Positions 1 through 57,070 of a DNA stretch of 57,070 bases are shown piece after piece. Under the pieces are notes generated by a model. The model was given only the letters and a program-made list of their open reading frames with translations, did not search any database and was not told the DNA's origin. Source of the stretch: a virus (Duplodnaviria > Caudoviricetes); the IMG/VR virus record IMGVR_UViG_3300006919_008385, positions 1 to 57,070 of that record. One strand, written 5' to 3'. The translations under genes were made by a program, and so were the position numbers. Numbering within the stretch: the first letter of the stretch is position 1; each line of letters starts with the position of its first letter.

Positions 1-140
1 ATCTGTCTGTGCTTTCTCCACATTTCATTCTGCATGAATTTAATGTGTTTGTTCCTGGCATTTCGTTTGGCTTTTTTAATGCCTGACTTACGAGCTAATT
101 TAATTTGAGTTTGTCTTTGTTTTGTGGTTTGTTTTTTCAT
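1..140 (-). CDS. partial small basic hypothetical protein (runs off window start)
   Basis: Hand translation MKKQTTKQRQTQIKLARKSGIKKAKRNARNKH...; ATG overlaps the TGA of the 137..925 gene; absent from ORF track. Confidence 0.55.
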   Translation of the reverse strand, partial: MKKQTTKQRQTQIKLARKSGIKKAKRNARNKHIKFMQNEMWRKHRQ

Positions 141-925
141 AGTGTATATTTATATTGTTGAATTTTGTCAAATAACAGATTTAGAAAATGTATCTGACCG
201 TTAAAATTTAAGTGACCACTGTCAGGCCACATCCACTTCTGAAACTGTTCTGACTGGTAGTATTGGGTATGTTCGTGTAAATAATGTATAGTGAGGGCAT
301 CATATTTATCCAGCACACTTTTATCTGCCCAATTGGTCAGTTTGAATACACCAGGAGTTGTGATAGGGTTTCTAATGTTTAATTTGTTGTGTATTTCTGT
401 TATAATACATTCTGCACCCAGATACAGATAATTCAGTCTGGGGTCATTGGGCTCAAAAGCATTATCAAACACTTTTTGTTTCAGTGTGGTTTGTCCACCA
501 AACAGCAGGATTTTCTGCTTATTTTCCAGTGCAAAATCACCCAGTTGTTGTAACTGCTGATACATCATTTCATTATAATGAACCTTGACCTGATGCCAGG
601 GTTTGCTCAGAAACTCTTCTAATTCCGTATCCCTAATCACTGTGCTCACATAAACAACATGAAAATCACTGTTAGTGGGTTGATTCAAAACATCCTGCAC
701 CGTGACTTTAAAAGCATTGCCAGGAGTACAATAATTTTCCACCTGATGACCCCAGGATGTCAGTAAAGGTGTCAGTATATCATAACCATTTATAAACGTT
801 TCTTTAAACTCTTTAGAACCCACACTGATTCCTTTCATTTTGGATAACTCACTGTTTGTTAGAGCATTCTGATTAGCAGTAAACCATACCCAATACCAAC
901 TGTCTCCGTAAAATGCTAACTTCAT
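137..925 (-). CDS. SGNH/GDSL-hydrolase-like protein
   Basis: N-terminal FYGDSW block and C-terminal DSGH (DxxH) motif. Confidence 0.55.
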   Translation of the reverse strand: MKLAFYGDSWYWVWFTANQNALTNSELSKMKGISVGSKEFKETFINGYDILTPLLTSWGHQVENYCTPGNAFKVTVQDVLNQPTNSDFHVVYVSTVIRDTELEEFLSKPWHQVKVHYNEMMYQQLQQLGDFALENKQKILLFGGQTTLKQKVFDNAFEPNDPRLNYLYLGAECIITEIHNKLNIRNPITTPGVFKLTNWADKSVLDKYDALTIHYLHEHTQYYQSEQFQKWMWPDSGHLNFNGQIHFLNLLFDKIQQYKYTL

Positions 926-926
926 A

Positions 927-1151
927 TCAAAAGAATTTGGTGTCTGGGTTTGTTTTTTTAATTAACAAAATTAATAATATCCCAATTAAATTGAAAATCC
1001 ACAATGCTCCTAAGATTGATACATTAAAAAGATTACTTAAAAATATACAGGCTACAATTATTATAAAAAATGCAAAATATTTAAATAATATATTAAATGC
1101 GGTGTATAAGTATAATCCTGCTAAAAGTATTAGTGCTATTGCTGTTTCCAT
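927..1151 (-). CDS. small membrane protein
   Basis: 74 aa, hydrophobic; ATG 6 nt downstream of a -10 box. Confidence 0.6.
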   Translation of the reverse strand: METAIALILLAGLYLYTAFNILFKYFAFFIIIVACIFLSNLFNVSILGALWIFNLIGILLILLIKKTNPDTKFF

Positions 1152-1157
1152 ATTATT

Positions 1158-1185
1158 ATTATAGCAAAAACTCCTGATTTGTCAA
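1158..1185 (-). promoter_or_regulatory. sigma70-type early promoter (leaderless)
   Basis: TTGACA-N16-TATAAT with extended TG. Confidence 0.75.
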
Positions 1186-1328
1186 GTAAATGACTGCTAT
1201 CAGTTAAAACATCTGTTAATGTATAGTGAGTATTAACAGGCTTTCTGACGCTCTGACGTGCTCTGTCTTGCGTGTTTTGTGTGTAAAAAGGTGTTATACT
1301 TGCTTTTACCTAGAATACTTTCAAATGC

Positions 1329-1589
1329 TTAGAATAAGCTCATACGCAATAATGCTAAATCTGTGCCATTTTCAAAGCGAAATACTAATGTGTTTGTGTA
1401 ATCGTATTTTTCATACTTAAACAGGAAGTTGCCAGGCTGTATGCCTAGTTCATATAACCAGTTTCTAACGTCTTTTTTAGTGTGCAATCCAAACTCTGTC
1501 TTCTGTCTGGAATTCAACACTAATTCAAACTCTTCCCAACTATCCCAGGCCTTTTGCTCCAGTTCGTTAAAGTGTTTAAATTGTGTCAT
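1329..1589 (-). CDS. small phage hypothetical protein (FxxxxDxA family)
   Basis: C-terminal FRFENGTDLALLRM motif shared with 3334..3558 and 27852..28157. Confidence 0.65.
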   Translation of the reverse strand: MTQFKHFNELEQKAWDSWEEFELVLNSRQKTEFGLHTKKDVRNWLYELGIQPGNFLFKYEKYDYTNTLVFRFENGTDLALLRMSLF

Positions 1590-1596
1590 TAATCAT

Positions 1597-1624
1597 ATAA
1601 TAACAAAAGATAACTTTTTGTCAA
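1597..1624 (-). promoter_or_regulatory. sigma70-type early promoter (leaderless)
   Basis: TTGACA-N16-TATTAT, ATG 7 nt downstream. Confidence 0.7.
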
Positions 1625-1629
1625 GTCAT

Positions 1630-1655
1630 AAAAAAAGGGCCTAATAAGACCCTTT
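1630..1655 (-). terminator. Rho-independent terminator
   Basis: AAAGGGTC-TTATTA-GGCCCTTT followed by U-run on minus strand. Confidence 0.65.
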
Positions 1656-1674
1656 CCTTATATAGAACTTTTCT

Positions 1675-1941
1675 TTAGACAGAAACAGTTCCAGTAGCCA
1701 TTGCTCTGTAACCAGCGGCAATAACTGCTCTTGAAGGTGTACCTAAACGGTAAACATTTCTTGATCTACCTTTTGTGTCAGTGACAGTATTTAGATAGAT
1801 TGGGAACCCTTCAAATCTTAGTGATTGAATCACTGATTGTGGGTTACCTAAGCCAAATTGGCTTCTCAATTGAGCTGAACTTAGAGTTCTGCCATTTTGT
1901 AGTGCTGTTAGCACCTTCGCTTTTTTAGTAGATGTTGTCAT
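1675..1941 (-). CDS. small winged-helix/HTH DNA-binding protein
   Basis: Likely start MTTSTKKAKV at 1941 with GAGG RBS; KVLTALQNG...LSSAQLRSQFGLGNPQSVIQSLRFEG HTH-like pattern. Confidence 0.65.
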   Translation of the reverse strand: MTTSTKKAKVLTALQNGRTLSSAQLRSQFGLGNPQSVIQSLRFEGFPIYLNTVTDTKGRSRNVYRLGTPSRAVIAAGYRAMATGTVSV

Positions 1942-1999
1942 AACGTCCTCTCTTACTATTTTATTAAAATCCATTACCAATATTGGTAACTTGTAAACT

Positions 2000-2027
2000 A
2001 TTATACACAGGTTATACATATTGTCAA
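2000..2027 (-). promoter_or_regulatory. sigma70-type early promoter
   Basis: TTGACA-N16-TATAAT. Confidence 0.75.
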
Positions 2028-2041
2028 GCCTTTTTAGACAG

Positions 2042-2063
2042 AAAAGGCCCAAAAAATGGGCCT
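2042..2063 (-). terminator. probable terminator hairpin
   Basis: AGGCCCA-N-TGGGCCT inverted repeat followed by short U-run. Confidence 0.5.
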
Positions 2064-2079
2064 AGTCTAAACAAAACAG

Positions 2080-2376
2080 TTATTTCTGTTGTGCTTTTGC
2101 TTCTTTCTGGAATGATTTAATCATATCGTCTTTCTTAAGTCTAGCATCTAACTTGATATCAAACTCTGTTTTAGCAAAGTTATCAAGTTCTTTTTTGCTC
2201 ATTTTGTTAAGAACAGTCTTTGTAGGTACTTTCTTAACTTCTGCTTCAACAACTGGTGCTGGTGCAGGAGCAGGTGCTTTTGCAGGTGTAGATACAACTT
2301 TATCTTTTTTAAAGAAACTGTTATATACAACAAATCCTACTACTACGACGATGATTCCAATTACTAGATTATCCAT
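2080..2376 (-). CDS. N-anchored membrane protein with Pro/Ala linker and small C-terminal helical domain
   Basis: N-terminal TM, PAPAPAP linker, LNKMSKKELDNFAK...LDARLKKDDMI (Rho-N/HeH-like); AGGAG RBS. Confidence 0.65.
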   Translation of the reverse strand: MDNLVIGIIVVVVGFVVYNSFFKKDKVVSTPAKAPAPAPAPVVEAEVKKVPTKTVLNKMSKKELDNFAKTEFDIKLDARLKKDDMIKSFQKEAKAQQK

Positions 2377-2378
2377 GG

Positions 2379-3317
2379 TTATCTCCTAAGTTTATCATCT
2401 AATTTACTGAGATTAGAATATCTCTTCCAATCTAATGGGTGGTCTAAATTAAAAGGATTTAGCCTTTTATATACTGTTGAGTTTATTCTGCTTTTAACAT
2501 CATCAACAATGGCTTCGTCCTTTGCATCATCCAGTTCAATATCAAAGTTTTCAAATAAAGAAAACATAGCAATATCAAACTCTAGGTAACTGAACCCAAA
2601 CTGGTCTTCGTCACCATTCGCTACGCCTAACCCATCAGTAGGTTTTGCAGAAATGATCGATTCTGGAACTCCCAAATGCTCTGCTAGAGCAGGAACTTCC
2701 CAACTTTTAGTGAGACTTTGTATTGGTGCTACGTCACCGACGTCACCGTGTAAAGTCCAAAACCCTGCGGCTAATTCACTAAAGTTGTCTGTACTTGCAA
2801 CTATACCTTTGTGCAAACTTGCCTGGTTGTAAAGAGTAATCATTCTGAGTCTTGCTCTAATGTTTCCTCCTCTCACTCTGGCGTCTTTGCTATGGTAGAA
2901 GTCTCTGCCATGTAAATTGACATCTGCTACTTCAGTTGCGTGTTCTAAATATGATTCGAATGCTTGAGTTAAGTCTACTTGTAAATGTTCTATTCCCAAA
3001 CTTTCACAAGCCTCTATTCCTCTTTCTGTTTCTGATGGTTCTTGATGGATAGGAAGTGTTAGTCCTGTAACATTCCATCCTGCGTTTTTAAATAATGCGG
3101 CAGTTAAGGCACTATCTATGCCTCCGCTCATGCCTAAAAAGACATTGTTCACATTCCATTTTGTTCTGTATTCTGATAACCCTTTAACAAGTTCTTCTCC
3201 TAACGTAGGAATATCATCATGATATACGTCAGAGTTCTTAAGGTCTTCTAATCTGTCTAAAAACCAAGAGCTTAACTCAGGGTTTCTGTTTAATTCTAGT
3301 ATCTTGTTTGTGTCCAT
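2379..3317 (-). CDS. nadE: NH3-dependent NAD(+) synthetase
   Basis: SGGIDS PP-loop, GNIRARLRMITLY, GFWTLHGDVGD, PTDGL; likely start MDTNK at 3317 after AATAAATA. Confidence 0.9.
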   Translation of the reverse strand: MDTNKILELNRNPELSSWFLDRLEDLKNSDVYHDDIPTLGEELVKGLSEYRTKWNVNNVFLGMSGGIDSALTAALFKNAGWNVTGLTLPIHQEPSETERGIEACESLGIEHLQVDLTQAFESYLEHATEVADVNLHGRDFYHSKDARVRGGNIRARLRMITLYNQASLHKGIVASTDNFSELAAGFWTLHGDVGDVAPIQSLTKSWEVPALAEHLGVPESIISAKPTDGLGVANGDEDQFGFSYLEFDIAMFSLFENFDIELDDAKDEAIVDDVKSRINSTVYKRLNPFNLDHPLDWKRYSNLSKLDDKLRR

Positions 3318-3333
3318 GTAGTAGTATTTATTT

Positions 3334-3558
3334 TTAAATAATTTTGTGTGAAAGATTTTCGAACTTAATTTTAATAAATGCCAAGTCCTCATGGCTTTTA
3401 AATCTCACCATACCTTTACGCCTTACAAATTCTGTAATGCCTAATTCTTCACAACTGTTATCAAACATCATATGATCTTCAAGTTTGTCAGATGTAAGAA
3501 TAATCTGATTGTCCTTCCAATTCATCCAGTTTTTAAATTGTATTTTATGATCTGTCAT
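3334..3558 (-). CDS. small phage hypothetical protein (FxxxxDxA family)
   Basis: VRFKSHEDLAFIKIKF motif; ATG overlaps upstream stop. Confidence 0.6.
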   Translation of the reverse strand: MTDHKIQFKNWMNWKDNQIILTSDKLEDHMMFDNSCEELGITEFVRRKGMVRFKSHEDLAFIKIKFENLSHKII

Positions 3559-3929
3559 AATAAACTTGCTAAATTCATTAATACAGATGTTCCTGTAATG
3601 GCACTACCTATCATAATTGCTTTGTCGTTCCATAAATGTCCAACATATACCCAAGCGATTGAACTTAATGCATAGGCTACTTTGCCTTCAGTTATAAATT
3701 CTGCACTCTGTAAAAAGACTCCTGATACTGCAAGAATAGTTGCGACCCATTTGATGTAACTGTCTATTCCACCTGTTGGTGTGCTGGGTGCAAATATATC
3801 TACTTGTTCTTGTGCTTCTGCTAGTTCTTCTTTGAGTCTCTGACGTTCAGCATTAAGTTCTCGTGCTAACTGCCCTGCTCTACTAGTGCCATCTAATTTC
3901 TTAACTTCTTCTTTAAATGATTTTTCCAT
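3555..3929 (-). CDS. 3-TM membrane protein, paralog of 3929..4249
   Basis: YIKWVA...WVYVGHLWNDKA motif. Confidence 0.7.
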   Translation of the reverse strand: MEKSFKEEVKKLDGTSRAGQLARELNAERQRLKEELAEAQEQVDIFAPSTPTGGIDSYIKWVATILAVSGVFLQSAEFITEGKVAYALSSIAWVYVGHLWNDKAIMIGSAITGTSVLMNLASLL

Positions 3930-4249
3930 TAGTTACCCATAAAATATTTCAATAAGCCTGATGCTAATACAAACATTAATACACCATTTAATAATAACAA
4001 TGCTCTGTCTTTCCATAATAAGCCAACTATCATCCAGCCTGTTACTCCTATTAAACTAAAAATATTGTCAAGTAAGTTTGCCATTTCGCTATCTATATCT
4101 GGTCCGTTTATTCTAAACATAGCAGACAATAAAATAAAGAAACTTGCAGTCCACTTTATATACCAACTTGCATCATGTTTTGGGGTAGCACTTTTGTATA
4201 TTCGTTTACTGTTTGCTATTTCTTCTGGATGAAAATCTTTTCCTGCCAT
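3929..4249 (-). CDS. 3-TM membrane protein, paralog of 3555..3929
   Basis: YIKWTA...WMIVGLLWKDRA motif. Confidence 0.7.
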   Translation of the reverse strand: MAGKDFHPEEIANSKRIYKSATPKHDASWYIKWTASFFILLSAMFRINGPDIDSEMANLLDNIFSLIGVTGWMIVGLLWKDRALLLLNGVLMFVLASGLLKYFMGN

Positions 4250-4250
4250 A

Positions 4251-4592
4251 TTATAATCCTAATCTATCGTTTGTGTTCATTGAAAATAAACTGTGTTCTT
4301 CGTGTAATATTAATTCCCATGTTAATACCTCTCTGGTAAGATCGTTGTCTGCTTCTTGTATTTTTTTCAAGATTTTTTGTCTGTGTACTATATCTACCTC
4401 ATATACAAGTTCACACCATAAAAATAACAGATAAAAAATTGCTGGAGGAACAATAATAAACATTAGGACATTTGGGAATAACCAACATAATGCTACCAAG
4501 TGAGCGCCTAAGACAGCCATAGCATAGTTTCTCAAACTGTTTGTGTACTTAGTAACGTGGCTCATAATCTGCAAAAATGTAGTCTGGTTCAT
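4251..4592 (-). CDS. membrane protein, paralog of 4549..4857
   Basis: KYTNSLRNYA...HLVALCWLFP. Confidence 0.6.
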   Translation of the reverse strand: MNQTTFLQIMSHVTKYTNSLRNYAMAVLGAHLVALCWLFPNVLMFIIVPPAIFYLLFLWCELVYEVDIVHRQKILKKIQEADNDLTREVLTWELILHEEHSLFSMNTNDRLGL

Positions 4593-4857
4593 AATCGTTT
4601 ACTAATACAAAAGGTCTGATGTGTGGATCATAACCACCAGCATCAAACAAATAGATAGGTGTATACGGCCAATCTATGCCTTCACGTTGAGCATAATTGT
4701 ACACCATATAATATGCTATGAATAACCACAACGAAGGCACAACTAATAAAAATAAAACAAAAAAGTACATGGGAAATAATGCTATTAACAATAATAAATG
4801 TCCGTATGCTATTGCACCAGCATACCATTTTAAACTGCTAGTTACTTTGCTCAGCAT
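4549..4857 (-). CDS. membrane protein, paralog of 4251..4592
   Basis: KVTSSLKWYA...HLLLLIALFP. Confidence 0.6.
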   Translation of the reverse strand: MLSKVTSSLKWYAGAIAYGHLLLLIALFPMYFFVLFLLVVPSLWLFIAYYMVYNYAQREGIDWPYTPIYLFDAGGYDPHIRPFVLVNDYEPDYIFADYEPRY

Positions 4858-5023
4858 TTTCTAGTTCTTGTTTAACAATGAATCTTATATATTCATCAGC
4901 ATTAGTTAAATCATAATCAGTAACTATTGCATATAATAAAGTTAAAAATACTAACGTCATTATTACAGACAGATATATGTTTATACCGGCTGTTATCTTG
5001 AGCCATTTGATCATATGTTTCAT
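4838..5023 (-). CDS. small membrane protein
   Basis: Likely start MKHMIKW at 5023 with AGGAG RBS; one TM segment. Confidence 0.55.
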   Translation of the reverse strand: MKHMIKWLKITAGINIYLSVIMTLVFLTLLYAIVTDYDLTNADEYIRFIVKQELENAEQSN

Positions 5024-5385
5024 AATGCTACTCCTAGTAATATTATTAAAACATAAGTCATAATATGTAAAAACTGGTCTGTACCATGAACTACCCAATA
5101 CATTTGGTCTGCTGGTCCTAGGTTTCTGCTTTTCCAAAAATTACTTTTAACATAATCTATATGATAATGAATAATACTGTCTAATGCACCAAATAAAAAT
5201 GCTGTTAGAGGATTAACATATAAAAGTAAGATAATAAAAGTAAATAAGCCATGTAATTTAGCATGAGCAACTCCACCCCAAGCACCGTAAGAGCCTTTGT
5301 CTTTGATCATCCAACTGTTTTGAGTGTAGTAATCTGCTATAAGATGTTTAAGAGCGAATAATGTAAAGAGCCCTAAGATTTCCAT
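5020..5385 (-). CDS. DUF3307-like membrane protein
   Basis: HLIADYYTQ, HAKLHG, HYHIDYVK, DQFLH histidine motifs. Confidence 0.8.
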   Translation of the reverse strand: MEILGLFTLFALKHLIADYYTQNSWMIKDKGSYGAWGGVAHAKLHGLFTFIILLLYVNPLTAFLFGALDSIIHYHIDYVKSNFWKSRNLGPADQMYWVVHGTDQFLHIMTYVLIILLGVAL

Positions 5386-5388
5386 TTG

Positions 5389-5835
5389 TTAATCCCAACT
5401 CTGGGTTTGATCTATTGTGGTAATTCTGTCTGAGCCTGTGTCTGCCACAGACTGATATGTTTTTCTATCCAGCACATACATAAATGCTTTGCCTTGATTT
5501 GTAGGTACTATTGTTCTCTGATAAAAGTTTGTTGCTGGTTGGCCTGTGTAGCCTTCCATTCTATCTAAATCAGACAAAGTTTCTGAATCAACTTCCCAAA
5601 CTTCGCCCTGTATGTAATGTTCGCCCTGTTCAAATACTCCAGGAAATGCTCCTAGATCTACCAATTCATAATCAGGATATGTTGTTTTTGCTTTGCCAAC
5701 AATAGTGGCACCTTCAAACTGATGTAATCCTCTGATATCGCCGCCACTTTTTAGTGTGCCATAGACAAAAACTTTGTATGTTTTATCATCACTAGTAAAG
5801 TATTCTGCTTTATTATTGTCTTTATCTTCAGGCAT
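5389..5835 (-). CDS. gamma-glutamylcyclotransferase (AIG2-like) family protein
   Basis: VFVYGTLK, GEVWEV, LDRMEG motifs. Confidence 0.85.
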   Translation of the reverse strand: MPEDKDNNKAEYFTSDDKTYKVFVYGTLKSGGDIRGLHQFEGATIVGKAKTTYPDYELVDLGAFPGVFEQGEHYIQGEVWEVDSETLSDLDRMEGYTGQPATNFYQRTIVPTNQGKAFMYVLDRKTYQSVADTGSDRITTIDQTQSWD

Positions 5836-6043
5836 CTAACTTTTCCTCAAGTGCTTTGATCCTGGCATTCATTGTGCTAATCAGTCTGCTTGTATCTGCA
5901 TCTAACGGTTTGGCTGTACTTGCCACGGCCATTGCCTCAAGGTCGTCAATTTTAGCATTTAAGTTACCAATTACTCTGTTTTTTTCATTAATGACTTCAA
6001 TTAGTTCTGCTTTTGTCATCTGTGTTGTACTTTTAACTGCCAT
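5828..6043 (-). CDS. small coiled-coil protein
   Basis: 71 aa heptad pattern, AGGA RBS, upstream promoter. Confidence 0.6.
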   Translation of the reverse strand: MAVKSTTQMTKAELIEVINEKNRVIGNLNAKIDDLEAMAVASTAKPLDADTSRLISTMNARIKALEEKLDA

Positions 6044-6066
6044 AATTATTCCTATAATATTCTGCT

Positions 6067-6094
6067 ATTGTAACTTAAATTTGTTTAATGTCAA
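6067..6094 (-). promoter_or_regulatory. sigma70-type early promoter
   Basis: TTGACA-N16-TACAAT. Confidence 0.65.
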
Positions 6095-6104
6095 CCTTTT
6101 TTTC

Positions 6105-6281
6105 TTAAATCTGGCCTAGTTTACTGTGAGCTTGTTGTAAAATAATTTGTTTTAATGTATCTTTACAGGAGCCACATTGTGATGTTACGCCTGTTTCATT
6201 AATAAATTTTTCTAAACTTTTACTCTTTATTTCAGATCTAAATTTACTTTCAGATATGTTTTTACAAATACATAATATCAT
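6105..6281 (-). CDS. bfd: Bfd-like [2Fe-2S] ferredoxin (58 aa; not in ORF track)
   Basis: Hand translation MILCICKNISESKFRSEIKSKSLEKFINETGVTSQCGSCKDTLKQIILQQAHSKLGQI: CxC...CGxC Bfd signature; ATGA overlap with upstream gene. Confidence 0.8.
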   Translation of the reverse strand: MILCICKNISESKFRSEIKSKSLEKFINETGVTSQCGSCKDTLKQIILQQAHSKLGQI

Positions 6282-6478
6282 GATTTACTCCCAACATGAG
6301 CCCAAAGTCTTTCATGTCCAATATACAGTAAAAACTTAATTACCATATCAACTACTACAACACCAACCGCCGCCTTCATGGGTAATCCAAATGCCAAGGC
6401 AATAACACCTGATGTCAAAGATGCTATTATTCTCCATGTAACACTTTTGGCTACGCTTCTTGATATACTTTCTGCCAT
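6278..6478 (-). CDS. DUF2061-like small membrane protein
   Basis: RSVAKSVTWRIIAS...LYIGHERLW signature. Confidence 0.8.
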   Translation of the reverse strand: MAESISRSVAKSVTWRIIASLTSGVIALAFGLPMKAAVGVVVVDMVIKFLLYIGHERLWAHVGSKS

Positions 6479-6834
6479 ATTTTTTCTATAGTTTTAAATA
6501 ATATTAGATAAAATGCTGTTGCAGTAAATGTACTAGCATCAAACTCTAATGCCGCCATAGTAAATGGATTGCCATGCGACAAGTTTGCCAATATGTGATA
6601 GCCAAACATACTCACAAAGTATGCTTTAAACATATTGAGCTTTTTACCTATAAATGTAGCAAATACTACACTAGCAAAATAACCTAATTGTGCTATATCT
6701 AGTCCTACACTAACAAGATAATACACAGTTAATGCCATTAATGGCAAACCATATTGCATTTTGCTGTTAGAACTTAATAATGGCATAAACAATGCCAATG
6801 CTAAAAAGGGTTGAAAGTTAATTATTTCTATCAT
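6451..6834 (-). CDS. membrane protein
   Basis: 127 aa, multiple TM segments, PFLALALF. Confidence 0.6.
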   Translation of the reverse strand: MIEIINFQPFLALALFMPLLSSNSKMQYGLPLMALTVYYLVSVGLDIAQLGYFASVVFATFIGKKLNMFKAYFVSMFGYHILANLSHGNPFTMAALEFDASTFTATAFYLILFKTIEKIWQKVYQEA

Positions 6835-7267
6835 TTTCTATTTCATATACTCTTTTTCTTAAACTGGTACTACTAAAACTGTGATCTCTGCCATTGTAGA
6901 CCATCTTTATATTTCTGTCTTTACAAATGCTTTTACCAGTAAAAGATTTTGATTTATATTCTTCTCCAATTATTCTTATATTTATAGGAAGTGTTAATAA
7001 CAAGTCCTCTAGGTCTCTTTCTGTAGCATACATCACAATTTCGTCAATATATTTTACTGCCGCAAGTTGTATTTGTCTCTCAACTACACTTTGTATTGGA
7101 GCATTTTTATCTGGTCTGTCTATTGTTGGATCTGTCTGCAGACCCACAATCAGATAATCACAATGTCGTTTTGCTTCTTCTAACATTGTAATGTGTCCTG
7201 CATGAAGCAGATCAAATGTACTACAGGTAAATCCTATAGTGCCACAATCTTTATAATCTAATCTCAA
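6818..7267 (-). CDS. glycerol-3-phosphate cytidylyltransferase-like protein (TagD family)
   Basis: TFDLLHAGH (HxGH) and RDHSFSSTSLR motifs; TTG start. Confidence 0.85.
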   Translation of the reverse strand: MRLDYKDCGTIGFTCSTFDLLHAGHITMLEEAKRHCDYLIVGLQTDPTIDRPDKNAPIQSVVERQIQLAAVKYIDEIVMYATERDLEDLLLTLPINIRIIGEEYKSKSFTGKSICKDRNIKMVYNGRDHSFSSTSLRKRVYEIENDRNN

Positions 7268-7350
7268 TGTTTTGGCCTATTGTTTCTGTCATTCCAGATC
7301 ATATAGGCCATCATTACTATTACAACAATTAAAACGTAATCAAAAACCAT
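7264..7350 (-). CDS. 28-aa single-TM peptide (not in ORF track)
   Basis: MVFDYVLIVVIVMMAYMIWNDRNNRPKH; fills the gap, TGA overlaps next TTG start. Confidence 0.5.
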   Translation of the reverse strand: MVFDYVLIVVIVMMAYMIWNDRNNRPKH

Positions 7351-8089
7351 CTGTAAAATCCAAATACTGCTCTATTTCGCTAGTATCTGTATTTACAATT
7401 ACGCCAAATAATTTACCACCTTTTCCGGCACCACAATCTAAGAATGTAGTGAGCCCTCCTAATTCACTTTCATAAGTTTCAGGATGGTCTTGGAAGTTGT
7501 CAAAATCAGGAATACCAACCATAGGTCTTGGATCATGTCCTACAAATAAATGTACATCTTTTGGGATATATTTTGTCCAGTCGTATGTTCTAATCCAATA
7601 GTCTTGTCCTTTGTGATGATATTGTGGGGCATCAAAGTCTACAGTACCCCATTTAAATACATCTCTTCTTTTTTTGTGCATGTCATCACCAAACTTCCAA
7701 AAGTCAGGATGAGCTCCAGCATGAGCAATATAAATTTTATTGTTTATATTGATATAATCTGTACAATAAGTACATATTTCCATAAAGTTTTTAGCAAACT
7801 CTGGGTTTTCTGTCATCTGATCTATTGTTGCTTGGTTAGGCGGGCCTAATTCTACATTGTTACCAAGTAGATGCCTGTATATTTTCCATTCGTGGTTGCC
7901 CCAAGTAATTCTTGCATGTCCTTTTTTAAGTAGGTATAAAAATTGAGAGCAGACTTCTGCACCATCAGGTCCATTGTCTATAAGGTCCCCAACACAAATA
8001 ATAGGAATATTATTTTGTATAGAATAGTTTACAGCCTTGGTAAATGGAATACCATCTGCGTGAACATCTCCTATTATTAATTGTTTCAT
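7340..8089 (-). CDS. calcineurin-like metallophosphoesterase
   Basis: GDVHA, GDLIDNG, GNHE, HAG, GH motifs. Confidence 0.85.
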   Translation of the reverse strand: MKQLIIGDVHADGIPFTKAVNYSIQNNIPIICVGDLIDNGPDGAEVCSQFLYLLKKGHARITWGNHEWKIYRHLLGNNVELGPPNQATIDQMTENPEFAKNFMEICTYCTDYININNKIYIAHAGAHPDFWKFGDDMHKKRRDVFKWGTVDFDAPQYHHKGQDYWIRTYDWTKYIPKDVHLFVGHDPRPMVGIPDFDNFQDHPETYESELGGLTTFLDCGAGKGGKLFGVIVNTDTSEIEQYLDFTDGF

Positions 8090-8113
8090 ACCTACCTACT
8101 AATTTTAAATTAT

Positions 8114-8141
8114 ATTATAGCAAAAAATGTAAAAATGTCAA
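8114..8141 (-). promoter_or_regulatory. sigma70-type early promoter
   Basis: TTGACA-N16-TATAAT with extended TG. Confidence 0.75.
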
Positions 8142-8681
8142 CTAAGAAAGGTTGTTGACTAACACATCATAGTAATAATCTAAGTAACTTGAGGGCAGTT
8201 CTTTAAATTTAGATCTAGAAAATCTAGTATAAATGCCTTCTATTGTGGTTATCATAATTTTGCAATGGTCTTTTGTAAACCCATAACTGCCAAACTCATT
8301 TTCTATGTTCATGAACAGCAGATTAATTTTATCAGATATTTCTTTTTCGTCTATAGACAAACACTCTCTGTTTAAAAATCTTGCAAACCCTGGATTACTT
8401 TCTACAAATAATACTAAAAAATAATACAGAGTTTTTGCTTTTTCCAAATTGTTTACAGGTTTGTTACGGACTTCATATATTTTGTCTATAATAGTCTGCT
8501 CTATAAACTTAAACAATGCCTGAAATATCTCATTTTTACCTTTGTAATGTTTATAGATAGCAGGCTCTGTAATGTCGCTTTTAACTGCTAACACTTTGGT
8601 TGTAATGTTTGGTAAGTCATCTTCTTGTAATAAGTTTACAAGAGATTCTAGTATCATATGTTTTCTATTAACGGTTGCCAT
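8142..8681 (-). CDS. slmA: nucleoid occlusion factor SlmA homolog (TetR family)
   Basis: Colinear similarity to SlmA: NRxxxILxSL, ITTxxLA, ExAxYxHxxxK, FIE, ExNPG, INxLFxxIE, EGxxxRFxRSxFK. Confidence 0.8.
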   Translation of the reverse strand: MATVNRKHMILESLVNLLQEDDLPNITTKVLAVKSDITEPAIYKHYKGKNEIFQALFKFIEQTIIDKIYEVRNKPVNNLEKAKTLYYFLVLFVESNPGFARFLNRECLSIDEKEISDKINLLFMNIENEFGSYGFTKDHCKIMITTIEGIYTRFSRSKFKELPSSYLDYYYDVLVNNLS

Positions 8682-8696
8682 GATCCTTCAGATTCT

Positions 8697-8704
8697 GATA
8701 AATA
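8697..8704 (+). promoter_or_regulatory. T4-like late promoter motif
   Basis: GATAAATA upstream of structural gene; same motif precedes other structural genes. Confidence 0.6.
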
Positions 8705-8727
8705 AGTATATTGTTTAGGAGTATTTA

Positions 8728-11700
8728 GTGGCACAAGTCAAGAATTACGGATTAATTGGTGTAGGAAATAACCTTCAGTTAGGCAAAAACGGGCCTAAAT
8801 TATTAGGTAATGCAACTACAGATACTGTTCAAGTCACTAATGAGGGTGGCATATCTTTATCTGAAATCCAAGCCGCAAATGCCACAACATCATCTGCATT
8901 AGTCACAAAGGCACAATTAGATGAAGTAAGTTCAAGTGCCGCCTCAGATGGTTTTAGTTTAACACTAGGTAACATAGATGCTAGTGGAGACGGCGATTGG
9001 CATATTACTCCAAACCAAGGAGACTACGAAGGTAATACATCAGTAACCAGACAAGGTGCTGTTACTAGTTTATCAAATACAGAAAAAGTATCAGAAGCGA
9101 TTGACAAAATTAACGAAGCAGTATTAAATGTATATAATGATACTTTTGTTAGAGATGTAGACTTTACTGTTGATAATAGTACAGGTGGTAGTCCACTTGT
9201 AAGTACACTGACAATTAGTGCTACAGGTAATGCTAACAGATATACAATTGATTGGGGAGATGGCACCTCAACAACTGCAACAAGCGATAGTACTCCTACT
9301 CATACATATACTGATAATACTAACTCTCCTTTTGATGTAGTAGTTACAGCATTTAATAATTTAGGTGCAGGAGAAGGCAGTACAACAAGTTTAACAAAGA
9401 ACAATTTTATTACATTATACACAGCAGACCCAGTTGCTGACTTTAAATTTTATGCGGCATCAAGTGGTGGTAGTAATGTAAGTATAGTTGATGACGGTAC
9501 AGCATTGTACTTTGACAATGACACTACAAATATTGGTAGTGCAGACGCCACATACAGAATTGAGTGGGGCGATGGAAGTGCTAATGCTAATATATCAGCA
9601 GATACAGATGCTGGTGGTACACAAGGAACCAGATTAGCTCATACATTTACAACATCAACGGAAACAGATCAATTAAGAACAGTAAAATTAACACTTTTAA
9701 CTCATACTACAGCAGATCCTAGCACAGTTCCTAACAATACATCTGCAATAGTTAAAGTTTACGATACTCATACACCAGATATATCAGCAAACACCACTAA
9801 CGTAATTAATGAACAAGGAACAAGTGGTGGCGTTGTTCAGTTTACTAATAATACTGAAGCAACAATAGGAAGTTATGCTGATTTTGGAATAATTTACAGA
9901 TATAATTGGGGAGACGGCACAAGTTCAGATGTAAACGTAGGTGCTGGAGGCTCAGGTGATACAGGCGGAACAATTAATCACACTTATGAATTAAGTGGAG
10001 CAGAGCAAAGCAGTGGTGCTAATGCAGACTATACTGGTAACTTACAGGTTATCTCAAGTCATACAGGCTCACCATTTACAAGTACAGACTTTACAATTCA
10101 TGTTGAACCAGACGTTAGAGCAAGTATCACAGGCTCAACAACTACTCCTGGATTAACATCATCAAACGATAACAATTTAACACTTTATAATGGCACAGAC
10201 CTTAGTGGTACTGACAGAGCAGAAGTTACAATAGATAACAACTCTGTAAATGGAACGGTTTACTCTTATGATTGGGGAGATAGTACTAGTAATGCTAACA
10301 TAACATCAGGTGCTGGTGATTTATCATCAAACATTACCCATTCATATAATGGACAAAGTGCTGGAAACTATACAACAACTATAACAGTTACAGGTACTCC
10401 AGATATCACAGCACAAAGTGATACAGATACTGTAGTATTTTCATTAGAAAATGTACCAGCCGCACCTGCTAGTGTGTCTAGCAAAAGTTTAACACTTAGT
10501 ACAAGTGCTCAAGACACTAGTAAATTGGCTAGTGGTGCCGAAGATGCCACAGGTGGTTCACTTGCGGCAGGTAGCAGTTTAAATAGTACAACTGCTAGAA
10601 GATATGATACAACAACAAGTGTTAATACAAATACAATAAGTGATGCTTATAGAAGTGATAGTGGAACAGCAAGTGCTCTTATAGATGGCGTTGCAGATGG
10701 TACCAAAGCATTTACTACTTCAACTGGAGAGACAGGAACATTTACTTCTTTAGTTATTACCAATGAGGGTGATGCTTACAATGAGATTAGTTCAACAACA
10801 TATCCTCAAAACTTCTATCAGGTATTCACAGGAAGAATTACAAAAGATATTAGTAGTATAAACTCAGGTGTTCACAGTATGGCTATTAGTCATGACAGCA
10901 CAGGTACTACTAATAATGTTTATATAGTCAAAGACAATGTTACAGGTGTTCCAACAGTTAATATTGGTAGTGCTACACTAGAAGAAGAAACACAAGGAAC
11001 ATATAGATATGTTTCTGGTGTACCATATTATAACAGTGGCTCACCACAAGTTAAACTAGTAAGTGCCACAGTTGATAACCTAACAGGACAAGCATACTTA
11101 GATAGTAGCAGTATATTTGATATTGCTAGTGGTATTAATGCTGAAGGTACAAGTAGTTCAGCAGTACAACAAGAAAGCAGAACTTATGCTCAAATAGATG
11201 GAGCAAGTAGTTTATTATCAAGTGGTACACCTATTGCTAATGTTGGTGTAGCAAGTAGTTATGCTTTAGGCAATGTTATATGTGACATTACAAGCAGTTC
11301 AGTAGCAACTGTAGAAGGTATTAAGTTTAGAGCTCAAAATGTAAACGGTTACAGTAGTTATACAGCAGATCATGGCACTAAATTACAAGTTTGGTCAGCA
11401 ACACCAAGTTTTGATGAGACAAGCATAAGTGTTAGTGCTAGTTTAGGTGCTGGTTTTGATGACGGTGGAGTTAGAATTACAGGACATGGTAGTAGTTCAG
11501 ATACTCCTGCTTTTGATAATGCCGTTAATAACTATACAGCAAATGCTTGGAGTGGTGCTGAAACAGTAGCAAGTACCTCAGAAGCAATAAACAGATTCAA
11601 TACTGTACAACATTTTGATACAGATTTAAGTTCAGGTTATTTACCCGCAGGTCCAGACTTGAACACAGGCAGAAGTGGAGCTCAATACTTCACTTTTGCT

Positions 11701-12060
11701 TTCCGTAGAACCACAATGAGTAACTTTACTGTAACACTTACAGGTACAGTTAGTGGGTTCTTTATAGCCGCACCAGGCACAGATATAGATAATGCTTCAG
11801 GCTTAAATGGCTGGTTAGATGCTGGTACTACATACGCAGGTAGTGGTACTCCAGGATCTGATACAGGCAATGGTGGTAATGGCTCAAATGGTTGTGCTTT
11901 TACATCTGGTGACAGAATACTAGATGGTACAGCATACTCAGGAGATACATTTACACTAACATTAGGTGATCAAAATGCCACAGATGCTACAGGCAACAAC
12001 ATATTGGTTAGAATTAAACTAGAAGACGGAGACTCTTTTACTGGATTGAGTATAAGTTAA
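8728..12060 (+). CDS. large PKD-domain virion structural/fibre protein
   Basis: 1110 aa Ser/Thr/Gly-rich; four WGD(G/S) PKD repeats; GTG start with AGGAG RBS. Confidence 0.75.
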   Translation: MAQVKNYGLIGVGNNLQLGKNGPKLLGNATTDTVQVTNEGGISLSEIQAANATTSSALVTKAQLDEVSSSAASDGFSLTLGNIDASGDGDWHITPNQGDYEGNTSVTRQGAVTSLSNTEKVSEAIDKINEAVLNVYNDTFVRDVDFTVDNSTGGSPLVSTLTISATGNANRYTIDWGDGTSTTATSDSTPTHTYTDNTNSPFDVVVTAFNNLGAGEGSTTSLTKNNFITLYTADPVADFKFYAASSGGSNVSIVDDGTALYFDNDTTNIGSADATYRIEWGDGSANANISADTDAGGTQGTRLAHTFTTSTETDQLRTVKLTLLTHTTADPSTVPNNTSAIVKVYDTHTPDISANTTNVINEQGTSGGVVQFTNNTEATIGSYADFGIIYRYNWGDGTSSDVNVGAGGSGDTGGTINHTYELSGAEQSSGANADYTGNLQVISSHTGSPFTSTDFTIHVEPDVRASITGSTTTPGLTSSNDNNLTLYNGTDLSGTDRAEVTIDNNSVNGTVYSYDWGDSTSNANITSGAGDLSSNITHSYNGQSAGNYTTTITVTGTPDITAQSDTDTVVFSLENVPAAPASVSSKSLTLSTSAQDTSKLASGAEDATGGSLAAGSSLNSTTARRYDTTTSVNTNTISDAYRSDSGTASALIDGVADGTKAFTTSTGETGTFTSLVITNEGDAYNEISSTTYPQNFYQVFTGRITKDISSINSGVHSMAISHDSTGTTNNVYIVKDNVTGVPTVNIGSATLEEETQGTYRYVSGVPYYNSGSPQVKLVSATVDNLTGQAYLDSSSIFDIASGINAEGTSSSAVQQESRTYAQIDGASSLLSSGTPIANVGVASSYALGNVICDITSSSVATVEGIKFRAQNVNGYSSYTADHGTKLQVWSATPSFDETSISVSASLGAGFDDGGVRITGHGSSSDTPAFDNAVNNYTANAWSGAETVASTSEAINRFNTVQHFDTDLSSGYLPAGPDLNTGRSGAQYFTFAFRRTTMSNFTVTLTGTVSGFFIAAPGTDIDNASGLNGWLDAGTTYAGSGTPGSDTGNGGNGSNGCAFTSGDRILDGTAYSGDTFTLTLGDQNATDATGNNILVRIKLEDGDSFTGLSIS

Positions 12061-13133
12061 TGGCAATATCAGATAGTCAAAAGGTAGATTTACTTTGGAA
12101 AAAGGTCGGCTTCGGCAAAATGAAGACTGACACCAATGCCAATAAGAAAGCACCTAACGAAGCCACAGTCTCAGATCCTATCATTAAAACTTCTAGTATT
12201 TGGTCACAATCAGGTAGTATTCCAGGCACAATACCTTCAGCAAATAGCAGTATAGTAAATGTATATTCAGATGCTATAAGTGGTAGTTTAGAAACTACAG
12301 AAGATGGTACATCATCAGATAACAGAACATGGAAAACAGGTTCCACAAACTGGGTGCCGCCTAGTTTTGGTTCCACATATCAGTTAAAAGTTTATGCTGG
12401 TGCTACAGGTTTAAGTAATGTACAATCAAGTGGTACACAATTATTTGAAACAGGCTCCGGTAATGACGACCAATGGTACTTTGACTATCAATCTGGTGTG
12501 CTACATTTTATTGGTACAAACTTACCTACAGATATTGGTACAGGAACCAGTAATGTAATTTATGTAAGTGGTGCTAGATATGTAGGCAGTACAGGTATTA
12601 GTGCGGCGGCAAGTGGTGCTAGTGCTACAGTATTTAAAGCAGATTTAAGTGCTCTTTATTCTGACAGTACAATTAATGCTGGTGATATTATTGTTGTAAC
12701 AGACAATGGTGATGGTGAATATGCTGTTTATGTTTCTAATCAAGATGCTCCTACACAGGCAAGTCATTTAACAACACTCACAACTAGAGATAGTGCCACA
12801 GTAGATGCTGGTACACTAAAAACAGATGTTATACACACTAGTGGTAATGTAACATTAGGTAACGTAAGTAATGGTAGTAAAGTTGTTGAAGTTACAATTA
12901 CTGTTAATACAGTATTTGATAGTGCTAGTGCTGGAATAACTGTAGGTGACGATACTGACACTGACAGACTGTTTAGTAATGATTATGTTGACTTAACATC
13001 ATTAGGCTCTTATGTTGTAAACCCAAATTACATTTACACAGGTACATTAGATAGTGCTAACACTATTAAGACTTATGTAACTCAGGGTACTGCTACGCAA
13101 GGTAATGCAACTGTTACTGTTGTTTATCAGTAA
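12060..13133 (+). CDS. virion structural protein
   Basis: S/T/G-rich, WYFDYQSGVLHF; C-terminal domain shared with 43045 and 43660 proteins; TAATG coupling to previous gene. Confidence 0.7.
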   Translation: MAISDSQKVDLLWKKVGFGKMKTDTNANKKAPNEATVSDPIIKTSSIWSQSGSIPGTIPSANSSIVNVYSDAISGSLETTEDGTSSDNRTWKTGSTNWVPPSFGSTYQLKVYAGATGLSNVQSSGTQLFETGSGNDDQWYFDYQSGVLHFIGTNLPTDIGTGTSNVIYVSGARYVGSTGISAAASGASATVFKADLSALYSDSTINAGDIIVVTDNGDGEYAVYVSNQDAPTQASHLTTLTTRDSATVDAGTLKTDVIHTSGNVTLGNVSNGSKVVEVTITVNTVFDSASAGITVGDDTDTDRLFSNDYVDLTSLGSYVVNPNYIYTGTLDSANTIKTYVTQGTATQGNATVTVVYQ

Positions 13134-13332
13134 ACTTCTTTAATATAATTTCGCTTATTTGACCTATATCCTCTCGTTCTAAATCATATAGATCGCTCAT
13201 ATTATCCACAGCACTCTTTATGCTTACCAAAGAGTCTGACTTTGCTTCTTTAATATGTTTATACACAAAGCCTCCTGGTCTAAACTCAGGTTCAGTCATT
13301 ATTACTTCTGCTAATGCTTGATAGTCTTTCAT
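13114..13332 (-). CDS. hypothetical protein
   Basis: ATGA overlap with guaC stop; plausible composition. Confidence 0.55.
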   Translation of the reverse strand: MKDYQALAEVIMTEPEFRPGGFVYKHIKEAKSDSLVSIKSAVDNMSDLYDLEREDIGQISEIILKKFTDKQQ

Positions 13333-14381
13333 GTTTCGTATTTGTCAAACACATGATTAATTACATTGTTTACTCTAACAAAGTGAGCACACTTGGGCAT
13401 ATCTTTGATGCGTGTAGCACCAATATAAGTACATGTACTTCTTACTCCACCTAATATTTGCTCTACAGTATCTTTTACAGGTCCTTTGTCATAAAGTATT
13501 ACTGTTTTACCTTCTGTTCCTCTGTATCCATCCTTTCTGGCACCATGTGTATCTAGTGCTGTTTGTGAGCTCATACCGTAAAATGTTCTTCTACCCATGT
13601 CATCTAACTCTGCTTCGCTTTCCTGATGTCCTGCTAACATGCCTCCTAGCATAACAAAATGAGCGCCACCACCTAATGCTTTGGCTACATCGCCTGGTTG
13701 GGTACAACCACCATCAGCAATTATATGTCCGCCTACACCATTGGCCGCATCTGCACATTCCACAATGGCACTAAACTGAGGAACTCCAACACCTGTCTGT
13801 GTTCTAGTAGTACATACACTACCTGGACCTATGCCAACTTTTACAATGTCTGCTCCACTAAGTATTAGTTCTTCAGTCATATTAGGTGTAACAACATTAC
13901 CTGCTATAATTATTTTGTCTGGATATTCTGATCTTATTTTTTCTACAAAGTCTAAAAACGATTGATGATACCCATTTGCTACATCGATTGTTATTGCTGG
14001 AATGTCTGGATATGCTGTCATTACTTGTTTAAGTGTAACATAATCCAAACTGTTTTCGTCCCACAAGGCTCCTGTGCCTACACATGCTGAAATATATTTT
14101 AATTGTAGTCCATTACCTACAGCAGATTTCCATTCGTCAATACTGTAATGTTTTCTGATCACAGTCATCATTTTAAATTCCTGTAATGCTTTTGCCATAC
14201 TAAATGTACCTACACCGTCCATGTTACTAGCCATTATAGGAACATAACTCAATGTTTTACCACAGTTTTTAAAATGAAATTCTCTCAATATTTGTACTTC
14301 CTTTCTAGAACTTAAAGTAGATCTTTTGGGTTGAAGTAGTACATCAGAATAATCTAAATGAATATTATAATCAATTCTCAT
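13329..14381 (-). CDS. guaC: GMP reductase
   Basis: [58 protein letters not shown]. Confidence 0.95.
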
Positions 14382-14390
14382 AATAGTTTC

Positions 14391-15029
14391 CTATTGTATG
14401 TGTGTAAATCCGTGTTCTTCTTTGAGTATATTATAAAACAAGGGCTCACCCTTTGCTACGTTCTCATGCCAATCACTTGATGCATTTTCGTCTGCCTTAT
14501 CTGATACAAATTTATAACAAATAAAGTCTTTACCCATCATAGCACAAACTTTTGCTAAAGCATAAGCCTCCATGTCTACAATGTTAAAAAGGTTATCGAT
14601 TACTAGATGTTGAAATATTTCCAATGCTTCAAAATTTTCTACAAACTGGTCTTGTGTTCTACAAATTACTCCATCTGTTCCAAAGTTTAATACACTTCCT
14701 ATGGCTTCATCATCACCAAATGTAATACCAGGGCCTTTTGCTAATTTGTTACCACAGTTCATATCTCCTTGTATAAACGTGGTTGCTTTAACTAGGGTGC
14801 CAGGCTCAACATTGTATGCTCCACCACATGTTCCATAATTTATAACTCTTTTAATTTCAGGATGTGCTGATAGATATCTGGTTAAAACATGGGTAGCATT
14901 TATTTTACCTACTCCTGTAAACAATATTTTTTCTGGTAATGCTTCTGGTAACTCACCTGCTAATGCTGTAACAACTAATGTGTCTTCTGTGGGTGCTCTT
15001 AAATGAGTAAAAAGAGGTGGTTGTATCAT
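14391..15029 (-). CDS. MTA/SAH nucleosidase-like (PNP_UDP_1 family)
   Basis: TGVGKINA, INYGTCG, VDMEAYALA, KFVSDKAD. Confidence 0.85.
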   Translation of the reverse strand: MIQPPLFTHLRAPTEDTLVVTALAGELPEALPEKILFTGVGKINATHVLTRYLSAHPEIKRVINYGTCGGAYNVEPGTLVKATTFIQGDMNCGNKLAKGPGITFGDDEAIGSVLNFGTDGVICRTQDQFVENFEALEIFQHLVIDNLFNIVDMEAYALAKVCAMMGKDFICYKFVSDKADENASSDWHENVAKGEPLFYNILKEEHGFTHIQ

Positions 15030-16204
15030 ATACTATTATACCTTTCTATATTTGTGTTCATGTCTTCTCTAAGTTTTTGCCAAAGTTTACTTGACCTATT
15101 ATTTAACAAATATTGATTTGATCTAGTCTTTTGTCTGGTGACAGAATTAAACGGATTTATTTTCTTATTTAAGTCTAAATCAAAATGTGTAAGTTGTTCT
15201 GTAATTTGCAGAGCTCTGTCTACAGGACTATCCAAATCATCAAAACTATAATCAAATAATTCGTCATGTATTTCAAATCCATACTCTGTCAGATATTTGT
15301 AGTAATCTTTCTCTCCAAAAACAATTAGTGGATGTCCATTAAGTAATGGATACAGACTCTTTTCAGTTACATAAGGACCTGCTTGTATTTCTGTACCTGA
15401 AAAACTTTCACATACCAAACTTAAAACTGATTGATCAAATATAATTTTAGGCCATACTCTGAAAGTCTGATCAAACCTTCTGTTGCCAGGCTGTAAAAAT
15501 ACTTCTTCATAAGGTAGTTCATTATTATCGAACCATGTCAAAGCATGTTGTTTAAATTTTTCATTGTTTGAATGATCTATTAATTTTTGTATTTGTTCAA
15601 TTTTATCTTCAGGGTTTTCATGTCTAAATGTAATTAAATTATCTTCTAAATTGTAATACTTTAATGCCGTTCTTAATATATGCTTGTCTGGTCTCCAGTT
15701 AAACATTAAACAATTAAACAAATATACATGCTCTTTATAATCTATGTCAGGATATTTTATTACTATATTTTGTTCTGTATTAGATATAGATGTAAAGTAA
15801 TACTGAAATGGAATATATCTGTCGTGATAAATGTTTGCATTTGTTAAAGGATAGTGACAATCAGATAACATTATGTTAGGATACAAACCTAAAAATTTGT
15901 CTATTGTATCCTTTTGCCAAGGCTCTTGTGTGCTTAAAATAATTGCCTTTTTGTAAGTGTTGGCAACTTTGTCTATCACTTGCTCAAACTCTGGAGTTCT
16001 GTGATGTAAACTTCCAACGTCTGCTATAACAATACTGTCATCTGGATTATCTGACCACTCATACTCTATACCCAAACTGTTTAACACTTTATAAAAACTA
16101 CTGTCCTGTGGATTATTTGGTAAGTCATTCCAGACGTCAACACTATCTTGTTCTCTACTTACTATATTTTTGTAAGGTTCAGTGTTATAATAAAGTTTTA
16201 TCAT
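15026..16204 (-). CDS. glycosyltransferase-like protein
   Basis: C-terminal VCES...YVTEKSLYPLLNGHP...GF...FDYSFD block typical of GT10-like phage proteins. Confidence 0.5.
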   Translation of the reverse strand: MIKLYYNTEPYKNIVSREQDSVDVWNDLPNNPQDSSFYKVLNSLGIEYEWSDNPDDSIVIADVGSLHHRTPEFEQVIDKVANTYKKAIILSTQEPWQKDTIDKFLGLYPNIMLSDCHYPLTNANIYHDRYIPFQYYFTSISNTEQNIVIKYPDIDYKEHVYLFNCLMFNWRPDKHILRTALKYYNLEDNLITFRHENPEDKIEQIQKLIDHSNNEKFKQHALTWFDNNELPYEEVFLQPGNRRFDQTFRVWPKIIFDQSVLSLVCESFSGTEIQAGPYVTEKSLYPLLNGHPLIVFGEKDYYKYLTEYGFEIHDELFDYSFDDLDSPVDRALQITEQLTHFDLDLNKKINPFNSVTRQKTRSNQYLLNNRSSKLWQKLREDMNTNIERYNSI

Positions 16205-17291
16205 TGTCGTCTGTGAGTATTGTACCTAATATTTTAGGTGTACTGTTTATAACTTGTTCTATAAAATCGTTAGGTGTATCTATGTTATGACTTATACACT
16301 CTCCTAATATGTGTCTGCCTGGAGTGTATTGTGGGTCATCTAAATCTATATAATTACCCACGTTGTTGTCCTCAATCCATTTGTTGTATTTGTCTGTTAA
16401 ATTGTTTTGATGATGTATGTCGCCTATATGGTGTAACCAACCAAATGCTACCCAAGGATGCCTGTATGTTTGTTGAGATAATTTACCTTTTTGTACTAAC
16501 TCTATATCATCTGTCCAGGCACAACTCCATAAGTCTTTACCCACAGTACCAAAGTCTAATTCTAACCATCCCTTTGGTTTTATATATGTAAAGTCAGCAT
16601 AGTCTTCTGGCTCCATTTTTATATCATATATTGTATCGTTATCTAAGCCTGGTTGGTAATTTACTTTTAGTGATGTAAAGTATTTAGGAAATGCCTCTGC
16701 TAAAAGTTGTCTGCAATGGTCATTATCAACTCCAACATATTGTGTTAATACTTCATTGTAATGAACCATCATGTTTATTGTTTGGAAGTTATTGTACCAA
16801 GTATCAAAATCTACATCACCTGGCAACTCTTGTGTTTTATTCTTTTCTATTAATATAGGTAAGTTATCCTCAAATAAATCGTGCAATGTATTTAAGGCTT
16901 TTATTTTTGCATTATTAATATTGATAGGGTCTAGTCTTAAATCATCTGATATGTTAAACCAACCCCATTCAACATTATTAAATTCGTCTATAATATCGTT
17001 CATTACTTGTCTTGATTTTAATATGGGTTCCTCTAAAGGATTGCTATAAACATCATACGCATAATTGAATGAATTATTTTGGTTATCTATAAAATGATTT
17101 AGTGTGTTTATATGACTTGTAGTAAACTTTTTTGTTAATGGTAAATCGTTTAGTTGCCAAGTCACAACCTGAGTGCCAGGTTGGTTAAGCATAAACTCAC
17201 TGTCTAATAAATGTATGGGTGTAGGTACTTCTGTAAAATTTGTAGTGTAGTAAGTTACATCACCAGGTTGATAAATTACATGATACTTCAT
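16185..17291 (-). CDS. hypothetical protein
   Basis: 368-aa ORF in operon context. Confidence 0.7.
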   Translation of the reverse strand: MKYHVIYQPGDVTYYTTNFTEVPTPIHLLDSEFMLNQPGTQVVTWQLNDLPLTKKFTTSHINTLNHFIDNQNNSFNYAYDVYSNPLEEPILKSRQVMNDIIDEFNNVEWGWFNISDDLRLDPININNAKIKALNTLHDLFEDNLPILIEKNKTQELPGDVDFDTWYNNFQTINMMVHYNEVLTQYVGVDNDHCRQLLAEAFPKYFTSLKVNYQPGLDNDTIYDIKMEPEDYADFTYIKPKGWLELDFGTVGKDLWSCAWTDDIELVQKGKLSQQTYRHPWVAFGWLHHIGDIHHQNNLTDKYNKWIEDNNVGNYIDLDDPQYTPGRHILGECISHNIDTPNDFIEQVINSTPKILGTILTDDNDKTLL

Positions 17292-18418
17292 ACATATCCT
17301 AAAGTCTCATTAGGTGGTGTATTTTCATTTACAAATTTAAATATATGTTGAATGTGTTCTATGTCTTTTTCTTCTCTTACACTACATAACTCATTTGCAA
17401 AATGTATCTCAACATTATTTTCAACTGCAAGTTTTAAAAGGTAATGCCTTCTGAAAGGATCGTCTGGTAGTCCGTATATGCTACACATTACAATTCCATC
17501 TACATTATAGCCTGTAATAAATTTCTCTAAACCAGGAAGCCAATCAACATATTCATTTTCAAATTGATAATCATTTATCACTATGCCATGCTTTTTACAA
17601 TACTGGTTAATTATAGAACGTTGCATAGGTAAAGGTATAGGACTACTGAATTTTGTATTCCAGCCACCATAACTAACCCATTTTTTATCAGGGTCTATAG
17701 CTCTTACATCATCTTTCTCGCCTAAGAATCTAAAATATCCTCCAGGAAGTTTTCTATGATAATGTCCACCTTTAGGTAATATCCTGCCGTCCATACTCCA
17801 ACGTGTTATGTCAGTATCGTTGTTAAAATTACCGTGTATATGATGCTGTTGGAACAAGTGAGCCTGACCTGGTTTTAATGTTACAGGCCAACAATGTTTA
17901 CTACATTCTTCTTGAAGTTTATCATAACTCCATTTTTCTTCATAACATTTTTTTGTAATCTCATCTGATATATCCCAACCCATTATTTGCATACTGTTAT
18001 TGCCATAACATTCTGTAAAAGGTGTCCAAATAGTTCTTAATCCTAATCCATTACCAACCCAAATGCCTTGATGATATTGTAATAGCCTGCCAACTTTTGC
18101 TTGGTTAGGAATAACCATTCTGATTGTAAAGAATCTCTGTAACATCCACTCATCATCATATAATAATTGTGGTGCTATATCTTGATAATATGCATCTACT
18201 CTTTCTATAAAATCTGCATCTCCTGTTCTTTGTTGTAAATAGGCACCTAATTGGCTAACTTCTTTTACATCTAAAGTTTTGTGAACTGTTTCTAAAGTTT
18301 CAACTTGGGGGAATTTTTCTTTTGCTACTGCTAACCAATACTCTGGCCAATTGTGTTTTTCTAGGTTATATTCTAAAGTTTGATTATCCCATCTAGGGTC
18401 CAGATCTTGTAGGCTCAT
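17288..18418 (-). CDS. 2OG-Fe(II)/StrG-like oxygenase fused to a LIC12192-like 'sporadic carbohydrate cluster' domain
   Basis: N-half: YHQG, WTPFT, HGNFNNDTDITRWSMDGR; C-half: P.PMQRSIINQYC...GIVMCSIYGLP...HFANE. Confidence 0.65.
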   Translation of the reverse strand: MSLQDLDPRWDNQTLEYNLEKHNWPEYWLAVAKEKFPQVETLETVHKTLDVKEVSQLGAYLQQRTGDADFIERVDAYYQDIAPQLLYDDEWMLQRFFTIRMVIPNQAKVGRLLQYHQGIWVGNGLGLRTIWTPFTECYGNNSMQIMGWDISDEITKKCYEEKWSYDKLQEECSKHCWPVTLKPGQAHLFQQHHIHGNFNNDTDITRWSMDGRILPKGGHYHRKLPGGYFRFLGEKDDVRAIDPDKKWVSYGGWNTKFSSPIPLPMQRSIINQYCKKHGIVINDYQFENEYVDWLPGLEKFITGYNVDGIVMCSIYGLPDDPFRRHYLLKLAVENNVEIHFANELCSVREEKDIEHIQHIFKFVNENTPPNETLGYV

Positions 18419-18439
18419 ATTCTATATTTCCAAAATAAG

Positions 18440-18458
18440 TATTTATAGTCTATAAATA
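18440..18458. promoter_or_regulatory. back-to-back divergent late promoters
   Basis: TATTTATA-GTC-TATAAATA between divergent genes. Confidence 0.6.
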
Positions 18459-18463
18459 TCAGT

Positions 18464-18925
18464 ATGAAAATAATTCGGCTATCATTTGAACAAATATCTG
18501 ACGTCTGGAAAGAACATTTATGGCCTAACAGAGTAAGTCCTATTGAAACTCATAGTGCTATGACATGGCCTTACCAAGGTAATCCAGAAGAATATGATAT
18601 GAATATTTTTAATTATCCTGCATTATTTTTTGGTGTGATAAGTGATTATAAAATAATAGGAGTCAATTCAGGACATCGTACTACAGATCAGCAATACAGA
18701 AGTAGAGGTATATGGGTGAACCCAGACCACAGACGCAAAGGTATTAGTCAAATGTTATTTGAAGCAACAAAAGATCAGGCTATTAGTGAAGGATGTAAAA
18801 TGATTTGGAGTATTCCAAGAAAAACCGCCCTGCCAGCCTATACCAAATTTGGTTTTGAGACTGTGGGCGATTATATTAAAACTGAAACTTCAGACGCAAA
18901 TATTTATGTTAAATTAACTTTTTAA
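18464..18925 (+). CDS. GNAT family acetyltransferase
   Basis: RGIWVNPDHRRKGIS acetyl-CoA motif, AYTKFGF. Confidence 0.85.
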   Translation: MKIIRLSFEQISDVWKEHLWPNRVSPIETHSAMTWPYQGNPEEYDMNIFNYPALFFGVISDYKIIGVNSGHRTTDQQYRSRGIWVNPDHRRKGISQMLFEATKDQAISEGCKMIWSIPRKTALPAYTKFGFETVGDYIKTETSDANIYVKLTF

Positions 18926-19432
18926 ATAGTTAAGAATAGTATCAGCATCACTTACTTCAAATGGATCTCCATCAGCATTATCACTTAATCCAGGTTCCAC
19001 CCAAAGATTTTCTACTTTGTAATCGTCGACAATCATACTATATCTCCAACTACGCATACCAAAACCAATGTTAGTTTTGTCCACTAAAAATCCTAATGTT
19101 CTAGTAAATTGGCCTGAACCATCTGGAATTGGTTTAACTTTTTGTATATCTAAATTTTTAAACCATGCATTCATTACAAAAGTATCATTAACACTCATGC
19201 AATAAATATCATCTACTCCATGTTTACAGATCTCATCGTAATAAGCATCATAAGTTGGTAAATGAGTACTTGAACATGTTGGTGTAAATGCTCCAGGTAA
19301 TCCAAATAACACTACACGTCTGTTAGCAAATATTTCTTCAGAGGTTAAATCATGCCATTTAAAGCCTGGTGCCTCGTCAGTTTCAACTCTAGTTTTAAAT
19401 GTAACATTTGGTACATATAAATCTATTGCCAT
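18914..19432 (-). CDS. peroxiredoxin (Prx5/type II)
   Basis: LPGAFTPTCS, SVNDTFVMNAW, RSWRYSM. Confidence 0.92.
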   Translation of the reverse strand: MAIDLYVPNVTFKTRVETDEAPGFKWHDLTSEEIFANRRVVLFGLPGAFTPTCSSTHLPTYDAYYDEICKHGVDDIYCMSVNDTFVMNAWFKNLDIQKVKPIPDGSGQFTRTLGFLVDKTNIGFGMRSWRYSMIVDDYKVENLWVEPGLSDNADGDPFEVSDADTILNYLKS

Positions 19433-19468
19433 TTTTCTCTCCTATTATATTACGTTATTTATTTTAAC

Positions 19469-19792
19469 TTATAACAAACCCATTTGATATTTGGCTTCAT
19501 CAGATACATGTATATCTGGATTCCATGGTGGGTCAAATGTTAAATTTATTTTTACTAAATTAGTGTCTTTTACACTACGCACAGCAAACTCTGTTTCCAT
19601 CATTATCATCTCACCAAAAGGACAATTAGGTGCTGTGAGTGTCATCAAAACTTGTACATCATTTTCTTCATTTACATCTATATTGTATATAAGACCCAAG
19701 TCAACTATATTGATACCTATTTCAGGATCAACTACTCGTTTAAGATTACTTCTAACCTTATCCTCTATACTAATTTCTGAATTGCTTTGCAT
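19469..19792 (-). CDS. DUF59 Fe-S assembly protein (SufT/PaaD-like)
   Basis: DPEIGINIVDLGLIY, MTLTAPNCP, FDPPW. Confidence 0.9.
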   Translation of the reverse strand: MQSNSEISIEDKVRSNLKRVVDPEIGINIVDLGLIYNIDVNEENDVQVLMTLTAPNCPFGEMIMMETEFAVRSVKDTNLVKINLTFDPPWNPDIHVSDEAKYQMGLL

Positions 19793-20964
19793 AATGAATC
19801 TGATAATTTAAATATATCTTCTTTACTTGTATAGATACCAGGACTTATTCTTAAAACTCCTTTGCCACCACTTACTTTATTTACAATAGGATGAGCACAA
19901 AGTTTCCCCACTCTTACAGCAATGTTGTCTAATCCCAAAAAGGCACTAACATCACTTGGGTGATATCCAGTACAGGTAAATGTATAAACATATCTGCCAT
20001 TTTGTCTGTAATCTTTGTATATTAAATCCAGTCCTTTAATGTTAAAAATATCTGAATCACTCATAGCAAAATCTAAACCAGTAAAGTGTTCTTTAAAGTT
20101 TTCATATTTTAAATAATTCATCCATTCGGCCGCTCTGCCTAATCCTAATATACCTGCTAAGTTAGGTGTGCCAACTTCGTGTTTTGTAGGACCATCGTAA
20201 AACTCTACATTCCCTTTTAAATCATAATGTACTACGGAGCCTCCTCCTAATCTTACAGAACGATGTCTTTCAAAAGGCAGTCTACTATATAAAACTCCTA
20301 CACCTGTTGGACCATACATTTTATGACCACTAAAAACAGCATAGTCATATGTATAACTATCGAACTCATGTGTACCTATTGTTTGACAAGCATCTATAAC
20401 TACCTTTATTCCTTGGTTGTGTGCCATTTTACATAACTTTTTGCAACTTGATGGTATGCCAGTTACATTACTATGACTGTGAATACTTAATAGAGCATAA
20501 GGATATTTTTCAAACACTTTATTTGCTTCATCTAAATTTATTTTACCTGAGTCTGTAATAGGAAGTACAACCAATCTACCGTTTTCTGTTGTTCTATTTT
20601 GTGCTATCCAAGGCAATATATTTGCTGTATGTTCTGCTTCGGTAATTATTACTACAGGCATGTCTTTATACCAGTCTGCTACTATGTTAAGACCTTCTGT
20701 TGCACCTGATGTAAACATAATTTGATCAGGCTTTGCTTTAATTAGTTTGGCAAATTCTTCTCTAGCAGTTTCTATATCAGCACTTACCTTTTGGCTAATA
20801 GGAAAATCTCCTCTGTTTGCATTACATCTTTCTTCTTCATAATACTGGTTCATACGATCTAAAACACTTTGATGCGTTTGCGTACTGGCGGCACTATCCA
20901 AATAAACTAATTCTGGATTGTTTACTAGTGTTGGAAACTCTTCTTTTATGTTGTTATAAAGCAT
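19765..20964 (-). CDS. sufS: cysteine desulfurase SufS
   Basis: YLDSAASTQ, EHTANILPW, SGHKMYGPTG (PLP Lys), RVGKLCAHP. Confidence 0.9.
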   Translation of the reverse strand: MLYNNIKEEFPTLVNNPELVYLDSAASTQTHQSVLDRMNQYYEEERCNANRGDFPISQKVSADIETAREEFAKLIKAKPDQIMFTSGATEGLNIVADWYKDMPVVIITEAEHTANILPWIAQNRTTENGRLVVLPITDSGKINLDEANKVFEKYPYALLSIHSHSNVTGIPSSCKKLCKMAHNQGIKVVIDACQTIGTHEFDSYTYDYAVFSGHKMYGPTGVGVLYSRLPFERHRSVRLGGGSVVHYDLKGNVEFYDGPTKHEVGTPNLAGILGLGRAAEWMNYLKYENFKEHFTGLDFAMSDSDIFNIKGLDLIYKDYRQNGRYVYTFTCTGYHPSDVSAFLGLDNIAVRVGKLCAHPIVNKVSGGKGVLRISPGIYTSKEDIFKLSDSLCKAIQKLV

Positions 20965-22160
20965 CTTTTTAATAATTCCTCAGACTCAAAGTCGTTTATG
21001 CCTCTACTCTCCAAGTAGTATAGCATGTCTTTATCCAAATTACTTATAGTACATCCATGAGTACATATAACTTCTTTGGTGTTAATGTCTAGTTGAGGCT
21101 CAGTAATCATTGTATTCTTATTGCTTAACATTAAATTTTTATTCTCTAAATGTGCCTCTGTGTTTTCTGCTTCTTTGTTTATGTTAATTTTACCAATAAA
21201 ACTTGAATGTGAATTATCATCTCCTATAGTTCTTACGTCAACAATACTGCTACTGTTAGGACTCAAATGATTTACATTAACAGTCATATTATTAGTATAA
21301 TTTTCAAATAAATTAAAATTTCCTATTACATTTGTATCACAATCGTTATAAATGTCAAACTCCATATTATCCTGATTATGTTTACTGCCTTCTCCAAATA
21401 CTTCCACTGTGACTTTACTGCCAGGAAACTGTATAAATTTACTATCTATAACATTACATGCTCTGTCTTTATTGTTGTAATCATGTTTTCTGTTAAGGTT
21501 CAACTTAACATTGTCTCTTACAATATATGTTATGTTATATAATTTTACACCATCTTTATTTTCAAAAAATTCATCTAATGTCAATTTTGTATTTTTACCT
21601 ATATCTATTATAGCAAACACACAATTAACATCTTTGTCTTTATAACTATCAGCATAACAAATACTTTGAGCAAAATTTTTATTGGCATAATATTTTATGC
21701 CTACTGGGCCTGTACTATTAATTACAGCATAATCTGACAGTCTGTTATTTGGTTTAAAATATGGCTCATATAATTTTATTTTGCTGTACTTGGAATACAA
21801 ATCAAATATTTTAAAATAATCATATTGATAAGGCCTATACATACTGGTACCATTGTGTACATCAGATATAAATCCATCATCTATGACTACATCAAATTGT
21901 TCTGTATAATTAGATAACCAGTCTTCCTTTTTATTTGAGCTAGAGTTAGCAATTAAATCAACATCTCTAAGAGTTTTTAGATTCATGTTTTTATAAAAAT
22001 TATTTTTTAAAGGAGATCCTTTTTGTACTAAACTGTTAAAAAATCCGTCTACTAAGTTAGGTAACACATTATTTGCTACAGTATTAGATACCATATTATT
22101 TCGTAAACCAAAGTTCACTAGGTTATGCAACTCATCTATATTGTATGTAACTTTAGACAT
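20946..22160 (-). CDS. sufD: Fe-S assembly protein SufD (divergent N-terminus)
   Basis: PQLDINTKEVICTHGCTIS...LYYLESRGI; likely start MSKV at 22160. Confidence 0.85.
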   Translation of the reverse strand: MSKVTYNIDELHNLVNFGLRNNMVSNTVANNVLPNLVDGFFNSLVQKGSPLKNNFYKNMNLKTLRDVDLIANSSSNKKEDWLSNYTEQFDVVIDDGFISDVHNGTSMYRPYQYDYFKIFDLYSKYSKIKLYEPYFKPNNRLSDYAVINSTGPVGIKYYANKNFAQSICYADSYKDKDVNCVFAIIDIGKNTKLTLDEFFENKDGVKLYNITYIVRDNVKLNLNRKHDYNNKDRACNVIDSKFIQFPGSKVTVEVFGEGSKHNQDNMEFDIYNDCDTNVIGNFNLFENYTNNMTVNVNHLSPNSSSIVDVRTIGDDNSHSSFIGKININKEAENTEAHLENKNLMLSNKNTMITEPQLDINTKEVICTHGCTISNLDKDMLYYLESRGINDFESEELLKRCFITT

Positions 22161-22869
22161 ATTCTTCAAAGCCATTAACCAACACATCATTTGCTAGTGT
22201 AATGTCACCTCTAACAACTTTATCCTTACCTAAAATTGTTACTGTATCTACATTAAGGGAATTTATTAATTGTGAATAGTGACTTATAATTAAAACTATT
22301 TTGTCTGGTTTTTGTGAGAATACATTTAAAAACTTTATTAAATGTTTTATAGCATCTACATCTAATCCACTGTCTGGCTCATCTAATATTACACATTTAG
22401 GATCTAACAATTCCATTTGTATTAACTCATTCTTTTTCTTCTCGCCGCCACTTGCTTCTACATTCAATTGCTTTTTATCCCAATTATCAGGCAGTTTAAA
22501 TGTTTCTGCTAATTGTTTAAACTCATTTAAATTTTCTGTTAGCCTCTTTGCATCATCTCTTCTAGATAGTACCTGATGTAATAATTGAAAGTTACTTAAA
22601 CCTTCAATGGGTGTAGGTTGCTGAAAGCCCAAAAACAATCCTGCCTGAGCTCTTTCAAATGTAGGCATAGCCAACAAGTCTTTACCATAAAACTCTACAG
22701 CACCTTCAGTAATGTAATTGGGATTTCCCATAAGAGCATGAGCAAATGTACTTTTGCCTACTCCATTAGGACCCATTATGATATGAACACCAGGACCAAA
22801 CTCCAGATGTAAATCATTTAAAACTATTTGATCTTCAACTTTTACTGAAAACTCTTGTGTAACTATCAT
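22153..22869 (-). CDS. sufC: Fe-S assembly ATPase SufC
   Basis: GPNGVGKST, SGGEKKKNE, LDEPDSGLDVDA. Confidence 0.92.
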   Translation of the reverse strand: MIVTQEFSVKVEDQIVLNDLHLEFGPGVHIIMGPNGVGKSTFAHALMGNPNYITEGAVEFYGKDLLAMPTFERAQAGLFLGFQQPTPIEGLSNFQLLHQVLSRRDDAKRLTENLNEFKQLAETFKLPDNWDKKQLNVEASGGEKKKNELIQMELLDPKCVILDEPDSGLDVDAIKHLIKFLNVFSQKPDKIVLIISHYSQLINSLNVDTVTILGKDKVVRGDITLANDVLVNGFEEYV

Positions 22870-24314
22870 TATCCTACTGCTCCTTCTAGTGTAACACTCA
22901 GCAATTTATTTGCCTCTGCGGCAAATTCCAAAGGAAGTTTTTGAAAAACATCCTTACAAAATCCATTTACAACACAATTAACTGCGTTCTCTTCGTCTAA
23001 ACCTCTGCTTTGTAAATAATACAAAGCCTCTTCTGACAGTTTACCTGTACTGGCTTCATGCTCTACTATACTGCTGTTATTATACTGCATAACCACAGGT
23101 AATGTCAATGCCTTACTGTTATCTAACATTAAACTATCACATTGTGTATAGTTTCTACTGTTATGAGCATTTTTATTGACCCTTACCATTCCTCTGTATG
23201 TGTTACTACTGTCTCCAAAACTTATGCCTTTGGATATAATGGTGCTCTTGGTATTTTTACCAACATGCAACATCTTTGTTCCTGTGTCTGCCATTTGTTT
23301 GCCTTTGGTTACAGCAACACTATAAAACTCACCAACACTATTATCGCCTCGTAATATACAACTTGGATATTTCCAAGTAACGGCACTACCTGTTTCAACC
23401 TGTGTCCAACTAATCTTACTGCTTTCACCTTTACATAATCCTCTCTTAGTTACAAAATTTAATACGCCACCAACACCATTTTCATCTCCTGGGTACCAGT
23501 TTTGTACTGTACTATATTTAATCTCTGCCCTGTCATGTGCTACCAGCTCTACTACAGCCGCGTGTAGTGTGTTCTCATCATATGCTGGAGCAGTACAACC
23601 TTCTAAGTAACTGACATAACTGTCCGCATCTGCTATAATCAGTGTTCTTTCAAACTGTCCTGTATTACGAGCATTGATGCGGAAGTATGTGTTTAATTCC
23701 ATTGGGCATTTAACTCCCTTAGGAATATAACAAAAGGTGCCGTCCGTAAAGACGGCACTATTTAGGCAAGCGAAGTAATTATCCTTGGCTGGGATAATAC
23801 TACCTAAATACTCTTTTACGAGTTCGGAATGTTCTTGTATGGCTTCACTTATACTGCAAAATATAATGCCATGTTTCTTTAATTCTTCTTGGAATGTTGT
23901 GGCAATACTAACACTATCAAATACTGCGTCAATGGCCACTGTGGGTATTTTGTTTTCTGCTTCTATACCAAGTAGAGAATCTCTTTCGTGTAGAGGGACA
24001 CCTAACTTTTCAAATGTATCTAAGATCTCTTGTGGAATGTCTTCTTTGTTTCTAAACTTGGGTGCTGAATAATAACTTAATGCTTGGTAATCTATAGGTG
24101 CATAGTTTACATGAGCCCATGTAGGTTCTTTTATTTTTTGTAGATGTTCAAATGCTTTTAGTCTAAACTCAGTTACCCATTCAGGTTCGTTTTTTATTGC
24201 ACTAAGTTTTCTTACTACCTCTTCTGTAAGTCCAGGTTCAAAGTCCTCAGAGTCTACGACTGTTTCGAATCCAGCAGTATATTGATTGGATGTTATTTTA
24301 CTATAGTCAGTCAA
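22869..24314 (-). CDS. sufB: Fe-S assembly scaffold SufB
   Basis: [48 protein letters not shown]. Confidence 0.97.
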
Positions 24315-24606
24315 TTTTCTCTACCATAATAGTTAATGGGTGTCCATTGTTCCTACTTATAGCAACGGCTTCTGCTTTCTTTTGCTCAGCAAGTTCAAAG
24401 TTATATGTACCTGCTATGCCTTTTCCTTTTTCATGGATTAACATTGTAATATCCTTTGCTTGTTCTAAGTTTCTATTAAAAACTTCTATCAGCAACTGAA
24501 TTACAAAATCCATAGGAGTAAAGTCGTCGTTAAGTAGCACCACATTATATCTATTAGGATAGGTGACGTCAGTCTGTGTAATTGTATCAGATTGTGTTTG
24601 TGCCAT
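24307..24606 (-). CDS. clpS: N-end-rule adaptor ClpS
   Basis: [30 protein letters not shown]. Confidence 0.93.
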
Positions 24607-24812
24607 TATTTTTGATGTTTAGGTAGTTTAGCCTCCACAAACATTTCATGTTTGCGTTTAACAGGATTATATTTTTTCATTTTAAGTTTTCTATTTTCCT
24701 GTATAAGAGTCTTAGTCTTAACAGCAGTATAATGATAGGTATGACTGTCTCTGGTCTCACCTTCTGGTATCATGTATACTATTGTTTTCTTTTTATTACT
24801 TTTGCTTGCCAT
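24606..24812 (-). CDS. rpmG: 50S ribosomal protein L33 (Zn-free type)
   Basis: HYTAVK...KLKMKKYNPVKRKHEMFVEAK, matching L33 C-terminal signature. Confidence 0.75.
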   Translation of the reverse strand: MASKSNKKKTIVYMIPEGETRDSHTYHYTAVKTKTLIQENRKLKMKKYNPVKRKHEMFVEAKLPKHQK

Positions 24813-24821
24813 TTTATAAGT

Positions 24822-24845
24822 GGAGAGGACTTATTTGTCCTCTCC
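24822..24845 (-). terminator. hairpin between hsp20 and rpmG
   Basis: GGAGAGGAC-N6-GTCCTCTCC; late motif TATAAATA at 24850-24857 just upstream. Confidence 0.5.
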
Positions 24846-24864
24846 CACATATTTATAAACCAGA

Positions 24865-25317
24865 TTAGCCAATTTTAATCTTTTGTGGTTTAAGTGCGTC
24901 AGGAACATTTCTGAACAGTTCTACTTTTAGTAAACCGTCCTCTAGTTTTGCACTTTTAACCTCCACATACTCAGCAAGTTTAAAACTTCTTACAAAGTCT
25001 CTTTCTGCAATACCTTTATGTAAAAACTCAACGTCGTCCATTGCTCCGGACTCGTCTGCTTTAATGGTACCAGTAATAAGTAAGTTACCGTCTTCTAACT
25101 CAATATCTATTTCGGACTTTTTAAATCCTGCAATAGCCAATGTAATTGAATACAGATCATCACCGTCTTTACTGATGTTGTATGGTGGATAGCCTTGTGA
25201 ATTTGTTGCAGAATTCATCTGAGTTTCGAACTCATTAAAAAGTCTGTCAAATCCGACTGTGGCTCTATATAGTGGGTTTAGTGTATCAGAAGTGATACGA
25301 AATTGTTTGCTTACCAT
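24865..25317 (-). CDS. small heat-shock protein Hsp20 (IbpA-like)
   Basis: VGFDRLF, YPPYNI, LAIAGF, FLHKGIAERDF, LEDGLL; start MVSK at 25317 with AGGAG RBS. Confidence 0.95.
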   Translation of the reverse strand: MVSKQFRITSDTLNPLYRATVGFDRLFNEFETQMNSATNSQGYPPYNISKDGDDLYSITLAIAGFKKSEIDIELEDGNLLITGTIKADESGAMDDVEFLHKGIAERDFVRSFKLAEYVEVKSAKLEDGLLKVELFRNVPDALKPQKIKIG

Positions 25318-25325
25318 GATATTAT

Positions 25326-25342
25326 CTCCTTTAAAAAGCAAG
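25326..25342 (-). promoter_or_regulatory. ROSE-like RNA thermometer hairpin
   Basis: CUUGCU pairs with SD AGGAG leaving a bulged G; U(U/C)GCU is the ROSE hallmark in sHsp 5'UTRs. Confidence 0.65.
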
Positions 25343-25385
25343 TTAATTTATTTTTACTAGTTCTTTTTAAACCCTATTGGCGAAT

Positions 25386-25765
25386 AAAAAGATCGCATTG
25401 TGAGGTCGTTTCCGTTTGTATGTGTCTGTATCTCCTCACGACACTTGGCAAACTTCTTGGTTTCCTTTGATGTTGCCATCTTAGGTCCTTTGTTGGTTGC
25501 CCCAAATAAAAAACATGTCAACTGTTAAACCCGTGCTCTTTTGAAGACTATTTCCATATAGCAATAGTCCGAGCACTTTTGAAGATTTAACCTTCTATGC
25601 CTTTCTAATCTTGGAACTAATGTTCCTAATATTACCTTTCGTTTGGCTATTGTCCCTAGTAGGTCACCTTCACTTACGATCTGGTTTCCCTTAGTTCTTT
25701 TTACCTGTCCAGGTAATAATGCATATCTAACTTTGCAGTAGACTCCATTCTCTTACGATCCTTTT
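25386..25765 (-). ncRNA. putative large structured non-coding RNA (~380 nt), family unrecognised
   Basis: No ORF >=60 aa; 12-bp closing helix, GNRA-capped stems, long symmetric hairpin, pseudoknot; upstream promoters. Confidence 0.65.
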
Positions 25766-25792
25766 GCCCTTGCATTATTTTTTATGCAATTT

Positions 25793-25842
25793 TATTTATC
25801 TTTTCACTATACTTATATAGTGTTTTTTGGATAAATTTCAAG
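25793..25842 (-). promoter_or_regulatory. tandem promoters upstream of ncRNA/hsp20 (CTTGAAA-N16-TATATA, RpoH-like; late GATAAATA)
   Basis: CTTGAAA at 25836-25842, CACTATAT -10-like region, GATAAATA at 25793-25800. Confidence 0.5.
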
Positions 25843-25861
25843 TATTTTTTGCAAAAAAGTG

Positions 25862-26290
25862 CTATTTTCCTCTAAAATCCTCATTCAAAGTAGTTTTTAT
25901 AGCATGACAAACTTTACATAGTGTTTTATGATTACTTGGATCATTATTATAATGATTACCATCTATGTGATCTACATCTAATAATGTTCTAACAAGTCTG
26001 TTTACTACAATAGGATCTTTTACACTTTTAACTGTAGGGTGCTCTAGTGGATCAAACCCACATTCCTCACAACAATCACCTCTGCTAAAACTATGCTCTT
26101 TAGTTCCTTTTGCAAGTCCACCATATTCAACTAGATCCTTTTGATGCTGTCTGCAATACTTGTCATGTCCAGGACCTTCAAATAGTGTTAGTATTTTATC
26201 ACAACCTTCAACACTACATCTGCTTTTCCTAGCCTTAAGTAATAGTTTGCCTGTTTTAGGCTTATCTATATTTGCATCTCTGAAGCTCAT
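25862..26290 (-). CDS. HNH endonuclease with Zn fingers
   Basis: CEECG...DVDHIDGNHYNNDPSN...LCKVCH; N-terminal CxxxxC...CxxH. Confidence 0.85.
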   Translation of the reverse strand: MSFRDANIDKPKTGKLLLKARKSRCSVEGCDKILTLFEGPGHDKYCRQHQKDLVEYGGLAKGTKEHSFSRGDCCEECGFDPLEHPTVKSVKDPIVVNRLVRTLLDVDHIDGNHYNNDPSNHKTLCKVCHAIKTTLNEDFRGK

Positions 26291-27492
26291 GATAATTCCT
26301 CTTCAGTAAATCTGTAGTTCATATTGCCACCAAATTTTGGCACAGCATAACTAAATCCTGCTAGAGTAACTGCTTGGCATAACCAGGTAGGTGCTACAAG
26401 TGTTTGGTTACATCTTTGGGATATTGCATCTGAATTTCCTTGTCTGTTCCTCCAAGATGTATAAGCATCACTAACCTTTTTGTGCTTACTGTTTTTACTT
26501 TGCTGTCTGTGTTTCCAAGTATTACCAGTAACTTTATCTAAAACATCAACAAACTGTTGTATATAATCTTCGTTGACATCTATACCTTGCTCTTCACATG
26601 CTCTAAATATATGAGACATATTGTCTATTTCCAAAGGTTCTACAGGTAAGTCTGGATTGGACAAACTGTGATACTTAAACACTTTTGCTAAAGTTTCAAC
26701 ACTAAATTTATCTAACCTTTTAGGAAATATTTCTGAAGGACGTGATATAGCACCTGCCATATTCTCATCACCAAACTTTGAATGTGTAAAGAACATATCA
26801 TTTTCTTCTAAAGCAGTCTGTATAGCCTCCATTCTTTGGTGCCAAGGATTTTCACTACCATTATGCCTTACAGCATATACATATTGATCATAGTGATCAA
26901 TCTTATCTAGTTCTTTACTCATGCTACCGTCATTAAATCCTATAAATCTGTCTCTAATTTTAGCAACATCTTTACCTGGATAGATTGCAGTAGGCATCTT
27001 AAATTTTTGTGCGTCTTTCATTGAGAGACCAAATCCATATATAGCAACTATAAGTAATAGTAATGCTGTATGCTGACCGTCCCATACAATTAATTGCTCT
27101 TCGCCCTCAACATTATCTTTATATGTTCTAATAGGGTTTACAAAGAAAGGATCAAATTTACCAAATAGTTCACACAACCATTGTGCATCTGGTTCTCTTT
27201 GTATAATTGCATTAATAACCAAAGTATCAGGAGCAACTGTTCTGCCTTCGTCTCCCAATCCTACCATGTCTTTCATCATGGCTTTAAATGTTTTATATTG
27301 AGGATACCTGATTTTAAACTCTTCACCATATGCCTCAAATACTTCTGCAATATCAGGATCTTCATCTATAATTGCTTGGTACCTTTCCCATAAGGTTAAG
27401 TAGGTATCTTTATCTGATTGGAACCTGGAGTTCCTTTTGGTGGCGTGACTTACGCCTATTGTGCCTATTGGCATTGTAGTTTTCATACTCAT
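26287..27492 (-). CDS. ParB/DGQH(R/T)-motif domain protein
   Basis: IQREPD...VWDGQHT...RFIGFN, ParB/Srx-like fold motifs. Confidence 0.6.
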   Translation of the reverse strand: MSMKTTMPIGTIGVSHATKRNSRFQSDKDTYLTLWERYQAIIDEDPDIAEVFEAYGEEFKIRYPQYKTFKAMMKDMVGLGDEGRTVAPDTLVINAIIQREPDAQWLCELFGKFDPFFVNPIRTYKDNVEGEEQLIVWDGQHTALLLLIVAIYGFGLSMKDAQKFKMPTAIYPGKDVAKIRDRFIGFNDGSMSKELDKIDHYDQYVYAVRHNGSENPWHQRMEAIQTALEENDMFFTHSKFGDENMAGAISRPSEIFPKRLDKFSVETLAKVFKYHSLSNPDLPVEPLEIDNMSHIFRACEEQGIDVNEDYIQQFVDVLDKVTGNTWKHRQQSKNSKHKKVSDAYTSWRNRQGNSDAISQRCNQTLVAPTWLCQAVTLAGFSYAVPKFGGNMNYRFTEEELS

Positions 27493-27608
27493 GTTTTTCT
27501 CCTATAATGTATATGAGTTCCTATTCCTTTCTGTGTTAGTACTTTGATCCTGGCCTTCTGGTCCTTTGATCTTTTTCCTATTTAAAATTTATAGGTTGTT
27601 ATATTAAT

Positions 27609-27636
27609 AGTATATACAAAAATTACTTTTTGTCAA
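27609..27636 (-). promoter_or_regulatory. sigma70-type early promoter
   Basis: TTGACA-N16-TATACT. Confidence 0.7.
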
Positions 27637-27877
27637 TACCATTTTTCATTCTTGCTTTTTGCTCAAAATATAATCTTGTGTATGTTTTTCTTATGATGGC
27701 AACTGAAGTAAATACAGCAGTTAAAAATACTGATGTTGCTACTATTCCTAATTCTAGTCTAAATGCAGTCCAAACTAGTAAAATGTTTAGTGGAAAATTA
27801 ATACTTAGAGCCAGCATTGTGTCTAAAAATGCTTCTTTAAATGCCTTTTTTTTATCTGCTTCTGTTATCGTATTCAA
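27623..27877 (-). CDS. small 2-TM membrane protein
   Basis: Hydrophobic; FTSVAIIRKTYTRLYF. Confidence 0.65.
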   Translation of the reverse strand: MNTITEADKKKAFKEAFLDTMLALSINFPLNILLVWTAFRLELGIVATSVFLTAVFTSVAIIRKTYTRLYFEQKARMKNGIDKK

Positions 27878-28157
27878 AATGTCCTTCCAATTTATTATCT
27901 ACTACTAACTTATTAAGTGGACTACCACCATGTAAAAGTTTAAACAAGGCATAGTCTTCTGGTTCGTCAAATTTAGCATCAACACACAAAGTTAAACTAT
28001 ATCCAATGTCCTCATAATTCTTTTCAAAACAGACTGTCCCTTTAGAAGTTTCAGCCCAAGTCCAATAATCTTTTAAAGTGTTTTGAACTGCGTTATCATA
28101 AATGAAATCGTAGTCACTATCGTCTTTGACAGTTGCTTCTATTACTCTAACTTTCAA
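27852..28157 (-). CDS. small phage hypothetical protein (FxxxxDxA family)
   Basis: AKFDEPEDYALFKL motif. Confidence 0.6.
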   Translation of the reverse strand: MKVRVIEATVKDDSDYDFIYDNAVQNTLKDYWTWAETSKGTVCFEKNYEDIGYSLTLCVDAKFDEPEDYALFKLLHGGSPLNKLVVDNKLEGHFEYDNRSR

Positions 28158-28443
28158 AAGACTTCCTTTTATAATACATTACAATACCATACACACTAAT
28201 AATAAACCAAAAGAATTCTATTACCATACTAGGTTTGTTTAGTGTATATAATAAACTGACTGTGACTAGGATTGCTACTAATAAATTATTAAATGAATAC
28301 CAAAAACCTTTGGGATCTATTTGTTGTGTTTGCAATAGTCCATAAGTTACAATTAATAATGCTACACCTGTGTAACCTATTATTTCATAAAGGGGAACAG
28401 TAAATAGTGTCAGTTCTCCAAATTGTGTATATAATTCTATCAT
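28147..28443 (-). CDS. CBU_0592-like 3-TM membrane protein
   Basis: IGYTGV...YGLLQ...YSFNN...IEFFWFIISVYG. Confidence 0.7.
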   Translation of the reverse strand: MIELYTQFGELTLFTVPLYEIIGYTGVALLIVTYGLLQTQQIDPKGFWYSFNNLLVAILVTVSLLYTLNKPSMVIEFFWFIISVYGIVMYYKRKSFES

Positions 28444-28625
28444 TATGTCGTCTCCTTTATGACTGGTCTAGTGCAGGGTTTTAGCTCTCCAGCCTGTGTT
28501 TCGTGTGGTAGGTAATCAGTATCAGCAATTACCTGCTTTAACTTTTTATTAAGTTTACCGCCATCATTTAAAAGTTCGTTACTGTAAGGAACTTCTACTG
28601 TGATTGTTGCTCTAATTGTTTTCAT
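28443..28625 (-). CDS. small hypothetical protein
   Basis: Likely start MKTIRA at 28625 with AAGGA RBS. Confidence 0.5.
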   Translation of the reverse strand: MKTIRATITVEVPYSNELLNDGGKLNKKLKQVIADTDYLPHETQAGELKPCTRPVIKETT

Positions 28626-28764
28626 CGATGTCCTTCTTTTTTTTCTTTCCAAAAATCTTTTCCCAATTTTCTGCATACTTGTCTTGATCAGTAGGCTTTT
28701 GTACTGAACCTTTTCCGCCATGCCATTGGCCTTTACTCTTTTCTGTTTTGTTTTCTTCGCTCAT
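28612..28764 (-). CDS. 50-aa basic phage protein (not in ORF track)
   Basis: MSEENKTEKSKGQWHGGKGSVQKPTDQDKYAENWEKIFGKKKKKDIDENN; GGKGS...NWxxIF pattern common in T4-like phages. Confidence 0.6.
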   Translation of the reverse strand: MSEENKTEKSKGQWHGGKGSVQKPTDQDKYAENWEKIFGKKKKKDIDENN

Positions 28765-28987
28765 CTGCTTTTACCAAAATCTTATTACAATGTGGGCACT
28801 CAAGATCTAAATCTAACAGCCTGGTTATTGCCTCATGTTTTAAAAAATCTACTTCTTCTTTTTCCATACTGTTCCACATCTCTGTCGGCACAGGGTAACC
28901 AACATGTTTACTAGACACTTTCACTTTTGTTTCTAATAAACAATAATTCTTTCTGCCAATTTTCCTTATTTGTTTGTTCTTGTCCAC
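28733..28987 (-). CDS. small hypothetical protein with CPHC motif (true start probably downstream)
   Basis: ORF track; overlaps next gene. Confidence 0.45.
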   Translation of the reverse strand: MDKNKQIRKIGRKNYCLLETKVKVSSKHVGYPVPTEMWNSMEKEEVDFLKHEAITRLLDLDLECPHCNKILVKADERRKQNRKE

Positions 28988-29150
28988 TTCCAGTTTGTGC
29001 TAATATAACACGTCCGCCATCCATGTCAATACGAATGCTATCTGTGTTTATTACTTCACCATGTCTTCCAATAAAAACACCTGTCATTTTTCCTTTTGTG
29101 TCTTCAGGATGTAGTCCTTTTATTAGCTCTATTAGTTCTTCTTTATTCAT
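28911..29150 (-). CDS. hypothetical protein
   Basis: 79 aa, coupled to neighbours. Confidence 0.6.
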   Translation of the reverse strand: MNKEELIELIKGLHPEDTKGKMTGVFIGRHGEVINTDSIRIDMDGGRVILAQTGSGQEQTNKENWQKELLFIRNKSESV

Positions 29151-29337
29151 CTAAATAATATATTTGAGTATACTTTCTTGTATGCGGTATTTTCTCATAA
29201 GTTTCACAATCGTAGTCGCAATTACTACACCATTTTTCTATTGGATGATCACAAGTAGGGAATTCAAAGGATGCAGGAATTAAAAGATTTTGATTTAAAT
29301 AAAAGTTTCTTAATTCTTGTTGATCTTTTTCTGTCAT
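29143..29337 (-). CDS. small Cys-rich hypothetical protein
   Basis: CDH...WCSNC; ATGA overlap. Confidence 0.5.
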   Translation of the reverse strand: MTEKDQQELRNFYLNQNLLIPASFEFPTCDHPIEKWCSNCDYDCETYEKIPHTRKYTQIYYLDE

Positions 29338-29477
29338 GCCAATCGTTCTGTGTTTATTGTATCTAATGTATCAAAATAGTCTTTATGTTCAGGTTTTTTA
29401 ATCTCTAATATAGATAACCAAATTAAACATATAATAATAATTAATGCAAATATATTTTCTTTTAAAAAGTTTATCAT
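29334..29477 (-). CDS. 47-aa single-TM protein (not in ORF track)
   Basis: MINFLKENIFALIIIICLIWLSILEIKK...; ATGA overlaps on both sides. Confidence 0.55.
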   Translation of the reverse strand: MINFLKENIFALIIIICLIWLSILEIKKPEHKDYFDTLDTINTERLA

Positions 29478-29677
29478 AGATCAACTTTGCTCCATGGATT
29501 GTTCTCTCTATGCTCTAATAAATCTTGTATACTGTATATACCCATTTCTTTGTATACATGTGGTGCAACCTTGTAAGGACTTTTACCCATTGCTTTGTAA
29601 TAATCTTGCATGTCAGTAATATACTTTTTAAGATTTGTATACTCTGATGCCATAGGTTTCATAACTTTGGTCATCAT
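29474..29677 (-). CDS. hypothetical protein
   Basis: 67 aa, coupled to upstream gene. Confidence 0.55.
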   Translation of the reverse strand: MMTKVMKPMASEYTNLKKYITDMQDYYKAMGKSPYKVAPHVYKEMGIYSIQDLLEHRENNPWSKVDL

Positions 29678-30153
29678 CCTCTTCTCATTCTTGCAATGTC
29701 TTTTGCTTGATCCGTACCTTTCATTACAGGTACAGCATTACTTTTATGCATAGTAGCAATACCCTGTATAAGATCGCCTGTGTACTTCATAGGTTCCTTT
29801 TTACCCATACCTGAACCACTTGGCTTATATGTACCTGATTTCATTTGTTGTTCCATTAAACTAGGATACTTTTCCCTATGCTCTTTATCTGCTTCTGCTC
29901 GCCAGTTAGTTTGTTTCTGCATAGGTTTGAATGTTCTGTAGTCTCTAGGATCAGGCATACTGACTTTGCCATAACAATAATCCATATACTCTTGCAATGT
30001 ATCATATCTCATATGATGCATATGATTTTGCTTACAACGTCTATTATGCTCTCGCCATCTAAGTTCTAGTTCTTTAAGTTTACCTTTAGTGATCTTTGCT
30101 TTATACTTTTTGGTATTGATCATAGAAAACCTGTTATCTAAATGCATAGTCAT
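29674..30153 (-). CDS. conserved T4-like phage hypothetical protein
   Basis: C-terminal YTGDLIQGIATMHKSNAVPV...DIARMRR. Confidence 0.75.
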   Translation of the reverse strand: MTMHLDNRFSMINTKKYKAKITKGKLKELELRWREHNRRCKQNHMHHMRYDTLQEYMDYCYGKVSMPDPRDYRTFKPMQKQTNWRAEADKEHREKYPSLMEQQMKSGTYKPSGSGMGKKEPMKYTGDLIQGIATMHKSNAVPVMKGTDQAKDIARMRRG

Positions 30154-30159
30154 ACATCT

Positions 30160-30187
30160 ATTATAACAGGTTGTATTAGTTTGTCAA
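30160..30187 (-). promoter_or_regulatory. sigma70-type early promoter (leaderless)
   Basis: TTGACA-N16-TATAAT, ATG 6 nt downstream. Confidence 0.75.
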
Positions 30188-30403
30188 CTATTTTTTTATA
30201 TTAAGTCTTAGTAAACCACCAAAAGTGTAAACTAAGAAAAGCATACACATTCCTAAAATTACATTTGAACCTTGCTCTTTTGTTTTAACAAATTCTAGAA
30301 ACTCTAGTAAGTATACCATACCTAGCATGATTGCTACGATTCCTGCGGTTACTATCAGACCGTAACCAAAGTCTTTTGTTATTTCTTTAAATTTATCTAA
30401 CAT
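30188..30403 (-). CDS. small 2-TM membrane protein
   Basis: Hydrophobic; AGGA RBS and promoter at 30446-30473. Confidence 0.6.
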   Translation of the reverse strand: MLDKFKEITKDFGYGLIVTAGIVAIMLGMVYLLEFLEFVKTKEQGSNVILGMCMLFLVYTFGGLLRLNIKK

Positions 30404-30445
30404 AAAATTTCCTATATTACTGTAAGGTTAATTCCTTACTGTTAT

Positions 30446-30473
30446 ATAATAGCATATCTTGTGGTATTGTCAA
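30446..30473 (-). promoter_or_regulatory. sigma70-type early promoter
   Basis: TTGACA-N16-TATTAT. Confidence 0.7.
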
Positions 30474-30497
30474 GCAAAAAATACAAGATATAGTGTT

Positions 30498-30938
30498 TTA
30501 ACTGTAATCTTGTAGCATTTTTCTTATTTCTAATGCGTGTTGTTCTTCCATGCCAATCTGTCCTCTGGCATATTCTTCCAACATTATACTTGCATCAGCA
30601 ACTTCCATTAGTAATTCTTTGTATGTCTCTACTGCTTTCATTTCATGTTCTAAACTCTCTGTGAGAATTTGTTCAACACTATGATTGTGATTTTCTTCTA
30701 TATGAGAAATGTTTTGACTCGGGTGTCCACCAAAGCCTGTGATATATTCACCTGCTTGTAAGGCGTGTGCTAAACTTTCATTTGCTTGTTCTTGTAGGAA
30801 TGCTACAATAGGAATCCTATTAGGTCCTGTTACCATTAGTGAACTGTGAGCATATCGTACAACTCCAGCCATTTCTAATTCCACAATTTTATTAAGTATA
30901 TCACATACTTTAGACGTGTTTAATTCTTTCAATTCCAT
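30498..30938 (-). CDS. bacterioferritin/ferritin-like protein
   Basis: LNKIVELE...Y..HS, GEYITGFGGHP, LEHE, EEQH di-iron-type pattern. Confidence 0.85.
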   Translation of the reverse strand: MELKELNTSKVCDILNKIVELEMAGVVRYAHSSLMVTGPNRIPIVAFLQEQANESLAHALQAGEYITGFGGHPSQNISHIEENHNHSVEQILTESLEHEMKAVETYKELLMEVADASIMLEEYARGQIGMEEQHALEIRKMLQDYS

Positions 30939-31726
30939 TATTCTCCGTCGTAGTATTCTAAACGTTCTATGTCTTCTTCGTTTGTTTCTTCACCATATTG
31001 TATCTCTACAATGTGACATGGTTCTTCACTACTGTTTACAATTTGATGCCAATCACCTACTCTTATATGTATAACTTCATCTGTTTTTAAATTGATTACA
31101 TCATGTTCATCTGGTTTGTCTGTATCTCTGCCATGTTTTACAACACATTCACCTTTACTTACAAACCAAATTTCACTACGTTTAAAGTGTCTCTGATAAC
31201 TAATGCCTTTGCCTGGCTCTATTACAAGCTCTTTGACTTTAACAACACCATCTTCAAACAAGTTACTGAACTCTCCCCATACTCTGCGTTCAGTTGGATA
31301 CTTCCATTCTTTTAGTATCCAACTACTGCTATTGGCTTTATTTTCTCCACCAACACCAAATTGAAATGTATATCCATCTACTTCCATTTCCGGTATGTTG
31401 TCTTTTCCTCTATCACCTCCGTTACAAAAGACATACTCTATCCCTTCACTGGATTTGTCAAACATTTCTTTTATTTGTCTTAATCCTTGATTTACACTAT
31501 TGTCACTATCGTCTACACCATAAACATAATCCACCATGCTCATGCGTTCTAATATAGTTGCTCTTTCCTCAAAAGGCATAAATGGTCTGCCTTTCTTTCT
31601 GGTAAGCCATTCATCACTATTAAGTAGTACCACAAGTTTGTCGCCATATGCGGCGGCTGATTCTAATAAGTTGATGTGACCAGAATGTAGAGGATCGAAA
31701 CCCCCACTGACAACAGAAATTTTCAT
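30938..31726 (-). CDS. cytidylyltransferase / mannose-6-P-isomerase-like cupin fusion
   Basis: SGGFDPLHSGH, NGGDR, KANSSS; cupin RVWG...SYQRHFKRSEIW...EIQYG...EEDIER. Confidence 0.85.
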   Translation of the reverse strand: MKISVVSGGFDPLHSGHINLLESAAAYGDKLVVLLNSDEWLTRKKGRPFMPFEERATILERMSMVDYVYGVDDSDNSVNQGLRQIKEMFDKSSEGIEYVFCNGGDRGKDNIPEMEVDGYTFQFGVGGENKANSSSWILKEWKYPTERRVWGEFSNLFEDGVVKVKELVIEPGKGISYQRHFKRSEIWFVSKGECVVKHGRDTDKPDEHDVINLKTDEVIHIRVGDWHQIVNSSEEPCHIVEIQYGEETNEEDIERLEYYDGE

Positions 31727-32109
31727 TATCTATTTCCTCTGAGTTTTTGAATTTTTTCTCTGCCCATGTATTCTTTTCTTCTCTGACGTTTGCCCTTAAG
31801 ATGTTTTTGGCCAGTAACAGGAGTTGGCATCCATTCGCCTCGCATAATCATAATGTCTAATTCTTTATTACGACGTTTGATTGCTTGATCTTTTTTGCGT
31901 TTTCTTTTAGCAGATGGTTTTTCATAATACTCTCTTTTAGAAAGTTCTTTCTGGAAGTCCATCTTCTCTAATACTTTTTTAAGTTTTCTTATTGCAAGAT
32001 TTACGTTGCCGTTAACGACTGTAATTGAACGACCTTTATCTACTATTTTAGTATTTTCGGGTCGTTTAACCTTCCAGTTTTTATTAAAATTTTGTTTGTG
32101 TTTATTCAT
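31726..32109 (-). CDS. rpsU: 30S ribosomal protein S21 with terminal extensions
   Basis: VVNGNVNLAIRKLKK...REYYEKPSAKRKRKK. Confidence 0.85.
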   Translation of the reverse strand: MNKHKQNFNKNWKVKRPENTKIVDKGRSITVVNGNVNLAIRKLKKVLEKMDFQKELSKREYYEKPSAKRKRKKDQAIKRRNKELDIMIMRGEWMPTPVTGQKHLKGKRQRRKEYMGREKIQKLRGNR

Positions 32110-33370
32110 CTATTTGTCTGTATACCTTATAATTAGCATCTAATTCCTCTCTGCCATCCAAAACCAGGACAGGATACTTATCTTTACTAGATGGATAATG
32201 ATTAAATTTTACTGTTTTTACGCCCATTTCTTTTAAATCTTTTATTCTAAACATAATATTTACAATACTATTCTCAACAATACTCTTTAATGACCTTGCT
32301 CCTGTTGATGTTTTAACAGCCATATCAGCAACATTGTTGTAATATTCATCAGCAAATTCTAATGCTATATCATCCACCTCCATTAATGAGGATACCTGAA
32401 GTATAACACTATTCTTGACGTTTGTCAAGATATTTTTATATTGATCTTTATTAAGATTTTCCATTATACCAATTACAGGAAGTCTACCTATTAACTCTGG
32501 TATAAGACCATAATCTACTATATCTTGTTCAGTAATTTTTCCTAAAAGTGCTCTTCTATCATCAGTACCAACAATTTTACTTCCAAATCCTATTGTGCTG
32601 GCCTTTTTTAAACGTTTTTCTATAATTTTTTCTATGCCTACAAAAGCACCACCCACAATAAATAATACATTGGATGTATCAAAATCCACGAAATCGTCTG
32701 ATATTTTTTTACCTGAATTTACTCTTACTTTTGCTGATGTACCTTCTATAAGTCTTAACAATGCCTGTTGTACACCTTCGCCTGAAACATCTCTGGTGCC
32801 TGTATTTGATTCACTACGCCTAGCCTTTTTGTCTATCTCATCTATAAACACTATACCTCTTTGTGCTAATTCTACATCAAAGTTTGCCAGATTAACTAGA
32901 CGTCCCAGAACACTCTCTACATCTTCTCCCACATAACCTGCTTCAGTGAGTGTGGTGGCGTCAGCAATAGCAAATGGTACACCTAATTTTTCTGCAAGTG
33001 TTTTTACTAATAATGTTTTACCTGTTCCTGTAGAACCTAATAATAATATATTAGATTTTTCTATTTTAATCTCTTTAATTTTATTACTAATTCTTTTATA
33101 ATGATTATAAGAACTAACACTCAATACCTCTTTGACAGAGTCTTGCCCAATTACATATTCATCCAGGTAATCTTTTATTTCTTGAGGTTTAGGAATATCT
33201 TCAAATTCAAAGTCTAATAAATCTAATTGAGTTTCATCTTTTACAATGTCATAGCTCAGTGTTATACATTCATTACAAATGTAAGCATCAGGTCCTGCTA
33301 TAAGTTTTTCAACTTCTTCTCTTTTCTTCCCACAAAAATTACAATTTAGGTGTTTGTTATCATCCTTCAT
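32102..33370 (-). CDS. clpX: ATP-dependent Clp protease ATPase ClpX
   Basis: C4 Zn finger CNFC...CNEC, GSTGTGKT, ADATTLTEAGYVGEDVE, RDVSGEGVQQALL, IGF loop. Confidence 0.96.
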   Translation of the reverse strand: MKDDNKHLNCNFCGKKREEVEKLIAGPDAYICNECITLSYDIVKDETQLDLLDFEFEDIPKPQEIKDYLDEYVIGQDSVKEVLSVSSYNHYKRISNKIKEIKIEKSNILLLGSTGTGKTLLVKTLAEKLGVPFAIADATTLTEAGYVGEDVESVLGRLVNLANFDVELAQRGIVFIDEIDKKARRSESNTGTRDVSGEGVQQALLRLIEGTSAKVRVNSGKKISDDFVDFDTSNVLFIVGGAFVGIEKIIEKRLKKASTIGFGSKIVGTDDRRALLGKITEQDIVDYGLIPELIGRLPVIGIMENLNKDQYKNILTNVKNSVILQVSSLMEVDDIALEFADEYYNNVADMAVKTSTGARSLKSIVENSIVNIMFRIKDLKEMGVKTVKFNHYPSSKDKYPVLVLDGREELDANYKVYRQIDE

Positions 33371-35313
33371 TTTTTACCAATGTATCTTTTATTTGTACTT
33401 GACTTATCTATGTCTGTTTTTGGTAAAGGCATAGCCCAGAACCCTATTTTCTTTTTGACATCTTCTTCTGAGCTTTTAACTAACATATCATATATTGCTT
33501 CTTCTGATAAATCTTCTTTATTAAGTTCACTATTAGCCATTAATCTTGCCGCCTCTTTTAAATCTCCTGATGCGACCTTCTCAACTTCAACAGGTACTTC
33601 TTTTTCTACCTCAACAATCTTTTCTACTTCAACAATCTTTTCTACTTCTGTTGGTTTAGTATTTAATTGTTCTTGAGTACTACTGAGGGCATTTCTTAGC
33701 CTATTATTATCTTTTGTAAGTTCCTCTATTTTTGAGTTGTCTGTTCTGATGACGACTCTTTCTGGACCTGGGACTTCCTTTTCGACAATTCGTTCAACCT
33801 CCTTGATGACCTCAACCTCCTTTTCAACTTCGACTTCAACGATCTTTTCAACTGGCACCTTCCTTTCAACTACCACTTCTTTAATTACTTCAACCGGAAC
33901 TTCTACTATCTTTTCAACTTCTTTTTCTACTATAACTTCTTTAGGCTTGTCGTCAAGAGCCTTTAATGTTTTTGCGTATTTTGTCTCCAATGACGATAAG
34001 GCCTTTTTTAATTCGTTTACTCTTTTTTTTTCGGCGGCACTTTCAGCCATTGCTTTGGCGGCATCTTCTGCCGCACTTGCCTGTTCTTTTTGTAATTGTT
34101 TAAATGCTTTTAGGTCTTCTACATCAGGCAGTTTGTCAGGATTTAATATGTCTAGTATTTCTTGTCTGTCATCTGGATCATTAGGATCAGGATCTGGATT
34201 TTTAGGTCCTGTGCTTTCTAAGTTTACACCATATCGTAATAATGTCTGGTTTGCCGCAATTAACATCATAACTGCTAATGGATCAAACACAAATACAAAA
34301 AGTAATATGAATATTCTAATTGCTTTGTCCATAACATCTTGATCTGATGCACCATAAAGTAATTCAGCCACATATTTAATTGGGCCTACTTCTCGCTCTA
34401 AGTCTCTTACTTTACTTTCTGCTTCAAACTTCTCGTCTTTTAATACTGCAATGACATCATATATACCATCTATCTGATTATTAAATCCATCTATCTTAAT
34501 TAGGTTATCGTCTTGTGCTGATTGACTATTGTTCCTTAATCTGTTTATTTCTGTATTAGCATCGTCTATGGTCTTTTGTGCCTGTAGTCTATAGGCATCT
34601 ATATTTGCTTGTTGCTTGTCTATGTCTGCTTTGATGTCTGCACGTTGTTGTTCCTGTTGAGCATACAGCTCATTAGCCTGTGCAACATAGTCTATCTTTT
34701 CTGTCTCGCCTTGCTGAAATAGTCCGCCTTCATCTAATACAACTACTTCAACACCTTTGTTTCTTAAATCGTTTACTGCTTTATCTAGTACTGCTAGTTG
34801 GTCTCTGAGTCTGTCTATTTGTCCTTGTGCATAATCTATATCGCCTTGTACTCTTGCCCATGCACCATCTCTGATTGTTTCCTGTTGCGTTATGCTTTCA
34901 CTTACATCAACAGTTCCACCTATACTAAGTATCCTGTCTTCCAGTATATCTATTTTGTTTTCTTCTCTGGCAATTTGGCCGTCTAGTCTATCTACTTCTG
35001 CAAATGCCACAGCACCATCACTAGACACATCACTAGCGGCTTTGGAAAGATAGCCGTAGATACCAGCAGATGTAATTAACATCAATACAATTACGGCAGT
35101 GGTAAGATATGATTTGAGTGCGAGGGAAGTTTCGTTCCAATAACGATATAACCAACTGGCTGTTAGTAGTTTACCTACTTCTAATGTTCCAGCCATAATG
35201 GCGATACTCAATGGCATACCACCAAAGAATATCATAAGTCCTGCTATACTAAACCAGGCGGCTACGCCGGCTATAGCGATAGAGGTTATTAAAGTTAATA
35301 GACCAAACCACAT
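33367..35313 (-). CDS. membrane-anchored coiled-coil protein with Val/Glu/Lys-rich repeats
   Basis: 3 N-terminal TMs, LEVGKL, long coiled coil, VGPIKYVAEL...FVFDPLA, then VEKIVEV repeats. Confidence 0.75.
   Translation of the reverse strand: MWFGLLTLITSIAIAGVAAWFSIAGLMIFFGGMPLSIAIMAGTLEVGKLLTASWLYRYWNETSLALKSYLTTAVIVLMLITSAGIYGYLSKAASDVSSDGAVAFAEVDRLDGQIAREENKIDILEDRILSIGGTVDVSESITQQETIRDGAWARVQGDIDYAQGQIDRLRDQLAVLDKAVNDLRNKGVEVVVLDEGGLFQQGETEKIDYVAQANELYAQQEQQRADIKADIDKQQANIDAYRLQAQKTIDDANTEINRLRNNSQSAQDDNLIKIDGFNNQIDGIYDVIAVLKDEKFEAESKVRDLEREVGPIKYVAELLYGASDQDVMDKAIRIFILLFVFVFDPLAVMMLIAANQTLLRYGVNLESTGPKNPDPDPNDPDDRQEILDILNPDKLPDVEDLKAFKQLQKEQASAAEDAAKAMAESAAEKKRVNELKKALSSLETKYAKTLKALDDKPKEVIVEKEVEKIVEVPVEVIKEVVVERKVPVEKIVEVEVEKEVEVIKEVERIVEKEVPGPERVVIRTDNSKIEELTKDNNRLRNALSSTQEQLNTKPTEVEKIVEVEKIVEVEKEVPVEVEKVASGDLKEAARLMANSELNKEDLSEEAIYDMLVKSSEEDVKKKIGFWAMPLPKTDIDKSSTNKRYIGKK
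33602..33648. repeat. 18-bp tandem coding repeat (EKIVEV)
   Basis: TTTTCTAC(C/T)TCAACAATC repeated ~2.6 times. Confidence 0.6.
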
Positions 35314-35358
35314 AGTCTAGTATTTATCTATATTTTAGGTGGGATTTCTTAAAAGTGA

Positions 35359-35385
35359 AGGGCAGTAGGATATCTATACTGCCCT
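35359..35385 (-). terminator. terminator-like hairpin after queD
   Basis: AGGGCAGTA-N9-TACTGCCCT. Confidence 0.55.
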
Positions 35386-35422
35386 CATTCTAAACTTCTT
35401 GTTCATCATTTATCGTTCTTCG

Positions 35423-35908
35423 TTATTTCTCAGAATCTACGAATCGAATCTTCTGAGTGTCTGCAAGTTCGCATGTTGCACTATTGGCTTCATGTTCTCT
35501 TACAGTGACCTTTTGTACCCAGCATCTGCCATTGCTGATATCCTTAACAATTTCATCTGCTTTGTCAAAGGCCATTTCGGCAAACCGTTCACACCCTGTT
35601 GCTTTTACAACTCTCATGTCAATAAGACCTTTGTCTTGTAACAATTGAACTGTATCCATCTCAGGATCGTCCTCGGCTACCAAATAAGTATGGTCAAACA
35701 TTTCTTTTAACCATTGTTTTAGTTCTTTTAAACCACCAAAGTCCACAGCCCAGTTGCGATCATCTAATTCATCACAACCAAATGTAAACTCAAACTGTAG
35801 TGCATAGCCATGAATTAAATTACAGTGACTATCTGCTCTCCATTGTCTAAATGCACAACTATGACCTGTTGCGTGGGTATATGTTTTACCTGAATAAAAA
35901 CGTTTCAT
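35423..35908 (-). CDS. queD: 6-carboxytetrahydropterin synthase QueD / PTPS family
   Basis: HSCAFRQWRADSHCNLIHGY, VDFGGLK, FDHT, VREH. Confidence 0.85.
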   Translation of the reverse strand: MKRFYSGKTYTHATGHSCAFRQWRADSHCNLIHGYALQFEFTFGCDELDDRNWAVDFGGLKELKQWLKEMFDHTYLVAEDDPEMDTVQLLQDKGLIDMRVVKATGCERFAEMAFDKADEIVKDISNGRCWVQKVTVREHEANSATCELADTQKIRFVDSEK

Positions 35909-35934
35909 TACAATACCTCGATGTATAAAGTTAT

Positions 35935-35962
35935 ATTATATACTCTATTTAGGTATTGTCAA
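35935..35962 (-). promoter_or_regulatory. sigma70-type early promoter
   Basis: TTGACA-N16-TATAAT. Confidence 0.7.
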
Positions 35963-35979
35963 GTAGAATTATTGGTTTT

Positions 35980-36453
35980 TTAGACAAGTCCTGCTTCTGC
36001 TTCAGTCATTTTAACTAATCCTTCACGAATTAATTTACTTCTGTTTGCCATATGTTTTGCTTGAACTTCATCTTTGCTACCACCAAAGTATGCCACAGCA
36101 TGACCTTCCTCAACCATAATCTCGGTTACCATTCTCCAAGAATCAGTTGGTGCATGATAAACAGTAAAGTCGCCTAATATACGGCCAAACTTACCTTTCA
36201 TGTCCTCGCCTTTCTTATTGATCTGTGTCTTTAGGATTGGACCTGATTTGTTATCAAGCATTTCTTTTAGCCTTTTCTTTGCGGCTAAGCCAAATTGTTT
36301 TTCTACTTTGTCCCTAGTTCTTGACTCAGGTGTATCTATGCCCATGACTCTGACACGTTCGCTTTTTAACACTATACCAAATCCCAAATCGATATCAACA
36401 TCTACTGTGTCACCATCAACTATTTTCAAGACTTTACATCTATATTCATACAT
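35980..36453 (-). CDS. thermonuclease (SNase) family protein
   Basis: VDGDTVD, RVRVMGIDTPE, GKFGRILG. Confidence 0.88.
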   Translation of the reverse strand: MYEYRCKVLKIVDGDTVDVDIDLGFGIVLKSERVRVMGIDTPESRTRDKVEKQFGLAAKKRLKEMLDNKSGPILKTQINKKGEDMKGKFGRILGDFTVYHAPTDSWRMVTEIMVEEGHAVAYFGGSKDEVQAKHMANRSKLIREGLVKMTEAEAGLV

Positions 36454-36491
36454 ACTGTTACTCCTAATGTGTGTATTATAACAGTATATAT

Positions 36492-37046
36492 TTATCTGAT
36501 ATCTTTATAAAAAACGTGGTTATCTATTTGGGCTGTGAGCAACATACTATTATTCCATTTTGGATTAATATAATCTGCATGATAATGGTCAGCACCATCT
36601 GTGATACCTATACCTCTGTCAAACTTTAACATAAGTGTGGCAAGTTCTAATGCTCTGTACCAACTAAAAAGTTCTGTAGGCATATCACTTATTCCATCAC
36701 AATACCAACTGAATTGACATTGCCTTTTGATAGGATAAAAAATTCTTTCTGAGTCTGGTAAATCTGGGAATCTAGAAGTCTTCCAACTCTCTCTTGTAGG
36801 TCCTTGTTTTATAACTTCGCAGATAGTATTTGGAAATGATGAGCTTTTTACTCTGTTAATTACGACGTCACTAACTGCCCACATACCTGCTGTGCTTTCA
36901 CTTCTGGCTTCATGGTACATGTTAAGAGCTAAACACATAGTATCATCTGTCATAGATAAATCTACTGTTTGGATATTAGCATCAACATCTTCTGATAGTA
37001 AACTAACAGAAAATAAGGTTAGAAATATTCCACGTTTTAACATCAT
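36492..37046 (-). CDS. SleB-like cell wall hydrolase (Hydrolase_2)
   Basis: CLALNMYHEAR, VINRV...FPNTICEV, CQFSWYC, GADHYHA, HVFY. Confidence 0.92.
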   Translation of the reverse strand: MMLKRGIFLTLFSVSLLSEDVDANIQTVDLSMTDDTMCLALNMYHEARSESTAGMWAVSDVVINRVKSSSFPNTICEVIKQGPTRESWKTSRFPDLPDSERIFYPIKRQCQFSWYCDGISDMPTELFSWYRALELATLMLKFDRGIGITDGADHYHADYINPKWNNSMLLTAQIDNHVFYKDIR

Positions 37047-37065
37047 AATCTCTAAATGTCCATAT

Positions 37066-37093
37066 ATTATAACAAAATACTATATTTTGTCAA
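37066..37093 (-). promoter_or_regulatory. sigma70-type early promoter
   Basis: TTGACA-N16-TATAAT. Confidence 0.7.
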
Positions 37094-37108
37094 GTAAAGA
37101 AATGTGTG

Positions 37109-37402
37109 TTATTTTGCCAGTGTAATGTTTGTAGTCGCTTCTATGAATTTGTCTGCGATGGCTTCTGCTGTTTGACCAAATGTAACTACTGTATCTTTAT
37201 TTATGCTGATTTTATCTGGCATAGAGCTCATCATCCAGGGTACTAATCCTAGTCCACCTTGAGGGTTTGCCGCCACAATACTTGCTTTGGATACAATAAG
37301 ATTATTATCTTTTTCTTCCTGAAATTGTGCTATGACTTCTTCGCCAGTCAGCAATTTTAGTGAAATTATATCGTTTTTCTTTATAGGTTTATCTAATAAC
37401 AT
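37109..37402 (-). CDS. conserved T4-like phage protein (Sm/SH3-like fold)
   Basis: LKLLTGEEVIA...GLGLVPWM; likely start MLLDKP at 37402. Confidence 0.7.
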   Translation of the reverse strand: MLLDKPIKKNDIISLKLLTGEEVIAQFQEEKDNNLIVSKASIVAANPQGGLGLVPWMMSSMPDKISINKDTVVTFGQTAEAIADKFIEATTNITLAK

Positions 37403-37530
37403 GTGTTTTATCTCTAGTTTTTCTATATTAATAACTGTATTTAACATTAAGTGAGTTGTTAAGTAAGTGATTACTGGCACTTAAATATTATCTGAATTTG
37501 CTAATTTTGGTAAATTCAAAGGAGGTTGAT

Positions 37531-37761
37531 ATGGAAATTCTTAAAAGTGTTGGCGGATGGGCCAAACAACTAACAGAAGTTGGTATCAGTGTTATTGCTC
37601 TTGGAGTAGTACTTGAAGTATTATTTGGTGGAGCAGTACCATTCCTCGGAGATTTCCAAGTTGTTGATAACATCATGGCTATCTTAGGAGGATTAAGTAA
37701 CGAAGGCTTATTAGGATTAATAGGTGTTTGGATACTATACCACATCTTCAATAAGAAGTAA
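37531..37761 (+). CDS. small membrane protein
   Basis: Start MEILK with AAGGAGG RBS; GLLGLIGVWILY. Confidence 0.75.
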   Translation: MEILKSVGGWAKQLTEVGISVIALGVVLEVLFGGAVPFLGDFQVVDNIMAILGGLSNEGLLGLIGVWILYHIFNKK

Positions 37762-37779
37762 CATACATTTACAATAGAT

Positions 37780-37804
37780 TAGGGCGGTTATCCGCCCTTT
37801 TCTT
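37780..37804 (+). terminator. Rho-independent terminator
   Basis: AGGGCGG-TTAT-CCGCCCT then U-run. Confidence 0.8.
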
Positions 37805-37854
37805 TGAAAAACAACCTATATAACTATAATTTTTATATTATTTGTTAAATAAAA

Positions 37855-37956
37855 GTGTTGGGCAGAATAGATTTCAGTCTAACAGTAATAAAATATCGGC
37901 TCCCTCGTAGTAAAGCCTAGAATAGCAGGAGAAACTGCAAATGACTGTTCCAACAT
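37855..37956 (+). ncRNA. putative ~100-nt four-way-junction small RNA
   Basis: Closing stem GUGUUGGGCAG/CUGUUCCAACAU enclosing three hairpins; intergenic, after a terminator. Confidence 0.45.
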
Positions 37957-37982
37957 ATTTGCAAGGTGGCCACCAAGCATTA

Positions 37983-38651
37983 TTAGGGAATGTAGTATGA
38001 CTGATTCCTTATGTGTTCTATAAGTTTATAGTCATCAATTCTGAGCTCTTGTTCAAACCACTCTTTATTCTCTTTTGAAATACTATAACTTTGATTTATT
38101 TCTGGAAATTGCTTTCTGCTTCTTTTTAAAAAAGGATCTTGAGGTAAATTAATACCCTGCTCATGAATTATCCTTGACAGTGAATTTAATTCATAAACAT
38201 TTTTTACTTTTACTTCATGTTTTTTGTATGTTGGTAATTTTCCTACCCAATATGTTAATGGTGATAATAAAAGATTAAGAGGTGTTTTTCCAAACTCATG
38301 TTCATCTCTATCTGCTGTACCTTGCCTAAGAGCTGTTAAGAAATGATTGGGCGTTGGAAAGTCCCTGAATATGTTTTGTTCTCCTTTGGCTAAATCCTGA
38401 TAGCCTCCTCCCTGAAATAAAATGTTTACACCTTTATTGATCTGTTTGCGTTTGTGATTTGTTGCTCTTTCCCAAAACCCACTACAAAATCTATCCAAAG
38501 GGTCGCGAATACTGAATATACAAAATGTTTCTATATTAAGTAAAGTGATTGCGTGACTGGGTGCTACTACAAATGGCACAGGTGTTTGTGCCAACATAAA
38601 GGCATTTCTAAGTGACGTTCCACCTGTTTTTGGTATGTGTAGATATATCAT
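37983..38651 (-). CDS. sulfotransferase family protein
   Basis: HIPKTGGTS PAPS loop, IRDPLDRFCS. Confidence 0.85.
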   Translation of the reverse strand: MIYLHIPKTGGTSLRNAFMLAQTPVPFVVAPSHAITLLNIETFCIFSIRDPLDRFCSGFWERATNHKRKQINKGVNILFQGGGYQDLAKGEQNIFRDFPTPNHFLTALRQGTADRDEHEFGKTPLNLLLSPLTYWVGKLPTYKKHEVKVKNVYELNSLSRIIHEQGINLPQDPFLKRSRKQFPEINQSYSISKENKEWFEQELRIDDYKLIEHIRNQSYYIP

Positions 38652-39379
38652 TATTCATTTTCTACCGGAACCTCTAACCATTCACATATATGTTTGAATA
38701 GTTCTACTCTATTAGCAATACCTCTACTGCTATGCCAATGTACAATGTGAGCATCATTGATATCTATACCGTTCCAGTGATTACCTCTGTCTATATTTGT
38801 TTCCAAATTGGGTATCATATGTCCTTGATATGCCATTTTTGGATCTATTACATCTGTATATTTAACCTCTTGCCCCCATAACATATCATTGTAGATATCC
38901 TGCTCATCTGACCATACTTTAAGGCTATCTATTTTTTCCATAGTATAGTCCATCCATTTCTTATCCATTGTGGCTGGGTAGTATCTTACGTCACAGTTAA
39001 AATTATTTTCAAATTTAGGAGTATTTTTTGGATCACTATGATTAAACATAGTAAATTTGTCATATTTTCCAAAAACTTCTGTAGGTTGAATCATTGTTGT
39101 ATCTAAACCTGTAAACAAAATATTACAAGGTTCCTTGTTCCATAAATCATATATCTTTCTGAAGTTTTGTTGGAATACTTCAAACACATGAGTTACTTCT
39201 TCCTCTAACAAGACATATTCCCAATCTCCTTCCATAAAATGATTGAAAGTTGAATAGGATAAATTTTGTAATTCCTGATACATTGGGTAAGTATCAGGTT
39301 CATTAATAGGTACTTGTTGGTTGGGATCGTAGTCTTCTTTTTTTACTTTACATAAAGTTTGGATAAAATAGTTCTTCAT
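38651..39379 (-). CDS. glycosyltransferase-like protein
   Basis: NILFTGLDT, SDEQDIYN, HIVHWHSSRG; sugar-cluster context. Confidence 0.55.
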   Translation of the reverse strand: MKNYFIQTLCKVKKEDYDPNQQVPINEPDTYPMYQELQNLSYSTFNHFMEGDWEYVLLEEEVTHVFEVFQQNFRKIYDLWNKEPCNILFTGLDTTMIQPTEVFGKYDKFTMFNHSDPKNTPKFENNFNCDVRYYPATMDKKWMDYTMEKIDSLKVWSDEQDIYNDMLWGQEVKYTDVIDPKMAYQGHMIPNLETNIDRGNHWNGIDINDAHIVHWHSSRGIANRVELFKHICEWLEVPVENE

Positions 39380-40719
39380 ACAATTCTGTTTTCATATTGT
39401 GATAAAAAATCATCGGCAACCTTTTTAATCCATGCTATTTGCTCTGGTGTTATAACAGCACTTGCTCCATGGAAGAAAGTATTTGTTAGTGTAAAGGTAG
39501 CATTAGGGAAATTATCTTTTGCTTGTTGTGGATCCATTAAATGACTATATGCTGGTTGTAACATAATATTACCAGCAAAATAAGGTCTTGTTTGTATTTT
39601 ATTATCTTCTAAAAAGTCTACATATTGTGTTCTAGTAAAAGGCGCATCTTTTCTAATAGTAAGTGGGAAAGCAAACCAACTTGGGTCTGAATGTTCTCTG
39701 GGTCTAGGCAGTATAAAATATTTCTCATACTTCTCATAAATTTCAAAAAGTAATTTATAGTTTCTTCTTCTCAGAGCATGTATCTCATCTAGTTTCTTAA
39801 GTTGCTCAAGGCCCATAGCACTCTGGATATCTATTGGTTTTAAATTGTAACCAATTTCGTCATAAACAAATTTATGATCAAATGTTTGGTCAGGCATTGT
39901 GGGTATCCAGCAACTAAAACGTTTTTTACAAGTACCGTTTTTAAGTTTATTTGCTTCTGGGCCTACGCAATAACAACCTCTCCCCCATTCTCTAAAACTT
40001 CTAGTAATTACTTCTTGCTCATATGTATTACAAGCAACAAAACCACCCTCTCCCATTGTCATATGATGTGCTGGATAAAAACTACAACTAGCCATTTCTC
40101 CAAAACTACCTAATGGTTTGTCTTTGTATGTACTACCCAAAGCATCACAACAATCTTCCAGTAATACTAAATTGTATTTGTCTACTAATTCCATTAGTTG
40201 GTCCATGTTTGGTGGATTACCTAATACATGAGCAAATGTAATTACTTTTATGTCAGGATTGTTTTTTAATATCTCTTCGCATTGATCTAAATCTAAATTT
40301 AGTGTGTCTAATTCTATGTCTACAAATACAGGTTCAAATCCTACCTGTAATGTTGGATTTAGTGTTGTAGGGAAACCTGCTATAGGCATTAAAACTTTTG
40401 TGCCTTTACCAAAGTTATGTCCTCTTTTGCTGGTTAAAGATGCCATCATCAATAAGTTAGCACTACTACCAGAATTTGTAAGTACTCCGTGTTTTTTACC
40501 GTAATACTTTGGAAACTTTCTTTCAAACTTAATACTCTTATCTCCCATCACTAACCAACCGTCCAGTAATGTTTCTGCGGCACTGACATATTCATCACTG
40601 CTAAACAAAGGACCAGCATAGTTTACAAAGTCCTTGCCAGGCTCCCAGGTTTTATTTGCTTGTTTTTCGTCTATGTATTCTTTTATAGACTCGAGAATAT
40701 TATTGAGTTTGTCGTCCAT
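39376..40719 (-). CDS. rfbH: CDP-4-keto-6-deoxyglucose 3-dehydrase (RfbH/DdhC; DegT family)
   Basis: NSGSSANL, EDCCDALGS, SFYPAHHMTMGEGG (His in place of Lys), WGRGCYC, DHKF.Y..IGYNLK. Confidence 0.88.
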   Translation of the reverse strand: MDDKLNNILESIKEYIDEKQANKTWEPGKDFVNYAGPLFSSDEYVSAAETLLDGWLVMGDKSIKFERKFPKYYGKKHGVLTNSGSSANLLMMASLTSKRGHNFGKGTKVLMPIAGFPTTLNPTLQVGFEPVFVDIELDTLNLDLDQCEEILKNNPDIKVITFAHVLGNPPNMDQLMELVDKYNLVLLEDCCDALGSTYKDKPLGSFGEMASCSFYPAHHMTMGEGGFVACNTYEQEVITRSFREWGRGCYCVGPEANKLKNGTCKKRFSCWIPTMPDQTFDHKFVYDEIGYNLKPIDIQSAMGLEQLKKLDEIHALRRRNYKLLFEIYEKYEKYFILPRPREHSDPSWFAFPLTIRKDAPFTRTQYVDFLEDNKIQTRPYFAGNIMLQPAYSHLMDPQQAKDNFPNATFTLTNTFFHGASAVITPEQIAWIKKVADDFLSQYENRIV

Positions 40720-40739
40720 GTTGATATTTATATGCCTTT

Positions 40740-41666
40740 TTATTCGTACTCTATAGGTTCTGATCTGTTAGTTTTTAATTCACAACCGTCAAATTTACCT
40801 ACAGTTTCGTGTACTAAGGACTCTAGTGTGTCTTTAAATTCAAAATTAAATGTTTTTTCAAATTTTGTTGTAGTTACACCAAAGTTATAATTCTTTTTCT
40901 CTAATTTTTCGTTTGTGATAACTTCTGGTGTATCTTTATTAATAACTTTAACTTTGGTTACTCTGCCTACTACTTCAGCAATCTCTCCTGATGTACTTGT
41001 AAAACTTGCCAAGTTGAAAATTCCTTTGTTGTTCTGTTCTGATTCTATTATTGCTTTAAAGGCTCTCATAAGATCATTGATGCCTAAAATACTTCTTTTA
41101 GTGTCAGCATTAAACAAATGTATCTCGCCTTTTGTTTTTGCTGTATTAGTCATCGCATTAATCATTACATCAGTTCTTATGTGTGGAGCAGGACCATTTA
41201 CTGTACCAAATCTTAATCCATAATATTCTGTGTCACTTAATTTTGCTAATTGGTCTATATGAAGTTTTGCCATATCATAAAAATTTATAGGAGAGAAGTC
41301 CAAATACTCTTCGTCTATTTCATCTTCAGTAGTATTTCCATATACACTACTGCTACTGGCATATATAAATTTTGTACCATTTAATTTTGAAAGCAGGTTA
41401 GCAAAGTTTCTAACATTGTTATTCCAACTGCCAAATTTATCGTCACACATCTTGACACTACTATGACCTGCTAACAATATTACTACATCAAATGTTTTGA
41501 TATATCTGTCTGTGACATCATTGTAATCAAAAAATTCATACTCTACATCAATAGGATTTCCAAACCAATTTATGTCTACATTAGTTATATTGTATTTGTC
41601 TTTAAAGACTTTGTTGAATTTAGAACCGACATAACCTATGCCGCCTAGTAGCAATATGTTTTTCAT
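40740..41666 (-). CDS. NAD-dependent epimerase/dehydratase
   Basis: GGIGYVG, ASSSSVYG, YDMAK (YxxxK), LRFGTV. Confidence 0.88.
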   Translation of the reverse strand: MKNILLLGGIGYVGSKFNKVFKDKYNITNVDINWFGNPIDVEYEFFDYNDVTDRYIKTFDVVILLAGHSSVKMCDDKFGSWNNNVRNFANLLSKLNGTKFIYASSSSVYGNTTEDEIDEEYLDFSPINFYDMAKLHIDQLAKLSDTEYYGLRFGTVNGPAPHIRTDVMINAMTNTAKTKGEIHLFNADTKRSILGINDLMRAFKAIIESEQNNKGIFNLASFTSTSGEIAEVVGRVTKVKVINKDTPEVITNEKLEKKNYNFGVTTTKFEKTFNFEFKDTLESLVHETVGKFDGCELKTNRSEPIEYE

Positions 41667-41670
41667 GCAA

Positions 41671-42708
41671 CTATTTACCAGTTGCTATTGCTTGTTTGTA
41701 TAATTGTTGGCTTGCCAAGTTTTTAGCCTTGGCTTCACATTGTATGTCAAAGTCATTCCAAAAGCTCAAGGCCCATTCATTTGCAATAGCATTAGGGTAG
41801 AAGTCTGAATGAGCCCTCAGTTTTTGTTTTTTAGCACCACTTTCTATTAGTGTATTAATGCTGTGAAGTTTATCATGTTCATATCCATCTGGTATCCATT
41901 CATCACGACTGTAACTGTAATGTAACGTTGGCCTTACACCTCTCCAACTATCTATGATTCGCTTCACACGATCATCATCTGCTTGTATGTATTCTTCGTC
42001 ACGTATCCAGTGATGGTGTATATCAAGAACAAGTGCCACATGTTTTTCCAATTTGAGACTTTCATCTAGTCCCCAACACATCTCATCATTCTCGATAGCA
42101 ATAGTGTTACGAGCTTCAGGAGAAAGTTTAGGCAATATATCTATAATACCCTGATACCCTTGCTTACCAGATATATGTACATTACATTTAAAGTCCATAA
42201 ACTCTTTACCAAAACCCATCCAACGTATCATGTTAGCATGATACTCAAACTCATCTATACTTCGTTCAACAACATCTGGTTTATCACTTGCTAATACACA
42301 AAATTGACCTGGATGAAAACTTACACGAACATCTTTTGCTCTGGCTAGTTCGCCTACTTTACTAAATCCTTTCTCTAGTTCTTTAATTACTGATTTGTCT
42401 TCAAATACATGTCTCCAAGTAGGCTCCGTTGCCATGGGTATTTGGTTGCTACCCAATCTAACCATACGCAAATTTTCAGGTAGTGTACTCACATACTCTA
42501 CGAGGTTGTAGGCACTTTGCATATTGTGTTCAACACAATCTAGTAATTTCTGTTCTGCTTTATCAGGATTATTATTACACCACAGCCTTGTAGTAGACTT
42601 TTCAGTATACATCTGTTGTTTTTCTTTGAGAATTTTAGGTTTTTGTGTCTGATCTTCTTCCAGATACTTACAGCAAAAGCCTATTCGATTTATACTTTGA
42701 TCAAACAT
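41671..42708 (-). CDS. uvsE: UV damage endonuclease UvsE
   Basis: RIGFCC, RVSFHPGQF, IENDE, LDIHHH, RAHSD, EAKAK. Confidence 0.92.
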   Translation of the reverse strand: MFDQSINRIGFCCKYLEEDQTQKPKILKEKQQMYTEKSTTRLWCNNNPDKAEQKLLDCVEHNMQSAYNLVEYVSTLPENLRMVRLGSNQIPMATEPTWRHVFEDKSVIKELEKGFSKVGELARAKDVRVSFHPGQFCVLASDKPDVVERSIDEFEYHANMIRWMGFGKEFMDFKCNVHISGKQGYQGIIDILPKLSPEARNTIAIENDEMCWGLDESLKLEKHVALVLDIHHHWIRDEEYIQADDDRVKRIIDSWRGVRPTLHYSYSRDEWIPDGYEHDKLHSINTLIESGAKKQKLRAHSDFYPNAIANEWALSFWNDFDIQCEAKAKNLASQQLYKQAIATGK

Positions 42709-42961
42709 TGTTTTTAAATATGTCCATTGCTTTTTGCAAAGAGTTAGAATCTGTTTCTTCCTGCATCACATCAAGTGTAGAAGCATTCAAACTCTTTATA
42801 ATAGTATAATTTAATTGTAACAAATTGTCAAACTCTAATTTCACAGGTTCCCTATCCCAATCTGCAATAGTCATACCATCTTCTGATATGTAGACTTTAT
42901 GTACAGAGTACTGTACTTTGCCCTTATTGGTTGTCTTAAAGATTCTGAATTGTTCTTCCAT
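42701..42961 (-). CDS. hypothetical protein
   Basis: Likely leaderless start MEEQFR at 42961. Confidence 0.6.
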   Translation of the reverse strand: MEEQFRIFKTTNKGKVQYSVHKVYISEDGMTIADWDREPVKLEFDNLLQLNYTIIKSLNASTLDVMQEETDSNSLQKAMDIFKNNV

Positions 42962-42967
42962 ACTGGA

Positions 42968-42995
42968 AGTATAACACAAAAGCCAAAATAGTCAA
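42968..42995 (-). promoter_or_regulatory. sigma70-type early promoter (leaderless)
   Basis: TTGACT-N16-TATACT. Confidence 0.65.
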
Positions 42996-43000
42996 GAACA

Positions 43001-43008
43001 GATAAATA
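43001..43008 (+). promoter_or_regulatory. T4-like late promoter motif
   Basis: GATAAATA heading structural block. Confidence 0.6.
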
Positions 43009-43044
43009 CTATTTGTAATTACAATCTAATCTCTGGAGATTTAA

Positions 43045-43647
43045 ATGGCTACAGTTAAAAAATATAATCTAGCAGGTGTTGGCGCCAATGTGGAACTTGG
43101 AAAACAAGGTTCATACATTGCCGGTAATGCCAGTGCAATCGGTTTTTACACGTCCGGTGATGCTTTACAAAAGATAGCAGTTGCAAATGCTACAGTTAGC
43201 ACACAGGCCGTTACAAAAGCTCAGTTAGATGGTGCTGAAGCAAACTTATTACAACACGTTACAGTAGATGTTGACTATAATTCAGGTTCTGCCAACATTG
43301 CCAGTATTACATCAGGTTCAAGGATAGTGAGTGTCACAGTTGATGTTCCTAGTCCTTGGTCAAGTGGTGGTGCAGGTGATTATGTGGAAGTTGGAGACTC
43401 AGGAAACTCTAGCAGATTTATAAGATCTGGTGACGTTGATGTAACTAAAGCGGCTCAATATCATTCACAATATCAATATGAATATACTTCAGACGGTGTA
43501 TTAAGTTACAATGTGGTTAACGGTGCCGCAAGTGCCGGTAATGCCACCATTAGTATAGTATTAGCAAGTGATAGTGTTACAGTAACAGATTACGGTACAA
43601 TTAGTCAATCACAAAATAGTAACAGTGATCTTGGTAACATCAGTTAA
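43045..43647 (+). CDS. virion structural protein (VKxYxLxGVG family)
   Basis: N-terminus shared with 8728 and 43660 proteins; GGAG RBS. Confidence 0.7.
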   Translation: MATVKKYNLAGVGANVELGKQGSYIAGNASAIGFYTSGDALQKIAVANATVSTQAVTKAQLDGAEANLLQHVTVDVDYNSGSANIASITSGSRIVSVTVDVPSPWSSGGAGDYVEVGDSGNSSRFIRSGDVDVTKAAQYHSQYQYEYTSDGVLSYNVVNGAASAGNATISIVLASDSVTVTDYGTISQSQNSNSDLGNIS

Positions 43648-43659
43648 TAGGAGTATAAC

Positions 43660-44196
43660 ATGGTAGACTCAGTAAAAAACTACGGTATAGCAGGAGTAGG
43701 TGCTAACGTTCAACTTGGTAAAAGTGGTGTAACTATTGTTGGTAGCAATAGTGATCAGATCAGTTTTACAAACTCAAGTGATCAATTAGTAAATGTTAAT
43801 CTTGCTGACGGAACTGATGCCACCCATGCCGCAACTAAAAGTCAATTTGACGGAATAGTTGACCCTAAAATACAATACGTTGATACCACAGTTAGTTATA
43901 ACAGTGGTAATGTTTCAGTAGGAACTAGTTCATCAAACACATGGATACATAGTGTGGTTGTTGAAAAAGACGCAGGTAACTGGACAGATTATGATTCATC
44001 CACAGAAATTACTGTGGGTGACTCAGGTGAAGTTGACAGACTTTTTGCAGGATTTGATCCGTCAGGAAGTCAAGTTAAAATTGAACCCAAGCATAACTAT
44101 ACCAGTACCACTGGAATTGTAATTTATGTTACACAGGGTGGAGCAAGTGCCGGAAGTGCCACAGTAAGAATTTGGTACTCAGGCGAAATAGCATAA
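43660..44196 (+). CDS. virion structural protein (VKxYxLxGVG family)
   Basis: Paralog of 43045; AGGAG RBS. Confidence 0.7.
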   Translation: MVDSVKNYGIAGVGANVQLGKSGVTIVGSNSDQISFTNSSDQLVNVNLADGTDATHAATKSQFDGIVDPKIQYVDTTVSYNSGNVSVGTSSSNTWIHSVVVEKDAGNWTDYDSSTEITVGDSGEVDRLFAGFDPSGSQVKIEPKHNYTSTTGIVIYVTQGGASAGSATVRIWYSGEIA

Positions 44197-44204
44197 TAGG
44201 TATT

Positions 44205-45122
44205 ATGAAGATAGACAGTATTATCACAGAAAAGAAATCTAGAAAGAAATCTAAACAGGTTAAGGCGTCTGACAAGGCGCCTAAACTTATCAAGCCTAAC
44301 ACAGGTCATGAGTCACCACACCCTATGCAGGGTAAAATGGTAGGTGAAAATAATCAACTTAGAGAATTATTTTTTAAATTTGCAAATGATACTAGTGTAA
44401 ATTTAACAGAAGAAGAATTACAAATAATAAAAGAAGCACCAGGCGACATTAGAAAGTTTTTAACCATTTTAGGATTAATGGGTGGTTTAGCATTTGGTGT
44501 TGGCAAGGCCATGGATGCTACAAGTTTTAAACAATCAGAATTAGGTAAAGAACTAGCAATGGCGGCTCAACAAGGAGATATGGTTGCCGCATATCATTTA
44601 GAAAATTTAGATTTGTATGCTGATCAAGATATGATGAGAACAATACAAAATTTAAAAATTGCATATATCGACGATGCTAATAGAGAAGATGTAAATACAT
44701 TTTTATCAGATCCTAAAAGATTTCCAGGCCTTAAAAAAATAAAAAATGAATCCAAAATAGATGAGGCACCATATTCTGCAGATAAGATAACATTGCTAAA
44801 AGCAGTAATAGATGAAATAGAAGACAAAGCACAGGACGAGGACGGAATAAAGTTTTTAAAAAAACTTGCACAATTAGTAGGCAAAAGGATTTATAAAAGA
44901 GATAATGGTAAATTAGCATTAGAAAGTCCTATTCCATTTAACAAATGTCCCAAATGTGGTGGTGACATAGTACACGAATCACAACTCAATGAAAAACAGG
45001 ATGCCTGTTATCACAAAGTAAAATCCAGATACAAAGTATGGCCCAGTGCCTACGCCAGTGGAGCCTTAGTCAAGTGCCGTAAAGTAGGTGCTAAGAATTG
45101 GGGCAAAAGCAAGGGTAAGTAA
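44205..45122 (+). CDS. probable head-internal protein with basic C-terminal module
   Basis: Likely start MKIDSIITE; C-terminal CYHKVKSRYKVWPSAYASGALVKCRK. Confidence 0.65.
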   Translation: MKIDSIITEKKSRKKSKQVKASDKAPKLIKPNTGHESPHPMQGKMVGENNQLRELFFKFANDTSVNLTEEELQIIKEAPGDIRKFLTILGLMGGLAFGVGKAMDATSFKQSELGKELAMAAQQGDMVAAYHLENLDLYADQDMMRTIQNLKIAYIDDANREDVNTFLSDPKRFPGLKKIKNESKIDEAPYSADKITLLKAVIDEIEDKAQDEDGIKFLKKLAQLVGKRIYKRDNGKLALESPIPFNKCPKCGGDIVHESQLNEKQDACYHKVKSRYKVWPSAYASGALVKCRKVGAKNWGKSKGK

Positions 45123-45124
45123 AT

Positions 45125-46003
45125 ATGCTTATCAAAGAAATCACAACAGGAAATTTTGGTGCCTCAAAGAAGCCTTTGTTCTCGCCACAGAGAAGTCAAA
45201 AAGCATATGAAGAATGGTTAAACGGTGCCGCAGTGGATACAGATATTGAGATAATAGGTAACGACAATCAACTGTACTACATACGTCAAAACACTGATGG
45301 TGACAGCCAACACTTTAAGGAAGACTATTGGTACCTCACTGATGCTAAATATAATCCTGTAGATTTTGAAGGGTATGAAGACCCAGAAGATCTATTATTC
45401 AGTCATAGTGCTACAGGATACGAGCCTAAAGACCCAGATCAAATGGACGAAAACTTTCCAATACCACCAACTAATGATAAGTTATTGCAAAAAATTAGGG
45501 ACTGGCAAATAAGAGGTACTGCTACTGGCGATAGTGAATTATTTAGTATGTGTCATAATTATTTGATGGATCCAGATAAACCTATGGCAGGAAAATTAGA
45601 AGCATTACAAAAAATAGATCTTGCAATGGATATGGATTCATCTGAAACTCCTACAGAAAAAGATGTTTATGATTATATAAGAGGCTCAGGAGTGGATATG
45701 CCATTCAATCCACTAGTTGGTGAAAATTTAAGAGCTTGGTTTGGCAAAGGCAAAAAAGGTGGTGCTGGAGGCGGAGGCTGGGACCGTTATAATACCAAAG
45801 GTGAAAGAATTGGTAAATGTGGTGACAGCAAAAAAGGTGAAGGTAAACCTAAATGTTTAAGCAAATCAAGAGCGGCAAGTTTAAGAGCCAAAGGTGGTAA
45901 GAAAGCAATAGCGGCCGCAGTAAGAAAGAAAAGACGTGAAGACCCTAATAAAAACAGAAAGGGTAAGGCTAAGAACGTTAGCAATACTACTCGCAAGAGT
46001 TAA
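45125..46003 (+). CDS. probable head-internal protein with basic C-terminal module
   Basis: MLIKEIT start; acidic body; ENLRAWFGKGKKGGAGGGGW...KPKC basic tail. Confidence 0.65.
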   Translation: MLIKEITTGNFGASKKPLFSPQRSQKAYEEWLNGAAVDTDIEIIGNDNQLYYIRQNTDGDSQHFKEDYWYLTDAKYNPVDFEGYEDPEDLLFSHSATGYEPKDPDQMDENFPIPPTNDKLLQKIRDWQIRGTATGDSELFSMCHNYLMDPDKPMAGKLEALQKIDLAMDMDSSETPTEKDVYDYIRGSGVDMPFNPLVGENLRAWFGKGKKGGAGGGGWDRYNTKGERIGKCGDSKKGEGKPKCLSKSRAASLRAKGGKKAIAAAVRKKRREDPNKNRKGKAKNVSNTTRKS

Positions 46004-46019
46004 ATAATAGGAGTAACAA

Positions 46020-46514
46020 ATGCCAGATATAAATTTTCCAAATAGTCCAAGTGGCGGAGATACATACACTTTCAACAATATAGTATTCAGTTATGATGGT
46101 GAGAAATGGACAGCAAAAGGAAAAGTCACAACATCTGTAACAAACGGATTAGTAATAGAAGATGGTGTAAAAGAAAGATATAGTTCGCTTACAGGTGCTA
46201 CTGGTGTTGTTGCACACGATTGTGATAATGGACATATATTTTATCACACTAGCATCAGTACTAACTTTACTGCTAATTTTACAAACTTATCGCTTTCCGA
46301 TAACTATAGCACTAACCTTACATTGATTTTAAATCAAGGTGCTACAGCATATATTCCAAGTGCTTTACAAATAGCCGGTTCGGCACAAACAATAAATTGG
46401 CAAGGAGGCTCAGCACCAACTGGAACTGCTAACGGCGTAGATACTGTTTCATTTACCATACTCAGAGTAAGTGGTACCTATGTGGTACTTGGACAACTGG
46501 TTGACTTTACATAA
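46020..46514 (+). CDS. tail/fibre-associated structural protein
   Basis: INFPNSPSGGDTYT...YDGEKW N-motif; INWQGGSAPT...DTVSFT C-domain. Confidence 0.65.
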   Translation: MPDINFPNSPSGGDTYTFNNIVFSYDGEKWTAKGKVTTSVTNGLVIEDGVKERYSSLTGATGVVAHDCDNGHIFYHTSISTNFTANFTNLSLSDNYSTNLTLILNQGATAYIPSALQIAGSAQTINWQGGSAPTGTANGVDTVSFTILRVSGTYVVLGQLVDFT

Positions 46515-47509
46515 TGCCTTTCGTTAGTTCAACATCAGGATCACTATCAGCAGGACGTAGATCAACTGCTTTCTTAGAATACAACAACGGCCCAATATGT
46601 AATGTCAGTGGCGACGGCAGTGACTTCTTTAAACGTGATGTTACCGTTAACGGTGTGAGAATAATGGGTGCCGGCGGTGTCGGTGGCCAAACAGCAGTAC
46701 CAGATGCGTGGTTAGAAAAAGTTGCTCGTATGTTTGAATTGTTTATGGATCGAAAAGGCACAGGCATAAATCAAACAAAACAGAGAAGAATGGTTAAAAC
46801 ATTACGAGGTGATACAGGAACCTATCACGCAGGATTACCTACACTACAAAGAGTAGCCAGAGGTGCCGGCTCAGACTACAGTACAAATTTCTTAACTGAC
46901 TCGGGCATTACGTTTTGGAATCTGACAGACTTGTTTGATAATACCGTTCAAAACGATATGGTGTGGTATTTAAATTCAACAGGCGATGGATATGGCGATG
47001 GCGATGCAGATGCACAAGAAGTCATTGAACACGTCTTCCACACAATTCATATGCACGGTTTACCTGCAGACGATATTAAATTATACAATTACTTGGCAAG
47101 TGATTGGGCCAGCGGTGATTTGTATGCGGCAATGGAAGAAGCATACGATGACGGCTATTGGGATTCATCAGGCTATGGTGGAAATACTTGGAAAACCGAT
47201 TCAGACGCATTTGAAGTAGCCGCAAAAGAATATTTGTTCTTGCTTAACTTCTGTATGTTTGACTACTCCAGTTTGTGGGACGGTGGAAGCCTTTCTCCGG
47301 AATGGAGTGATTCAATGCGTACACCATCAGGCATTCAAACAAATAATCCATTAGGTTATGCATTTTTTAACACATGGATGGCACCAGTTATCAGTAAGCC
47401 ATCGCTTACTACTATCAGAAGCATATTCCAGGATGGCAATACACCAGAACAAGATGATCCTAGTCTATCAGGTTCATCAGGTTATGTTTCCCTAGGAGTA
47501 TGTCCTTAA
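46514..47509 (+). CDS. hypothetical protein, possible zincin-like metal site
   Basis: EVIEHVFHTIHMHG and downstream EY. Confidence 0.55.
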   Translation: MPFVSSTSGSLSAGRRSTAFLEYNNGPICNVSGDGSDFFKRDVTVNGVRIMGAGGVGGQTAVPDAWLEKVARMFELFMDRKGTGINQTKQRRMVKTLRGDTGTYHAGLPTLQRVARGAGSDYSTNFLTDSGITFWNLTDLFDNTVQNDMVWYLNSTGDGYGDGDADAQEVIEHVFHTIHMHGLPADDIKLYNYLASDWASGDLYAAMEEAYDDGYWDSSGYGGNTWKTDSDAFEVAAKEYLFLLNFCMFDYSSLWDGGSLSPEWSDSMRTPSGIQTNNPLGYAFFNTWMAPVISKPSLTTIRSIFQDGNTPEQDDPSLSGSSGYVSLGVCP

Positions 47510-47539
47510 TAAATATAATATATAAAATAGGAGAATATT

Positions 47540-47695
47540 ATGGACTTTATAAAAGCAAGACTAAAAGAAAGAACCAGTTGGGACGGTGGTGTCCTAATTG
47601 TTGGCGGTATCTTAATGATACTTACCCCTGTAAATCTTATTGCATATGGCATGATTGCCTACGGTGCATGGACTATCTGGAAAAAAGAGGACTAA
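47540..47695 (+). CDS. 51-aa 2-TM holin-like protein (not in ORF track)
   Basis: MDFIKARLKERTSWDGGVLIVGGILMILTPVNLIAYGMIAYGAWTIWKKED; AGGAG RBS; immediately upstream of lysozyme. Confidence 0.65.
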   Translation: MDFIKARLKERTSWDGGVLIVGGILMILTPVNLIAYGMIAYGAWTIWKKED

Positions 47696-47698
47696 TAT

Positions 47699-48166
47699 AT
47701 GTTTTTTGGAAAAGATAAAGGATTAAATCGCGAATCAGTTTATGAACAATTAAAAATCGACGAAGGTGTGGTGTATGAAGTTTACCATGATCACTTAGGC
47801 CTTCCTACATTTGGTGTTGGACATTTAGTTTTGGAATCTGACCCTGAATACGGTAAACCTTTGGGTACTCCAGTTGATGAAGACAGAGTTAAAGACTGTT
47901 TTGAAAAAGACCTGGATACTGCTATTTCCGAATGCAAAATTTTATATACACAATTTGAAGATTGGCCTGGGGAAGTTCAAGAGATTCTTGTGAACATGAT
48001 GTTCAACATGGGACGAACCAGGCTCTCAGGTTTTAAAAATTTCAAGAAGGCATTAGAAGCCCAAGATTGGAAAAAAGCAGGCATTGAGGGCCGAGATAGC
48101 AAATGGTACAGACAAGTGACAAATCGAGCAGAGAGACTGATGTCGAGACTCGAGAACGTAAAATAG
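47699..48166 (+). CDS. T4-type lysozyme (GH24)
   Basis: LKIDEG...YHDHLGLPTFGVGHL, NMMFNMG, SKWYRQVTNRAERL. Confidence 0.92.
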   Translation: MFFGKDKGLNRESVYEQLKIDEGVVYEVYHDHLGLPTFGVGHLVLESDPEYGKPLGTPVDEDRVKDCFEKDLDTAISECKILYTQFEDWPGEVQEILVNMMFNMGRTRLSGFKNFKKALEAQDWKKAGIEGRDSKWYRQVTNRAERLMSRLENVK

Positions 48167-48313
48167 ATCTCGCCTTATACAAACTAAAACACCCTATATA
48201 CAGGGCAAAATTCTGGTGCAGTGAACGAAAAGATTTTTTTAATTATATTGATTGGTTATACAAGTAAAAACATGTTTTTAACTAAATAATCACATAATAA
48301 TTAGGAGACACAC

Positions 48314-48523
48314 ATGCCAGTAAAATTTAAACCAAGCCAAATAACTATGGTTAAAGGCCAAGGTAAAGTAACAAATCATTTTTATATAAAAAATACACCT
48401 AAAGAAGAGTTAATAGAATATATTAACAAAGGTCAAAAACCTAAAGTTAAACAAAAATGTTTAAATGAACTCACAAGACGTGGTATAGAAATTGTTTGGA
48501 AGAAAAAAGAACTAGATATCTAA
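48314..48523 (+). CDS. small basic hypothetical protein
   Basis: AGGAG RBS, TAAATA upstream. Confidence 0.65.
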   Translation: MPVKFKPSQITMVKGQGKVTNHFYIKNTPKEELIEYINKGQKPKVKQKCLNELTRRGIEIVWKKKELDI

Positions 48524-48540
48524 ATTTGATAAATAGTTAT

Positions 48541-50256
48541 ATGAAATTAAATAACTTTTTTGAAAACATTAATACTAAAACTGGTTCAGGGTTTCAAGAG
48601 CCTAGTGAGTCAGGTTGTTTAGGCAAACAAATCAAAAAAGGCAAAGCCAAAAAATCAGAATCTAAATTAAACGAATATAAGTATTACATAGTCAAAGGCC
48701 CTAAAGGGTTTAAGGAAAAAATACTTGCCTCTCACGAAAATGATGCTAAAACCAAAGCAAGACACTTAGCATACCGTCAGGGTAAAGCAAGTGCTGGTGC
48801 TAGTAGGTTCAGTGGTACATCAGACAGTGACTTTGAGATTGTGGAAAGTATAATGGTAGAAGCCATCAGTGTAAGTGATGATATGATTGGTTCTCCAGAC
48901 AACTTTTATGATGCTGAAGAAAGACAAGAAGCACACGATGAATTACTTGATGCGTTAGACGATTGTCGTGCTAGTCACGAAAAATCAGATGTTATGCAAG
49001 GCGTATGTCCTAATTGTTCAGGCACAGGATATCAAGATGCCGAATACCCAGAATATGACGATGATGGCGAAGAGATAGAAGACTCTGCTTTCGAATGTGA
49101 TGGTTGGGGAATGTACGGATGTGACGAAGGTGAAATGGTTGGTGCTAGTTGGGTAGATATTATTAGACACGACGAGCGTAAAGCAGAAAAACAGAAGTCG
49201 CAAGACAATTATCCTGGTGATGAAGCAGTAATTGATCAGATCTCTAGAGCTGTTAAACAAATGGACGATCCCAGACAAATGTATCAGTATATGAAAGCAG
49301 ATTATCCATTTATGGGTGTTGCTCAAAGAAGTGATCTAATTGCTAAAGGTATGAAAAAAGCAGGACTTACAAGTGAGAGCATAAACGAAGGCGAAGAAAG
49401 AAGTATTATCGCTAATGGTTGTGTTGAAAAACTACTAGATATGTTTTTAAATAGTGAAGACGAATTTGAAAGCATAGATGCTTTGGAAACTGCTATTTAT
49501 AATGCATTAGAAAGATTAGATGTTGAAGATTGTGTAAACTCAAATATGGTACACGGTGGTCAACGTATAGGCGACTTTGCTAGTGGCAGTGTATTAGATG
49601 TTATAGATAGCAGTAGTGTTATAGATGATGTTATGGCACAATTAGACACATCACAAATAGAAGCAAAAGATGGTGTTGTTGAAGATAAAGATAAAGACAG
49701 TAATGAAGCAATGGTTTCCAAAATGCTTGCCAAAGCATTGGGAGATGAAAATCGTTGGTCAGAAATGACACCACATGAACTTTATGCTGAATTAGAAAGT
49801 GAAAAACCAGAAATTGCTGATGTAATTAAACTAACTGCCAAGATGATTTATGATGTAAGACTTGCAGAAAATACTAAAGATCCAGGCTTTGGTGGTACTA
49901 AGTCATACGAAGAAATTACATTAGATGAAGATCAAGACTTTACAGAAGAGTTTGGTATATTAGGCTACAGCATAGACGAAGAAAATACATTTGAAGCAGA
50001 ATATCAAGGTCGTAAAGTAAAACTAAACAAGCCTATGCGTGGTGATGTTAAAAAGTTTAAAGTGTATGTAAAAGATCCTAAAACAGGAAATGTTAAAAAA
50101 GTAAACTTTGGGCATGGCGGAACATCAGCAAAACGTAAAACAATGCGTATCAGAAAGAGCAATCCTAAAGCCAGAAAGAGTTTCAGAGCAAGACATAATT
50201 GCGATAATCCAGGACCAAAGACAAAAGCACGTTATTGGTCTTGCCGAAAGTGGTAG
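48541..50256 (+). CDS. probable head-internal protein, acidic with basic C-terminal module
   Basis: Leaderless start MKLNNFFE after GATAAATA; CPNCSGTG; AEYQGRKVKLNKP...RKSFRARHNC...YWSC. Confidence 0.7.
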   Translation: MKLNNFFENINTKTGSGFQEPSESGCLGKQIKKGKAKKSESKLNEYKYYIVKGPKGFKEKILASHENDAKTKARHLAYRQGKASAGASRFSGTSDSDFEIVESIMVEAISVSDDMIGSPDNFYDAEERQEAHDELLDALDDCRASHEKSDVMQGVCPNCSGTGYQDAEYPEYDDDGEEIEDSAFECDGWGMYGCDEGEMVGASWVDIIRHDERKAEKQKSQDNYPGDEAVIDQISRAVKQMDDPRQMYQYMKADYPFMGVAQRSDLIAKGMKKAGLTSESINEGEERSIIANGCVEKLLDMFLNSEDEFESIDALETAIYNALERLDVEDCVNSNMVHGGQRIGDFASGSVLDVIDSSSVIDDVMAQLDTSQIEAKDGVVEDKDKDSNEAMVSKMLAKALGDENRWSEMTPHELYAELESEKPEIADVIKLTAKMIYDVRLAENTKDPGFGGTKSYEEITLDEDQDFTEEFGILGYSIDEENTFEAEYQGRKVKLNKPMRGDVKKFKVYVKDPKTGNVKKVNFGHGGTSAKRKTMRIRKSNPKARKSFRARHNCDNPGPKTKARYWSCRKW

Positions 50257-50287
50257 TCATCACAACATAAATTAAATAAGTATATGT

Positions 50288-50983
50288 ATGAAAATTTTAA
50301 TTGTTGGCTCAATGCGAACTGGAGGTCACTATCTTGGAAAAAGACTATCTAAAAAGCATAACTTATACTATTTAGGTGAGATATTAAATACTTTTACTCA
50401 TAATAAATTACTTAAAAATGGTTCCTTAGATGATGTAGAAACTAAAATTTGGCTTGATATTTATTTTAATAAATTTAATACTAAAATCTGCCTAGAGGAT
50501 ACATATTTAGAAAAATTAAATCATTATATTTTTAGTGAGCTGGTTGCAGAATTTTGGTTAAAAGTTTTAGAAAGACAAGAAAACTATGTAATTAAAATTA
50601 TAGCAGACTCATTACATATAAATGAATCTGCAAGTATTAGTTTTTTATGTAAATATGCAAAACTTGTAGATAAAATTTACTATACTCAAAGACTAAATTT
50701 AATGGATCAAGTAGTTAGTTTAAGTGTTGCAAGAAAAAGTGGCGACTGGATGGAAAACCGTGACACATTTGATAAACAATTATCTGATGATGAATTAACT
50801 AATGCATACGAACTTTTAATAAAACAATATAGAATATTAAATAACTTATATTCACAATATCCTGGAGAAGTTATTACATTAGAAAAACAGTTAGAACAAA
50901 AACCATATCCTAATAAATTTATATATAAGGGCGATTGGGTATTGCCTAAAAAATTTCCATTAATAAATGAACAAACATATTAA
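50288..50983 (+). CDS. sulfotransferase-like P-loop protein
   Basis: GSMRTGGHY, GE, R.NLMDQVVSL (Stf0-like). Confidence 0.65.
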   Translation: MKILIVGSMRTGGHYLGKRLSKKHNLYYLGEILNTFTHNKLLKNGSLDDVETKIWLDIYFNKFNTKICLEDTYLEKLNHYIFSELVAEFWLKVLERQENYVIKIIADSLHINESASISFLCKYAKLVDKIYYTQRLNLMDQVVSLSVARKSGDWMENRDTFDKQLSDDELTNAYELLIKQYRILNNLYSQYPGEVITLEKQLEQKPYPNKFIYKGDWVLPKKFPLINEQTY

Positions 50984-51515
50984 AAAAATAGATAAAATTG
51001 AATCTAATCTGTTATGGGAACCTATTGATAAATTTCTATCATTTTATAATTTATGGGAAGAACACCAATTAAGTATAACAAATACTGATGGTAGTAATGA
51101 TTGGCAATGCAGTATAGGTAAAAAAGCAAAATTAAAATACAGCGAAAGAATGTACTCTGAGGTATTAGAGTTTTTTAAAGGTTCTACAGTTGAAGATGTA
51201 ATTAAAAAGTATAATAAGTTTTATAGATGGCGTTTAATGAAAGTAGAACCACGATCAACGTATACTATACACAAAGATAGCGATACAGATAGCCTATTAA
51301 ACATACGATTGCATATACCATTAAAAACAAATAAGCAAAGTTATCTTACGTTTTTTGATGATAACGATTGTAATGGTTCAACGTTTTATCATTTACAGGC
51401 AGATAATGTTTATGAATTAAACACATCAGGTTATCATACAGCAATAAATTTTGGTTTAGAACCCAGATGGCATCTAGTAGGAGTCAAATATGAAAATAGC
51501 AATTACTGGTCATAG
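50967..51515 (+). CDS. Asp/Asn beta-hydroxylase-like 2OG-Fe(II) oxygenase
   Basis: RWRLM...IHKD...RLHIPL.TN...HTAIN...RWHL. Confidence 0.75.
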   Translation: MNKHIKKIDKIESNLLWEPIDKFLSFYNLWEEHQLSITNTDGSNDWQCSIGKKAKLKYSERMYSEVLEFFKGSTVEDVIKKYNKFYRWRLMKVEPRSTYTIHKDSDTDSLLNIRLHIPLKTNKQSYLTFFDDNDCNGSTFYHLQADNVYELNTSGYHTAINFGLEPRWHLVGVKYENSNYWS

Positions 51516-52041
51516 TAAAGGAATAGGCAAAGCAATATTTAATTATTGCGTTGACAAAGGCCATACCTGTGTTGGTTACAGTAGATCTAACGGATTTAAT
51601 ATAAACGATCATTATAATCTAATTGCTAGGGAAAGCAAAAAGTGTGACGTATTTATAAACAATGCTTTTGATTTTGGCGGCCAAATTAATATGTTTAAAT
51701 CTATATTTAATATATGGAAAGATAACAGTGAAAAAACTATAGTAAATATAGGCAGTAGAACAAAATACTATCCTGTTGGTGGTACAAGAAGTCCAGACTA
51801 TACTCGCGAAAAACGTGCATTAAACGACGAAGTAAACAGAGCACTTCTATATAGCGATAAAAAATGTAGAATTATTAACATTAATCCAGGTTACGTTGAA
51901 ACTGAAATGATATCAGATATACCTGATATAGAAAATAAAAATAAACTCACAGCAGATGAATGTGCTAAGAATATTATGTGGGCAGTAGATCAGCCACAAC
52001 ATATAGAGATTGGAGAATTAAGTATATGGACTCCATTCTGA
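51490..52041 (+). CDS. short-chain dehydrogenase/reductase
   Basis: TGHSKGIG, FINNA, NIGS, YTREK, NPGYVET. Confidence 0.85.
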   Translation: MKIAITGHSKGIGKAIFNYCVDKGHTCVGYSRSNGFNINDHYNLIARESKKCDVFINNAFDFGGQINMFKSIFNIWKDNSEKTIVNIGSRTKYYPVGGTRSPDYTREKRALNDEVNRALLYSDKKCRIININPGYVETEMISDIPDIENKNKLTADECAKNIMWAVDQPQHIEIGELSIWTPF

Positions 52042-52053
52042 TAAATAGTACAT

Positions 52054-54342
52054 ATGAAGAAGGTTATTATATATCCAGGACGTTTCCAGCCTATGCTGGC
52101 TCATCATGCCACAGTTTTTAACAAACTTGTAGCAGATAATCCTGATGCTGATGTTTATATAACCTCATCAGACAAAACAGAACCTGGTAAATCACCATTT
52201 AACTTCAAAGAAAAACAACTGATTGCAACCGCTCAGGGTGTAGACCCAAACAGAATGTTACAGGTAAGACGTAATTATCACCCTGATGATTTAGCACCTT
52301 ACATAGAAGACCCAGATAATACAGCAGTTTTCTTTGCTGTGGGTGAAAAAGATATGGAAAATGACCCCAGATTTAAGTTTAATAACATGGATAAGAAAAC
52401 TGGGCTAAGTATTAAACCAAACGGTGATCCATATTACTTTCAGAAGATAAATACATATAGAACAAATCCAAAATCCATGATGGACAGAGGATACATACAG
52501 GTCGTTGGAACAGAACGAGACGACGAAAAAAACGAAATATTGAGTGCTAGTGCATTCAGAAAACAGTTTTTAGACGCATCTGATAAAGAGAGTGCTAAAA
52601 AAGTATTTAACAGATACTTCAAACAATATAACGAATCTGTTTTTGAATTAGTTTATAAAAATATAGTAGGTGAAAAAATGAACGAAGATTTAAACACAAT
52701 TTTAAAATTAGCAGGATTAGATATCCGCGAAGATGCTCCAGTAGAGTTTGATACTCCTTTAAGTATTAAGGATATTAAATTTGCTCCAGTCACAAAAAGC
52801 TCAGCAACGATGAGTATAGCAAACAGATTCCCAGAAGGATCAGATGCAAATGACCCTGAAGTTAAAAAAGAACAATTTGTCCAAGCATTACTTAAATCTC
52901 CTGCAAACCTACTAGCAGAAATTAATGAAAGAATAATGCCAGACGAAAATGGGCTATCAATAAGTGAAAAATTAAACAAATTGATAGACAAAATGCCTGA
53001 AAATGGTTTAGCAGGAATGAAGGATGAGGACAAACAATTTACCTTAAAACTTGTTAAAAAGGCTATATCAGATATGGATTTAGAAGCAGGTGATGATAGT
53101 AAATATGAACCTGAAGAAGATGATTTTGAAAAAGAAAGTTTAGACTTATCAGATATAAAATCAGACTACGGCGTTGAAGAAGGAACTAAAAAAGGTCCTA
53201 AAGGCATGATTGTATATGATAATGGCGAACCTCTAAGTTTATCAGATTGGAGACATGAAAATAAAAAAGAAGGTGGCGATACTTGGAAAGACGAAGAAGC
53301 AAGTGAACATGCATATAGAAAATATCTTAAAACACTAGGCGAAAAAGAAATTGCAGAAGGCGGTAATGCTTTTGATATAGCAATGACTGATGCTGAACAA
53401 GGTATAATGGATTGTGATGATGAAAAAGAATGCTTGGAACTTTTAAATGGCATGAAAACAAATATCACAGACGATGCTGATGAAATGATGGCCGATGATG
53501 TTATTCAAAGTTACATAGAGATGATTGAAAAATTTGGTTTAGAAAAAATGAAAGCCAAAATAGATTCAGAAACTAATGCTCCAGAGCCTGCAGATGAAAT
53601 GAGTGAAGCAGAAGCAGAGCAAGATCCTAAAGATCCAAGAGATGCCGAAACTGGAATCACTGGTATGCTAGATCCTGAAGATGAAGAAGATGCTAAAGTA
53701 GACCAATCTGTTTATAACAGAATGAGACAAGACATTGGTGGTAAAGATGCCGCATCAATTATGCAAAAAGCATTAGATACTGCCGCAGGTGATAGCAATA
53801 TGGCTCCTTACTTACAAAAAGTAATGCAACCTTTAATGACTAAAGTTAAAGACATGATGAGCCATAGAAAATATGCAGATAAACTTCATCAAATTATGGT
53901 ACAATTTGATAATGAAATGGGACAACAAAATCCTGTAATGGCATCTAAAGAGTATGATGAAAGTTTTGACATTGATGCAGAACAAAGTCGTGAAGAAGAG
54001 GCATACAATGAATTAATGGATGCTTATGCAAAAGGTGGCGAAGAAGCATACGCAGAAGCATGTGGTTTATCAATGGAAGAACTTGATCAAGAAATGAGTG
54101 AGATTAGCAGAGACCTAAACTTGCACATGGATGATGACAGAGATGAAATACTTCAAAGACATGCTGAAGATACCGTAGACAATGCAGATTGGAAAGACCA
54201 TGGTGAACCTGAAGTAGACGAAGATATTCAAAGAATGCGAGACCTAGCAGGTATTAAAGAAAAAGAACAAACAGAGCCTTGCCCTAAGTGTGGAAAGGAA
54301 AGAATAGTGCTTAAAGCATGTTCAGGATGTGGATGTAGTTAA
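52054..54342 (+). CDS. N-terminal nucleotidyltransferase-like domain plus long acidic region (probable virion protein)
   Basis: YPGRFQP, SPFNFKEK, AVGEKD, SASAFR; leaderless after GATAAATA; two LAG motifs. Confidence 0.7.
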   Translation: MKKVIIYPGRFQPMLAHHATVFNKLVADNPDADVYITSSDKTEPGKSPFNFKEKQLIATAQGVDPNRMLQVRRNYHPDDLAPYIEDPDNTAVFFAVGEKDMENDPRFKFNNMDKKTGLSIKPNGDPYYFQKINTYRTNPKSMMDRGYIQVVGTERDDEKNEILSASAFRKQFLDASDKESAKKVFNRYFKQYNESVFELVYKNIVGEKMNEDLNTILKLAGLDIREDAPVEFDTPLSIKDIKFAPVTKSSATMSIANRFPEGSDANDPEVKKEQFVQALLKSPANLLAEINERIMPDENGLSISEKLNKLIDKMPENGLAGMKDEDKQFTLKLVKKAISDMDLEAGDDSKYEPEEDDFEKESLDLSDIKSDYGVEEGTKKGPKGMIVYDNGEPLSLSDWRHENKKEGGDTWKDEEASEHAYRKYLKTLGEKEIAEGGNAFDIAMTDAEQGIMDCDDEKECLELLNGMKTNITDDADEMMADDVIQSYIEMIEKFGLEKMKAKIDSETNAPEPADEMSEAEAEQDPKDPRDAETGITGMLDPEDEEDAKVDQSVYNRMRQDIGGKDAASIMQKALDTAAGDSNMAPYLQKVMQPLMTKVKDMMSHRKYADKLHQIMVQFDNEMGQQNPVMASKEYDESFDIDAEQSREEEAYNELMDAYAKGGEEAYAEACGLSMEELDQEMSEISRDLNLHMDDDRDEILQRHAEDTVDNADWKDHGEPEVDEDIQRMRDLAGIKEKEQTEPCPKCGKERIVLKACSGCGCS

Positions 54343-54343
54343 G

Positions 54344-54718
54344 ATGAACGAAATAGCAAGATTACAACAATTAGCAGGTATAGTATCAGAAGGTGACGGT
54401 GAGCCTGGAGTAGATTACAGATCAGACACCGGTGAAGGCGAAACTAAAAAAGTTGCTGTTGGTCATATAGATAACGAAAGAGGCATGATATCTAAAGAAT
54501 TATACCTTATTGGTAAAAATGCTATAGAACTTCACAAAATGTTAAAAGACTTGCCTGACTCAGATTTCCCACACTGGTGGCAAGCCAAAGTGGTTAAAGC
54601 TCATGAGTATTTGGAAGGTGCTAAAAATTATCTAGAAGCAGAACTTAAAGAACCTGAATCAGATCCTATTCCAAGTGACGACATGATGTCAAATGACGAC
54701 CCTAGTGGCGTTAGTTAA
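54344..54718 (+). CDS. probable head-internal protein
   Basis: Likely start MNEIARLQQLAGI; PHWWQAKV...YL. Confidence 0.65.
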   Translation: MNEIARLQQLAGIVSEGDGEPGVDYRSDTGEGETKKVAVGHIDNERGMISKELYLIGKNAIELHKMLKDLPDSDFPHWWQAKVVKAHEYLEGAKNYLEAELKEPESDPIPSDDMMSNDDPSGVS

Positions 54719-55559
54719 TATCTTTTACTAACTCTGCACCCATTTCAGGCCAAAACCTACCAGCTCTAGGACCACCATTACCTTTTCCGTCAGACTCACC
54801 TGGTATCTTTACCCATAAAAAGGCATCGCATTTAGGCTCTCCTGTATCGCAACTAGGAACTTTACCTACATGTCTACCAGGAGGATTGCACCAGTCATTA
54901 CCATGTGGACCATTGCCATTACGGCTGGTGTCTATAATAAAATGCCAGTCTTCGTTGTATTCACACACCTTTAAAGCCCATTTCATGCTCTCTTCTGTGC
55001 TTCTGTAATTACTTACATTAACACTAAACCCTCTTATACCTGCGTTAGATACACTAGAAATTAGCTCTGATGCTTGTTCTGGACTAAGCCAATTACTGTG
55101 ACCTATGTCTACATATACATAAGCATCACTCTCTTCTGCCATAATATCTAGTCCTGCCTTAATAAGATTTACACGATACTCAGCATCTTTTTTATCCATT
55201 AAAGTAGTATGTGGTAATGCATCTGGTTCAAATATAACTATTGGTTTATGCCCTTTAATACCAGCACAAAACTCTTGTAAGAACAATAAGTATTCAGTTG
55301 CGTCAGAGGCTCCTCCTTTGCTGTAATGCCCTAAGTCTCTGTTAGGTAAGTTGTATATTACAAAGTAAGGTAGTTTGGGTGCTGTACGATTAAATAGTCT
55401 TTTTAGGCTTTTTTTTAATTTTGCGTAGGCATTTTTATTACGTTTAGCACCATACCAAAATGCTACAGGTTGTTCAAATATTTTGGCTACTTCTGGGTGG
55501 GTAAGTCTGTGATCTTTAACTCTGTCAAAATCATTTACCCAAAAAGGATAATCAAGCAT
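54711..55559 (-). CDS. glycoside hydrolase family 6 (endoglucanase-like)
   Basis: YNLPNRD, EPDAL, YVDIGHSNWL, RGFSVNVSNY, IDTSRNG, WCNPPG, DAFLWVKIPGESDG. Confidence 0.92.
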   Translation of the reverse strand: MLDYPFWVNDFDRVKDHRLTHPEVAKIFEQPVAFWYGAKRNKNAYAKLKKSLKRLFNRTAPKLPYFVIYNLPNRDLGHYSKGGASDATEYLLFLQEFCAGIKGHKPIVIFEPDALPHTTLMDKKDAEYRVNLIKAGLDIMAEESDAYVYVDIGHSNWLSPEQASELISSVSNAGIRGFSVNVSNYRSTEESMKWALKVCEYNEDWHFIIDTSRNGNGPHGNDWCNPPGRHVGKVPSCDTGEPKCDAFLWVKIPGESDGKGNGGPRAGRFWPEMGAELVKDIN

Positions 55560-56142
55560 TTTTAATTTGTCTTTCTAATTTCTTAAAAAACTTCTCTCTC
55601 TTTTTAAATGCTCTTTGTAATTTTAAATCGCTCACTTTGTCTATAAATAAATCACCATATAAATGATCAAATTCATGTTGGAAACATCTGGCATCTCTGC
55701 CGTCCATCCAGGTCTCCACCTGTGTTTCACCATCTGATTTATAATATTTCACTTTGATTTTTTCTGGTCTGATTACATCTAAATATAACATAGGGAAACT
55801 TAAACAACCTTCTTCATATCTACAAGTTTCTTCACTGTACTCTAATATCTCAGGCCTATATACACCTATGTCTCCTAAATGCTCATGATTCATAACAAAC
55901 ATATTATAACTGTAACCTATCTGTGGAGCGGCTAAACCTATACCAAACTTATCATGCATCAGTTGTAGCATTTCTTTTTCCTTTTCTTGCCAATCTATAT
56001 CTGTTCCAAAAGGATCAATATTTGCTCTAGTATGAAGTGCTTGATGTTTGGGCTCTACTAACTCGCATACCCATTCTTCTGTGAGTGATGTAGTAATTAC
56101 ATCAGTTGTCATGTAGTTATTATAAGGATTATAAGTACTCAT
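55552..56142 (-). CDS. def: peptide deformylase
   Basis: GIGLAAPQIG, EGCLS, QHEFDHL; start uncertain (56142 or 56112). Confidence 0.93.
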   Translation of the reverse strand: MSTYNPYNNYMTTDVITTSLTEEWVCELVEPKHQALHTRANIDPFGTDIDWQEKEKEMLQLMHDKFGIGLAAPQIGYSYNMFVMNHEHLGDIGVYRPEILEYSEETCRYEEGCLSFPMLYLDVIRPEKIKVKYYKSDGETQVETWMDGRDARCFQHEFDHLYGDLFIDKVSDLKLQRAFKKREKFFKKLERQIKNA

Positions 56143-56160
56143 ATCTATATTTATCAAGTT

Positions 56161-56184
56161 CTCCGCAGTATTTCTACTGCGGAG
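56161..56184. terminator. perfect GAAA-capped hairpin
   Basis: CTCCGCAGTA-GAAA-TACTGCGGAG on minus strand; no U-tract. Confidence 0.5.
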
Positions 56185-56232
56185 TGATTGGGTATTGAAG
56201 TATTAGGAGAACAACATGCCCAATTTAAACTT

Positions 56233-56388
56233 TTATCTACCTTGTCCTCTATATTTCTTATGTGACCTTTTTTTGTGCTTGTTCATTGTAGATAAAGAAA
56301 TCTTTGTGCTTCTTCCTCTACCGCCTTGTCCAGTAGAACTAGCCTTTCTTGTTGGTGTTATTGTTGTTTTATTATATATTTTTGCCAT
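56233..56388 (-). CDS. 51-aa basic phage protein ending YRGQGR (not in ORF track)
   Basis: MAKIYNKTTITPTRKASSTGQGGRGRSTKISLSTMNKHKKRSHKKYRGQGR. Confidence 0.7.
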   Translation of the reverse strand: MAKIYNKTTITPTRKASSTGQGGRGRSTKISLSTMNKHKKRSHKKYRGQGR

Positions 56389-56803
56389 CTATCCAGTATG
56401 TTTTAAAAATGTTATCTTCCATTAAATATGCTTCTTTCTCCCAGGGTTGTTTGAAATAGGGAGTGTTAGCATAATCTTTTTTAAACTTCTTCCATTTACT
56501 AAGTGTAGGATGAAGTTCACCTTTTAAAAATTGTTTAGCATGAACAAGTTCATGAGCCAAGTTTAACATCATTTCGTCTAATGTAAACTTTTTTCTGCCA
56601 CTTTGTCTGGCTAACTCAATTTCTACTTCGTTTTTATCGCCCCAACAAAGTGCATAATTTTTTTCATCACACTCTGTTAAGACTGTTAAGTCAATGTCCA
56701 CAGTTCGTCTTAATCTGGGCATCATTCCTATTAGAGCTGTTTCAATATACTCTATAATTTTTTTCTTTTTAGCAATTCTGCCTTTAATATTAACTCTGAT
56801 CAT
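56372..56803 (-). CDS. HExxH zinc metallopeptidase-like protein
   Basis: LAHELVHAKQ, PWEKEA. Confidence 0.8.
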   Translation of the reverse strand: MIRVNIKGRIAKKKKIIEYIETALIGMMPRLRRTVDIDLTVLTECDEKNYALCWGDKNEVEIELARQSGRKKFTLDEMMLNLAHELVHAKQFLKGELHPTLSKWKKFKKDYANTPYFKQPWEKEAYLMEDNIFKTYWIDGKNI

Positions 56804-56835
56804 TTTATTTTCCTAATATATTTATAAAAGAAAAA

Positions 56836-56912
56836 TGGTGGGTCTTGCAGGATTCGAACTTGCGACCCCCTCGGTGTAAACGAGGTGCTCTAACCAACTG
56901 AGCTAAAGACCC
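56836..56912 (-). tRNA. tRNA-Val(TAC)
   Basis: GGGTCTTTAGCTCAGTTGG...CCTCG-TTTACAC-CGAGG...GTTCGAATC...ACCA. Confidence 0.95.
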
Positions 56913-56914
56913 AC

Positions 56915-56992
56915 TGGCGATCTGGAAGGGACTCGAACCCTCGACCTCCGCCGTGACAGGGCGGCGTTCTAACCAATCTGAACTACCAGACC
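56915..56992 (-). tRNA. tRNA-Asp(GTC)
   Basis: CCGCC-CTGTCAC-GGCGG anticodon arm, GTTCGAGTC, CCA end. Confidence 0.95.
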
Positions 56993-57067
56993 TGGTACCG
57001 CATAGGAGGATCGAACTCCTGTTGCCGAGATGAAAACCCGGTGTCCTAACCACTAGACGAATGCGGC
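56993..57067 (-). tRNA. tRNA-Glu(TTC)
   Basis: CCGGG-TTTTCAT-CTCGG anticodon arm, GTTCGATCC, CCA end; abuts tRNA-Asp with no spacer. Confidence 0.93.
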
Positions 57068-57070
57068 AAA

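Follow-up and report, generated by a model that had tools for sequence, protein, structure and literature searches.

What occupies the longest interval free of open reading frames (ORFs) in this phage genome, and what is its relation to the small heat-shock gene that follows it? The stretch of DNA that we analyzed, hereafter the window, spans 57,070 nt, and its longest run without an ORF of at least 60 amino acids covers 520 nt (25342 to 25861). The original prediction, made from the letters alone, had singled out this largest ORF-poor gap, a description that our count bears out, and had placed in it a structured noncoding RNA on the minus strand between 25386 and 25765. That segment is unusually stable when folded, as anticipated: the minus strand reaches a minimum free energy (MFE) of −96.1 kcal/mol, against −73.8 ± 4.3 kcal/mol for 100 shuffled sequences (z of −5.17), none of which folds as well, and the plus strand reaches a z of only −2.1. 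The strand is also A-rich, with 146 A among its 380 nt, and has 12 occurrences of GGA.

A decayed or small coding region, or chance structure in an AT-rich spacer, would make a functional RNA superfluous, and this explanation can draw on the A-rich strand and on a 41-amino-acid ORF with a plausible ribosome-binding site (25374 to 25499), the only sizeable ORF in the region. That ORF, however, is frame-shifted in three relatives (L008, L012, and L020) and absent from five more (L002, L003, L006, L007, and L013), which excludes it as a conserved gene; the coding signal that might have accounted for the region is not there. Against a mere spacer stand the folding energy given above, the compensatory changes on both sides of the helix in 48 of the 75 base pairs tested overall, and the retention of about 90% of core nucleotides (nt 270 to 366) where the Hsp20 protein is about 65% identical. 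We therefore regard the lack of any functional RNA as scarcely credible. Antisense ORFs of 81 to 198 amino acids occur in the loci of some relatives and have no equivalent in the window.

We found homologues in 20 viral and at least 120 metagenome contigs of marine origin, and they supply the covariation that had been foreseen: more than 100 phage contigs conserve a large, structured, noncoding RNA that shows compensatory changes. Its 106 distinct 420-nt versions, four of which are chance pattern matches, fall into 81 clusters at 90% identity. The carriers are a clade of uncultured marine phages; one large phage protein distantly resembles proteins of Caulobacter and Brevundimonas phages, which is our only hint of a host. 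An hsp20 start codon lies within 250 nt in 131 of the 135 loci that have at least 600 nt of downstream sequence, and the four exceptions are chance pattern matches that the covariance model does not recognize. Patterns built on the Pe loop only (Table 1) find hsp20 about 90 to 110 nt downstream in 25 of 25 viral contigs. The gene on the upstream side differs among relatives, and a homologue of the HNH protein lies there in only 18 of 124 loci, which does not support the suggestion that the RNA is a partner of that protein.

The RNA belongs to a large, modular, structured family that was previously uncatalogued. No Rfam 15 family matches the region in the window or in seven homologous loci, and permissive scans returned no relevant match in 25250 to 25950 (E up to 10) or in the seven loci (E up to 5), ROSE models included. 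At the gathering threshold the whole window yields three tRNAs and nothing else, and ARAGORN likewise reports three tRNAs, all of them outside the region, and no tmRNA; neither search matches tmRNA, RNase P RNA, group I or II introns, or 6S RNA in the region, in agreement with the features that had been reported missing. The covariance models of ROOL, GOLLD, OLE, raiA, HEARO, and the other large RNAs of Rfam are without a match in the window and the seven loci. The nucleotide sequence of the region has no blastn match among 50,697 phage records, and our own covariance model of the core, R1, matches neither the complete genomes of Pelagibacter phages Mosig and HTVC008M and Methylophilales phage Melnitz-3 nor two large viral records in which hsp20 stands without the RNA. 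Two hits were discarded: an R1 match at 31932 to 32037 (18.7 bits; E of 0.49) is noise inside a bS21 ORF, and the single pattern match in genome contigs, in a Polyangiales metagenome-assembled genome, is a chance match that R1 does not recognize. We found no description of this RNA in the literature that we searched; a survey of 8,495 candidate structured RNAs of 29 to 151 nt from IMG/VR does not mention hsp20 in its main text, and its supplementary tables may hold pieces of the RNA (PMC10690425).

Table 1. Features of the hsp20-linked RNA, its leader, and the adjoining gene in the window
Feature	Coordinates	Strand	Description
Promoter-like site	25813..25841	-	TTGAAA, 16 nt, TATATA; alternatively CTTGAAA-N13-CACTATAT
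Module 1	25734..25774	-	Extended hairpin: UGCA / GGGC / internal loops / UC-GUAA-GA tip; contains the 5' strand of the originally proposed closing helix, AAAAGGAUCGUA
Hairpin P3, variable	25701..25716	-	UUACCU-GGAC-AGGUAA in the window; part of the window's MFE fold
Module 2	25656..25694	-	Homologue of Module 1, CUA / GGG ... GAUC-GUAA-G ... CCU / UAG; motif order shared; read by eye
Variable insert	25592..25655	-	Absent or unalignable in many relatives; carries the window-specific GGAAC-AUUA-GUUCC hairpin
Twin-bulge arm	25524..25591	-	In order: helix A; bulge of 6 nt, UCAAAA; helix B of 6 bp, GUGCUC/GAGCAC; helix C at the apex; a further UCAAAA bulge in the opposite strand
3' core, about 110 nt	25396..25506	-	Helix Pb, Pc, hairpin Pd, helix Pe; constant part of the RNA; covariation counts
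Helix Pb, long-range	25497-25501 with 25447-25451	-	Covariation
Hairpin Pd, cap UGGYAACA	25464-25485	-	Covariation
Helix Pe around a conserved 23- to 28-nt loop	25400-25439	-	Covariation
Hairpin T	25360..25394	-	GAUCUUUUUA / UAAAAAGAAC around UUCGCC-AAUA-GGG; contains the 3' strand of the originally proposed closing helix
Invariant AACUUGCU	25337..25344	-	Contains the ROSE-type U(U/C)GCU anti-Shine-Dalgarno motif
Shine-Dalgarno GGAG (25326-25329) and hsp20 start codon (25315-25317)	25315..25329	-	Invariant alignment columns
AAGCAA	25307..25312	-	Complementary to UUGCUU
Hairpin Ph, hsp20 codons 7 to 12	25283..25298	-	GUAUC-ACUUCU-GAUAC; covariation
hsp20, IbpA-like small heat-shock protein	24865..25317	-	Pfam HSP20, 61 bits

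Toward the 3' end, Pb, Pc, and Pd form a three-way arrangement within the core. Over the 42 pairs of the 3' part (core and leader helices), 86.6% of the combinations are paired, against 69.7% with shuffled partners (reached in 0 of 500 shuffles) and 32 to 43% when the strands are slid, and 31 of the 42 pairs change on both sides. Model R1, built on the core with 110 positions and 24 pairs, scores the window at 112 bits and recovers the core in 20 of 27 hsp20 loci. Compensated variation in the core stems contrasts with near-invariance of the junctions and of the loop of Pe, an invariance imposed in part by search patterns that themselves fixed UGGYAACA, AYACRYACWAWC, and UUCGCC. Among the tetraloop hairpins proposed for this part, GAUG-GCAA-CAUC is real, since the stem below the preset UGGYAACA covaries, but GG-GCAA-CC is not confirmed across relatives, its GGCAA pairing over a long range with UUGCC instead. 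A hairpin of UGG with CCA at the 5' strand of Pb was dropped for its clash with that covarying helix, as was a pairing of core CAAGU with ACUUG in the anti-Shine-Dalgarno block, since the L007-type lineage has no CAAGU at that place. Mutual-information pairs such as relative positions −62 and −31 were left unused, being confounded by the two main lineages.

The RNA has a modular build: relatives have gained or lost hairpin modules upstream of the core, and core modules have recombined between lineages (L083 and L127). The duplicated GAUCGUAAG unit noted at the outset is present and proves to be the tip of two homologous hairpins, Modules 1 and 2. In 42 distinct sequences the 13 pairs of Module 1 are paired in 89.2% of cases, against 82.9% with shuffled partners (0 of 500) and 27 to 45% when slid, and seven of the 13 change on both sides; the outer pairs of Module 2, compared by eye, appear among relatives as CUA/UAG, GUA/UAC, and CA/UG. 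The irregular arm of about 90 nt also exists and covaries, as the twin-bulge arm: across 70 loci (48 distinct), its 20 pairs are paired in 92.2% of cases, against 83.7% with shuffled partners (0 of 500) and 18 to 45% when slid, with changes on both sides in 10 of the 20, and its helix B occurs as GUGCUC/GAGCAC, GAGCAC/GUGCUC, and GAGCUC/GAGCUC. The arrangement of this arm is pseudo-two-fold. P3 belongs to the fold of the window, and relatives have at its position a hairpin differing in sequence and length, as judged by reading alignments by eye. Four of the proposed small hairpins, GG-GCAA-CC included, lack support across relatives. The stretch that carries GGAAC-AUUA-GUUCC is missing or different in relatives. 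The GGG assigned to a GG-GAAA-CC hairpin is read, from the analogous pairing in Module 1, as the partner of CCU within Module 2, and CG-GAAA-CG suffers a one-sided change to CA-GAAA-CG in many aligned relatives.

The RNA had further been pictured as a closed molecule of about 380 nt, held by a 12-bp helix between its ends. That helix is part of the MFE fold of the window but is not conserved: among 74 loci with 31 distinct strand combinations, all 12 pairs form in only one of the 31, and the paired fraction (75.0%) is no better than that of shuffled partners (75.1%), with 303 of 500 shuffles reaching the observed value. Both strands have other, covarying partners, one in Module 1 and the other in hairpin T. 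The interval 25386 to 25765, although it does hold structured RNA, was drawn too narrowly, for conserved structure extends from about 25775 to 25283 and passes the supposed 3' boundary with hairpin T, the UUGCU motif, and hairpin Ph. We place the RNA itself on the minus strand roughly from 25396 to between 25775 and 25810, which makes it about 380 to 420 nt long in the window; among relatives, the distance from promoter to leader ranges from about 230 to 620 nt.

The elements beyond the supposed 3' boundary belong to a short, conserved hsp20 leader and to the start of the ORF. Hairpin T is paired in 90.5% of cases and changes on both sides at eight of 13 pairs; its compensatory variants number at least 10. 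The data do not support a mini-helix or pseudoknot of GCGA with UCGC around this hairpin: UCGC stays unchanged when GCGA becomes ACGA, GCUA, or ACUA, and the search pattern itself had fixed UUCGCC. AACUUGC is present in all 100 distinct sequences, and the U that follows it in at least 90%; UUGCU lies 7 to 8 nt ahead of GGAG in 89 of the 100, and GGAG lies 5 to 8 nt ahead of AUG. All 100 sequences contain AAGCA or AGCAA within the first 30 nt of the hsp20 ORF, placed in one of three codon registers (78, 13, and 9 sequences), and pairing of UUGCUU with AAGCAA would put the ribosome-binding site and the AUG in a loop. This pairing appears in the MFE fold of the window and of L029 and in the centroid fold of L019. 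Direct pairing of UUGCU with AGGAG is possible by inspection, with one G-G mismatch, and both strands are invariant, so covariation cannot arise; nearest-neighbor folding draws the UUGCU-Shine-Dalgarno pairing in one of six folds (L007) and more often prefers UUGCUU/AAGCAA. Inside the coding region, hairpin Ph is paired in 100% of 100 sequences through switching pairs (U-A in 61 and A-U in 39; A-U in 57, U-A in 28, and G-C in 15), and the encoded residues change together, as Ile..Asp, Phe..Glu, or Val..Asp.

Two relatives, L010 and L026, reveal the order in which these parts were assembled. Both lack the core yet keep hairpin T, AACUUGCU, and the Shine-Dalgarno sequence, and in both the leader directly follows the upstream gene or a promoter. 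Because relatives without the RNA keep the short leader, the big RNA is an insertion between promoter and an older leader; because that leader is complete, the RNA is dispensable for basic hsp20 control.

As to what drives transcription, an upstream promoter had been expected, and a candidate is present at 25813 to 25841. It occurs once in the window and has no match in 100 shuffles; a simple promoter scan did not call it. Of the distinct upstream regions in relatives, 35 of 101 contain the form (C/G)TTGAww-N13-CAyTATAw. A possible sigma-32 reading, CTTGAA-N13-CNCCATAT, fits the window and some relatives, but the putative promoters of others read TTGATT-N17/18-TATAAT. Two motifs considered as general phage promoters, ATAAATAWC (5 occurrences against 3.75 expected) and WAACTTGCT (3 against 2.5), are not enriched in the window. 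A terminator scan found no minus-strand terminator between the RNA and hsp20.

Hsp20 is the first gene in the order hsp20, L33-like, clpS, sufB, sufC, sufD, sufS, with Pfam domains ClpS, SufBD, ABC_tran, and Aminotran_5 besides HSP20. The predicted continuity of the RNA with this operon is borne out by environmental RNA libraries, in which contigs span the core and hsp20 in runs X1 (24065 to 25479), X3 (25258 to 25481), and X7 (24961 to 25396). We find it about evenly balanced that the RNA is a cis-linked regulatory leader, forming the 5' part of the hsp20-L33-clpS-sufBCDS transcript. In such a leader the 110-nt core would be the working part, the twin-bulge arm and the hairpin modules at the 5' end, whose presence varies among relatives, would be accessory, and the output would be hsp20 translation initiation, wrapped in hairpin T, the UUGCU anti-Shine-Dalgarno, AAGCAA, and the hairpin of codons 7 to 12.

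The same libraries give this reading its most serious competitor. Contigs cover the RNA in all four runs examined at word depths of hundreds to thousands, against 4 to 67 for hsp20 contigs, though word depths are per contig and cannot rank genes, and the ratio of the abundant RNA to its own hsp20 is not derivable from them. In X1, contigs identical to the window cover 25484 to 25567 at a depth of 4222 and 25538 to 25736 at 5498; at 25482 and 25483 all of the depth (5065) carries letters other than those of the window, which marks a close relative as the source of the abundant RNA. An X2 contig (25453 to 25764; depth of 213) passes straight into sequencing-adapter letters at 25764, a hint that either the RNA has a defined end here or reverse transcription is strongly halted. 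The segment 25379 to 25480 of the abundant variants differs from the window and is therefore unplaced in all runs, so that the 3' end is not readable there, and X2, X3, and X7 have no contig upstream of 25818, gaps that carry no weight. In 16 further RNA-library runs, a fraction of 0.20 to 0.30 of the sampled words is present; we do not count these runs as evidence.

A stand-alone, trans-acting stable RNA could produce much of this pattern. It would use the hsp20 promoter, be cut out of the message or outlive it, and act elsewhere, and it might serve as a sponge or scaffold for proteins, with the symmetric twin-bulge arm and the repeated GUAA hairpins as binding sites, or it could self-assemble in the manner of ROOL and GOLLD. 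The hsp20 linkage could then reflect no more than a shared promoter, which counts against the leader reading, and repeated modular hairpins together with very high library depth suit such an RNA at least as well. The adapter-marked contig end, the gain, loss, and recombination of modules, and the existence of relatives that live without the RNA also speak for it. Against it, the RNA is never found apart from hsp20 (the few exceptions being chance matches), the gap between Pe and hairpin T is constant at 3 to 5 nt in the alignment, no terminator intervenes, and the library contigs bridge both; the adapter-marked end falls in the internal loop of Module 1, away from the base of any terminal helix, and no Rfam large-RNA model matches. 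We judge a trans-acting RNA quite possible, if short of probable.

Its likeness to the ornate RNAs, on which the original prediction leaned, holds for size and ornateness only. Like ROOL, GOLLD, OLE, raiA, and HEARO, the RNA has several hundred nucleotides, many helices, several GNRA tetraloops, and strong covariation, and ROOL and GOLLD are likewise phage-borne. Unlike them, it does not lie beside tRNAs, occurs only in fusion with one particular gene's leader, and is mostly a string of local hairpins with a 110-nt core; no model of these families recognizes it. It resembles CsrB/RsmZ sponges and 6S RNA in repeating its hairpin modules, in reaching high contig depth in RNA libraries, and in having a rod-like arm whose bulges are paired, but no 6S or Csr model matches, and the CsrB-like sponge offered as an alternative is not supported by the loops, for despite the 12 GGA the conserved ones are GUAA (Modules 1 and 2) and GYAA (Pd), with UCAAAA in the bulges.

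A riboswitch-like sensor of a small molecule, with the core as aptamer and the leader as expression platform of the stress/Fe-S operon, would explain the aptamer-like conservation of compensated stems, near-invariant junctions, and Pe loop directly upstream of the translation initiation region. As in riboswitch leaders, a conserved core with variable covarying stems adjoins the initiation region, and the leader part stands at far higher library contig depth than the message. However, the operon points to no ligand, some of the invariance was imposed by the search patterns, and we found no switch-like, mutually exclusive pairing that couples core to platform; hairpin T and the anti-Shine-Dalgarno are unchanged in relatives without the core, where the platform stands alone. 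We think a riboswitch improbable.

Returning to the cis-linked leader, the closest known parallel is the ROSE element of the ibpA 5' untranslated region. By its motif and its position upstream of an IbpA-type small heat-shock protein (sHSP) gene, the short phage leader is ROSE-like, with a putative temperature response: U(U/C)GCU, which near a Shine-Dalgarno sequence defines the ROSE motif (PMC3669281), stands a few nucleotides before it in 100 of 100 sequences, and the part with the motif is preceded by another hairpin, T, as in the two-hairpin elements of Pseudomonas (PMC3669281). Known elements, however, comprise 2 to 4 simple hairpins in about 60 to 120 nt, whereas here a further 250 to 500 nt of ornate RNA precedes; the phage anti-Shine-Dalgarno also has AAGCAA, conserved within the ORF, as a partner, and codons 7 to 12 form a further covarying hairpin; and no Rfam ROSE model matches the phage leader.

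The protein offers a second parallel. Phage Hsp20 is 43% identical to Salmonella IbpA, and the window protein and six relatives keep the equivalents of IbpA R93, R97, and Y34, with S or T in place of K98; in an alignment with Salmonella IbpA and IbpB, IbpB lacks equivalents of R93, R97, and K98 and has Phe at the Y34 position. Since R93 is widespread among alpha- and gammaproteobacterial IbpAs, its presence is permissive and not diagnostic. IbpA binds its own structured 5' untranslated region, for which R93 is essential and oligomers are required, as is the aromatic residue Y34, and the encoded phage sHSP keeps the R93 and Y34 equivalents (PMC10474464). We tentatively suggest, while thinking it somewhat unlikely, that the RNA extends an IbpA-type feedback loop in which sHSP binding to the leader represses translation. 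Phage sHSP oligomers, with the arginine that Escherichia coli IbpA needs, would bind along the many hairpins of the leader and keep translation low, and aggregating proteins would titrate the sHSP away from it.

E. coli IbpA also represses translation of the heat-shock sigma factor (PMC10410725). The RNA might then be a phage decoy for IbpA-type sHSPs, present in great excess over the message, that soaks up host IbpA and buffers the phage sHSP, a proposal to which we assign only a small chance. If it were true, sequestration of IbpA would turn on the host chaperone regulon, as phage assembly needs, and might feed back on the RNA's own sigma-32-like promoter; no chaperone would have had an RNA sponge before it, and viruses would have a new means of taking over host proteostasis.

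If confirmed, the RNA would be a new class of large structured RNA, specific to widespread marine phages and found at high contig depth in aquatic libraries. Being joined to a thermometer-type leader and not free-standing, it would link two hitherto separate fields, that of ornate RNAs and that of the posttranscriptional control of sHSPs through RNA thermometers and self-binding by IbpA. The adjacent sHSP would give an ornate RNA a concrete candidate partner, of a kind that ROOL, GOLLD, and OLE long went without. With over 90 distinct sequences that covary richly, the RNA is well suited to structure determination, and the hairpin in hsp20 codons 7 to 12, which forces paired residue changes, is a case of RNA structure constraining the sequence of a protein.

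The minus strand of this phage contig carries a member of a new, large, modular family of structured RNAs. The ORF-poor gap in which it was proposed is indeed the window's longest stretch without an ORF of at least 60 aa, and the minus strand of 25386 to 25765 folds at −96.1 kcal/mol, against a mean of −73.8 ± 4.3 kcal/mol for 100 dinucleotide shuffles (z = −5.17); the plus strand reaches a z of only −2.1. The claim that no known family accounts for it also held, in that an Rfam 15 scan of the region was without a match: at gathering thresholds the whole window yielded only three tRNAs, at its far end, and at E ≤ 10 the RNA region gave just two meaningless low-score matches. ARAGORN did not find a tmRNA. 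We found no description of this RNA in Rfam or the literature; the supplementary tables of PMC10690425, outside our search, may list fragments. The RNA is non-coding, as predicted, its short internal ORF lacking conservation in relatives. This 41-aa ORF (25374 to 25499) falls out of frame after ~12 codons in homologous loci L008, L012, and L020 and is absent from L002, L003, L006, L007, and L013. Element nucleotides 270 to 366 retain ~88 to 91% nucleotide identity in loci where Hsp20 identity is only ~65%.

The position of the RNA is strict: a promoter region precedes it and a ROSE-like hsp20 leader follows. Of the 27 viral loci retrieved using the Hsp20 protein, 15 gave a single-sequence nhmmer match to the element upstream of hsp20, and a covariance model of the 110-nt 3' core alone (R1) detected that core in 20, with no core found in L009 to L011 or L025 to L028. 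A search pattern combining three conserved blocks matched 20 viral and at least 120 metagenome contigs as well as one bacterial MAG, yielding at least 158 places and at least 106 distinct 420-nt versions in at least 81 clusters at 90% identity; it fixed the letters UGGYAACA, AYACRYACWAWC, and UUCGCC, so their invariance is partly by construction. Three cultured relatives, taken as complete genomes, and two large viral records gave no R1 match, and 50,697 phage records gave no blastn match. Among the matches listed, 135 oriented loci have 600 nt or more of downstream sequence, and in 131 of these an hsp20 start lies within 250 nt downstream. The other four (L056, L137, L141, and L169), which lack hsp20, gave no match to R1 and are therefore chance pattern matches. 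Because the first pattern included part of hairpin T of the hsp20 leader, the linkage test was repeated with patterns confined to the loop of helix Pe, and hsp20 followed ~90 to 110 nt downstream in all 25 viral contigs found.

Upstream promoters had also been proposed, and a promoter-like site, unique in the window, is predicted at 25813 to 25841 (minus strand); it resembles the sigma-70 as well as the sigma-32 consensus, the latter as quoted in PMC3669281. The motif (C/G)TTGAww-N13-CAyTATAw is present upstream in 35 of 101 distinct regions among the matches listed, and in the remainder an ORF extends to a conserved GATAAATAAC. On the 3' side, hairpin T is followed by an A/U-rich linker, the block AACUUGCU, GGAG, and AUG, in that order. 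Within the block, all 100 sequences share AACUUGC without change, and at least 90% keep the final U; GGAG stands 7 to 8 nt after it in 89 of 100, with AUG 5 to 8 nt beyond GGAG. The block contains the U(U/C)GCU motif, which in ROSE-like RNA thermometers of sHSP genes lies opposite the SD in the 3'-proximal hairpin and is described as their hallmark in PMC3669281. It is also complementary to AAGCA/AGCAA, which occurs within the ORF's first 30 nt in every one of the 100 sequences and in three codon registers (78, 13, and 9), a spread that argues for selection on RNA, not peptide. For the window, L029, and L019 the energy model prefers to pair the block with AAGCA/AGCAA; pairing with the SD appears in its fold of L007 alone. 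Ph, a 5-bp hairpin at 25283 to 25298 (minus strand) in hsp20 codons 7 to 12, is paired in each of the 100 distinct sequences, and two of its pairs switch, which accounts for the co-occurring residues Ile..Asp, Phe..Glu, and Val..Asp. L026, a locus without the big RNA, also forms a hairpin where Ph sits, though its sequence is unrelated.

The core is absent from L010 and L026, whose Hsp20 proteins are related (66% and 50% identical); there the upstream gene or an AT-rich, promoter-like stretch is followed immediately by a T-type hairpin, AACUUGCU, and the SD. In carriers, the Pe-to-T spacing is fixed at 3 to 5 nt. These arrangements show that the big RNA was inserted into an hsp20 leader that predates it.

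Covariation, which the original prediction proposed as a check, proved present in the 3' part, the twin-bulge arm, and module 1. For the 3' part (alignment A2, 100 distinct sequences among the matches listed; window 25274 to 25518), a 42-pair structure that includes hairpin T has 86.6% of cells paired, compared with 69.7% for shuffled partners (0 of 500 as high) and 32 to 43% for slid partners, and both sides change in 31 of the 42 pairs. Pb, a long-range helix, is GGCAA/UUGCC in the window and GGUAU/AUACC, GCUAC/GUAGC, GUCCA/UGGAC, GAUUGC/GCAAUC, or CCCUA/UAGGG in relatives. Pc is a helix of 2 bp and Pd a hairpin capped by UGGYAACA, while Pe (GUGAGG/CCUCAC, UAGAGG/CCUCUA, UAGAGCG/CGCUCUA, or UUAGCAGG/CCUGCUAA) encloses a conserved loop of 23 to 28 nt. 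AUGGYAACA is constant except in two viral contigs, L174 and L175, where UUGGCAAGAG replaces it, so the Pd cap is less invariant than the first pattern implied. In alignment A6 the core variants of L083 and L127 are mosaic, one joining the Pb of one lineage to the Pe of the other and the second the reverse, which indicates that phage lineages have recombined inside the RNA.

Pairing in the twin-bulge arm is 92.2% versus 83.7% shuffled (48 distinct sequences), with both-side changes in 10 of 20 pairs; its central 6-bp helix takes three mutually compensating forms and is flanked by a UCAAAA bulge on each opposite strand, a pseudo-two-fold arrangement. Module 1 gives 89.2% versus 82.9% (42 distinct sequences), with both-side changes in 7 of 13 pairs. 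Module 2 has the same motif order with varying outer pairs and, in alignments read by eye, is a homologue of module 1. By simple motif matching in 106 versions among the matches listed, 4 of them chance, both copies of the arm motif are present in 51, one in 22, and none in 33, and the module 1 motif in about half; across loci, ~234 to 623 nt separate the end of the core from the nearest ORF upstream on its strand. A hairpin further upstream, UUGCAU..AUGCAA at 25770 to 25789 (minus strand), draws on the very UGCA letters that make up the outer helix in module 1. All three of these 5'-end segments change together in some relatives (e.g., L115 and L003), suggesting two mutually exclusive helices.

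The 12-bp helix thought to close the RNA is rejected as a family feature, its pairing being no better than that of shuffled partners (75.0% versus 75.1% over 31 distinct strand combinations; 303 of 500 shuffles match or exceed it). All 12 pairs form only in the window's own combination. Its 5' strand lies inside module 1. Its 3' strand forms the 5' side of hairpin T, and at least 10 compensatory variants show the downstream partner in that hairpin changing along with it. Four small hairpins of that fold fared no better: the letters of GG-GCAA-CC are the 5' strand of Pb, module 2 GGG/CCU pairs stand in place of GG-GAAA-CC, CG-GAAA-CG changes on one side only, and GGAAC-AUUA-GUUCC lies within a variable insert.

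Several aquatic RNA libraries contain RNA from this family at very high depth. At least one-fifth of the sampled words of 24800 to 26300 occur in 20 RNA-recorded runs from 17 studies; four of these (X1, X2, X3, and X7) were compared with the window, as contigs only, and all four have contigs over the RNA. Word depth over 25414 to 25817 is 4668 to 7340 in X1, 101 to 213 in X2, 82 to 493 in X3, and 903 to 3209 in X7 (one empty bin each in X3 and X7); for hsp20 it is 67, ~4, 4 to 49, and 2 to 24, respectively; contig depths are no basis for ranking genes. The whole X1 depth at 25482/25483 has letters other than the window's, so this abundant RNA comes from close relatives, whose 3' core and hsp20 the comparison excludes. 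An X2 contig (25453 to 25764; depth 213) runs into adapter letters at 25764, inside the module 1 internal loop and just downstream of the 25770 to 25789 hairpin; this junction would mark a strong stop for reverse transcriptase or else a defined 5' end. The core is joined to hsp20 by contigs of X1 (24065 to 25479), X3 (25258 to 25481), and X7 (24961 to 25396), which fit the proposed co-transcription, with DNA carry-over as an alternative source. The main rival to action in cis, a stable trans-acting RNA merely sharing the promoter, is in our estimation possible, at somewhat under even chances, and is compatible with cis action.

The contig, an entire IMG/VR viral record of 57,070 nt with a CheckV completeness estimate of 35%, has a G+C content of ~0.32 to 0.38. 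The sole hint on its host and phage group is that a 1110-aa protein shows distant similarity to proteins from large phages of Caulobacter and Brevundimonas. Its proteostasis and Fe-S genes make up a full set (ClpS, SufB, SufC, SufD, a SufS-like class-V aminotransferase, and ClpX). The S21-domain ORF, directly downstream of the ClpX homologue, extends on both the N- and C-terminal sides of the domain, and with the L33-like ORF the phage may encode two ribosomal proteins. The HNH-like ORF adjoins the promoter region of the RNA on its 5' side. This 5' neighbor varies between loci, with an HNH homologue upstream in 18 of 124 and a homologue of a 401-aa protein in 14 of 124 (matches listed), and the HNH-like ORF appears to be a mobile insertion into a junction that varies.

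Features of the phage contig around and beyond the RNA
Feature	Position	Strand	Remarks
HNH endonuclease-like ORF	25862-26290	-	PHROG matches only, E ~1e-6; without Pfam match
ORF-free gap, 520 nt	25342-25861	-	between HNH-like ORF and hsp20
hsp20	24865-25317	-	3' of gap
L33-like ORF	24606-24812	-	Pfam 20.5 bits, under cut-off; next after hsp20
clpS, sufB, sufC, sufD, class-V aminotransferase (sufS-like)	19765-24606	-	in that order after L33-like ORF
ClpX homologue	32102-33370	-	5' neighbor of S21-domain ORF
127-aa ORF with ribosomal protein S21 domain	31726-32109	-	Pfam 47.5 bits, residues 29-80
GMP-reductase/IMPDH-family gene	13329-14381		
UvdE endonuclease	41671-42708		
Three-tRNA cluster (Val-TAC, Asp-GTC, Glu-TTC)	56836-57067	-	reaches contig end

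The phage Hsp20 is 43% identical to Salmonella IbpA. According to PMC10474464, E. coli IbpA binds its own structured 5' UTR and represses its own translation, an activity that needs oligomers, an irreplaceable R93, cationic R97 and K98, and an aromatic Y34; IbpB is described there as without it. Equivalents of R93, R97, and Y34 are kept in our alignment of the window Hsp20 and six relatives, and that of K98 is S or T, whereas IbpB lacks R93, R97, and K98 equivalents and has Phe at the Y34 position. IbpA-type feedback on the phage leader is plausible on this comparison. We give even chances to the general proposition that the RNA acts in cis on the hsp20 operon. Binding of the sHSP by the RNA is rather unlikely by our reckoning; in the mechanism that we prefer, the RNA would serve the sHSP as an extended loading platform.

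Follow-up and report, generated by a model that had tools for sequence, protein, structure and literature searches.

Background

What might a short RNA arm do when it holds two identical asymmetric internal loops in two-fold symmetry, and why does an uncultured phage carry it ahead of a heat-shock gene? The question is raised by a 57,070-nt stretch of an IMG/VR virus record (estimated completeness 35%), which we analyzed as a whole and refer to here as the window. The arm lies on the minus strand, in a 520-nt gap free of open reading frames between an HNH-like gene and hsp20, and the gap in its entirety folds far better than its shuffled versions (z = -5.63). The sequence-only reading that first drew attention to the arm likened its UUCAAAA loops to the T-loop of tRNA and put forward, as its main idea, that the pair of loops recognizes the tRNA elbow, naming the binding of a dimeric protein as an alternative. 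Here we analyze the arm in its genomic setting and across its viral relatives, and weigh these and other readings against a structural role.

The features that frame the arm in the window are the following:

25862-26290: HNH-like gene of the homing type, upstream of the arm
25812..25842, minus strand: promoter-like site of the host type (CTTGAAA, 13 nt, CACTATATAAG), kept in relatives
25793..25799, minus strand: late-promoter core ATAAATA of the T4 type, upstream of the RNA in most relatives
24865..25317, minus strand (ATG at 25317-25315): hsp20, encoding a small heat-shock protein (Pfam HSP20, 1.1e-16; PHROG 432, 5.6e-37)

Beyond hsp20 lie ClpS-like and SufB/C/D-like genes, and the three tRNA genes of the window are its only Rfam matches at gathering score, none of them at the arm. 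The promoter-like site at 25812..25842, which we take to resemble the sigma-70/sigma-32 consensus, was not among the predictions of a sigma-70 scan of 24800-26000, and no intrinsic terminator-like site was found in the same interval, including the surroundings of the 3′ end of the large RNA that contains the arm. The ATAAATA at 25793..25799 presumably represents the T4-type late-promoter consensus. That consensus is quoted as TATAAAT in a passage of PMC9004378.

Results and discussion

The arm and its twin module

Read directly from 25591 to 25524 on the minus strand, the DNA gives exactly the order of loops and helices that had been described at the outset, and the arm can be broken down, from its 5′ end, into the following parts:

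25524..25591, minus strand: arm with twin module, consisting of P1, P2, P3 and a 10-nt apical loop
25591-25584 (GUUAAAUC) with 25531-25524 (GGUUUAAC), minus strand: helix P1
25577..25583, minus strand: 5′ loop UUCAAAA, T-loop-like, facing a single G at 25532
25576-25571 (GUGCUC) with 25538-25533 (GAGCAC), minus strand: helix P2
25569-25563 (GACUAUU) with 25552-25546 (AAUAGUC), minus strand: helix P3
25562-25553 (GCUAUAUGGA), minus strand: apical loop of 10 nt
25539..25545, minus strand: 3′ loop UUCAAAA, T-loop-like, facing a single G at 25570

The minimum free energy fold of a 76-nt piece is this very hairpin (-22.7 kcal/mol, z = -4.84), and none of 200 shuffled sequences was as stable. The repeated 17-nt unit, TCTTCAAAAGWGCWCGG (UCUUCAAAAGWGCWCGG), has two matches in the 57,070-nt window, both in the arm, against an expectation of 0.01 (100 shuffles), and a covariance model built for the module places a single copy in the 57 kb, at the arm, with 73.4 bits. 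The two units are direct repeats, and their central hexamers are complementary instead of identical; among relatives the order of the hexamers is swapped (GUGCUC...GAGCAC versus GAGCAC...GUGCUC), which bears out the earlier contention that the arm is not a simple duplication. The module is defined by two UUNAAAA/G asymmetric loops that flank a helix of exactly 6 bp with the sequence G-N-G-C-N′-C.

Occurrence among viral genomes

A survey independent of the motif, in which relatives were located through their Hsp20, returned 27 viral loci, and in most of these hsp20 is preceded by a homologous RNA. Nine of the loci carry the double module, one (L007) carries a one-sided form, and the remaining 17 have none; in the relatives without the module, another hairpin takes its place. 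Because so many relatives found in this way do without it, the arm can be regarded as an optional peripheral element on a conserved core.

Searches with the motif itself extended this collection. The exact unit was found in 101 viral stretches, mostly 5′ leaders of hsp20, and a relaxed pattern in which the inner P2 positions were left free was found in at least 119. The relaxed pattern added the P2 versions GGGCAC/GUGCCC, GCGCGC/GCGCGC and GAGCGC/GCGCUC, all of them complementary among the matches listed, and a pattern requiring a base other than C at position 3 of the 3′ loop yielded 11 true modules among 74 matches. Chance or coding matches were removed from the exact-unit set (L029, L073, L087, L119 and a group of the L032 type, with GTGCAC inside a gene), as was a tandem repeat of Alistipes (L131) from the tally. 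At least 117 fetched viral loci (about 108 contigs, at least nine of which were fetched twice) combine two units with a complementary P2, and they comprise at least 54 distinct sequences, distributed over the following contexts:

Short hsp20 leaders: at least 34 distinct sequences, at least 81 loci; the module ends 61-77 nt before the ATG
Long hsp20 leaders, the context of the window: at least 11 distinct sequences, at least 23 loci
3′ of the gp32 ssDNA-binding gene (PF08804, PHROG 224): at least 9 distinct sequences, at least 13 loci; 30-70 nt after the stop codon

The module of the short leaders closely follows a promoter (CCCCTTGAAA, 13 nt, CCCTATATAAT), which would place the start of the hairpin only a few nucleotides from where the RNA likely begins. 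At the gp32 loci, a terminator-like U-run follows directly after P1 in 11 of 13 cases, or in 12 if the incomplete locus L321 is counted.

The distribution of the module outside these viral stretches is narrow. The double pattern occurs in only three stretches of 185,579 bacterial species genomes, one of which is relevant: two are unrelated tandem repeats, and the third is a phage-type hsp20 leader on a phage-like 121-kb contig in a Sphingobacteriales bin. Cultured phages gave no DNA match to the large RNA or to a short leader, and two module hairpins compared with them returned short matches at chance level and, in addition, a 24-nt match to a tRNA-Pro; the Hsp20 of the window is itself less than 60% identical to every cultured-phage protein. 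Rfam searched at E up to 10 gave two chance-level matches elsewhere in 24800-26400 and none on the arm, and eight module-bearing loci contained one Rfam match, a tRNA. No description of the module turned up in literature searches on phage hsp20 and RNA thermometers, on T-loops or on structured RNAs of T4-like phages. In uncultured aquatic T4-like phages, our results identify the module as an RNA building block that is both strongly conserved and portable.

Covariation and the level of selection

Conservation of both loops and covariation of the helices among homologs had been proposed as the check on the arm, and both are observed. Across 53 distinct sequences, 89% of the pairing cells can pair, versus 73.8% in shuffles, and the figure for P2 is 100%, complementarity of P2 having been an acceptance criterion for the 15 sequences of the relaxed scans and not imposed on the first 38. 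In the same 53 sequences, changes on both sides were seen at 11 of 17 pairs (142 cells, versus 48.9 in shuffles), and P1, P2 and P3 all covary, with a covariation score of 0.433 that exceeds the shuffled value of 0.154 and was reached by none of 500 shuffles. When partner columns are slid against each other, pairing falls to 26-45% and the covariation score collapses. For the loops, UUNAAAA was read in all 31 loci of the scan that left the 3′ loop free and in all 63 loci of the scan that left the 5′ loop free.

The pattern of constraint within the module is specific. P2 always has 6 bp, and among the matches listed it also takes the forms GAGCUC/GAGCUC, GAGCAC/GUGCUC and GUGCUC/GAGCAC; A-U, U-A, C-G and G-C all occur at its positions 2 and 5, and positions 1, 3, 4 and 6 are always G-C, G-C, C-G and C-G. 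Also invariant are, at each loop, the C-G pair beneath and the G-C pair on top, together with the opposing G (53/53 sequences) and the loop UUNAAAA itself. As most search patterns fixed AAAAG, CGG and P2 positions 1 and 6, this invariance is independent of the patterns only for the 10 loci found through Hsp20 (nine relatives and the window) and, as regards the loops, within the GAGCUC class. Among the matches listed (54 distinct sequences), position 3 is occupied by C in 37, A in 12, G in 4 and U in 1 of the 5′ loops, and by C in 46, A in 5 and G in 3 of the 3′ loops. The one-sided variants (L007, L031 and L083) retain the opposing G.

These data also bear on whether the element acts as RNA or as DNA. 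G-U pairs are found in 24 of 53 sequences at one P3 pair and in 11 of 53 at one P1 pair, and the UUNAAAA strand is the strand of the neighboring gene in 113 of 117 loci, the gene lying within the fetched DNA in each of those 113. The frequent G-U pairs and the constant orientation to the neighboring gene show that selection acts on RNA and not on DNA. The contrary reading, in which the element works in DNA as an operator or as a recombination or shuffling cassette of T4-type phages and the RNA hairpin is incidental, can draw on the 17-bp direct repeat, on the vicinity of promoters and of a homing-type HNH gene, and on the movement of the element between unrelated genes. The G-U pairs, however, would be mismatches on the other strand, the compensatory changes turn the hexamer around between flanks that stay fixed, as would be natural for pairing in RNA and odd for a DNA site, and P1 and P3 covary even though their sequence is free, with an orientation to transcription that stays constant. 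A DNA-level function is thus extremely improbable.

The symmetry of P2 invites a further reading, namely that its strands pair between molecules and make the large RNA a dimer or multimer. Among the matches listed, 36 of 54 distinct sequences have a palindromic P2 (GAGCUC or GCGCGC), and the one-sided variants keep the palindromic GAGCUC; moreover, large ornate phage RNAs such as ROOL and GOLLD form homo-oligomers. Against this stand the non-palindromic hexamers, which complement each other, in both orders, within one molecule, and pairing within one molecule is favored because P3 closes the two P2 strands into a short hairpin. We consider assembly through P2 very unlikely.

Resemblance to the T-loop of tRNA

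A T-loop is characterized, in a passage of PMC4810234, by a reverse-Hoogsteen pair between U1 and A5 and by an unstacked residue 3. Among the matches listed, U1 and A5 are present in the sequence of both loops of 54 distinct modules, positions 1, 2, 4 and 5 (U, U, A and A) being invariant and residue 3 varying freely, with C, A, G and U all seen. The proposed resemblance to the T-loop therefore survives at the level of sequence, and the module is probably made of two tRNA-style T-loops. As in the tRNA-type loop, U1 and A5 are invariant, position 3 is variable, position 4 is a purine, and two nucleotides precede the next helix in the manner of tRNA residues 59-60. The loop of the module differs in that it is internal and faces a single G instead of closing a hairpin, that A6 and A7 are invariant, that C3 is not required, and that two such loops form a symmetric pair across a 6-bp helix. 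The candidate for the intercalator of the T-loop is the invariant opposing G, and a gap-filling role of this residue would explain why the one-sided variants keep it. A plain T-loop does not explain the invariance of A6 and A7 or of the G-C pairs of P2, and these features suggest contacts with P2 or with a protein.

The resemblance does not carry over to the function that was first proposed for it. In a passage of PMC3664808, the double T-loop that docks on the tRNA elbow is assigned the signature AGNNA...UGNNA, in which G2 forms core base triples. Both loops of the module read UUNAA in every case among the matches listed, and the G2 signature is therefore absent. With the double T-loops of T-box Stem I, of J11/12-J12/13 in RNase P and of the L1 stalk, the module shares a pair of T-loop-like elements related by a two-fold axis, and in favor of docking it can be added that the phage has tRNA genes. 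The module departs from these double T-loops in lacking G2 and in placing its loops on opposite strands with 6 bp between them. Elements resembling a specifier or able to pair with NCCA were not seen, and the contexts of the module, a heat-shock leader and the 3′ end of gene 32, offer no link to tRNA sensing. Docking on the tRNA elbow by paired T-loops, the main idea of the sequence-only reading, is consequently highly unlikely.

A different possible connection to tRNA appears in one lineage of gene-32 loci. The sequence leading into the first loop matches there a part of a Vibrio phage tRNA-Pro that runs from the anticodon arm through the variable loop to the T-stem (23/24 nt by BLAST, E = 0.3; about 27/29 when extended by eye), the UUCAAAU loop of the tRNA then aligning beside the UUCAAAA of the module, and P1 in the same lineage measures 12 bp, the length of the stack of acceptor and T-stem. 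This match, from one lineage and with a BLAST E of 0.3, hints that the loop of the module may descend from a real T-arm. The module could by extension be a mimic of the T-arm that is read by a T-arm enzyme (for instance an enzyme for pseudouridine-55 or for m5U54, RNase P or the CCA-adding enzyme) and that marks or processes the RNA. Its loop equals the pattern of the tRNA T-loop, UUCRANN, and the tRNA-Pro match and the 12-bp P1 of the one lineage would fit. Yet the loops are internal and not hairpin loops closed by a 53-61 pair, the C3 that is invariant in tRNA varies in the module, the length of P1 ranges from 6 to 12 bp, and ARAGORN predicts no tRNA or tmRNA in any of five gene-32 loci. Recognition by such an enzyme appears quite unlikely.

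The large RNA of the window

In the window, the arm is part of a larger folded RNA, in and after which we distinguish the following elements:

25441..25787, minus strand: large folded RNA, approximate extent, with its 5′ end at about 25787-25764 and its 3′ end at about 25453-25441, both ends being weak hints from contigs and not from reads
25737..25771, minus strand: hairpin unit A, with a conserved GAUCGUAAG(N)GAA loop (GUAA tetraloop)
25658..25692, minus strand: hairpin unit B, with the same GAUCGUAAG(N)GAA loop type as unit A
25443..25503, minus strand: 3′ domain, a helix (25501-25497 with 25451-25447) around a hairpin with the invariant loop AUGGCAACA (25479-25471)
25400..25439, minus strand: hairpin formed by GUGAGG and CCUCAC, with a large, conserved loop (covarying RNAalifold pairs: 89-93 with 123-127)

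Copies of units A and B recur at other loci, and by eye their stems covary between copies. In an alignment of 17 sequences, the helix of the 3′ domain shows changes on both sides in five of five pairs and a covariation score that none of 500 shuffles reached. A long-range closing helix taken from the single-sequence fold (GGCAAAAGGAUCG with CGAUCUUUUU) was dropped, as inspection by eye showed that relatives do not keep it.

Public sequencing data suggest that this RNA is made. Part of the stretch occurs in 20 public runs, six of which are RNA libraries, the samples being from freshwater, marine, estuary and salt marsh sites, and the arm is covered by contigs in all four RNA libraries examined, from four studies. 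Summed contig depth amounts to 5,700-8,300 over about 25441-25782 versus 67 over the hsp20 part in run X5, to 146-213 versus about 4 over the same parts in run X7, and to 297-490 over the large RNA (as far as 25611) versus 6-14 over the hsp20 part in run X8, a comparison that is a hint and not a measurement, because each contig has a single depth value, which adds up all organisms and is no basis for ranking the parts of a gene. Two contigs of X5, 25484-25567 (depth 4,222) and 25538-25736 (depth 5,498), show no differences to the window, and a 312-nt piece of X7 (25453-25764) joins the Illumina adapter directly after 25764, which suggests a defined 5′ end of the RNA at that position. No contig covered 25840-25896 in any of the four runs, 25783-25839 in X5, X7 or X8, or the hsp20 part in run X18, and such gaps are not evidence of absence. 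We read these data as a hint that an RNA of about 320-345 nt, with the arm in it, builds up to levels well beyond those of the hsp20 message.

Among known RNAs, ROOL and GOLLD, compared here through Rfam, are similar in being multi-arm phage ncRNAs of several hundred nucleotides that come with tRNA genes in the genome and are apparently abundant. The RNA of the window differs from them in its smaller size (about 320-345 nt), its linkage to hsp20 and its own repeated hairpin units, and it has no Rfam match.

The hsp20 leader

Between the large RNA and hsp20, two hairpins complete the leader:

25363..25391, minus strand: upstream hairpin, ROSE-like, with a bulged G (UUCGCC-NNNN-GGG), whose pairs covary
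25326..25343, minus strand: ROSE-type hairpin between ACUUGCU and the AGGAG ribosome-binding site, at a distance of 8 nt from the hsp20 ATG

In the consensus of ROSE thermometers, the ribosome-binding site is paired with U(U/C)GCU. The last 80 nt or so before the hsp20 ATG, with a bulged-G hairpin followed by a hairpin at the ribosome-binding site, have the layout of the ROSE type; the pairing of ACUUGCU with AGGAG, which agrees with the U(U/C)GCU consensus, is conserved in 27 of 27 related loci, and the bulged-G hairpin is retained even by relatives without the large RNA. Loci with the module thus resemble ROSE thermometers in that the module lies upstream of an hsp20 with this pairing and the preceding bulged-G hairpin, and in the short leaders it constitutes the first of three hairpins. 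The differences are that the Rfam model spans only the last two hairpins, and weakly (ROSE_3 scores 22.7 bits in the short-leader relative L037, against a cut-off of 43 bits), that ROSE families lack the twin UUNAAAA loops, and that the module also occurs 3′ of gene 32. In the window, ROSE_3 (RF02523) has no match at E up to 10, and hence none at gathering score.

The manA motif (RF01745) offers a second point of comparison. A passage of PMC2864571 reports it as an orphan among the structured RNAs that marine T4-like phages carry in 5′ UTRs, those of ibpA genes of T4-like cyanophages included; the parallel lies in a structured RNA of such phages placed ahead of chaperone genes. The manA model nevertheless does not match the window even at E up to 10, and at the gathering score it finds nothing in eight module-bearing loci.

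A more ambitious reading would bring the large RNA and the leader together. The RNA of about 320-345 nt in the window would found a new class of abundant modular ncRNAs of aquatic T4-like phages, composed of GUAA-capped units, a twin T-loop brace and a domain marked by its invariant GGCAA loop. The arm would act in it as a new tertiary lock or assembly interface. The GGCAA loop is able to base-pair with the UUGCU strand by which the hsp20 ribosome-binding site is masked, and the RNA would in this way serve, in cis or in trans, as a sensor and set chaperone translation free. Taken as a whole, we find this reading distinctly doubtful.

A possible structural brace or protein platform

Judged from its sequence, the module would best be read as a self-contained rigid structural brace or as the platform of a dimeric protein. 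We lean, tentatively and with rather less than even confidence, toward the first: the arm may be a functional RNA element, a portable twin-T-loop brace that stabilizes or shapes RNA ends and arms. Each loop would fold as a tRNA-type T-loop, with the reverse-Hoogsteen pair U1-A5 and with N3 flipped out, and the invariant cross-strand G would occupy the space between A4 and A5 that G18 fills in tRNA. In A-form geometry, the deep groove lies between loops that leave a 6-bp helix at the 5′ ends of its two strands. Both loops of the module leave P2 in this manner, so they would be expected to face each other across that groove, and the module would lock into one compact rigid body. Phages might then use it as a ready-made brace, as the first hairpin of hsp20 messages just ahead of the ROSE-like hairpin at the ribosome-binding site, as the terminal hairpin after gene 32 and, in the window, as a peripheral arm of an RNA of about 320-345 nt that is apparently well above the hsp20 message. 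The most likely effect would be protective, shielding RNA ends and arms from nucleases and from unfolding.

The main rival to the brace is a binding site for a homodimeric RNA-binding protein, of phage or host, in which each subunit reads one UUNAAAA/G loop and half of P2 and which controls the translation or decay of hsp20 and gene 32 messages. The two-fold symmetry and the exact 6-bp spacing speak for such a site, as do the invariance of the loop bases and of four P2 pairs, with P2 positions 2 and 5 left free, and the presence of the module on two unrelated, well-expressed phage genes. Among the products of such genes, E. coli IbpA is reported to act as a repressor on the 5′ UTR of its own mRNA, and T4 gp32 autoregulates its message. 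On the other hand, the gene-32 module lies 3′ of the gene and not at a ribosome-binding site, and the module of the window is within an RNA that apparently ends before the hsp20 ribosome-binding site. A dimeric-protein site appears, on balance, rather unlikely, though to a lesser degree than docking on tRNA.

Some properties of the module were counted against the brace. The fixed G-C pairs of P2 (positions 1, 3, 4 and 6) are also what sequence-specific recognition by a protein would be expected to produce, the invariance of A6 and A7 goes unexplained by a plain T-loop, and the arm is dispensable in many relatives.

Conclusions

T-loops are among the few RNA building blocks with a well-understood three-dimensional behavior, and a symmetric cassette of two T-loops that is moved between unrelated RNAs would extend the catalogue of modular RNA motifs. 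At about 45 nt, the module presents a compact target for structure determination and RNA design. It marks the messages of a small heat-shock chaperone and of an ssDNA-binding protein, and possibly an abundant phage RNA, in phages that are widespread in freshwater, estuarine and marine samples, and it points to post-transcriptional control in uncultured T4-like phages that is undescribed in the literature searched.

Potential switching in the hsp20 leader

In the leader of hsp20, one strand of the large RNA (a folded RNA of about 320-345 nt) and one strand downstream of it can be related to the ribosome-binding site of that gene.

Candidate pairing elements of the hsp20 leader
25471-25479, minus strand: invariant loop AUGGCAACA, containing GGCAA, in the 3′ domain of the large RNA
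25336-25343, minus strand: strand with UUGCU, partner of the hsp20 ribosome-binding site

The GGCAA of the loop is complementary to the UUGCU that pairs with the ribosome-binding site, and RNAalifold paired the two in 17/17 sequences of an alignment of 17, with no covariation because both strands are invariant. A nearby CAAGU, also invariant, is complementary to ACUUG. Judged from these complementarities, the GGCAA/UUGCU and CAAGU/ACUUG pairings could form an anti-anti-Shine-Dalgarno switch. The same 3′ domain contains a strain variant, A to C at window position 25483. Four RNA runs were compared by contig depth (one figure per contig, summed over organisms): C accounts for most or all of the depth in X5 (4,606 of 5,065), X7 and X18, and for about 15% (70 of 474) in X8.

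A second potential rearrangement concerns the twin-loop module itself. Directly 3′ of the module in four of the fetched loci, L054, L057, L123 and L127 (e.g. L057:2943-3031, minus strand, plus the next 25 nt), stands CUCUUUUGAA, which is exactly complementary to loop 1 and the beginning of the 6-bp helix P2 (UUCAAAAGAG); pairing of CUCUUUUGAA with UUCAAAAGAG could provide an alternative that opens the module.

Associated RNA elements

The window also carries two copies of a hairpin unit, with further copies in L054, L060, L070 and other loci.

Hairpin unit copies
25737-25771, minus strand: GUAA-capped hairpin unit
25658-25692, minus strand: GUAA-capped hairpin unit

Each unit runs from AAGG(G/U) through a stem, an AA/AA internal loop, a 3-bp stem and the conserved GAUCGUAAG(N)GAA loop, in which a C-G pair closes a GUAA tetraloop, to CCUACU. 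Compared by eye, the copies show compensating stem differences, and the unit looks like a second portable module.

In one lineage of loci next to gene 32 (L245:1985-2110, L244, L232, L254 and L083), a stretch of roughly 29 nt ahead of the first loop is similar to part of Vibrio phage VPp1 tRNA-Pro, namely its anticodon arm (loop UUGGGAA), variable loop and T-stem. The outer helix P1 is here 12 bp long and followed by a U-run; ARAGORN called no tRNA in these loci.

Genomic context

The sole bacterial-genome match to the module, L132, is a 121-kb contig of a Sphingobacteriales metagenome bin, with a phage-type hsp20 leader that includes the module and a promoter identical to that of the viral contigs. 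Probably the contig is a phage binned with the bacterium, or else it points to a host.

Neighbouring genes in the window
25862-26290, minus strand: small HNH endonuclease-like gene (PHROG matches at 1e-6)
20946-25317, minus strand: hsp20, then genes for a ClpS-like adaptor and SufB-, SufC- (ABC ATPase) and SufD-like proteins
56836-57067, minus strand: three tRNA genes side by side (Val-TAC, Asp-GTC, Glu-TTC) at the window end

The HNH endonuclease-like gene, for which no Pfam match was found, adjoins the large RNA directly upstream, and a similar gene occupies this position in the relative L003. The run beginning with hsp20 constitutes a chaperone and iron-sulfur assembly cluster on a phage.
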